Shown here: in pieces, positions 1 to 24,000 of the stretch | Position numbering within the stretch: position 1 is the first letter of the stretch | Layout of the letters: each line of letters begins with the position of its first letter | Assembly: GCA_963548345.1 (NCBI GenBank) | Contig: CAUUUQ010000003.1 | Coordinates: 1-24,000 of the forward strand | Reading direction: 5' to 3' | Origin: an uncultured Atopobium sp. | GTDB lineage: Bacteria; Actinomycetota; Coriobacteriia; Coriobacteriales; Atopobiaceae | Length of the DNA: 24,000 nucleotides | Translations under genes and position numbers: made by a program | Notes under the pieces: generated by a model | Databases searched by the model: none | What the model saw: only the letters and a program-made list of their open reading frames with translations | Told to the model about the DNA's origin: nothing

Positions 1-1133
1 TCAAGTGCAATGCCTTTGCCAAAGGTCTCTTCATTATGGCGCTCAAGCACCATGTTCTCGGCAACCGTAAAGGGCAGAACCAGACCCCAACGATGGCGGT
101 CTGAAGGAATAGTTGCAACTGCGTGGTCAATGACCGTCTTAGGGGTTGTGCCCTGAATCTCTTCACCCTTCACGGTAATGGTGCCCGACTCAGGCTTGAC
201 CAGTGCATCTATGGCATCGGCAAGCTCTTTCTGGCCGTTGCCGTCAATGCCTGCAAGACCAACAATCTCGCCGGCACGAATGTCCAAATTAAAGCCGTTT
301 ACCTGCTCAATACCGCGCTCATCCTTAACATGAAGGTCTTTAATAGAAAGAACAACCTCACCAGGATTTGCAGGTTTCTTCTCGACATGCAGGTTAACGT
401 TTCTACCCACCATAAGTGTTGCAAGCTCAGTCTCGGATGTCTTGGAAACATCAACGGTGCTCATGTACTTACCACGACGAATAATAGTGCACTCGTCAGC
501 GGAAGACATAATCTCTTTAAGCTTGTGGGTAATAACAATGATGGTTTTACCTTTGCTTACCAGGTCATGCATGATCTGAATAAGCTTCTCAATCTCCTGC
601 GGCGTAAGTACTGCCGTAGGCTCATCAAGAATCAAGGTATCAGCACCGCGATACAGAGCCTTTAGGATCTCAACACGCTGCTGCATACCAACAGAAATGT
701 CTTCGATCTTAGCGTCAGGGTCTACGTCAAAGCCGTATTCCTCAACAATCTCCAGGACCTTCTCGCGAGCTCGCTTTGGATCAAGGACGCCACCAGCCTT
801 GGTGACCTCGTTGCCCAAAACAATATTTTCTGTAACAGTAAAGTTCTCAACCAACATAAAGTGCTGGTGAACCATACCAATGCCGTGAGCGATAGCATCG
901 TTTGGGCCAGAAATGGATACGCGCTCTCCGTTGAGGTAAACATCTCCCTCATCCGCAGAATACAGGCCGTACAGTACGTTCATAAGCGTACTTTTACCTG
1001 CGCCGTTCTCTCCTAAAATGGCGTGGACAGTTTGCTTGCGCACGTTAAGGTCTACGGCGTCAAGAGCTTTAAACGATCCAAAAACTTTGGTAATGCCATG
1101 CATCTGAACAGCGTAATCCGAACTGACTTCCAC
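1..1133 (-). CDS. ABC transporter ATP-binding protein, tandem-ATPase type, of the BMP/nucleoside uptake system (C-terminal part lies beyond the window edge)
   Basis: Absent from the ORF track because it runs off the window. Manual minus-strand translation starts at GTG 1133, with AAAGGAGGTGG ending 6 nt upstream. It gives VEVSSDYAVQMHGITKVFGSFKALDAVDLNVRKQTVHAILGENGAGKSTLMNVLYG (Walker A), ISVGMQQRVEILKAL (signature-like) and TLILDEPTAVL (Walker B). A second ATPase domain then begins at GEIVGLAGIDGNGQKEL. The gene lies directly downstream of the BMP binding-protein gene. Confidence 0.9.
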   Translation of the reverse strand, partial: MEVSSDYAVQMHGITKVFGSFKALDAVDLNVRKQTVHAILGENGAGKSTLMNVLYGLYSADEGDVYLNGERVSISGPNDAIAHGIGMVHQHFMLVENFTVTENIVLGNEVTKAGGVLDPKRAREKVLEIVEEYGFDVDPDAKIEDISVGMQQRVEILKALYRGADTLILDEPTAVLTPQEIEKLIQIMHDLVSKGKTIIVITHKLKEIMSSADECTIIRRGKYMSTVDVSKTSETELATLMVGRNVNLHVEKKPANPGEVVLSIKDLHVKDERGIEQVNGFNLDIRAGEIVGLAGIDGNGQKELADAIDALVKPESGTITVKGEEIQGTTPKTVIDHAVATIPSDRHRWGLVLPFTVAENMVLERHNEETFGKGIAL

Positions 1134-1161
1134 GAGCCACCTCCTTTACACACTTGCTAGA

Positions 1162-1191
1162 GGTGAGGAGTGCCAAAAAGCACCCCTCACC
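1162..1191 (-). other. Intercistronic stem-loop between the binding-protein gene and the ATPase gene
   Basis: The minus strand reads GGTGAGGGGTGC-TTTTTG-GCACTCCTCACC, a 12-bp stem with one G-U pair. No U-tract follows, so it is more likely an mRNA-stabilising or processing hairpin than a full terminator. Confidence 0.5.
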
Positions 1192-1241
1192 AGCAAATCC
1201 AAACTCATCAGCCTTTGGGCTCGTCAGAGGGCAACAGCCAT

Positions 1242-1255
1242 CTGGCGAGAAACCC
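1242..1255 (-). repeat. Copy A of the dispersed motif GGGTTTCTCGCCAG
   Basis: The plus strand reads CTGGCGAGAAACCC. The copy is intergenic, between the BMP gene stop and the ATPase start, and is sense to the operon transcript. Confidence 0.8.
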
Positions 1256-1280
1256 TAAGGCATAGAAACTAAGTTAGAAC

Positions 1281-2354
1281 TTAGCTCAAAGACTTAACGT
1301 ACTTGTCCAGGTCGTCCTTGCTTGCAGGAGGAACAACGGAGCCAGCCTTGATCTTATCGAGAAGACCAATAGCTGCCTTGTAGGTGTCCTCACCCATGAG
1401 GTGGTGATCCTCAGCAATTCCGACAGCATCCTCGGAAGCGCCCAGAGAAATGGTGGTGCCACCCTTCTGGCCGTCCTTCAGGATCTTCTCGGAAATCTCA
1501 ACGATAGCAACGTTGACACGCTTAAGAGCGGAGGTCAGAACGTTCTCTGGAGCAAGATATGCCTGGTCACGGTCAACGCCGATAGCAAGCTTGTTTGCGT
1601 CCTTAGCTGCCTCAATAACGCCGGTTCCTACGCCGCCTGCAGCGTGGAAGACAACGTCGCAACCATCGGAGTACATGGAGTTAGCAATAGCCTTGCCCTT
1701 TGCAGCATCGGAGAAGGACTCTGCGTACTGTGCAGAAACCTCAACGTTGGTGTTGTTCTCCTTGTTTGCAAAAGCAACGCCGCCGCGGTAACCATACTCA
1801 AACTGGTCGATAAGTGCGGAAGAAATGCCGCCAACAAAGCCAACCTTGCCAGTCTTTGTGGTGCGAGCAGCAATGTAGCCAACAACAAAGGAAGGCTCCT
1901 GAGCGCGGAACATAACGCCAGTGAAGTTAGAAACCTGAGAATCGTTGCCGTTGTCGATGATGGCAAACTGGGTGTTTGGATTGTCCTTAGCAGCCTTAAG
2001 AGTTGCATCAGCCATAGCAAAGCCAACGCCCCAAACAAGGTCAGACTCAGCGTCAACAGCCTTATCAAGGTTGGTTGCGTAATCGGAATCCTGCTTGGAC
2101 TCAAGGTAGCTGACATCCCAGCCGTTCTTGTCCTTGAGCTCGGTCATGCCCTCCCAAGCAGACTGATTGAAGGACTGGTCGTTAACACCACCAGTATCGG
2201 TAACCATGGTGAGCTTCTTTTTCTTCTCACCTGATGCCTTCTGGCCGCCGTCGTCCTTCTTCTGGTTGCAGCCTGCAAGACCTGCAAGTGCTGCAAATGC
2301 GCCAACGCCGGTTGCGCCGGTCACAAAACTACGACGAGAAACGTTCTTGTTCAT
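1281..2354 (-). CDS. BMP-family (PnrA/Med-like) ABC substrate-binding lipoprotein, probable nucleoside-binding protein
   Basis: 357-aa ORF. The N-terminus MNKNVSRRSFVTGATGVGAFAALAGLAGCNQ combines an RR-type signal with a lipobox LAGC. The body fits the BMP family pattern (TDTGGVNDQSFNQSAWEG, GFVGG, AIGVDRDQ). It is flanked by deoD and an ABC ATPase. Confidence 0.9.
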   Translation of the reverse strand: MNKNVSRRSFVTGATGVGAFAALAGLAGCNQKKDDGGQKASGEKKKKLTMVTDTGGVNDQSFNQSAWEGMTELKDKNGWDVSYLESKQDSDYATNLDKAVDAESDLVWGVGFAMADATLKAAKDNPNTQFAIIDNGNDSQVSNFTGVMFRAQEPSFVVGYIAARTTKTGKVGFVGGISSALIDQFEYGYRGGVAFANKENNTNVEVSAQYAESFSDAAKGKAIANSMYSDGCDVVFHAAGGVGTGVIEAAKDANKLAIGVDRDQAYLAPENVLTSALKRVNVAIVEISEKILKDGQKGGTTISLGASEDAVGIAEDHHLMGEDTYKAAIGLLDKIKAGSVVPPASKDDLDKYVKSLS

Positions 2355-2517
2355 TCCGTACTCTCCTTACCTCATGTGGCGGGAACATCCAGCTTTAGCG
2401 CTGGATCTTTATGAGAAGTTGACCAAACTCCCCTGACTTAAGCGGAAAATCCGCATGGTTCCAAAACAAACAGCAATGGCAAGCTGCTAATCTGCAATGC
2501 TTTATGCAACAAGTGCC

Positions 2518-3228
2518 TTAAGCAACAACAGAAAGAGCAACCTCCATCATCTGCGTGAAACTAGTCTGACGCTCTTCAGCAGTAAGTGCTTCTCCTGTAA
2601 GAGGCAAATCAGAGATAGTTAGCAGCGTAAGCGCATGCTTATGAGCGTACATGGCGTTGAGATACAGGGCTGCCGACTCCATCTCAACGGCAAGAACATC
2701 CATGCTTGCCCATTTAGAAAGCGAGTTGTCTACGGTATAGAACACGTCGCTTGCCAGAATATTACCAACGCGAACGGGATAGCCCAGCTTTTCTGCACCA
2801 GCAATAGCCTTGCTCAACAGGCCAAAGTCTGCGGTAGGTGCAATGGTTCCAGGCATTCCGTACTGTGATGGATAATTAGAATCAGTGCTGGAAGACATGC
2901 CAATAACAATGTCTCTAAGCTTTACCTCAGGAGCAAGGCCGCCAGCGCTACCAATGCGGAGAATGTTGTCAACTCCGTAGAAATTAAAGAGCTCGTAAGA
3001 ATAAATACCAATGGAAGGCATACCCATACCAGAACCCATAACGGAGACTGGCTGTCCCTTGTAGGTGCCGGTGTAGCCAAACATATTGCGAACGGTGTTG
3101 AACTGCTCAACGTTCTCCAGGTACGTGTCTGCAAGAAGCTTTGCACGCAAAGGGTCACCTGGCATGAGGACCGTCTTAGCAATCTGGCCCTCAACAGCAG
3201 CGTTATGGGGAGTTGGGGTAGTAGCCAT
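2518..3228 (-). CDS. deoD: Purine nucleoside phosphorylase, DeoD type
   Basis: 236 aa, colinear with E. coli DeoD as recalled ([68 protein letters not shown]). Its ATG overlaps the deoB stop (TAATG). Confidence 0.95.
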
Positions 3229-4418
3229 TAGTTCTCCTTAAGAATCTCTGACAGGTGAGAAGTTCCAACACCAAGTTGCTCAACGCCAAAATAATCAAGA
3301 ATTGTCTCGGCCATATCGGCAAATGTAGCGGTTGTACCAAGGTTGGTGTTTGGCTCGACCTTTGGACCCGTGATAAGCAGTGGCACGTACTCACGAGAGT
3401 GATCAGTAGATGGTGTTACTGGGTCACAGCCATGATCTGCGGTGATAATGAACAGGTCATCCTCGCGAAGGCCCTCAATAATCTGAGGAATACGCTCGTC
3501 AAAGTAAGAAAGAGCGTTGGAGTATCCCACAGGATCGTTGCGGTGACCGTAAATCATGTCAGTGTCAACAAGGTTGGTGAAACACAGGCCATTAAAGTCT
3601 TTGCTGGTGGCCTCAATAGTCTTTTGAATTCCATCAGCGTTGCAGGTGGTGAACTCAAACTCAGTCATGCCACGGTGAGCAAAGATGTCATAAATCTTGC
3701 CAATAGAAAGAACGTCAAAGCCGTTCTCTTTAAGGCGATCAAGCATAGTTGGGCCCGTTGGCTCAAGCGAGAAGTCATGACGGCGAGAAGTGCGCTGATA
3801 TGGCCACTCTCCCTCAAAAGGACGAGCAATAACACGAGCAACACCGTGCTCACCCTGAAGAATCTCGCGCGCAATGCGGCAATACTCATAGAGTTTCTCG
3901 GGACTTACCACGTCCTCATGTGCAGCAATCTGGAAAACAGAATCTGCTGAGGTGTAGACAATCAGAGCACCAGTCTCTACGTGCTCTTTACCAAAGTCTC
4001 TAATAACGTCGGTTCCGGAGTAAGGTTTGTTGCAGAGAACCTTGCGGCCCGTCTTCTGCTCAAACTCCTCAATGACCTCCTGTGGAAAACCATCAGGATA
4101 AGTTGGGAACTTCTTTGGAGAAATGACGCCTGCCATCTCCCAGTGACCAACCGTAGTGTCTTTACCAGCGGATTTCTCCTGCATGCGAGCATATGCGCCC
4201 TCAGGAGACTCAATTGGCTTCAGATCAACGTCATAAACGGTATCAAGTGCTCCATCAATATTAAGAAGGCCCAACTTTGTCATATTTGGGATAGTAAGAA
4301 CGCCACTTGTTGCGCAGGCACAAAGGGTATTGCTACCCTCGTCTCCGTATGCCGCTGCATCAGGCTCTTCGCCGATGCCAAAACTATCAAGAACAACTAC
4401 AAAAACACGTTTAGGCAT
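3228..4418 (-). CDS. deoB: Phosphopentomutase
   Basis: The ORF track starts at 4469, but TAGGAGGTAGT precedes the ATG at 4418. The family N-terminus [17 protein letters not shown] begins there (compare E. coli [15 protein letters not shown]). Supporting motifs are [22 protein letters not shown] and DHSREYVP. Confidence 0.93.
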
Positions 4419-4563
4419 ACTACCTCCTAAAACGCCCGAAAAAAGCATTTGCGCACGATACATACGCAAGCTAACTTATGTGGACGAGTCATTACTATTC
4501 ATTAAATATATTATTACAGTTGCATAACACCGACGCCCAATTTAAAGAGATTTTCACGATACA

Positions 4564-4596
4564 ACCGTTTGCAGATACTAAAATTCTGTAAACGGT
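4564..4596. promoter_or_regulatory. 12-bp inverted repeat, candidate operator in the divergent deoB / psuK control region
   Basis: ACCGTTTGCAGA-N9-TCTGTAAACGGT, 11 of 12 positions complementary. It lies in an AT-rich 407-bp divergent intergenic region. Confidence 0.35.
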
Positions 4597-4753
4597 ACGC
4601 AGCAAATGCTTAGAAAAATCAAGCAGGTAAAACTAATATGGCGAGAAAATCGTTGAGCTCACCAGTGAAAAATTTAATGAATTCATTCTTTACAGACTCT
4701 AGCTGCTGTCTTATCGTTGTCCAAAGCAAGATTTAAGCACTAGCTTAAATAAG

Positions 4754-4794
4754 ATAAGCACCTGTTTAGAAGTTTTATATAAGCACCTGTTTAG
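4754..4794 (+). repeat. 16-bp perfect direct repeat ATAAGCACCTGTTTAG x2 (25-bp period), candidate operator upstream of psuK
   Basis: Copies at 4754-4769 and 4779-4794, plus a third TAAGCAC box at 4734-4740. The repeat ends 32 nt before ATG 4826. Confidence 0.6.
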
Positions 4795-4825
4795 TCGGAT
4801 TCTATTTTTGCTGCTAGGAGGCCTG

Positions 4826-5908
4826 ATGCTCACCAATCGAGAACAGATGATTTTTAACTGGATTAAAGAGCAGCCTTCTATTACTCAGAAGGAAATTGCA
4901 GAGCGTGCAGGTATCTCACGTTCTTCTGTTTCGGTTCACATCTCCAACCTTACCGCAAAGGGCGCAATTTTGGGCCGCCGCTATATTTTGAGCGAGCGCC
5001 CCTACTTTATTGTGATTGGCGCTGCCAACATGGATATTGCTGGCCGCCCAGACGCTTCCCTTGTAGCGGGAGATTCAAACCCTGGCAAGGTCACCATGTC
5101 CTTTGGTGGCGTTGGCAGAAATGTTGCCCACAACCTAGCCCTTCTCGACAGTGACGTTCGTCTGCTCACCGCTTTTGGCGAGGACTATCGTGCGCGCGAG
5201 CTCAAAGAGGGCTGCCTGGACTGCGGCATTGACATCGATGCTTCTATTACCGTGCCGGGCGCTTCCACTTCCACCTACCTCTTCATCATGGACGAGCACG
5301 GTGAGATGCAGGAAGCCATCAATGACATGCAGATTTACGAGTATGTCACCCCTGAGCGCATCGAGGAGCGCCTGGATGTTATCCAGCACGCCGCAGCTTG
5401 CGTGATTGACACCAACCTACCTCAGCAGACCATCGAGTTCATTGCCAAGAACGTGACCTGCCCAATCTTCTGCGATCCCGTTTCTTCCATCAAGGCGCAG
5501 AAGCTCAAGAAGGTTCTGGGCAAAATTCACACGCTCAAGCCAAATCGCCTTGAGGCCGAGATGCTCTCGGGCATCAAGATTACTGACGATACCTCCCTTG
5601 AAGCCGCAGCTCACGAGCTGCTTGCAACAGGACTGAAGCGCGTGTTTATCTCCCTTGGCGAGAAGGGCCTTCTTTGTGCTGATCACGAGAAGACCGTCCG
5701 CTTGCCACTGCTTCCTGCAAAGCTCGTCAACATGACAGGCGCAGGAGATGCCATGATGGCGGGAATTACCTGGGCGTACACTCAGGGCATGACGCTTGAG
5801 CAAACCGGCCTGGTAGGCATGGCTGCTTCCAGCATGGCCATTGAGGGTGAGGACACCATCAACGGTGAGCTCAACGTTGAAGAGGTTATCAAGCGCGCAG
5901 GTATTTAG
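4826..5908 (+). CDS. psuK: Pseudouridine kinase (PfkB family) with N-terminal winged-helix HTH domain
   Basis: The ORF opens at TTG 4808, but AGGAGG sits 4 nt before ATG 4826. The N-terminal ~55 aa form an HTH (ITQKEIAERAGISRSSVSVHISNLTAKGAI). The kinase part is colinear with E. coli PsuK/YeiC (GAANMDIAG, DSNPGK, GGVGRNVAHNLALL, IHTLKPNRLEAEMLSGI, NMTGAGDAMMAG). As recalled, the HTH+kinase layout matches E. coli YeiI. Confidence 0.88.
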   Translation: MLTNREQMIFNWIKEQPSITQKEIAERAGISRSSVSVHISNLTAKGAILGRRYILSERPYFIVIGAANMDIAGRPDASLVAGDSNPGKVTMSFGGVGRNVAHNLALLDSDVRLLTAFGEDYRARELKEGCLDCGIDIDASITVPGASTSTYLFIMDEHGEMQEAINDMQIYEYVTPERIEERLDVIQHAAACVIDTNLPQQTIEFIAKNVTCPIFCDPVSSIKAQKLKKVLGKIHTLKPNRLEAEMLSGIKITDDTSLEAAAHELLATGLKRVFISLGEKGLLCADHEKTVRLPLLPAKLVNMTGAGDAMMAGITWAYTQGMTLEQTGLVGMAASSMAIEGEDTINGELNVEEVIKRAGI

Positions 5909-5960
5909 CGCGTCTGCGCGGCACAGCGCGTCTGCGCGGCACAGCGCGTCTGCGCGGCAC
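5907..5960. repeat. Perfect tandem repeat, 18 bp x 3 (AGCGCGTCTGCGCGGCAC)
   Basis: Read directly: units at 5907-5924, 5925-5942 and 5943-5960 are identical. The tract starts inside the psuK stop codon and ends 40 nt before the psuG ATG. Confidence 0.97.
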
Positions 5961-5999
5961 TACTTTCGGTTCCATTAGTCGTTTACGATTGGAGTATAT

Positions 6000-6926
6000 A
6001 TGTCAAACCTGAAGGATTTTCTCGTTGTATCTAACGAGGTCAAAGAGGCTCTTGAGCAGAACAAGCCTGTTGTAGCTCTGGAGTCCACCATCATTTCGCA
6101 CGGTATGCCTTACCCACAGAACGTTGAGACCGCTCTAAAGGTTGAGCAGATTATCCGCGACAACGGTGCAATTCCTGCAACTATCGCAATTATTAACGGC
6201 CAGATGCGTGCCGGCCTTTCCGCTGGCGAGATTGACTACCTGGGCAAGAAGGGCCGCGAGGTTGCTAAGGTTAGCCGCCGCGACCTTCCTGTTATCATCG
6301 CTGAGAAGAAGGACGGTGCAACTACCGTCACTACTACCATGATGATTGCTCACCTGGCAGGCATCGACGTCTTTGCAACCGGCGGCATTGGTGGCGTTCA
6401 CCGTGGCGCTGAGACCACCATGGACATTTCCGCTGACCTCGAGGAGCTTGCACAGACTCCTGTTATGGTCATTTGCGCTGGTGCAAAGTCCATTCTTGAC
6501 CTTGGCCTTACCCTTGAGTACCTGGAGACCAAGGGTGTTCCAGTACTTGGTTACCAGACCGAGGAGCTTCCTGCGTTCTACACCCGCAAGAGCGGCTTTA
6601 GCGTTGACTACCGTGTTGACTCCCCTGCTGAGCTGGCAGAAATCTTTACTACCCAGCAGCAGATTGGCATGAACAGCGGTCTTCTGGTCACCAACCCAAT
6701 TCCTGAGCAGTATGCAATGGATAAGGACACCATCGACGCAGCTATCGAGAAGGCCCTTGCAGAGGCAGAGGCAAACGGTATCCACGGCAAGGAGTCCACA
6801 CCATTCTTGCTGGCAAAGGTTGCTGAGATCACTGGTAACAACTCCCTTGAGTCCAACATTCAGCTGGTCTTCAACAACGTTGCTCTTGGCGCAAAGGTTG
6901 CTGCAGAGGTTTGCAACCGCAAGTAA
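6000..6926 (+). CDS. psuG: Pseudouridine-5'-phosphate glycosidase
   Basis: 308 aa. VVALESTIISHGMPYPQN, VFATGGIGGVHRGAETTMDISADLEELA, ICAGAKSILDLGLTLEYLETKGVP, TNPIPEQ and GKESTPFLLAKVAEITGNNSLESNIQLVFNNVAL all match E. coli PsuG/YeiN as recalled. Confidence 0.95.
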   Translation: MSNLKDFLVVSNEVKEALEQNKPVVALESTIISHGMPYPQNVETALKVEQIIRDNGAIPATIAIINGQMRAGLSAGEIDYLGKKGREVAKVSRRDLPVIIAEKKDGATTVTTTMMIAHLAGIDVFATGGIGGVHRGAETTMDISADLEELAQTPVMVICAGAKSILDLGLTLEYLETKGVPVLGYQTEELPAFYTRKSGFSVDYRVDSPAELAEIFTTQQQIGMNSGLLVTNPIPEQYAMDKDTIDAAIEKALAEAEANGIHGKESTPFLLAKVAEITGNNSLESNIQLVFNNVALGAKVAAEVCNRK

Positions 6927-7014
6927 GTGCTCGCACGCGCTGCGTAAGCACCACGTAAGTACACGTGCGAACGCCGTGTAAGCATCGCATTTCTTTTGGC
7001 CCCTACGTCGTTTT

Positions 7015-7056
7015 AACTGCCTCCCATTTCTTGGACATAAGAAATGGGAGGCAGTT
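7015..7056. repeat. Perfect 18-bp-stem palindrome (copy 1)
   Basis: AACTGCCTCCCATTTCTT-GGACAT-AAGAAATGGGAGGCAGTT. There is no flanking T- or A-run, so it is not a canonical terminator. Confidence 0.9.
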
Positions 7057-7296
7057 CATATGCAGGTGATTATGATTCTGCAGCGTGTTAGCGTCGGCTT
7101 TTAGGCCTGGCCCACAAAATAGCGCAGCTTTGGTAGGTTCTGCCGAAGAATCGACATGTTCCTAATCAAGATAGCCAGGCTGCTAGGTGGTCTCCCTACT
7201 TGATATGCATTTCTATGCATAAACTTCATGTAATATGCTGAATAATGAATAGAGAAATATAAAGAATTTAACTATGGGTAAATTCCGCTTCTAAGG

Positions 7297-7427
7297 AACA
7301 CACCTATGACAGATATTCTGCACAATTGCGGCCATATTACACATCAAATGAAGATAATCTGCACGTTTGAGGTATTTTCGACGTCATGTATACGTCTTTT
7401 TGACAGATTATCTGTCATAGGTGTGTT
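7297..7427. repeat. 19-bp perfect inverted repeat pair enclosing 93 bp
   Basis: AACACACCTATGACAGATA (7297-7315) and its exact reverse complement TATCTGTCATAGGTGTGTT (7409-7427). The right copy overlaps a local palindrome TGACAGAT-T-ATCTGTCA (7401-7417). Confidence 0.9.
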
Positions 7428-7430
7428 TTG

Positions 7431-7472
7431 AACTGACTCCTATTTCTCGTGTCCAAGAAATGGGAGGCAGTT
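7431..7472. repeat. Imperfect second copy of the 7015-7056 palindrome
   Basis: AACTGACTCCTATTTCT-CGTGTCC-AAGAAATGGGAGGCAGTT. The loop is in the opposite orientation to copy 1. The 21-bp string AAGAAATGGGAGGCAGTTCAT is identical at 7039-7059 and 7455-7475. Confidence 0.85.
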
Positions 7473-7690
7473 CATTTGACGTGGGGCTTTTCTATCTTGC
7501 GGCAGCTTGACCGCGGGCGGACTGTGGCCTGACCGCGACCTAATCGCAGCCCGATACTGTTCAAGAAAATTGTCTCAAAAAGTGGACAAAAGTCCTTATT
7601 TTTATTTTTGCTAGCAGGTACAATTACTCAAACTTAAGCCGAAACTGTCCTGTAAAGAGGACTTACGAAACAAGAACAGCGAGGTCTCGT

Positions 7691-8422
7691 GTGAACGTCC
7701 TAACCTACCTTGATAGTCTTGATTCCGACGTTCGCAAGAAGATCATCAAATGGGCTTCTCGCGTTCCTGCTAATCGTCTTTCTCACTGTAGGCAGATTCG
7801 TCTTAATTCCGGACAGACCCTTGTCCACATGCTGGACCGCGTTGATAACGTGTACATTCTGTGCCGCGGCACCGTGCGCACCACGTCGCACAATTCCGCA
7901 GGTAGCACGTATGTTATTGACGAGTATCGCGCCCCTGTTGCTTTTGGCGAGATGGAAGTTATCAGCGAGAGTCCCTTTTATCTGGGATCGCTCACCGCAA
8001 CTTCCGGCTGCGAGTTTATTTCGGTCCCACGTGAGGACTACCTGCAGTGGATTCGTTCGGACCCCGAGGCTCTTCTCACCCGCTCGCGCTGGATTATCAA
8101 GAACCTCACGCGTCAGTCCGGCTACGAGCGCAGCCTGCTGACCTGGAGCGGCACCAAGCGTCTGATGTACATGCTCAGCGAGCTGACGCGCGATCAGATT
8201 CACCGCGGCGTCGTTGAGTGGCCGTTTACCGTGCGTCTGACCAGGCAAGAGCTGGCGGACAAGATAGGTACCAGCACAAAGACCGTTGCCCGCGGTATCG
8301 ACGAGCTTAAGGAGAGGGGCATGGTTTCTGTTCAGCACGGCAAGATTGTCATTACCGAGAGGCAGTTCCAGCGCCTCGATGACGCAATGAAACACGAGGG
8401 AGAAACCCACCTTCTGGACTAA
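7691..8422 (+). CDS. Crp/Fnr-family transcriptional regulator (cNMP-binding-like domain + C-terminal HTH)
   Basis: 243 aa with a GTG start and GCGAGG upstream. It has a beta-roll signature around PVAFGEMEVI and a Crp-type HTH, LTRQELADKIGTSTKTVARGIDELKERGMV. It lacks the FNR-type N-terminal Cys cluster. Confidence 0.8.
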   Translation: MNVLTYLDSLDSDVRKKIIKWASRVPANRLSHCRQIRLNSGQTLVHMLDRVDNVYILCRGTVRTTSHNSAGSTYVIDEYRAPVAFGEMEVISESPFYLGSLTATSGCEFISVPREDYLQWIRSDPEALLTRSRWIIKNLTRQSGYERSLLTWSGTKRLMYMLSELTRDQIHRGVVEWPFTVRLTRQELADKIGTSTKTVARGIDELKERGMVSVQHGKIVITERQFQRLDDAMKHEGETHLLD

Positions 8423-8587
8423 CCTCTGTACCTGGAACAATGCTTGGGCAAGACCGTTCTTCTCGCCCCAGGCACTGTGCACCCCACCTGGCATGACACA
8501 CTTCTCGCGCCACGCCGCACATGGAACGACCGACGTACCCGTCGTAATCACAACCCTGTTTTCGCAGGATAAACGTAAGGAGCACTA

Positions 8588-10090
8588 ATGAGCGAGTTCA
8601 TGGACATCATTACTTCCGACAACCTCTCGTACAAGCAGAAGGTTCTGCACCTGGCTCAGGCTGCCGAGAACTCCGAGCATCCTATCAAGACGACCGCTGA
8701 ATTTGATCGTCTTTTTGCAGCTCACGCGCTTGACGATATGTGTGAGGGCAACGCTCCTTACCGCCCTCGCTACATCTGCCCTGACTACCAGGTATTTGCT
8801 CAGAATGGTTCCGAGTTTTTGCGCTTTGACAAGCCAGAGACCCTTGATGATCTGCTCTGGGGCCTCGCCGCTCTCTACGACAATGTTCCTTCCGTTACCA
8901 GCCGCCCTGTCTACGTTGGCCAGCTGGACAAGATCATTGATCCATTCTTGGAGGGCATGACCGACGCAGAGATTAAGCCTCGTCTGCGCCGCTTCCTGAA
9001 CCACATCGACCGCACCGTTGCAAGCGGTTACTGCCACGCAAACATTGGTCCAGAGGACACTCGCGCAGGTAGACTGCTTCTTGAGGTTGACCGCGAGCTC
9101 ATGAACGCCGTTCCAAACTTCACTCTCAAGTACGACCCAGAGGTCACATCCGACGAGTTCATGCGCCTGGCAGTCAAGACCACCATGGTCTGCTCCAACC
9201 CCGCGTTTGCTAACCACCGCATCCACAAAGAGACCTACCCTGGCGAGTATACCGTCGTAAGCTGCTACAACGTCCTTCCTATGGGCGGCGGCGCTTACAC
9301 TTTGAGCCGCGTTCTTCTCCCTGGCCTTGCAAAGCTCGCAACCAACGTTGACGACTTCATGAACAACCTGCTGCCAACCGCAACCGGCGAGGTTTTGAAC
9401 TTCATGAACGAGCGCGTCCGCTTTATTGTTGAGGATTCCAACTTCTTTGAGACCAGCTTCCTGGCTAAGGAAGGCCTCATTTCTCGCGAGCGCTTCTGCG
9501 GCATGTTTGGCGTTGCCGGCATGAGCGAGTGCGTCGCTGAGCTGCTGCACCTTGATAGCAGCCGCACTTACGGCAAGGATGACGAGGCCAACGAGCTGGC
9601 CGACAAGATCATGGTCAAGATTGCCGACCAGGTCAACAGCTTTGACGCTGTTTACTCCGAGGTCTTTGGCGGCCGCTTCACTCTGCACGCACAGGCTGGC
9701 TTCTCCGATCAGCAGGGCGTTACCCCTGGTGTCCGCATCAAGGTTGGCGACGAGCCTGCAAACCTCTATGACCACATTCGCCACAGCGCACGTATGCACC
9801 GCTTCTTCAACAGCGGCGTCTCCGACATTTTCCCAGCTGAGCCAACTGCTGAGCGCAACCCAGACGCTGTCGTTGACGTGGTCAAGGCCGCATTCTCCAT
9901 CGACGACAAGTACCTCTCGTTCTATAGCTCTGAGGGTGACCTGGTCCGCATTACCGGCTTTTTGGCTAAGCGTTCCGAGATGAAGAAGTTCCAGTCCGGC
10001 GACGTTGTTCTTCAGGACACCGCTCACGACGGTCTGGGCAACTTCACCGCTAACCACCTTGCCGACCGCAAGGTTCGCATGAGCGACTAG
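8588..10090 (+). CDS. yjjI: YjjI-family glycyl-radical enzyme (function unknown)
   Basis: 500 aa, with AAGGAG 5 nt before the ATG. The C-terminal segment SSEGDLVRITGFLAKR resembles the RVxG[FY] glycyl-radical fingerprint (Gly codon at 9956-9958). Its size, its pairing with a YjjW-type activase and its position next to deoC match E. coli yjjI. Confidence 0.8.
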   Translation: MSEFMDIITSDNLSYKQKVLHLAQAAENSEHPIKTTAEFDRLFAAHALDDMCEGNAPYRPRYICPDYQVFAQNGSEFLRFDKPETLDDLLWGLAALYDNVPSVTSRPVYVGQLDKIIDPFLEGMTDAEIKPRLRRFLNHIDRTVASGYCHANIGPEDTRAGRLLLEVDRELMNAVPNFTLKYDPEVTSDEFMRLAVKTTMVCSNPAFANHRIHKETYPGEYTVVSCYNVLPMGGGAYTLSRVLLPGLAKLATNVDDFMNNLLPTATGEVLNFMNERVRFIVEDSNFFETSFLAKEGLISRERFCGMFGVAGMSECVAELLHLDSSRTYGKDDEANELADKIMVKIADQVNSFDAVYSEVFGGRFTLHAQAGFSDQQGVTPGVRIKVGDEPANLYDHIRHSARMHRFFNSGVSDIFPAEPTAERNPDAVVDVVKAAFSIDDKYLSFYSSEGDLVRITGFLAKRSEMKKFQSGDVVLQDTAHDGLGNFTANHLADRKVRMSD

Positions 10091-10109
10091 CGAGAAGAGC
10101 TGCGCAATC

Positions 10110-11084
10110 GTGACCTTCACTGCAACAGAAACAACTTTGGGAGTAACACGCGCCGAAGCATCGCGTCCCGCGACCGCAAGCACCGCGTCACCGCAACCTG
10201 TGGCATCGCGCGACGAAGCAACCAATTCAGGAGCAGCACATCCAACCGGGTGTGTTGCTCCTGTCAATAAGATCATTCCCTTCTCGCTGGTAGATGGCCC
10301 AGGAAGCCGAACCGCCGTCTTCCTCCAAGGCTGCAACATTCGCTGTGCCTACTGCCACAACCCCGAGACCCAGGTAGAGTGCATCTCCTGCCAGGCGTGC
10401 GTCAAACCATGCCCAGCTCACGCCCTGTCTGTGGCTGACGGAAAAGTTGTGTGGGACAACTCCATCTGCATCAACTGCGACAACTGCATCAAGGTTTGCC
10501 AGCACAAATCCACTCCGAAGATTGAGCTGCTCAGCGCTCGCGAGGTGGCCGACCGCTGCATTTCCAACATGCCGTTCATTCGCGGAATCACCACTTCGGG
10601 CGGCGAATGCATGCTCCGTCCCGACTTCCTCTACGAGCTCTTCACCTACTGCAGCGCGGCCGGCCTGAGCTGCCTCATCGACTCAAATGGCACCATCGAC
10701 TTCACCGAGTATCGCGACCTGCTGGCCCTCTCAGCCGGCGTCATGCTTGACGTAAAGGCTTGGGACGATCAGTGGTTTGAGCATCTGACCGGCGAGAATG
10801 GCGTCACGGTCCGCAAAAACCTTGCGTTTTTGGCCGAGCAAAACAAGCTGGAAGAGGTCCGCGTCATCGTGACCGAAGGCTGGAACGACGCCGAAGCCGC
10901 GGTTGACGGCATTGCCTCAACCCTTGGCGAGAAGGTCAGTCAGACGCGCATTCGCCTCATGAAGTTCAGGCGTTTTGGCGTGCGCGGACCGATGGAGAAC
11001 TCCCCTTCTCCAAGCGACGAACGCATGCAGGCAATTGAGTCGCAGGCCCGCAACCTGGGCTTTGGCGAGGTTGTCGTCAGCTAG
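10110..11084 (+). CDS. yjjW: YjjW-type glycyl-radical enzyme activase (radical SAM); start codon uncertain
   Basis: It carries the CNIRCAYCHN radical-SAM CX3CX2C motif and two ferredoxin-like clusters, CISCQACVKPC and CINCDNCIKVC, plus GGECML. There is no in-frame ATG before the catalytic domain; candidate starts are GTG 10110 and GTG 10200. The first ~50 aa are low-complexity and Ala/Thr/Ser/Pro-rich. Confidence 0.85.
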   Translation: MTFTATETTLGVTRAEASRPATASTASPQPVASRDEATNSGAAHPTGCVAPVNKIIPFSLVDGPGSRTAVFLQGCNIRCAYCHNPETQVECISCQACVKPCPAHALSVADGKVVWDNSICINCDNCIKVCQHKSTPKIELLSAREVADRCISNMPFIRGITTSGGECMLRPDFLYELFTYCSAAGLSCLIDSNGTIDFTEYRDLLALSAGVMLDVKAWDDQWFEHLTGENGVTVRKNLAFLAEQNKLEEVRVIVTEGWNDAEAAVDGIASTLGEKVSQTRIRLMKFRRFGVRGPMENSPSPSDERMQAIESQARNLGFGEVVVS

Positions 11085-11115
11085 TTGACGCGGCGGCGCG
11101 GACTACGACTCACAC

Positions 11116-11128
11116 GGGTTTCTCGCCA
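11116..11128 (+). repeat. Copy B1 of the dispersed motif GGGTTTCTCGCCA
   Basis: It is part of a 35-bp-period direct repeat CTCACACGGGTTTCTCGCCA / CTCTCACGGGTTTCTCGCCA in the yjjW 3' region. Confidence 0.8.
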
Positions 11129-11150
11129 CAATTCAAGCCGCAGCTCTCAC

Positions 11151-11164
11151 GGGTTTCTCGCCAG
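11151..11164 (+). repeat. Copy B2 of the dispersed motif GGGTTTCTCGCCAG
   Basis: Exact 14-mer, preceded by CAC as in copy B1. Confidence 0.8.
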
Positions 11165-11191
11165 TTTCTGCGCTTTTTCATTGCAGCAAAT

Positions 11192-11230
11192 AACGACCTC
11201 GCAGCACATGCCACGAGGTCGTTTTCATTT
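11192..11230. terminator. Rho-independent terminator between convergent yjjW and deoC
   Basis: AACGACCTCG-(12-nt loop)-CGAGGTCGTT followed by TTCATTT. The reverse strand has TATTT after the stem. Confidence 0.7.
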
Positions 11231-11274
11231 ATCTATCAGTGAGGCGCCGGTTCAGCAAACTCCAGCTCAACGAG

Positions 11275-11916
11275 TTATTCGGTGACGATAGCAATTCCGC
11301 TGGAGCAGCCCAGACGATCAGCGCCCGCCGCGACCATTGCCTCTGCGTCAGCCTTATTATGAATGCCGCCAGCAGCCTTGACCTTGCAAGTGTCGCCGAC
11401 AGTCTGCTTCATCAGAGCAACGTCGTGAACAGTTGCGCCGCCGGTGCTAAAGCCGGTACTTGTCTTAACGAACGCGGCTCCGGCAGCCATGCAATCCTTG
11501 CAAGCACGAACGATCTGCTCGTCGTCAAGGAGGCAGCACTCCAGGATTACCTTTACTGGCACGGAGCCGGCAGCCTCTACAACAGCCTTGATATCAGCAA
11601 TAACGTAATCGTCGTCTCCCGCGACCAGGTGTCCGCCGTTGATGACCATGTCGATTTCGGTGGTGCCGTCGTCGACGCTCTGCTTGGCCTCGGCGACCTT
11701 AGCTGCAGTTGAAGCTGCGCCCAGAGGGAAACCGATGCAGGAAGTGATGCCAACTCCGGAGCCCTCGAGCTCGGCGTGAGCCAGGGAAACCCAGCAAGAA
11801 TTGATAGCGACGGTTGCAAACTTGTACTGCTTTGCCTCGGCGCAAAGTTTCTTGATGTCCTCAGCGGTTGCGTTTTGCTTCAAGTTTGTGTGGTCGATAA
11901 GGCCGTTGACTTCCAC
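11275..11916 (-). CDS. deoC: Deoxyribose-phosphate aldolase
   Basis: The ORF track starts at 11994, but AGAAGGAGAAAATC precedes GTG 11916, giving VEVNGLIDHTNLKQNATAEDI, a typical DeoC N-terminus. Supporting motifs are EIDMVIN, FVKTSTGF (Schiff-base Lys region) and VKAAGGI. Confidence 0.92.
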   Translation of the reverse strand: MEVNGLIDHTNLKQNATAEDIKKLCAEAKQYKFATVAINSCWVSLAHAELEGSGVGITSCIGFPLGAASTAAKVAEAKQSVDDGTTEIDMVINGGHLVAGDDDYVIADIKAVVEAAGSVPVKVILECCLLDDEQIVRACKDCMAAGAAFVKTSTGFSTGGATVHDVALMKQTVGDTCKVKAAGGIHNKADAEAMVAAGADRLGCSSGIAIVTE

Positions 11917-11992
11917 GATTTTCTCCTTCTGGCTGTACGTTATGAGTGATTTGTGCCTCTCTATTGTACGGCAAGCACGACGTAAAAGATGC

Positions 11993-12067
11993 AACTACCT
12001 GGTTTTGCTATCCAGCTTAACTACCTGGCCGAGTTATCTGGCATAACTACCTGGCATAACTACTTGG
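11993..12067. repeat. Phased AACTACCTGG boxes (x4), including the tandem CTGGCATAACTAC x2
   Basis: Boxes at 11993-12002, 12019-12028, 12045-12054 and 12058-12067 (the last reads AACTACTTGG). Spacings are 26, 26 and 13 bp. The perfect 13-bp tandem spans 12038-12063. The tract lies upstream of deoC and overlaps the stop of the 12060-13088 gene. Confidence 0.9.
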
Positions 12068-13088
12068 CTTTGAATAGCCGCATCCACAGTGCTCGCTGAC
12101 GATTTTCAAGATCAGTAATAGTTGTGTCACGTGCGACTATTCCTGCAGACTCTCGAATCTGACGGACCAAACCTTGAACGCTTGAGAAGCTTTTAAGCAT
12201 CTCTCCAGAAACCGAAAAATGTGGACATTGCACGCCCGTTACCAGCTCGTTTTCTCTGTCCAAGTCTCGCATGACTCTTTGGCCGCCAGCGTGCGTTACC
12301 GCTGGATCATAATCTAGCAGCACCGTCGCTTGCTTCTTTCTTTTATCCTTGAGCTGAATGGTTAAGTCAGGAATTCGAGTGATTTTCTCGCCATATCGAT
12401 TTTCCAGCTCGATTGGCCTATTGAGCTCGACAGTACCCAAGTTAAAGCCACCAAGGTTATACGGGAGGCACAATAGCAGCGCAAGCGAAGCTTCTCGGGG
12501 CGACCGAGCTTTCTCTACGATGTGCTGAAGCGCTCGTTTAGCTGGGATGATGCCACGCTTTCTTCCTTGCGTGGAAAGAAACTTTGCGATTGCAGCACGA
12601 TTTGTCAGAGGGCCATTTTGGCGTTGCGAAACTCCACCATGGCCATCCTGATTCAAAAAATAATCGGAACACAAGGCACTACCTGCAAGGATTGTTCCAA
12701 TAAAATCAAGCTTTGAAGCAATCTGCAAATAAGTGAATTCTGGAGAAGTAATAAATCCTTTTAAGTCAGCACCTATAGGCAGGAGCGACGATGGCGAAAC
12801 CTTTGAATTACAGATGTGAAGCGTAGCGTGCTGTTTTGCAAATGTGGAATTCACATCATTAATAAGCAGGTCAACCTTGCCTTTAGGCTCCTGGTGAAGA
12901 CGCATGCCTTGTATTTCTGGAAGGTGTCCATAGTAGGCAGCAAGCTCTCGTTCAGTCGATACTCCCGGAGCTGATTCAGGAACAAGTGGCGCTCTGACCA
13001 TAGCATTTGATGCCGGCAGCGAATCAAATGGCCTAGAGGAACTCATCAATAAATTAAACGCTGAAAAGTACGAAAGACAGTAATCCAT
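12060..13088 (-). CDS. Hypothetical protein with a C-terminal DUF559/Vsr-like (PD-(D/E)xK-type) endonuclease-like region
   Basis: The ORF opens at 13121, but GAAGGAG sits 4 nt before ATG 13088. The C-terminal block RIPDLTIQL...ATVLLDYDPAVTHAGGQRVMRDLDRENELVTGVQCPHFSV resembles the D...(E/D)xDG..H...D..R layout of DUF559-type domains. The central SPEFTYLQIASKL...GSALCSDY recalls the AbiEi-like/DUF559-associated N-domain. This is recognition by eye only. The gene looks AT-richer than its neighbours. Confidence 0.45.
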   Translation of the reverse strand: MDYCLSYFSAFNLLMSSSRPFDSLPASNAMVRAPLVPESAPGVSTERELAAYYGHLPEIQGMRLHQEPKGKVDLLINDVNSTFAKQHATLHICNSKVSPSSLLPIGADLKGFITSPEFTYLQIASKLDFIGTILAGSALCSDYFLNQDGHGGVSQRQNGPLTNRAAIAKFLSTQGRKRGIIPAKRALQHIVEKARSPREASLALLLCLPYNLGGFNLGTVELNRPIELENRYGEKITRIPDLTIQLKDKRKKQATVLLDYDPAVTHAGGQRVMRDLDRENELVTGVQCPHFSVSGEMLKSFSSVQGLVRQIRESAGIVARDTTITDLENRQRALWMRLFKAK

Positions 13089-13316
13089 AGCACTCCTTCG
13101 CGAAAAAAGTATGAATTCCATACCCGGAAATGGCGCAAGTAATCTGACCGATTTGAAATCACACAGGAAATCTGTGCAAGATTTGTTGTTCTAGCATCCT
13201 CCCGGAGGCTTGCCGTGCAATTTCACTGGTCGACTTTCAAAATTCTGCATAATTACACTATTAAATTCATTTCTATGAATACGTAATTTTTGATCTCAAA
13301 ATTATGTGCCGAAAAA

Positions 13317-13464
13317 GGTAAAAAACCCGTTTAGTTGGGGATGAAAATTTAAAATTGGCCGATTTAACCCCAACTAAGACGATTTTTTACCGCGCCAAAA
13401 ACTTTTATCTGGGCAAACACTGTATGCAGAAAAATGAAAACCCCAACTAAACGGATTTTTTACC
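13317..13464. repeat. Three copies of a 24-bp element CCCCAACTAA(A/G)ACG(G/A)(G/A)TTTTTTACC, one of them inverted
   Basis: Copies at 13317-13340 (inverted, GGTAAAAAACCCGTTTAGTTGGGG), 13368-13391 and 13441-13464. Copies 1 and 2 can form a 24-bp hairpin with a 27-nt loop. Confidence 0.85.
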
Positions 13465-13642
13465 ACTTTGATGTGAATTGTGGTGTTCTTTGATCCCGAT
13501 GCACTTTTTGCGCACGTTACCTGCACGTCGCCGTGACTGCCCGCACACGTATCCACGCACGTTACCAGCCCGTCGATGTGCCCGCCTGCACTTGCCCACC
13601 TGCAAGCCTGCCGTCGACCTGCACGCCCGCTGTCGACCTACG

Positions 13643-13679
13643 TAAAAAAGCCTGGTAGCGGAACGCTATCAGGCTTTTA
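13643..13679 (-). terminator. Rho-independent terminator of the alcohol dehydrogenase gene
   Basis: AGCCTGGTAGCG-GAA-CGCTATCAGGCT forms a 12-bp stem with one G-T pair. It is flanked by A6 on the plus strand, which gives a U-run on the minus-strand transcript, and lies 27 nt after the stop. Confidence 0.8.
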
Positions 13680-13705
13680 GCGAAGCTAAGTCTCTAAGCT
13701 AGATT

Positions 13706-14920
13706 TTAGAACTCGACAGGAAGATCGAAGTAGACGCACTTAAGCAGCTGCTCCATCTCCTCCTGGGTAGGTTTGCGTGGGTTGGAAAGGGTGCAAGCGT
13801 CCTCGATAGCAAGGCGAGCAACCTCTGGAGCCTTCTCGAAGAACTCCTTCTCATCAATGATGGAGGTCTCGGACTTGGTTCCGCCCTCGCCGTAGTTCTT
13901 GATGCCCTGTGGGATATCAAGAGCGTCGTTGATGTCGCGAATCTTCTGAACAAGTGCCTCTACCAGCTCGTCCTCAGTATTGCCCTCAAGGTGCAGGATC
14001 TCCTTAGCAATGAATGCATAACGAGCCTTTGCACGCTCGTCACGAGCGTTGAACTGAATGACCTTGCCCAGATACATAGCGTTTGCGCAGCCGTGAATGA
14101 TGTGGCCACCGGAGAATGCTGCGCCGGTCTTGTGAGCCATAGAGTGAACAATGCCCAGAAGGCCAGAGGAGAATGCAATACCAGCAATGCACTGTGCGTC
14201 ATGCATGTGCTGACGTGCCTCTTTGTCGCCCTTGTAGGACTTTGGCAGCCACTCGACAATCTCGCGGATTGCGTGCAGAGCGTCGCCGTCGGTGTACATG
14301 GAAGCAACGGTAGAAACGTATGCCTCGATAGCGTGAGTCAGTGCGTCCATACCAGTGTGAGCAACAAGCTTAACAGGCATGCCGTAAGTGAGCTCAGGGT
14401 CAACAATTGCGACGTCAGGGGTAATCTGGAAGTCAGCGATTGGGTACTTAACGCCCTTCTGGTAATCGGTAATGATGGAGAATGCGGTTACCTCAGTTGC
14501 GGTACCGGAGGTAGAAGAAATTGCGCAGAAGTGAGCCTTGGTGCGGAGCTCAGGCAGACCAAAGACCTTGCACATGTCCTCAAACGTGGTCTCAGGATAC
14601 TCGTACTTGATCCACATAGCCTTAGCTGCGTCGATTGGGGAGCCGCCACCGATAGCAATGATCCAGTCTGGCTGGAACTCACTCATCTTAGCAGCGCCGC
14701 TCATAACGGTCTCGACGGAAGGATCGGACTCGACGCCCTCAATGTGAGCAACCTCAAAACCTGCGGACTTGAGGTCATTCTCGATGTCATCAAGGAAGCC
14801 GCCGCGACGCATGGAGCTACCGCCGGAAACGATGACTGCCCTCTTACCCTTGAGGTTCTTAACCTCGTGACGAGCACCCTCGCCAAAATACAGATCGCGT
14901 GGATTAGTAAAACGTCCCAT
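13706..14920 (-). CDS. Iron-containing alcohol dehydrogenase (resembles the C-terminal ADH half of AdhE)
   Basis: 404 aa. It has the GGGSPIDAAK dinucleotide-binding motif, TGMDALTHAIEAYVS, and the metal-ligand His region GIVHSMAHKTGAAFSGGHIIHGCANA. Confidence 0.9.
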   Translation of the reverse strand: MGRFTNPRDLYFGEGARHEVKNLKGKRAVIVSGGSSMRRGGFLDDIENDLKSAGFEVAHIEGVESDPSVETVMSGAAKMSEFQPDWIIAIGGGSPIDAAKAMWIKYEYPETTFEDMCKVFGLPELRTKAHFCAISSTSGTATEVTAFSIITDYQKGVKYPIADFQITPDVAIVDPELTYGMPVKLVAHTGMDALTHAIEAYVSTVASMYTDGDALHAIREIVEWLPKSYKGDKEARQHMHDAQCIAGIAFSSGLLGIVHSMAHKTGAAFSGGHIIHGCANAMYLGKVIQFNARDERAKARYAFIAKEILHLEGNTEDELVEALVQKIRDINDALDIPQGIKNYGEGGTKSETSIIDEKEFFEKAPEVARLAIEDACTLSNPRKPTQEEMEQLLKCVYFDLPVEF

Positions 14921-15079
14921 AAAACCTCTCCTTAACTATGTGCCGCTTCCCTAAGCGGCTAGCGAAGCCATTCTTCGCAATTACTTCTTCTCAACATTTC
15001 TATATTAGCTCATTTTGGGCCTCTGTACCAAAATGAATGTGCCATTTTATGCAATATCGTTCAGAATTTATGCACCCCT

Positions 15080-15093
15080 CTGGCGAGAAACCC
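15080..15093 (-). repeat. Copy C of the dispersed motif GGGTTTCTCGCCAG
   Basis: The plus strand reads CTGGCGAGAAACCC(GT). The copy is intergenic, about 160 nt upstream of the adh start, on the same strand as adh. Confidence 0.8.
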
Positions 15094-15206
15094 GTCCACT
15101 TCAAACATTTCCGTCTGCCGTTCACAATCTTCTTACGACGCTCGCGGACTTGCCCCGCACACCCAAATAACCTGCGATATCATTACGTAAGAGAGAAAGG
15201 AATCTC

Positions 15207-16415
15207 GTGGCGTTTGACCCAGTAAAAGAAGACTACCAGCGGCTTATCCTCCGCTTTGCTCGTACGCAAGTTGGCGACGAGGACAGCATTGCCACGCTGA
15301 TGAAGGACTTCAACTGGCGATTCTCCAACGACCGCGATTCTCTCCCCCAAACAGACGAAGACCGCGCGTTCAACCTGGTTGCTCAGGAGGCCGAAATTGT
15401 TGATTATCGCCTGCCGTTTGTCGAAGAATCTCAGGCGCAGGCCCTTATCGATCAGGGAAAACGCCTCCTCAATCAGGCAATTCAGCTGGACCCCAACTGT
15501 TTTGACGCTCAGCGCATGCTCCACGCCTCAAATAGCAGGCTTTTTGACGCTTACTATCAGTTCCTTGTGGAGAAGCTCCCCCAGGTAGAAGCCGCGTGCT
15601 ACCAGAAGGCGCAAGAGTCCTCGCAGGGACTCCCTGCCGAGCAGGCAGAACTTGCCCAGAGGCTGGCAATCAACCCCTATAAGCGCTGGTTAGCGACGCT
15701 TTCTTCTCGCGCGCTTATCTGCGGTCGAAACAAAGATGCCATCGCATATGGCGAGAAACTCCTGGAACTTGACGCTGCGGACGCAGCCGATGCTCGTTTT
15801 ACGCTTGCACTCGCATACGCAAAACTCGAGGACGAAGACGCCCTCGACAACCTTATGGACCAGTACCGCAAGCTAGATCCGCCTCGTGGGGCAGATGACC
15901 CGTGGATTTTGCTGGCTCGCTTGGCTATACACTTCAAGAAGCGTGAGTTGGTTGAAGCGGAACACTACCTTGACCTGCTGATTGAGCGCTATCCGGAGGC
16001 AACGCTTTGTTGCTTTGTGCAGAAAGATTTGCCCGAGGGAGAGTTCTCTCGCCTCAACGTGCTTCCCTACTCTGAGGACGAGCTCATCATTGCCATTGCA
16101 GAAGCATCTGTGTTGCTGCAAGAAGGAAATGACCTGATAGGACGCGGTGTTCTTGGTCGTTGGCTTGCAGATCAAGTTAGGGCGAGAGACCCTAAGACCG
16201 TTGAACTTGCAGAAAAAGAGCTGCAGATGCAGGCAAATGCTTTGTTCGCTTCGGCAGATTCGTTTCCTGATGGTCCGGGCGCCGCTCCTGACGGCCCGGT
16301 CGGCCCCGGCTTCCCTGACGGCCCCGGCTTCCCCGGAGGCCCCGCTGGTCCGTGGTCAAATGGACCGCATAGTGACGGGCCAAATAACCCACACTCAGGT
16401 GGTGATGCCAAGTGA
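15207..16415 (+). CDS. Hypothetical helical-repeat (TPR-like) protein with a Gly/Pro-rich C-terminal tail
   Basis: 402 aa with a GTG start and GAAAGGA upstream. No signal peptide or TM segment is evident. The tail reads PDGPGAAPDGPVGPGFPDGPGFPGGPAGPWSNGPHSDGP. It is a paralogue of the next ORF. Confidence 0.7.
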   Translation: MAFDPVKEDYQRLILRFARTQVGDEDSIATLMKDFNWRFSNDRDSLPQTDEDRAFNLVAQEAEIVDYRLPFVEESQAQALIDQGKRLLNQAIQLDPNCFDAQRMLHASNSRLFDAYYQFLVEKLPQVEAACYQKAQESSQGLPAEQAELAQRLAINPYKRWLATLSSRALICGRNKDAIAYGEKLLELDAADAADARFTLALAYAKLEDEDALDNLMDQYRKLDPPRGADDPWILLARLAIHFKKRELVEAEHYLDLLIERYPEATLCCFVQKDLPEGEFSRLNVLPYSEDELIIAIAEASVLLQEGNDLIGRGVLGRWLADQVRARDPKTVELAEKELQMQANALFASADSFPDGPGAAPDGPVGPGFPDGPGFPGGPAGPWSNGPHSDGPNNPHSGGDAK

Positions 16416-17440
16416 TAAAGCATTCCGCTAACGACATGGCCAGCGAGCAGGTAGACCGTCTGGTAGCTAAGTGCGCGCAAGAGAAGAACATCGTCTCTGA
16501 AGCTGCTCTCTATGAGTTGAAACTTGCGGTAGAAGCTTCGCCTGAAGACTTTATTGCTGACGAAGAAGAAAAGGCTTTCGCACAATACGTCAACGTCATT
16601 GGCAAGTATCAGGCTGGAATTACTAAAGAAATTGATTCCGATGCTGACTTCTTTGCAAGTCGCATGGACCTGCTTAACCTTTTGCATAATCAGATGACAA
16701 ATATTATTGAAAACCAAGCTCTTGCTAACACAAGCATCAATCTTGAAGCACAGCGAATTCTTGCGCAGATCTCCAACAATCATCCTGCAGCAATCCTCAA
16801 CGACCTACTTGACCTGCAAAAAGAATTTGACCCTATCTTTAGGCCAAAACTAGAGCAAGCAAAGAAAGCTCACGGCGATGCTTGGACCTGCGCTGAAGCT
16901 CGACCACTTTTGCGCCTCTACGCACAGATTGCCCAGGTAGCAACAGATTGCGCCTGTTTCAAGCTCTCCAAAAAAGCCTGTGAAGATCTTCTGTTCTTCT
17001 CGCCAACAGATTTGCTGGGTGCGCGTTTTACCTTGGCATATGTTCTTGCTCGCCTGGAAGATGAGGAAGGGCTCCACAAGCTTGATGAGGATTGCGGATA
17101 TCAATCAAATGCCTGGATGCGACTTGCGTTTACGCTGTTGTTCTTCAAGTTGAATCGCATGTCCGCGGCAAAGCGCGCGCTGAAGGGCTTTGTTAACCTC
17201 GGCGAGGGAGCGGCATATGCACTGCTCAGGCCATCTTTTGTTGATCTCTACATTCCGTGCAGAATTAATTTCACACCTGATACGTTTGCCGAGAACGTTA
17301 TCGCAGTTCACGAGGCCGAGGCGATTATCGCTGACGTACCGGAATTTATTTCATGGGCAGAATCGGTGCCTGGCGTAACTCAGAGCGCTCGCGACTACGC
17401 GTTTAAGGCCGGACTGGACTGGTGGGAAAACGAAGAATAG
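16412..17440 (+). CDS. Hypothetical helical-repeat protein, paralogue of 15207-16415
   Basis: 342 aa. GTG 16412 overlaps the upstream stop (GTGA); ATG 16436 is an alternative start. It shares blocks with the upstream protein, for example ARFTLAYVLARLEDEEGLHKL versus ARFTLALAYAKLEDEDALDNL. Confidence 0.7.
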   Translation: MIKHSANDMASEQVDRLVAKCAQEKNIVSEAALYELKLAVEASPEDFIADEEEKAFAQYVNVIGKYQAGITKEIDSDADFFASRMDLLNLLHNQMTNIIENQALANTSINLEAQRILAQISNNHPAAILNDLLDLQKEFDPIFRPKLEQAKKAHGDAWTCAEARPLLRLYAQIAQVATDCACFKLSKKACEDLLFFSPTDLLGARFTLAYVLARLEDEEGLHKLDEDCGYQSNAWMRLAFTLLFFKLNRMSAAKRALKGFVNLGEGAAYALLRPSFVDLYIPCRINFTPDTFAENVIAVHEAEAIIADVPEFISWAESVPGVTQSARDYAFKAGLDWWENEE

Positions 17441-17489
17441 ATGTAAGCTCAAAATCAGCTCGTTTAGCACTAGAAATCTGCAGCAACTT

Positions 17490-17498
17490 TGATATACT
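17490..17498 (+). promoter_or_regulatory. Extended -10 promoter element for tRNA-Glu
   Basis: TGATATACT (TGn + TATACT) ends 10 nt before the first tRNA base. Confidence 0.4.
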
Positions 17499-17508
17499 TT
17501 TTCTTCGC

Positions 17509-17583
17509 GTCCCCATCGTCTAACGGTTAGGACATCGCCCTTTCAAGGCGGCAATACGGGTTCGATTCCCGTTGGGGGCACCA
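17509..17583 (+). tRNA. tRNA-Glu (anticodon UUC), CCA encoded
   Basis: Manual cloverleaf: acceptor GTCCCCA/TGGGGGC, anticodon stem TCGCC/GGCGG with loop CTTTCAA (TTC at 17542-17544), T arm ACGGG-TTCGATT-CCCGT, then A-CCA. Confidence 0.92.
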
Positions 17584-17595
17584 TAGAACGCAAAT

Positions 17596-17630
17596 CCCAA
17601 GGCAGCGCATGCTCCCTTGGGTTTTTGTTT
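17596..17630 (+). terminator. Terminator after tRNA-Glu
   Basis: CCCAAGG-(12 nt)-CCTTGGG followed by TTTTTGTTTT. Confidence 0.7.
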
Positions 17631-17644
17631 TATTGGACCTCTAT

Positions 17645-18733
17645 TTAACAGTTGGCGAGAAGGACCTTTTGTAGACTCTCAACCGACAGTCCTGCACGCG
17701 CGAGAATGTTGTGGTGAACGTCTGCCTCAAGATACGTATCAGGCATGCCCAAACGTATTACCTGCGGACATGCACCTGAAGCGCTGAGCTGCTCGACAAC
17801 TGCACTGCCGAATCCACCCAAAATGCTGTGCTCTTCAACGGTAATAATCACGTCAGAATGCTGACAGATTTCCGTCAGAGAAGCGCCAAGCGGTTTGATA
17901 TTCGATACTCCGTAGACCTCGATGTTCGTCCGAACGAGAACATCATCCTGCTCTGCAGCTCGCTGAGCCGCCTCGATAACTCGGCTGGTTATCGCACCTG
18001 TTGTAAGAACGATTACGCGCTTAGGCTGAGTGGCGGCTGTGGCTTCGGTAGCCGCTGCTTCGGGCGTCGCTGCGCCGTCTGCGACTGCTGGGTCCACCGT
18101 GTCCGCCGCGCCAGCTGACTCAAAGAGTTTCTCGACACCAGAGTCATCAAAAACGTAACCATCTGGATGCAGATTGACGCCATCGCACGAGGTCATACGC
18201 ACATAAGCTGGTCGTGGATGCCTTGCAAGCTCTATGAGCGTTGCGGCAAGCTGCGCGTTATCAACCGGATTGAACACGGAAAGTCCCGGGATGGTCCTGG
18301 TAACCGCAATATCTTCCACCGCCATGTGAGATGGTCCTGTAGCTGCGGATTCGCAACCAGCAGCAACACCCACAAGCACCACGGGCGACTTCATCATGCC
18401 AAGGTTGACGCGAATCTGATCAAGCGTTCGTGAGGTCAAAAACGTGGCATAGCACGGCGCAAAAACGTGGAAGCCCTCATTTGCGCAGGCAGATGCCACT
18501 TCAATAAGGTTTTGTTCCGCAATTCCGCACTGAATGTAGCCGTCTGGCCTAAGCTCTCGGAAGCGGTCCAAGTTCAGACGACGACCATAGTCGGCCACAG
18601 CAACAGTTAGCAGCTCATCGTCCTCGGCAAGCTTACCCATAACCCAGCCGAACACTTCTTTTGTATTCATACCCGCAAGCAACTGTGACTCTTCCGCAGA
18701 AATTTGCGCTGGCTGCAACGATGTATCTAGCAT
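17645..18733 (-). CDS. Transketolase, pyrimidine-binding + C-terminal subunit (split type), with an Ala/Thr-rich insertion
   Basis: CGIAEQNLIEVASACA (the conserved Glu of the Pyr domain) and FAPCYATFL, followed by the C-terminal domain VIVLTTGAI...NIKPLG...TVEEHSILGGFGS. GAGGAGG is 7 nt from ATG 18733, whereas the track start at 18739 is only 1 nt from the SD. The gene overlaps the upstream stop (ATGCTAG). Confidence 0.88.
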   Translation of the reverse strand: MLDTSLQPAQISAEESQLLAGMNTKEVFGWVMGKLAEDDELLTVAVADYGRRLNLDRFRELRPDGYIQCGIAEQNLIEVASACANEGFHVFAPCYATFLTSRTLDQIRVNLGMMKSPVVLVGVAAGCESAATGPSHMAVEDIAVTRTIPGLSVFNPVDNAQLAATLIELARHPRPAYVRMTSCDGVNLHPDGYVFDDSGVEKLFESAGAADTVDPAVADGAATPEAAATEATAATQPKRVIVLTTGAITSRVIEAAQRAAEQDDVLVRTNIEVYGVSNIKPLGASLTEICQHSDVIITVEEHSILGGFGSAVVEQLSASGACPQVIRLGMPDTYLEADVHHNILARAGLSVESLQKVLLANC

Positions 18734-20466
18734 GAGCATGCCTCCTCTGCGACTTTCAGATCAAGCAATGCCTGCTCATAGAGGTCATCCGTCACACATG
18801 CGTCGTGGAACGAGACGTTATTCTCGGCAAATGAAAGTCCCTTGCCCTTGATGGTGTGCGCGATAATCGCACGAGGCCTGGAAGTTTGCTGCTTCAATGC
18901 GTCGTACAACGCAAGCACATCATGGCCATCTACCTCGACGGACTCAAAACCAAACGCATCAAACTTTCTTGCAATTGACCCGGTGTCCAAAATGGACGCG
19001 CAAGGGCCGTCCAGCTGCATGCGGTTCTGGTCAACAATGACCGTCACGTTGGAGAGCTGGTTGTGACCGATAAACGCGGCGCTCTCCCAAATGGAGCCCT
19101 CGTCGCACTCGCCGTCGCCCACAATACAAAAAACGCGAGAAGAAAGATCTTTTCTGCGAAGGCTTAATCCCAGGCCAGCGGCGTAGCCCAAACCCATTCC
19201 AAGGCTGCCGCCAGAGATTTCAAAGCCACGCTGAGGATCTCGCAGTGGATGCTTAAAGAGAACAGCATCGGGCCCAAAAACTCCGCGGTCGATATCTTCT
19301 TGAGAGATCATTCCTGCACGTAGAAGAGCTGGGAACAGCGCCAGCGATGTATGAGCCTTAGAGAGAATCAAGCGATCTCTAAGCTCCCACTCGCAATCCC
19401 TGAGACCCACCTGCATGACCTTGCTCAAAAGTACGGAGACAATGTCTGCCACGGAACACGCACCGCCAATGTGAAATGGCGTTGAGCTGTAGCGATGTGC
19501 CAGCTCGATGATACCTCGACGCACCTCTAGCGCTTCGTGACGCAGATAAAACTCAAGCTGCGCGCGCTGATCAGAGTCTATTTCTGTAGAAGTCGGCGAT
19601 GCGTCCACGTGCTCTGACTGGCGAACAGAAGAGATGTCCAGAGGCCCCATAGAGCCATCTACCTGCTCAGATACGCCAACAACACTCTGATGTGGAGCAA
19701 GCCAAGTCTGACTCCACTCAATACAATTGCCATCGGACAGCTCAATTACCTGCTCAAGTACAAGCAAAGCCTCGTTTGGAGAACATTGCAGGTAGTCGGC
19801 ATGATCTTTGCCTGCAATTTGCGACTGATAGCGCATGCGAGAGCGCGCAATCTCTTTTTGAGAAGTTCTTTCAACCGCGTCAAAGAGCGACTCATTCTCA
19901 AAGTCTGCCTCTTCAAGCTGCGGACAAACAAGCAGGTTGGACCACGATTCCTGGCATACCACCGGCCTATCCGAGACACTCCTGACACGACGTAAAAAGA
20001 GCACGTCAGAGCCAATTGGAATCTCCAGGTGCTCGGCAACGGCTTGATCTGCAGGAACTACCTGCTTAAAGAGGACTTCAGTTCGATACTCAAAGCCGCC
20101 ATCTCTGAGTGCGGCTGCAAATGAAAGCACGGTATTTCCCGCCGCATGTCGGACGGTGTTAGAAATAACCTGCGTTGCTCGACCCTTTTGAGTAAGCAGC
20201 AAACCCTCTTTGACCAGGGATTGAATGGCTTTTCTGATGGTTCCTCGGCTAACACCATACTGCGTCATGAATTCGGCCTCAGACGGAATGTACGTTCCCG
20301 CCTTCCAGTCTTCTGACAGAATTTTGACACGCATCAAATCTGACAGCTGAACATGAAGAGGTGTAGCAGACGACGTATTAAGTCCTCCCCTGACCTGCGG
20401 AGATAGTGACTCTAGTGATTCGTTCTCAGAAACTAAAACCGGAAAAACTCCTGTCTCAAATGACAT
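18727..20466 (-). CDS. Fusion protein: GntR/HutC-type regulator (winged HTH + UTRA) fused to the transketolase N-terminal TPP-binding subunit
   Basis: A single uninterrupted 579-codon ORF, with GGAGG 4 nt before ATG 20466. Residues ~36-100 form the GntR HTH (IPSEAEFMTQYGVSRGTIRKAIQSLVKEGLL). Residues ~105-265 have a UTRA-like layout, and ~266-305 form an acidic/Ser-rich linker. Residues ~306-579 are the transketolase N-subunit, with the TPP motif GDGECDEGSIWESAAFIGHNQLSNVTVIVDQN. Confidence 0.8.
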   Translation of the reverse strand: MSFETGVFPVLVSENESLESLSPQVRGGLNTSSATPLHVQLSDLMRVKILSEDWKAGTYIPSEAEFMTQYGVSRGTIRKAIQSLVKEGLLLTQKGRATQVISNTVRHAAGNTVLSFAAALRDGGFEYRTEVLFKQVVPADQAVAEHLEIPIGSDVLFLRRVRSVSDRPVVCQESWSNLLVCPQLEEADFENESLFDAVERTSQKEIARSRMRYQSQIAGKDHADYLQCSPNEALLVLEQVIELSDGNCIEWSQTWLAPHQSVVGVSEQVDGSMGPLDISSVRQSEHVDASPTSTEIDSDQRAQLEFYLRHEALEVRRGIIELAHRYSSTPFHIGGACSVADIVSVLLSKVMQVGLRDCEWELRDRLILSKAHTSLALFPALLRAGMISQEDIDRGVFGPDAVLFKHPLRDPQRGFEISGGSLGMGLGYAAGLGLSLRRKDLSSRVFCIVGDGECDEGSIWESAAFIGHNQLSNVTVIVDQNRMQLDGPCASILDTGSIARKFDAFGFESVEVDGHDVLALYDALKQQTSRPRAIIAHTIKGKGLSFAENNVSFHDACVTDDLYEQALLDLKVAEEACSC

Positions 20467-20654
20467 AGGTCCTCCGAAGTGAGTAAGAAATTAGTCATGC
20501 ATACGTTAGGTACAAGACAAGTAGTATACAAGTTTCTGAAAGAGAACAGAATAGGAGTTATGCGTCTTTTCATCTGTTATAACGCCACTTGAATTTAAAA
20601 GCTCTATTTACTGATCGATAGAAAGAGAAGACTTATTCATAGCTTCTCCTTATG

Positions 20655-20686
20655 AAAAAAGCGGCTACACGATGGCAACCGCTTTT
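20655..20686 (-). terminator. Terminator downstream of tRNA-Leu
   Basis: AAGCGG...CCGCTT stem flanked by A6 on the plus strand, which gives a U6 run on the minus-strand transcript. Confidence 0.6.
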
Positions 20687-20763
20687 CGGTCTCGGTTCCG
20701 TAGAATGTCAACGAGACGTATCACTAACAATAATCTGAACATTAATTTATTCTGCAACAAAAG

Positions 20764-20848
20764 TGGTAGGGGCGGCGGGACTCGAACCCGCAAGACCGAA
20801 GTCGAGGGATTTTAAGTCCCCTGCGTCTGCCAATTCCGCCACGCCCCC
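20764..20848 (-). tRNA. tRNA-Leu (anticodon UAA), CCA encoded
   Basis: The reverse complement gives acceptor GGGGGCG/CGCCCCT, D arm GCGGAATTGGCAGACGC, anticodon loop CTTAAAA (TAA at 20812-20814), a long variable arm CGACTTCGGTC, T arm GCGGG-TTCGAGT-CCCGC, then A-CCA. Total 85 nt. Confidence 0.92.
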
Positions 20849-20877
20849 GGATATGTCTAGCTATTATGCCACTACTT

Positions 20878-21861
20878 TTAATTCAGCGGGCGCAAAATTG
20901 GCTGCCAAATCACAGGCGACTGCTTTCCCTGGTGAACGGCAGCGGCAGTTATCACCAGGCCAAAGAGCAAATCACTCTCGCTTACTACAAGGTGTTTAAA
21001 GCCTGAATTTTTCATCAATTCTGCAAGCAAAATAGTTCCCGCAAGCATGACGGGCGCGCGTTTTGCCTGAAGTCCCGTTATGTCTTCTCGCTCCTTTAGC
21101 GTTTTGCTGGCGAGAAGCCTCTCTATCTGCAACACCTCGTCAAGCGAAATGTGGTTGAGGTGCACCTTTGACGGGTCGTACGGGTCAAGATAATCCCTGA
21201 TGGCAATGAGGCTGGTTGCGGTTCCGCCGACGCCAATCAAAAGCTCTGGTGCTGCACACTGCTGCTGAGCTCGGCCAATAGCCTCAGACATCATCTGGGC
21301 TGCCATTTGGTGAGCTCCATCAATGTCCTCAGCTGATGGGTGATCTGCCGATAGGTTAAAACGCTCAGTCAGGCGCCTGCAACCAAGGTCAACGGATTCG
21401 ACAAAGTTGATGTCGAGCTGCTGGCCCGCCAGCGTGCCAACGACCAGCTCAGTTGAGCCGCCGCCGCTGTCGGCAACAAGAATGCGATGATTCTCAAAAT
21501 CATGAGAGACGCCCAAAAATGTGAGCGCACCTTCAATCTCACCTGGAATAATCATGGGCTCAAGTCCCAGCGAGGCTAGACCCATTCCCAGATCAGGAGC
21601 ATTTTCTGCATCGCGAGCGGCGCTTGTGAGCGTGCATACAACCGCCTCAGCGCCCTCTTTTCTCGCATGGTCAACGTAGGAAGAAACGCAACCAACGCAT
21701 CGATGAATTGCCTCAGGTAACAGGCGTTTTGTTTTATCAACGCCTTCGCCCAAGTTGACAATCTCGGTGTATTTAGCCATGCGAATGACGCGACCGTCCT
21801 CTACCTGCGCAAGCGCAAGTCGAGCGGTTACGGTTCCAATATCAATTGCAGCTAGAAGCAT
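20878..21861 (-). CDS. ppx: Ppx/GppA-family phosphatase (exopolyphosphatase-like)
   Basis: 327 aa. It has ASKHA-fold phosphate motifs AAIDIGTVTARL and LVADSGGGSTELV, plus IGVGGTATSL. Its ATG overlaps the upstream stop (TAATG). Confidence 0.88.
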   Translation of the reverse strand: MLLAAIDIGTVTARLALAQVEDGRVIRMAKYTEIVNLGEGVDKTKRLLPEAIHRCVGCVSSYVDHARKEGAEAVVCTLTSAARDAENAPDLGMGLASLGLEPMIIPGEIEGALTFLGVSHDFENHRILVADSGGGSTELVVGTLAGQQLDINFVESVDLGCRRLTERFNLSADHPSAEDIDGAHQMAAQMMSEAIGRAQQQCAAPELLIGVGGTATSLIAIRDYLDPYDPSKVHLNHISLDEVLQIERLLASKTLKEREDITGLQAKRAPVMLAGTILLAELMKNSGFKHLVVSESDLLFGLVITAAAVHQGKQSPVIWQPILRPLN

Positions 21862-22841
21862 TAGTGTGAGTTCCCACTATCAGACTTTGAGTTTTCGGCG
21901 CCGGATCCCTCAGAAGAGCCACCCTCACCGGAGTTTTTCTCCTCATGAGACTCCCCTGGAGCAGGCGCAGACGTAGGATCGTCAGAGTTTGCGCTCTTAG
22001 GGGCCTCAGTATTGCCGGAATCGCCTGGAGTGAAACCAAAAACAAAGTCTCCCACCTTGATGTACCAAGGATAATCAGGGCGCTGAACGGTATTCTCGTC
22101 CTTCTTCTTATCAAGGCCCTCTACCCGCGCAGATTCCTCGCCGCCAGAAACTAGGCCCTGCTTATGGGCCTCATCGATGATGCCCTCTTTTGTCTGCAGA
22201 CCCTGAACCTCGGACTCAAGACGTTTTTGATCTTCCTCAAGCTTCTGCTGATTTAGCAGCAACTCGTCATGCTCGCGAACAGCGTGGTAGTAGCCGCGAA
22301 TTGGCGGATACAAACCCACAAGCAGGAAGATTACAACGCCGAGAAACACAACAAGCTTGGTGTGGTTACGTGCAAAATCAAGCGCGTTGTCTTTAAGCTC
22401 TACCAAAGAAGCTACGCTGAACTGCGGTTTATTTGTTCTTTCAGACTTCTGACCGCGCTCGGAACTTTGGCCTCGCTCAGGCCTCTGTCCGTGCTCGGAC
22501 CTCTGACCTCGCTCAGGCCTCTGCGTCCTATCAATTTTTTGAACAGGAGCAGTTCTTTTAGGCTTTGTGTCCCTGGAACTTTTCTGAGAAGAAGTGTCTT
22601 TTGAAGCCGCAGCGTCTTTTGGGGCTGTCGCAGGCTTTTCAGACTCAACTGCATTTGATTCAGATTTGGACTTCTTATCTACCTGGGGTTTCTCGGACTT
22701 TTTAGATGGAAATATTTTGAGAGCACCAGAGGTGTGCTCCGCGGCAGCCTCTTTAAGAGGCTCGACGGAACGCTTGGTGGGCGTTGTTTTTCTTTTTGTA
22801 CCACTCTTTTTAGTGGTGTCTTGACTCATCACGGATCTCAT
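21861..22841 (-). CDS. Septum formation initiator family protein (FtsB/DivIC-like) with long disordered flanks
   Basis: A single TM segment LVVFLGVVIFLLVGLYPP is followed by a coiled coil LLLNQQKLEEDQKRLESEVQGLQTKEGIIDEAHKQGLV. The N-terminal 140 aa are Lys/Ser/Thr-rich and the C-terminal region is Ser/Gly/Glu-rich. The position between mazG and ppx is typical for actinobacteria. The start could be ATG 22841 or ATG 22829. Confidence 0.75.
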   Translation of the reverse strand: MRSVMSQDTTKKSGTKRKTTPTKRSVEPLKEAAAEHTSGALKIFPSKKSEKPQVDKKSKSESNAVESEKPATAPKDAAASKDTSSQKSSRDTKPKRTAPVQKIDRTQRPERGQRSEHGQRPERGQSSERGQKSERTNKPQFSVASLVELKDNALDFARNHTKLVVFLGVVIFLLVGLYPPIRGYYHAVREHDELLLNQQKLEEDQKRLESEVQGLQTKEGIIDEAHKQGLVSGGEESARVEGLDKKKDENTVQRPDYPWYIKVGDFVFGFTPGDSGNTEAPKSANSDDPTSAPAPGESHEEKNSGEGGSSEGSGAENSKSDSGNSH

Positions 22842-23001
22842 TTCTGGTTTGTTTGGTGATGCGTCGCAACAAATTGCAACATCTTTATTATGGCAGAGGC
22901 AGCGCCGCTAGCCCTGCCTCAGTTTAGAATTTCATCGTTTCAGCGAATAGAAGTCATCAGCTTAGCGACAAATCATGTGCCCTGCAACGTGGTTGGTGCA
23001 G

Positions 23002-23040
23002 CTCATTTGCGCAGGTCATCTACGCAGTTCATTTACGCAT
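23002..23040. repeat. Degenerate 13-bp tandem repeat x3
   Basis: CTCATTTGCGCAG / GTCATCTACGCAG / TTCATTTACGCAT. The third unit overlaps the mazG stop codon (23033-23035). Confidence 0.85.
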
Positions 23041-23932
23041 CAAGATGACGTTTTGCTTCTTGCCACAAATCTTCTTGAAGCTCGGGTTTCTCGTCAAGAG
23101 AAAAGCCTCTTTCAGCAGCGGCTTTCTCCATGTACGACCAGCGAGCGCGGAACTTCCTACAGGCACTCATCAGCGCTTCTTCCGCGTCAACGCCTTCCCA
23201 GCGAGCAACGTTTATCAGTGCAAACAAAATGTCGCCGAACTCGTCCGTTTTCTGCTGCGTTCCTGACGCCTCAGCGTCAAACTCCGCGCGCTCCTCGGCA
23301 ACCTTGTCCCACACGTCGTTGACAGACGCCCACTCAAAGCCCATCTTTGCAGCACGCTTTGAGATCTTCTGAGCTTGCATGAGCGCAGGTAGAGACTGTG
23401 GGACCGAGTCGAGAAGACCCTCGGTGTGCACGGTATCTTCCGCGCTGACGCGCTCCTCAGCCTTGACGCTCTCCCACACGTCCAAGACGGCCGCAGCCGA
23501 CGACGTTGAGCCAGCTTCTGGCCCAAACACGTGCGGATGCCTGCGAACCAGCTTCTGGTTGAGCGCTCGACAGACGTCGTCGATGTCGAAGCCCGCCGTG
23601 CCAGCGCCTGCTGCACCGTCCGCGCCGCTATCCGCCTCAATCTGCGAGTGAAGAACTACCTGTTCAAGCACATCGCCAAGCTCTTCCTCAAGATGCTCGG
23701 GAGAACCCTCAGCAATGGCCTCAACCGCCTCGTAGGCCTCCTCAATCATGTTCTTCGAGATGGACTGATGTGTCTGCTCCTTATCCCAAGGGCAGCCATC
23801 CTCCTGACGAAGACGCCAAATGGTTCTCACCAGGCGATCAAACTCCGGATGCGTCTGTGGTGCGCCAGGGCGGGCCTTTGTTTCTTCATCAACTGCAGCT
23901 GCTAGCTGGGCGATCTTCTCGTCAGATGTCAT
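23033..23932 (-). CDS. mazG: Nucleoside triphosphate pyrophosphohydrolase MazG (two MazG domains)
   Basis: 299 aa. The first domain has CPWDKEQTHQS...EEAYEAVEAI...EELGDVLEQVVLHSQIA. The second has KVAEERAEFDAE...EFGDILFALINVARW. Confidence 0.9.
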   Translation of the reverse strand: MTSDEKIAQLAAAVDEETKARPGAPQTHPEFDRLVRTIWRLRQEDGCPWDKEQTHQSISKNMIEEAYEAVEAIAEGSPEHLEEELGDVLEQVVLHSQIEADSGADGAAGAGTAGFDIDDVCRALNQKLVRRHPHVFGPEAGSTSSAAAVLDVWESVKAEERVSAEDTVHTEGLLDSVPQSLPALMQAQKISKRAAKMGFEWASVNDVWDKVAEERAEFDAEASGTQQKTDEFGDILFALINVARWEGVDAEEALMSACRKFRARWSYMEKAAAERGFSLDEKPELQEDLWQEAKRHLDA

Positions 23933-23937
23933 GTAAT

Positions 23938-24000
23938 TTATTGCTCCTCGGGATACAGGAAATTCCAGTCGTTACGCAGGCCGGTCATGAGCTCCATAAC
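23938..24000 (-). CDS. 3' end of an unidentified CDS (the rest lies beyond the window)
   Basis: The minus-strand frame is open from the window edge and reads ...VMELMTGLRNDWNFLYPEEQ*, with stop TAA at 23938-23940. It supplies the GAGGAG upstream of mazG. Its identity cannot be determined from 20 residues. Confidence 0.4.
   Translation of the reverse strand, partial: VMELMTGLRNDWNFLYPEEQ

Follow-up and report, generated by a model that had tools for sequence, protein, structure and literature searches.

A YjjI-family glycyl radical enzyme gene with its activase and a Crp-family regulator in an uncultured Atopobium, and its genomic association with nucleoside genes

Among the closest described systems are the yjjI and yjjW genes of Escherichia coli (b4380/b4379; TIGR04040/TIGR04041, PF11230). 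In E. coli K-12, yjjW-yjjI is transcribed divergently from deoCABD across a gap of 257 bp, which agrees with the adjacency given in an initial annotation of the DNA analyzed here. Both genes are activated by FNR in E. coli and are anaerobically induced in Yersinia. In an earlier expression-based study, E. coli yjjI clustered with FNR/Nar-controlled genes, was co-expressed with narG and was predicted to have a role in nitrogen metabolism (PMC3228777). More recently, G465 of E. coli YjjI was labelled in live cells (bioRxiv 10.64898/2026.08.13.742689). The literature searched, up to August 2026, assigns no reaction to YjjI and still calls the protein uncharacterized, as the initial annotation had also stated. 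The family includes at least 597 GTDB species representatives and is common in gut, oral and environmental anaerobes.

We analyzed a 24,000-nucleotide stretch of DNA from an uncultured Atopobium sp. (hereafter, the window) which contains the following yjjI-linked features:

7583..7596, no strand assigned: putative operator of the regulator, TGGACAAAAGTCCT, which departs from the cross-phylum consensus AGGACAnnTGTCCT at 2 positions
7619..7624, plus strand: -10-like hexamer TACAAT of an inferred promoter, 22 nt past the operator
7691..8422, plus strand: Crp/Fnr-family regulator of a YjjI-linked subfamily, without an FNR-type Cys cluster (cNMP_binding and HTH_Crp_2 domains)
8588..10090, plus strand: yjjI, YjjI-family glycyl radical enzyme of 500 aa (PF11230, TIGR04040, AF2 model)
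9263..9265, plus strand: codon of Cys226, which lies in the motif S-C-Y-N and is predicted to form the thiyl radical (the sole family-invariant Cys)
9956..9958, plus strand: codon of Gly457, which lies in the motif RITGF and is predicted to carry the glycyl radical (invariant; equivalent to E. coli G465)
10110..11084, plus strand: yjjW, YjjW-family radical-SAM activase whose ferredoxin-like insert holds two clusters (TIGR04041; Radical_SAM, Fer4_12 and Fer4_7 domains)

All sequence statements of the initial annotation that we checked held. Judged by profile matches, the ORF at 8588-10090 encodes a complete member of the YjjI family of glycyl radical enzymes. In the Pfam search, PF11230 (YjjI-like) scored 707 bits along the entire model (positions 1-485 of 485), and TIGR04040 scored 606 bits at a curated cut-off of 498. 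Its dN/dS relative to sister Atopobium contigs was 0.006-0.025, which argues that it is no chance ORF. The C-terminal radical glycine that had been proposed was borne out at the sequence level together with its motif and codon: Gly457, followed by 43 residues, lies in an R-[IV]-T-G-[YF] motif, was invariant across three alignments of the family and aligned with E. coli G465, the labelling of which in live cells is indirect evidence for a glycyl radical. The ORF also contains SSEGDLVRITGFLAKR. Among the cysteines, Cys226 alone, on the previously suggested candidate Cys loop, was invariant in the family alignment. In the AF2 model (pLDDT 90.7), Cys226 and Gly457 are each located at the tip of a β-hairpin (E221-224/E228-231 and E452-455/E458-461, respectively). 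Other invariant residues include four Arg and two His, with which an anionic substrate would be compatible. The family is extremely conserved: only ∼20 clusters of full-length YjjI at 50% identity were found among 1.84 billion proteins, suggesting that a single function has been kept across the family.

The yjjW ORF starts 19 nt past the yjjI stop codon and was assigned by profile to the YjjW-family activases (TIGR04041, activase_YjjW, 387 bits; cut-off 250). A match of both proteins to the YjjI/YjjW models had been set beforehand as a test, and both matches were full-length and above the curated cut-offs. The YjjW sequence has the motif CNIRCAYCHN (CX3CX2C) and two further clusters, CISCQACVKPC and CINCDNCIKVC, as had been read from the translation. 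Its start codon is uncertain (10110, or in-frame 10200 (GTG) or 10254 (TTG)), and gene callers gave lengths of 294-323 aa on sister contigs. We further examined the neighborhoods of 88 related loci, which were placed in 33 lineage groups. Eighty genome loci were selected as the closest relatives of the window, and the set is therefore skewed to Coriobacteriia and Bacillota, with only four proteobacterial loci. YjjW was found beside YjjI in 29-32 of the 33 groups.

Directly upstream of yjjI is the Crp/Fnr-fold regulator already recognized in the initial annotation (PF00027, 44.6 bits; PF13545, 44.4 bits), whose orthologs adjoin yjjI in 16-17 of the 33 groups and share the motifs F-AP--FGE-E and TRQ-IA-E-G-S-KT-NR. 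Membership in the oxygen-sensing FNR subfamily, which is marked by an N-terminal Cx2Cx5C cluster and a central Cys, was considered and rejected, since the cluster was absent from both the window protein and 16 orthologs in the alignment. A 14-bp palindrome with the consensus AGGACAnnTGTCCT, conserved across phyla, was present 40-120 bp upstream of crp/yjjI in ∼25 loci and was enriched 5' of crp (8 of 14 loci, compared to no more than 2 in shuffled sequences). In two sister MAGs (L024 and L027) the corresponding site is AGGACAAAAGTCCT. Most of 19 aligned loci had a spacing of 22 nt between the palindrome and a TATAAT, TACAAT or TATATT hexamer, which places the center of the putative operator at about -41.5 from the predicted transcription start, a position typical of Crp-type (class II) activators. 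This supports the suggested control of yjjI by the adjacent gene product. Such control does not appear to reach the deo or psu genes of the window, where no operator was found; the site was detected only upstream of crp-yjjI-yjjW, and the predicted regulon is apparently limited to the yjjI operon.

The remaining genes of interest in the window were located by profile matches as follows:

1-1133, minus strand: partial ABC ATPase for nucleoside uptake
1281-2354, minus strand: Bmp/PnrA-type binding protein (PF02608, 270 bits)
2518-3228, minus strand: DeoD-type purine nucleoside phosphorylase (NF004489, 320 bits)
3228-4418, minus strand: phosphopentomutase DeoB (NF003766, 519 bits)
4808-5908, plus strand: psuK, a fusion of an HTH domain and a PfkB kinase
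6000-6926, plus strand: psuG, pseudouridine-5'-phosphate glycosidase
11275..11916 (or 11994), minus strand: deoC, deoxyribose-phosphate aldolase, convergent with yjjW (TIGR00126, 252 bits; cut-off 117)
13706..14920, minus strand: iron-containing alcohol dehydrogenase (Fe-ADH and ADH_Fe_C domains)

The convergent deoC gene, which was called at 213 aa on sister contigs, and the presence of deoB, deoD, the Bmp-type binding protein, the partial ABC ATPase, psuK and psuG within 8 kb are as initially described. The alcohol dehydrogenase is a possible acetaldehyde sink; it was near yjjI in 3-5 of the 33 groups, and this link is confined to Atopobiaceae.

Nucleoside genes occurred within 10 kb of yjjI-yjjW in 27 of the 33 groups, and in the same directon in 14 of them. 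The expected co-localization with deo genes held for nucleoside genes generally, but deoC itself was nearby in just 8 of 33 groups, so that yjjI is associated with the import and breakdown of nucleosides at large. The main partners were nucleoside transporters, the nucleoside phosphorylases DeoD, Udp and Pdp, cytidine deaminase, DeoB and PsuK/PsuG. Four non-homologous transporter families alternate beside yjjIW: Bmp-type ABC importers (18 of 33 groups), NupC (Edwardsiella and L091), NupG (Neobacillus) and ECF transporters, the last together with uridine phosphorylase (L041 and L043). Gene order also differed, for example Crp-YjjI-YjjW-Bmp-ATPase-permease-permease-Cdd-Pdp in Tissierellia and psuG-YjjI-YjjW-Bmp-ABC in Elusimicrobiota, and psuK/psuG were again beside crp-yjjI in loci from Coriobacteriia, Oscillospiraceae and Elusimicrobiota. 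Binomial tails for the linkage ranged from 2e-5 to 1e-19 under assumed, generous backgrounds, with groups that are phylogenetically non-independent. Recurring across phyla, the co-localization appears to lie far above any plausible background, consistent with the original view that it is not due to chance. With the profile matches and the alignment of Gly457, this makes three of the four conditions named in the initial annotation that came out in its favor.

It could be argued that the linkage is real but non-functional, being inherited synteny or operon hitch-hiking, and that YjjI acts elsewhere in anaerobic metabolism, such as in nitrate/nitrogen metabolism. The clustering of E. coli yjjI with FNR/Nar-controlled genes (PMC3228777) is in line with this, as are the confinement of the operator to the crp-yjjIW promoter and the several yjjI loci that lack nucleoside genes; none were within reach at the Proteus locus L089 or at L067, L068, L073 and L085. 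However, gene order, strand and partners vary by lineage while the functional theme is constant, unrelated transporter families replace one another beside yjjIW, the genes share a directon in 14 of 33 groups, and no nitrogen-metabolism genes recur near yjjI. We consider this explanation highly improbable, and a role of the crp-yjjI-yjjW system in nucleoside catabolism probable.

Within nucleoside catabolism, the substrate may be a base or a modified nucleoside and not the sugar. One candidate would be the uracil that Udp, Pdp and PsuG release; another would be a modified pyrimidine nucleoside from RNA that is refractory to the standard enzymes. The neighbors have a pyrimidine flavor and converge on uracil: uridine phosphorylase was near yjjI in ∼9 groups (TIGR01718, up to 324 bits), cytidine deaminase in 5, Pdp/DeoA in 4 and PsuK/PsuG in 5-7, and NupC is a transporter that in Proteobacteria prefers pyrimidine nucleosides. 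However, DeoD-type purine phosphorylases were equally common near yjjI, enzymes that open the ring or act further down in base catabolism did not recur in yjjI operons, and we know of no glycyl radical enzyme that acts on a pyrimidine ring. Together with the NrdD-like fold described below, which points to sugar chemistry, these observations make a base or modified nucleoside quite unlikely as the substrate.

Comparison of the YjjI model with PDB using Foldseek gave 89 matches at E ≤ 0.001; the 50 of these that were listed were all NrdD, PFL, dehydratases or decarboxylases. As modeled, YjjI shares the 10-stranded α/β barrel of solved glycyl radical enzymes. Class III ribonucleotide reductases ranked first among the solved structures (8p2s_B, E 1.4e-15, TMq 0.76) and PFL-class structures slightly lower (TMq 0.68-0.73), and the Gly motif of YjjI (LVRITGYLV) is nearly identical to that of Prevotella copri NrdD (LQRITGYLV). 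With nucleoside importers adjoining yjjI, these similarities would fit a stripped-down ribonucleotide or ribonucleoside reductase that makes deoxyribonucleosides or deoxyribonucleotides for DNA synthesis, i.e., for salvage and not catabolism. A weak match to the Pfam NRDD profile (PF13597, E 9e-5) could be counted with them, but its 21.8 bits fall under the gathering score of 26.2, and a PDB profile search with YjjI reached NrdD at E 0.04 only. No ATP cone was detected in YjjI by the Pfam search, and it has no zinc-ribbon cysteines (C644, C647, C662 and C665 in E. coli NrdD), with no Cys at all beyond residue 315. C175 and M382, the second catalytic Cys and the Met that E. coli NrdD uses in formate-dependent reduction, had no conserved counterpart in a low-confidence hhalign alignment, and a single Cys is invariant in YjjI. 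The activase also differs: NrdG models scored 40-66 bits against YjjW, well under their cut-offs, whereas the PFLE_PFLC subfamily model scored 143 bits, pointing to a PflA/PflC type with a ferredoxin insert. In addition, E. coli already possesses nrdDG, and the neighbors of yjjI are catabolic (phosphorylases, deaminase, aldolase) and not kinases or replication genes. A salvage reductase is therefore very unlikely. Instead, on the basis of residue conservation, an NrdD-like fold with one invariant Cys leads us to expect a redox-neutral elimination and not an NrdD-type reduction. As YjjI has no ATP cone, no zinc ribbon and no second catalytic Cys, it would be better suited to eliminate by radical chemistry from a substrate that derives from a ribosyl compound.

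The overall explanation that we narrowly favor is that the crp-like, yjjI and yjjW genes form one transcription unit encoding an oxygen-sensitive glycyl radical enzyme of anaerobic nucleoside utilization. In the proposed scheme, the adjacent Crp-family protein would bind the palindrome near -41.5 and drive transcription as a class II activator. YjjW, with its two auxiliary Fe-S clusters, would by family analogy abstract a hydrogen from Gly457, and the radical would pass to Cys226 on the facing finger loop. By its gene neighborhoods, the unit is linked to the import of nucleosides, to their phosphorolysis and deamination, and to the handling of pentose phosphates. Our confidence is low for the subsequent steps: the substrate might be a ribosyl compound derived from imported nucleosides (a nucleoside itself or a ribose/deoxyribose phosphate), the thiyl radical might initiate a redox-neutral 1,2-elimination in which the sugar loses a vicinal hydroxyl or phosphate, and the resulting deoxy- or keto-pentose derivative might feed into DeoC and central metabolism. 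Such an elimination or deoxygenation on a ribosyl moiety is unlikely as a specific assignment. A bolder formulation, which is tentative and rather doubtful, is that YjjI catalyzes a radical reaction unprecedented among enzymes, with a free ribosyl compound that is not part of the nucleotide pool. A nucleoside or ribose phosphate might, for example, undergo C2 elimination/deoxygenation or lose its phosphate, and a dedicated Crp-family protein that senses a nucleoside-derived ligand would turn the reaction on.

If this were true, anaerobes would gain a direct C5-to-C3+C2 route for ribonucleosides through DeoC. If the chemistry were a sugar-level analog of ribonucleotide reduction, glycyl radical enzymology would gain a new reaction class, and anaerobic nucleoside fermentation in host-associated microbiota a new branch. 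The nucleoside linkage in many unrelated bacteria indicates where the YjjI substrate may be sought, and the comparative evidence narrows this search to nucleosides, pentose phosphates and pyrimidine bases. The putative operator-regulator pair offers a handle for screening the inducing ligand, and E. coli and Neobacillus are tractable hosts with a small yjjI operon.

Compared to the E. coli pair, the window YjjI is 39% identical and shares the Gly and Cys loops, the adjacent activase and the deoC neighbor. However, the set of nucleoside neighbors differs, and E. coli lacks a Crp-like partner: its pair is FNR-activated, is transcribed away from deoCABD and contains the DeoR operator O1 within coding sequence, whereas the window has a dedicated regulator and a putative operator. 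This regulator resembles class II Crp/Fnr activators (CRP, FNR and PrfA) in its cNMP-binding and HTH_Crp_2 architecture and in the putative palindrome at about -41.5, in place of a -35 element. The 6-N2-6 geometry of the putative operator also resembles that of the PrfA box, TTAACAnnTGTTAA, but the half-site AGGACA differs from those of CRP, FNR and PrfA, and FNR cysteines are absent.

Class III ribonucleotide reductases resemble YjjI in fold (TMq up to 0.76-0.77, with the ten-stranded glycyl-radical barrel), in the RxTGY-type Gly loop and finger-loop cysteine, and in a ribose-related context. In contrast, YjjI is only 11-14% identical to NrdD and ∼200 residues shorter, has neither ATP cone nor zinc ribbon, is without a second catalytic Cys or Met, and has a PFL-type and not an NrdG-type activase. 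PFL-class eliminases, such as propanediol dehydratase, the hydroxyproline dehydratase HypD and PflD, which acts on 1,5-anhydro-sugar phosphate, are almost equally near in fold (TMq 0.68-0.73). These proteins run to ∼750-850 residues and carry C-x-E on the Cys loop, whereas YjjI, as noted in the initial annotation, is much shorter (500 residues) and has S-C-Y-N at this position. They share with YjjI a partner activase with a ferredoxin-like insert, and their elimination chemistry would suit an enzyme with one essential thiyl Cys, as predicted for YjjI.

The glycyl radical enzyme gene of the window, its activase gene, the adjacent regulator gene and the neighboring deoC have the following organization:

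7691-8422, plus strand: Crp-family regulator gene (cNMP_binding and HTH_Crp_2 domains), lacking FNR-type cysteines
8588-10090, plus strand: yjjI ORF, 500 aa, containing SSEGDLVRITGFLAKR; Gly457 codon at 9956-9958, followed by 43 residues
10110-11084, plus strand: yjjW ORF, 19 nt downstream of yjjI, with the radical-SAM motif CNIRCAYC and two more four-cysteine clusters
11275-11916, minus strand: deoC, convergent with yjjW

YjjI matched the Pfam family PF11230 (YjjI-like) end to end (707 bits) and the NCBIfam model TIGR04040 with 606 bits (curated cut-off 498), and YjjW matched TIGR04041 (YjjW activase) with 387 bits (cut-off 250). Together with the Crp domains and the convergent deoC, these matches bear out the initial annotation, which had identified a YjjI/YjjW pair, a Crp-family regulator and deoC here. 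By its sequence, the window YjjI is an ordinary, intact member of the named family. The yjjW start codon is uncertain: there are in-frame alternatives at 10200 and 10254, and sister-contig gene calls give proteins of 294-323 aa. Codons 1-49 of the longest ORF (10110-10256, plus strand) encode a low-complexity, Ala/Thr/Ser/Pro-rich extension that lies beyond the family model and differs in length among sister contigs, and a TTG start at 10254 gives a protein of exactly model length, 276 residues.

Gly457 aligned with Gly465 of the E. coli protein, and this glycine was invariant in all alignments made. Cys226, located in an S-C-Y-N motif, was the sole invariant cysteine family-wide (members 33-42% identical to the window YjjI); conservation of Cys202 was limited to closer relatives. 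In a confident AlphaFold2 model (pLDDT 90.7, pTM 0.91), Gly457 and Cys226 were each predicted at a beta-hairpin tip, which is the arrangement anticipated for the finger-loop pair of glycyl radical enzymes. YjjI is most probably activated by YjjW, with the predicted radical at Gly457 and the thiyl at Cys226. The dN/dS of yjjI against sister contigs was 0.006-0.025, indicating strong purifying selection on the gene. When 1.84 billion cluster representatives (50% identity) were searched with a profile, only approximately 20 full-length YjjI representatives were recovered, although yjjI is present in at least 597 GTDB species; this pattern suggests one conserved function for the unusually compact family.

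We compared 88 yjjI loci (the window, E. coli K-12, six sister contigs and 80 loci from GTDB genomes), which were collapsed at 80% YjjI identity into 33 groups covering Coriobacteriia, Clostridia, Tissierellia, Bacilli, Spirochaetota, Bacteroidota, Elusimicrobiota and E. coli. Sampling of Proteobacteria was limited because a second homologue search, with the E. coli YjjI query, gave Enterobacterales only. Neighbors within 10 kb were counted in two ways, by phmmer labels with family clustering and in a stricter set of non-overlapping ORFs. Single-linkage ORF clustering fused some families and caught antisense ORFs, and the counts are therefore based on targeted phmmer labels.

Groups with a given neighbor within 10 kb of yjjI (labels and clustering; stricter set)
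YjjW: 32/33; 29/33
ABC ATPase/permeases: 22/33; 20-21/33
Bmp-type binding protein: not grouped; 18/33
Crp orthologue: 17/33; 16/33
PNP/Udp-type phosphorylase: 16/33; 14/33
DeoB: 10/33; 8/33
DeoC: 8/33; 6/33
PsuK: 7/33; 6/33
PsuG: 6/33; 5/33
Cytidine deaminase: 5/33 (stricter set)
Pdp/DeoA: 4/33 (stricter set)

At least one nucleoside gene was present within 10 kb of yjjI in 27/33 groups, and within the yjjI directon in 14/33. The link to nucleoside breakdown drawn in the initial annotation is thus supported, with the correction that the association is with nucleoside uptake and catabolism broadly and not specifically with deoC. Representative operons were as follows:

Tissierellia: Crp-YjjI-YjjW-Bmp-ATPase-permease-permease-Cdd-Pdp
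Lachnospiraceae: YjjI-YjjW-Bmp-ABC-Crp-Udp-DeoD-Cdd
Clostridia: Udp, then YitT-Bmp-ABC-esterase-GntR-YjjI-YjjW-DeoB
Elusimicrobiota: psuG-YjjI-YjjW-Bmp-ABC

A less probable alternative is that the linkage is non-functional, with the role of YjjI lying elsewhere. Nucleoside genes near yjjI were not detected in Proteus or in the compared loci L067, L068, L073 and L085, and yjjI was placed with narG in a biclustering study from 2011, whose authors suggested that it functions in nitrogen metabolism (PMC3228777). Binomial tails for the nucleoside-gene excess were 2e-5 to 1e-19; these values are illustrative, as the background was assumed (a generous 1-5% per 20-kb neighborhood) and the groups are not fully independent. 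The position next to yjjIW was taken by four unrelated transporter types. Many Gram-positive lineages had Bmp-type ABC importers there, and NupC/CNT occurred in Edwardsiella and one more enterobacterial locus. In Neobacillus, a NupG-type symporter (PF03825, 537 bits) came directly 3' of crp-yjjI-yjjW, and Caproiciproducens-like loci carried an ECF transporter together with uridine phosphorylase. This swap is the strongest argument against inherited synteny.

A further possibility is that YjjI uses uracil, or else a modified pyrimidine nucleoside, since the reactions of its neighbors Udp, Cdd, Pdp and PsuKG all lead to uracil. Our own tentative proposal is that YjjI acts on a ribosyl compound that originates from imported nucleosides. 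A second operon type was found in five Clostridia loci (L060, L069, L058, L084 and L053), in which yjjIW was accompanied by a divergent Bmp-type binding protein, a YitT-family membrane protein, a GntR/FCD regulator, an esterase and uridine phosphorylase; the compound imported there may be a modified or acylated nucleoside.

In E. coli K-12, yjjW-yjjI does adjoin deoCABD, as stated in the initial annotation; the two units are divergent and separated by a 257-bp spacer. The deo operon has two DeoR operators (10665-10680 and 11264-11279 of L001, the K-12 locus), which are 599 bp apart. One of them, the perfect palindrome TGTTAGAATTCTAACA, is located ~400 nt inside the yjjI coding region and the other in front of deoC. 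Because a DeoR operator sits inside yjjI, the deo P1 promoter region overlaps yjjI antisense, which is a very tight physical coupling. CRP ChIP-seq peaks were reported inside yjjI and in the yjjI/deoC spacer (PMC4287617), E. coli yjjI and yjjW are FNR-activated (PMC2634741), and both genes show anaerobic induction in Yersinia intermedia (PMC3792023). In our model, the YjjI system would be genetically dedicated to nucleoside utilization in anoxic conditions.

Alignment of the yjjI-adjacent Crp-like proteins showed that they form their own orthologous group with conserved motifs and without the FNR cysteine cluster. A candidate target sequence of this protein is AGGACAnnTGTCCT. The palindrome AGGACA-N2-TGTCCT was present upstream of crp-like genes in 8 of 14 de-replicated loci (shuffled controls, at most 2) and, with one mismatch permitted, in approximately 25 loci of Coriobacteriia, Tissierellia, Bacilli and Clostridia. 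Almost always, it preceded crp or yjjI at a distance of 40-120 bp and was otherwise absent from the ~20-kb locus. The window copy is:

7583-7596: putative operator, TGGACAAAAGTCCT, followed by TACAAT at 7619-7624

Since a -10-like hexamer (TATAAT, TACAAT or TATATT) lies 22 nt past the site in most loci, the palindrome would be centered near -41.5, which is where class II Crp/Fnr activators have their sites. For the window, transcription is predicted to start near 7631. Thus, we infer a promoter activated by the Crp-like protein at this operator, from which yjjI would be transcribed under its own Crp-family activator. The site was visible only via cross-locus comparison: a window-only search gave no recurring perfect palindromes in intergenic regions. 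A promoter/terminator consensus scan of 6900-12100 gave nothing exceeding shuffles.

A scan of the window with the operator consensus (up to 2 mismatches) gave only the crp-upstream site and a match at 20460-20473 (ATGACATAGGTCCT, 2 mismatches), which overlaps the start of a GntR-transketolase fusion gene and is probably due to chance, as 0.94 such matches are expected. A regulon shared with the window deo/psu genes was therefore dropped. Because no second convincing operator was found before the window deo, psu or bmp genes, the regulator appears private to crp-yjjI-yjjW and the genes co-transcribed with these in other species. In the Clostridia locus L053, a second perfect operator copy (AGGACATTTGTCCT, 11587-11600) was located 93 bp upstream of a PF00756 "putative esterase" gene. 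Several Clostridia have this esterase in their YjjI operons, and it may also belong to the regulon.

The window derives from an Atopobium-like member of Atopobiaceae (Coriobacteriia), found mainly in human-associated metagenome bins. Also present within 8 kb are deoB, a DeoD-type phosphorylase, a Bmp/PnrA-type binding protein with a partial ABC ATPase, psuK and psuG. In the psuK homologue (4808-5908, plus strand), the PfkB kinase domain is preceded by a fused winged-helix HTH (MarR/HTH_24) at the N-terminus. Separating psuG from the regulator gene, a 765-bp spacer (6927-7690) carries repeats, including a strong hairpin (7016-7060), a second copy of aagaaatgggaggcagttcat (7457-7477) and the inverted repeat cacacctatgacagat (7301-7316)/atctgtcataggtgtg (7409-7424), and looks like a small mobile-element remnant. 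The ORF at 18727-20466 (minus strand, 579 aa), also called in sister contigs, combines a GntR HTH, a UTRA effector domain and the N-terminal (thiamine-diphosphate-binding) half of a split transketolase, and may be a regulator-enzyme fusion. The separate pyrimidine-binding/C-terminal half (17645-18739, minus strand) overlaps it by 13 nt. Three conserved ORFs (12060-13121, minus strand; 15207-16415 and 16412-17440, plus strand) had no Pfam or NCBIfam match and were confined to Atopobiaceae, and were therefore excluded from the YjjI system; strongly diverged copies of the latter two occurred only in other Atopobiaceae loci (L028 and L030). An Rfam scan of the window detected no riboswitch, its sole matches being two tRNA genes:

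17509-17580, plus strand: tRNA gene
20767-20848, minus strand: tRNA gene

In the literature searched, with most subscription journals outside its scope, the YjjI-family reaction is without assignment, and neither a characterized YjjI nor any nucleoside-linked glycyl radical enzyme was found. New relative to this literature are the breadth of the yjjI-nucleoside linkage, the interchange of four transporter families beside yjjIW and the regulator-operator pair, which together make the long-standing YjjI question directly testable.

PDB sequence searches with YjjI profiles found no solved structure of any family member and no usable residue-level alignment to class III ribonucleotide reductase (NrdD). 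The top solved structural matches of the YjjI model were NrdDs (8p2s_B, E 1.4e-15, TMq 0.76), with PFL-class enzymes (PflD, HypD, propanediol dehydratase and PFL) a close second (TMq 0.68-0.73), all at 9-14% identity. The suggestion of a ribosyl substrate draws on this closest fold and on four invariant Arg and two invariant His, which would suit a phosphate ester. Candidate pocket residues are E53, R61, Y62, D141, H150, N177, R241, E295, H367, Q369 and R383. The suggestion also draws on the absence from the operons of any other recurrent conserved enzyme of unknown function, so that the product would have to enter central metabolism or be handled by ordinary enzymes, DeoC for example. YjjI could instead be a salvage reductase making deoxynucleosides or deoxynucleotides. 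However, only one cysteine is invariant, which argues for elimination over reduction, and elimination-type glycyl radical enzymes known so far need just one thiyl cysteine. The chemistry might thus be a redox-neutral 1,2-elimination, although we hold this view with low confidence. YjjI as an NrdD was ruled out on four grounds. Its NRDD profile score falls under threshold. It lacks the ATP cone and, having no cysteine beyond residue 315, the zinc ribbon. YjjI has no conserved equivalent of the second catalytic Cys or of the Met of E. coli NrdD; in a weak hhalign alignment of the two (E 0.037), to be read as a rough guide, C384 falls three residues from C226. Finally, the YjjI activase carries a ferredoxin insert and belongs to the PflA/PflC type, not to the NrdG type.

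Follow-up and report, generated by a model that had tools for sequence, protein, structure and literature searches.

The locus and its two genes

The window, that is, the whole stretch of 24,000 nucleotides that was analysed, carries on its minus strand a gene in which a GntR/HutC-type regulator and a transketolase subunit are encoded in one frame, together with an overlapping downstream gene for the partner subunit. The features of the locus are the following:

17509..17583, plus strand: tRNA-Glu(UUC), the downstream boundary (ARAGORN)
17596..17621, minus strand: terminator-like hairpin 3' of the partner gene (MFE -20 kcal/mol, z = -3.0)
17645..18739, minus strand: partner subunit, Transket_pyr and Transketolase_C (Pfam), likely start ATG 18733
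18727..20466, minus strand: fusion gene, 579 codons from an ATG start, single uninterrupted frame (ORF reading)
18730..19581, minus strand: Transketolase_N (PP) domain, aa 296-579 (alignment to 6YAK, fold match)
19582..19677, minus strand: disordered tether, aa 264-295, about 30 aa (pLDDT <50, alignments)
19681..20130, minus strand: UTRA effector domain, aa 113-262 (Pfam, NagR alignment, fold match to 3HFI)
20158..20361, minus strand: GntR winged-HTH (wHTH) domain, aa 36-103 (Pfam, alignment to NagR 4U0V)
20471..20475, minus strand: Shine-Dalgarno sequence GGAGG of the fusion gene, 4 nt before the ATG (sequence)
20503..20508, minus strand: candidate -10 hexamer TAACGT (TANNNT), 17 nt after TTGTAT (sequence reading)
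20510..20532, minus strand: putative operator CTTGTATACTACTTGTCTTGTAC, 23 nt, 44-66 nt upstream of the ATG (repeats, conservation)
20655..20687, minus strand: terminator-like hairpin, 13-bp stem and U-run (MFE -19.2 kcal/mol, z = -3.2 against shuffles)
20764..20848, minus strand: tRNA-Leu(UAA), the upstream boundary (ARAGORN; same position in related loci)

From its N-terminus, the fusion consists of a disordered tail, the GntR wHTH, the UTRA domain, the tether, and Transketolase_N. Pfam places GntR (PF00392) at aa 40-100 with 55.4 bits against a cut-off of 27, UTRA (PF07702) at aa 124-257 with 98.9 bits against 23.8, and Transketolase_N at aa 332-561 with 87.7 bits, above its gathering score. 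ORF reading and Pfam thus agree with an earlier note on this DNA, which had described a 579-codon ORF with a good Shine-Dalgarno sequence and these three domains. With its length of 579 aa and a third module after UTRA, the protein departs from the two-domain plan of about 240 aa of HutC regulators.

The partner gene can start at either of two ATG codons, the first of which (18739) overlaps the stop of the fusion gene by 13 nt and the second (18733) by 7 nt (ATGCTAG). Since the second is better spaced to a GAGGAGG sequence, the 7-nt overlap, from which translational coupling had been proposed, is reasonable. The order of genes at the locus is constant among relatives (MazG-DivIC-Ppx-(tRNA-Leu)-fusion-TK_C), with the last two genes overlapping by 4-14 nt. 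The pair forms a self-contained two-gene operon with an overlapping, translationally coupled partner gene; hairpins on either side delimit the transcription unit, and the hairpin at 20655..20687 is predicted to insulate it from transcription of tRNA-Leu and ppx upstream.

Authenticity and distribution of the fusion

An artefact of assembly or sequencing, in which a missed stop or a frameshift had joined two neighbouring genes, could be argued from the few MAG contigs in which the frame is interrupted (L006, L101, L108, and L128). However, L006 is broken by two homopolymer indels that compensate for each other at a distance of 277 nt, and the peptide encoded between the two shares 98.6% identity with that of the window. 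In 49 independent metagenome assemblies the ORF is intact and complete, with a length of 540 aa or more; 46 copies have exactly 579 aa, 48 of the sequences are distinct, and the linker is in frame throughout. The same architecture recurs in about 59 protein clusters at 43-98% identity, and its carriers include isolate genomes of Olsenella profusa and one complete chromosome of Lancefieldella parvula. These comparative data, rather than the read pile-ups that had been suggested for this check, refute an artefactual origin, which is left with a negligible probability.

Every named source of the architecture belongs to the Coriobacteriales, with an identical chromosomal locus each time, and when 1.84 billion representatives were searched exhaustively, the architecture turned up nowhere beyond this group. 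The query of architecture databases proposed earlier is thereby answered, the named carriers of the fusion being confined to one order. It had also been suspected that the architecture was undescribed. No description of an HTH-UTRA-transketolase protein was found in the searchable literature, and database entries carry automatic names only. The fusion is genuine, has an age close to that of its clade, and is held at one fixed chromosomal locus; it is a previously uncharacterised combination of regulator and enzyme in the oral bacterium L. parvula and its relatives.

The tether and the unity of the two halves

The tether differs in sequence and in length among genera and is polymorphic within the species, with the frame kept throughout (48 strain variants). 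In the AlphaFold model of the fusion (pTM 0.54), the tether is disordered (aa 264-294) and the packing between domains is without confidence.

Such a tether would be accessible to proteases, which raises the question of whether the halves are made or used separately, either by proteolysis or from an internal start, the fusion itself being of no functional consequence. An in-frame ATG does lie at 19650 in the strain of the window, where codon 273 had been pointed out as a candidate start, and one sublineage works with a stand-alone Transketolase_N (TK-N) protein. The internal start does not survive comparison, however: most L. parvula strains have Ile at position 273, other genera have F or L there, and the tether is without any other conserved Met. 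Moreover, every intact copy keeps the frame of the tether despite the turnover of its length and sequence. Maintenance of the frame would be unneeded if the halves were expressed separately, which counts against this explanation and makes it very improbable.

A complete HutC-type regulator

The first 265 residues align over the full length of NagR/YvoA (E = 4e-21). Foldseek matches the UTRA fold to 3HFI with a TM of 0.93, and to YvoA, DasR, and PhnF with a probability of 1.00. In NagR, Arg38, Arg48, and Gly69 read DNA, and Arg133 and Arg135 bind phosphate (PMC4333415). In the alignment to 4U0V, the invariant R74 and G95 of the fusion correspond to Arg48 and Gly69, and the invariant R160 and R162 to the phosphate ligands Arg133 and Arg135, but the equivalent of Arg38 is not kept, being A64 in the window and His in other members. 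The SIY helix start of NagR corresponds to S193-L-F of the fusion. The invariance of the pocket and its phosphate-binding arginines implies that the protein has an effector input of the conventional kind. The nearest regulator structure did not lead to a name for the effector, as 3HFI is a 'putative regulator' of E. coli CFT073 with unassigned function.

The likeness to NagR/YvoA and DasR (4U0V, 4WWC, 4ZS8) therefore covers the wHTH and UTRA domains over the first 265 aa, the phosphate arginines, and the Arg48/Gly69 contacts. By contrast, these regulators end after UTRA (about 243 aa), whereas the fusion carries a further 315 aa of tether and enzyme domain. Their effectors are amino-sugar phosphates, and the Ala or His at the Arg38 position sets the fusion apart. 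Taken together, the invariant R74, G95, R160, and R162 and the conserved upstream repeats described below support a regulatory role of the N-terminal half.

A conserved repeat element upstream of the fusion gene

The 23-nt element CTTGTATACTACTTGTCTTGTAC is composed of three YTGTMY direct repeats with spacings of 11 and 5 nt. It is unique in the window and absent from 100 shuffles (0/100). Exact matches are present in L010 and L084, GC-rich genomes whose proteins are 48-49% identical to that of the window, and the flanks of the element do not align between AT-rich and GC-rich genomes. Its identity at such protein divergence suggests an autoregulatory operator. Of its 80 metagenome matches, 72 immediately precede a fusion homologue and 5 more are at contig ends; three variants found elsewhere are within ORFs of unrelated contigs (33-39% GC). 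As for a wider regulon, the strict pattern was found at this gene only across the metagenome collection, which includes about 75 L. parvula-type contigs.

Counted over 12 diverse upstream regions, YTGTMY occurs 32 times in forward orientation against 2.5 expected (13-fold) and 7 times in reverse. The repeats number three to five and are mostly phased by 11 nt; a phased pair is present at 9 of 11 diverse fused loci and at neither of two unfused ones (L012/L013). If the candidate -10 is indeed at TAACGT, the operator would overlap the -35 region and the spacer. A scan for the sigma-70 consensus called no promoter ahead of the fusion gene, so the -10 assignment comes from sequence reading only.

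HutC operators reportedly follow a palindromic consensus of the GT-N-TA-N-AC type, as said to have been described by Rigali et al. in 2002, and the operators of NagR and DasR are (pseudo)palindromic dre sites, whereas the candidate operator of the fusion is made of direct repeats, with GTATA/GTCTA cores that resemble one half of this consensus only. Furthermore, TTGTAT, TTGTCT, and TTGTAC look like -35 hexamers, and since TTGNNN words resemble these, part of the repeat signal could be a promoter or the site of another factor. The operator role being a predicted one, the element might on these grounds be core promoter or a foreign binding site, with the HutC half regulating elsewhere or nothing at all. 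This is nevertheless unlikely, given the three to five 11-nt-phased copies, the 23-nt identity across AT-rich and GC-rich genomes, the loss of repeats where the regulator half is absent, and the confinement of the strict element to this gene. The only other phased YTGTMY pair of the window (4706-4722, between a deoB-like and an HTH-PfkB gene) was dropped as a candidate, not being conserved in the orthologous regions L192/L193.

A predicted non-canonical transketolase-like enzyme

The PP domain of the fusion matches 6YAK in sequence (E = 3e-50) and in fold (TM 0.86). With PP on the fusion, and Pyr and C on the overlapping downstream ORF, the two chains follow the plan of split transketolases. 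The GDG...N motif for TPP, noted earlier, is found as G450-D451-G452...N481. In EcTK, H26 and H261 are donor-binding/catalytic histidines. These two, together with H66, H100, and H473, align in the order H26, H66, H100, H261, H473 with H332, H372, H406, and H554 of the fusion and H138 of the partner, all at least 90% conserved; the roles of H66, H100, and H473 and the TPP and metal ligands of ChTK-N have been defined (PMC7661550). All of the cofactor ligands are kept, K370, H372, D451, G452, E453, N481, and K540 corresponding to K68, H70, D148, G149, E150, N178, and K240 of ChTK-N, and the activating Glu is retained in the partner as E75 (GIAEQN). Outside one divergent lineage, the 49 aligned members show little or no variation at the catalytic and cofactor residues, which argues for selection for catalysis.

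ChTK is an alpha2-beta2 enzyme whose N chain alone is dimeric (PMC7661550). It is the best match in sequence and fold and shares the two-chain layout (PP / Pyr+C) and all TPP/Ca ligands, but its N chain is a stand-alone protein of 31 kDa. It also retains D469 and the phosphate-orienting RSFHR motif (R358, S385, H461, and R520 in EcTK numbering; PMC11659671, PMC7661550), whereas the partner in the window has K27, R54, A126, T134, and S184 at the classical positions R358, S385, H461, D469, and R520, respectively. The NCBIfam model NF004559, whose cut-off of 488 bits applies to a full-length enzyme, gives 212 bits for the N part and 124 bits for the partner. Hence, the earlier assignment to split transketolases holds for the two-chain plan and the cofactor ligands, but not for the canonical phosphate-orienting residues of the partner, nor for the NCBIfam scores, which are far below the cut-offs. 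As the partner is without the classical sugar-phosphate-binding residues, the enzyme is predicted to be a non-canonical transketolase-like one and not a classical transketolase.

Natural variants and origin

Two lineages depart from the common pattern. In one sublineage (L012/L013), TK-N stands alone, the regulator half and the YTGTMY repeats having both been lost secondarily: the unfused genes nest within the fused clade in 194 of 200 bootstraps, and the joint loss was a single evolutionary event, which limits its weight in favour of an operator. The other lineage (P0059/L083) keeps 27 of 27 family-invariant regulator positions, with 22 of 50 invariant TK-N positions changed, among them the catalytic His, four in number, and the Asp with which GDG binds the metal. 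Its module of about 280 codons and the overlapping partner are nevertheless still open and recognisable, with YTGTMY words upstream, and a P0059-type protein is present on 63 contigs. This dead module is known from two variants that are 1 nt apart in 2.8 kb, which gives no power for dN/dS.

As to its birth, a fusion of adjacent genes was considered and rejected: the closest unfused outgroup loci are without a HutC gene within 8 kb, and in Oscillospiraceae only weak HTH-only matches adjoin a different transketolase subtype.

Possible modes of action

Overall, a single polypeptide probably serves both as a HutC-type repressor of its own operon and as the TPP-binding chain of a non-canonical transketolase-like enzyme made of two subunits. 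The wHTH would bind the phased YTGTMY repeats overlapping the promoter and repress synthesis of the fusion and of its partner; a phosphorylated metabolite in the UTRA pocket (Arg160/Arg162) would relieve this repression, as in NagR; and the C-terminal half would join the partner to form a TPP enzyme of alpha2-beta2 composition. As the UTRA and transketolase modules both dimerise with two-fold symmetry, a tether of about 30 residues would let one complex carry two DNA-binding heads. Repressor and enzyme being a single molecule, the dose of one is that of the other, which would place the enzyme level under direct negative feedback, modulated by the metabolite.

The lineage with the dead module invites another explanation, in which the protein would be a trigger enzyme or sensor. 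The transketolase-like module and its partner would then provide the main signal, through substrate or TPP occupancy or heterotetramer assembly, and this would alter the geometry or oligomeric state of the HutC heads and hence DNA binding, catalysis being secondary and dispensable in some lineages. Since P0059/L083 has retained the protein, its regulator invariants, its repeats, and open module and partner frames despite a dead enzyme, activity is not required for retention, and a regulatory role of the module fits this lineage better than simple tethering; the dimerisation of the TK-N chain itself is a further point in favour. The earlier proposal of a transketolase fold acting as a sensor thus gains some support. 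On the other hand, the conservation of catalytic and cofactor residues in the 49 other aligned members, the invariant UTRA pocket with its phosphate-binding arginines, and the absence of confident inter-domain packing around a disordered tether all speak against it, and the dead-module variants are too close to each other for purifying selection to be measured. It is accordingly possible but clearly less probable than the self-repressing enzyme subunit described above.

A flux-sensing repressor might also be conceived, at a similarly tentative level. Here the tethered TPP-enzyme core and the partner would report their occupancy by substrate or cofactor, or their assembly, to two HutC heads, with UTRA as a second input; in one lineage the enzyme would by now be no more than a pseudo-enzyme receptor. 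Since the UTRA and transketolase modules both dimerise, longer assemblies of the protein might even read whole series of repeats phased by 11 nt.

Comparison with other regulator-enzyme proteins

A precedent for split transketolases with changed head-group residues acting on non-classical substrates is the sulfofructose transketolase SqwGH, with its altered motif RAFDR (PMC11659671). This motif differs from that of the partner in the window, SqwGH is not fused to a regulator, and there are no sulfoquinovose genes at the fusion locus.

Several families combine DNA binding with an enzyme fold. In the MocR/GabR/PdxR regulators, a GntR HTH is fused to a fold-type-I PLP aminotransferase-like domain. 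Like the fusion, they join a GntR HTH in one polypeptide to an enzyme fold dependent on a vitamin-derived cofactor. However, the enzyme fold of MocR stands in place of an effector domain, whereas the fusion keeps a complete HTH-UTRA unit with the enzyme as a third, tethered module, and this enzyme domain is only one subunit of a hetero-oligomer. No aminotransferase domain is found in the fusion, in which MocR/PdxR models match aa 29-108 only.

The trigger-enzyme concept was reportedly set out by Commichau and Stuelke in 2008. PutA, BirA, and NadR are each a DNA-binding protein and, on the same chain, an enzyme of the pathway under their control. The fusion is similar, at the level of domains only, in carrying both functions on one chain. 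We know of no TPP enzyme or HutC-type member among trigger enzymes, and none was found in literature searches.

The window also encodes a wHTH-PfkB 'pseudouridine kinase' fusion (4808-5908). Proteins of this type likewise have an N-terminal DNA-binding domain on an enzyme of sugar metabolism, but they are very common (>5,600 matches), have no separate effector domain, and are unrelated in sequence to the transketolase fusion. TK_N also occurs fused to PfkB and to other enzymes.

Significance

Fusions of regulators and enzymes show how metabolism can be wired directly to transcription. The present one stands apart in that a complete two-domain repressor has been kept and an enzyme subunit added as a third module, and in that this enzyme is half of a hetero-oligomer whose other half is translationally coupled. 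Evolution has moreover provided its own controls, with a sister lineage that has the enzyme alone without the operator and another that has the regulator with a dead enzyme module, so that the benefit of tethering a repressor to its target enzyme is directly testable. The partner subunits also point to a large non-canonical subfamily of split transketolases without the classical phosphate-binding residues, and the clade hosting the fusion consists of abundant oral and gut Coriobacteriales.

Architecture of the fusion operon

The earlier note had described a single 579-codon ORF joining a regulator to the N-terminal subunit of a transketolase (TK-N), with a partner gene overlapping its end by 7 nt; the ORF reading and Pfam bear out the fusion and the overlapping partner, and make the 7-nt figure reasonable.

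Features of the fusion operon
18727..20466, minus strand: fusion ORF, 579 uninterrupted codons, GGAGG 4 nt 5' of the ATG
Fusion residues 40-100: GntR (Pfam, well over gathering score)
Fusion residues 124-257: UTRA (Pfam, well over gathering score)
Fusion residues 332-561: Transketolase_N (Pfam, well over gathering score)
17645..18739, minus strand: partner ORF, Transket_pyr and Transketolase_C (Pfam), overlapping the fusion stop
20510-20532, minus strand: upstream element CTTGTATACTACTTGTCTTGTAC, 44-66 nt upstream of the fusion ATG

The source of the window is Lancefieldella (formerly Atopobium) parvula, of the family Atopobiaceae in the Coriobacteriales; its fusion protein is 98% identical to a fusion encoded on chromosome CP097092.1. 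The partner overlaps the fusion stop by 13 nt from its first ATG and by the proposed 7 nt from its second (18733), the latter being better spaced from GAGGAGG. An AlphaFold prediction drawing on 50 family members (mean pLDDT 81.9) presents three confident domains, disorder at residues 1-23, 103-112 and 264-294, and, after the tether, a long helix (residues 298-325) that opens the enzyme domain. In Foldseek comparisons, the N-terminal half resembles YvoA/NagR, DasR, PhnF and 3HFI, and the C-terminal half the N chain of the split transketolase 6YAK (TM 0.86); none of the matches is a solved structure covering both halves. The disordered N-tail (residues 1-35, window 20362-20466) harbors a small (G)FPxP motif kept across genera, reading GVFPVL in the window and GFPTP in most members.

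A word-indexed search of 5.8 billion proteins found GntR, UTRA and Transketolase_N on a single chain in 59 clusters at the 90% level, whose identity to the query ranges from 43 to 98%. Scanning metagenome contigs with the upstream element as query gave 80 loci, including a complete fusion ORF of at least 540 aa in 49 independent assemblies, exactly 579 aa long in 46 of them. These 49 encode 48 distinct proteins, and their tether is polymorphic but always in frame. Single-base homopolymer indels break the ORF in three copies from one sequencing project (L006, L101 and L108; contigs BNJS, BNJV and BNJU). In L006 they are two compensating indels, 277 nt apart, that enclose a 98.6% conserved peptide. 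On sequence grounds, these interruptions look like long-read assembly errors rather than pseudogenisation. The fusion thus withstands the frameshift or missed stop that had been considered, and, given 49 intact assemblies and 59 clusters, the chance that it is an artefact is negligible. Expression of the two halves as separate products is very improbable: the internal start proposed at M273 (ATG 19650) finds no support, since most L. parvula strains have Ile at this position and other genera have Phe or Leu, and the tether always stays in frame.

Distribution and evolutionary history

All named sources belong to the Coriobacteriales, namely Lancefieldella, Atopobium, Olsenella (O. profusa, O. 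massiliensis, O. umbonata) and Ca. Coprovicinus; further sources are unclassified Atopobiaceae or Coriobacteriaceae. An exhaustive HMMER profile search of 1.84 billion representatives clustered at 50% identity yielded just two representatives with all three domains, plus one N-truncated fragment; the remaining matches were to the enzyme part alone or the regulator part alone. N-terminally extended Transketolase_N proteins from elsewhere are enzyme-enzyme fusions, not regulators. In these, Transketolase_N is the C-terminal module behind a PfkB kinase, NAD-epimerase, glycosyltransferase (GT2), methyltransferase or GNAT domain, as it also is in a 1,528-aa protein (P0102, P0177, P0189, P0113, P0115, P0132, P0140, P0143, P0095 and P0124). 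Added N-terminal domains are evidently tolerated by the split transketolase N chain.

Gene order is constant in all genera examined: MazG, a DivIC-like gene, Ppx/GppA, tRNA-Leu (in most), the fusion and its partner, which share 4-14 nt, and finally a convergent pair of genes that match no Pfam family. In the window, the latter are 15207-16415(+), which ends in a Pro/Gly-rich low-complexity tail, and 16412-17440(+); they overlap each other, and their position is conserved family-wide.

Three MAGs (L012-L014) share this synteny with a stand-alone TK-N of about 300 aa instead of the fusion. A neighbour-joining tree built from TK-N domains (200 bootstraps) supports monophyly of the Coriobacteriales clade in 200/200 and of the unfused trio, likewise, in 200/200, with the trio nested within fused sequences in 194/200; monophyly of all fused sequences was recovered in just 6/200. 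Because the unfused trio nests inside the fused sequences, the fusion had a single origin close to the clade's base, and one sublineage later deleted the regulator half. No HutC gene lies within 8 kb of the closest unfused outgroup transketolase loci; HutC regulators that stand alone and share the fusion's hallmark motifs are found elsewhere, the E. coli protein of 3HFI among them. In two Oscillospiraceae loci, a weak GntR-HTH match (L056, 3134-3316; L065, 1347-1502) immediately precedes, in the same orientation, a split-transketolase N gene of a different subtype (IDIGKSCKT/ANDGASHQ), forming an unfused regulator-transketolase neighbourhood.

Relation to known regulator-enzyme fusions

The earlier note was aware of no such architecture, and no GntR/HutC-transketolase fusion was found in the searchable full-text literature (~1.4 million author manuscripts and subscription-only literature being outside its scope). 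In databases, these proteins appear only under automatically concatenated names or as 'UTRA domain-containing protein' or 'transketolase, thiamine pyrophosphate-binding domain protein'. Conceptually, the fusion groups with MocR, PutA, BirA, NadR and wHTH-PfkB; unlike these, it keeps a complete two-domain regulator and adds one subunit of a hetero-oligomeric TPP enzyme.

The window encodes a second regulator-enzyme fusion, at 4808-5908(+), in which a winged HTH (MarR/HTH_24, residues 8-55) precedes a PfkB kinase. This architecture is very common (>5,600 matches, some named pseudouridine kinase). The gene is followed by an Indigoidine_A/PsuG-like gene, 6000-6926(+), while phosphopentomutase-like, PNP and Bmp nucleoside-binding genes run away from it on the other strand, 1281-4469(-). 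A perfect 15-nt direct repeat, TAAGCACCTGTTTAG, stands just upstream (4749-4763 and 4783-4797, plus strand) and may be this protein's own operator.

The regulator half

Residues 29-253 of the fusion align to B. subtilis NagR/YvoA without large gaps. NagR contacts the phosphate of its effector through Thr90, Ser165-Ile166-Tyr167, Arg133 and Arg135, and reads DNA with Arg38, Arg48 and the wing residue Gly69 (PMC4333415). By alignment offsets, Arg133/Arg135 correspond to R160/R162, Arg48 to R74 and Gly69 to G95, all invariant across 50 family members; Ser165-Ile-Tyr becomes S193-L-F, and Arg38 corresponds to A64, a variable position. We infer that the regulator half is a functional DNA-binding protein and that its effector bears a phosphate or similar anion.

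The upstream element as candidate operator

The element CTTGTATACTACTTGTCTTGTAC is single-copy in the window, and 100 shuffles gave zero matches at ≤3 mismatches. With its N and Y positions allowed, an exact copy stands upstream of two fusion genes (L010 and L084) whose products are 48-49% identical to the window's, in GC-rich genomes with unalignable element flanks. Among the 80 metagenome occurrences, 72 immediately precede a fusion homologue, 65 of them at a distance of exactly 44 nt; 5 are at contig ends, and the last 3 are variants within ORFs of unrelated low-GC contigs.

The 200-nt stretches preceding 12 diverse fused genes contain 32 coding-strand copies of the word YTGTMY, against 7 on the other strand and 2.5 expected; copies are mostly spaced by 11 nt, and also by 5, 14 or 15 nt. 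The phased pair YTGTMY-N5-YTGTMY lies just upstream in 9/11 diverse fused loci, inverted in one (L011). A hairpin with a U-run (-19.2 kcal/mol) stands between the element region and tRNA-Leu, and another hairpin (-20 kcal/mol) lies 3' of the partner gene; a consensus promoter scan called no promoter in front of the fusion gene. The best reading is that the element would be a promoter-overlapping operator of a self-contained two-gene operon, bound by the fusion's own winged HTH. That it is not this protein's operator is unlikely: the candidate consists of direct repeats, whereas the classical HutC operator is a palindrome, but the phased pair is absent from both unfused loci.

A second match to YTGTMY-N5-YTGTMY, CTGTCTTATCGTTGTCC at 4706-4722(+), between divergent genes of the nucleoside-salvage cluster, was considered as a further site; it is not conserved in the orthologous loci L192 and L193 and is probably due to chance. 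L. parvula strains (the window compared with L001, L002, L004 and L006) resemble one another from some 100 nt before the fusion ATG. Farther upstream, at window 20570-20763(-), at least two unrelated sequence types occur among L. parvula strains, which suggests a variable insertion spot adjoining tRNA-Leu. In the window type there is a mini-ORF of 10 codons preceded by a good SD (ATG 20640 to TAA 20608); it is longer in L003/L005 and may be a gene remnant.

The enzyme half and its partner

The closest characterised relative of the enzyme half is the split transketolase of C. hydrogenoformans (ChTK), an α2β2 enzyme whose N chain alone is dimeric (PMC7661550). All ChTK-N cofactor ligands are matched (K370, H372, D451, G452, E453, N481, K540), histidines H332, H406 and H554 are likewise kept, and the partner retains the activating Glu E75 and H138. 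In classical transketolases, the RSFHR set and D469 orient the substrate phosphate, and their mutation alters specificity (PMC7661550, PMC11659671); sulfofructose transketolases carry RAFDR instead (PMC11659671). By contrast, the partner has K27, R54, A126, T134 and S184. A comparison of 84 loci places it in a large non-canonical split-transketolase subfamily without H461, D469 and R520 equivalents, with SDYGRRL as an extra signature of the Coriobacteriales clade. The subfamily (L015-L046 and similar) spans Pelagibacteraceae, Burkholderiales, Lachnospiraceae, Planctomycetes, Methanoregula and others. Both enzyme half and partner score far under the NCBIfam transketolase cut-off. Because cofactor ligands are kept, phosphate-orienting residues altered and NCBIfam scores low, the enzyme is a predicted TPP-dependent, transketolase-like ketol-transferase.

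One lineage departs from this pattern. Of the positions invariant in the other 49 sequences, P0059 (600 aa, 63 contigs, the same synteny as other fused loci) keeps 27/27 in the regulator and is altered at 22/50 in TK-N, including H332R, H372Y, H406S, H554G, D451A and G452S, and sits on a very long branch of the TK-N tree. Its partner has lost clade-invariant motifs (SDYGRRL; GIAEQN becomes GQGEQN), with the ORF still open and overlapping, and YTGTMY words still precede the gene. From these substitutions, the module is predicted to be incapable of the usual TPP-Mg binding, yet it does not appear to have decayed into a pseudogene; this combination suggests a non-catalytic role, for example as scaffold, dimeriser or sensor.

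A model for the fusion protein

The fusion is probably an autoregulated bifunctional protein, with a repressing, phosphometabolite-responsive HutC half and an enzyme half coupled to its partner. Its main rival, which the earlier note had raised, is a genuine trigger enzyme whose transketolase module itself serves as a signal input; this is appreciably less probable, and compatible with autoregulation. In the autoregulated protein, the HutC half would repress its own operon from the phased repeats and respond to a phosphorylated metabolite, while the C-terminal half and the translationally coupled partner would form the enzyme. The tether would couple repressor dose to enzyme dose, and may let a dimeric enzyme core display two DNA-binding heads.
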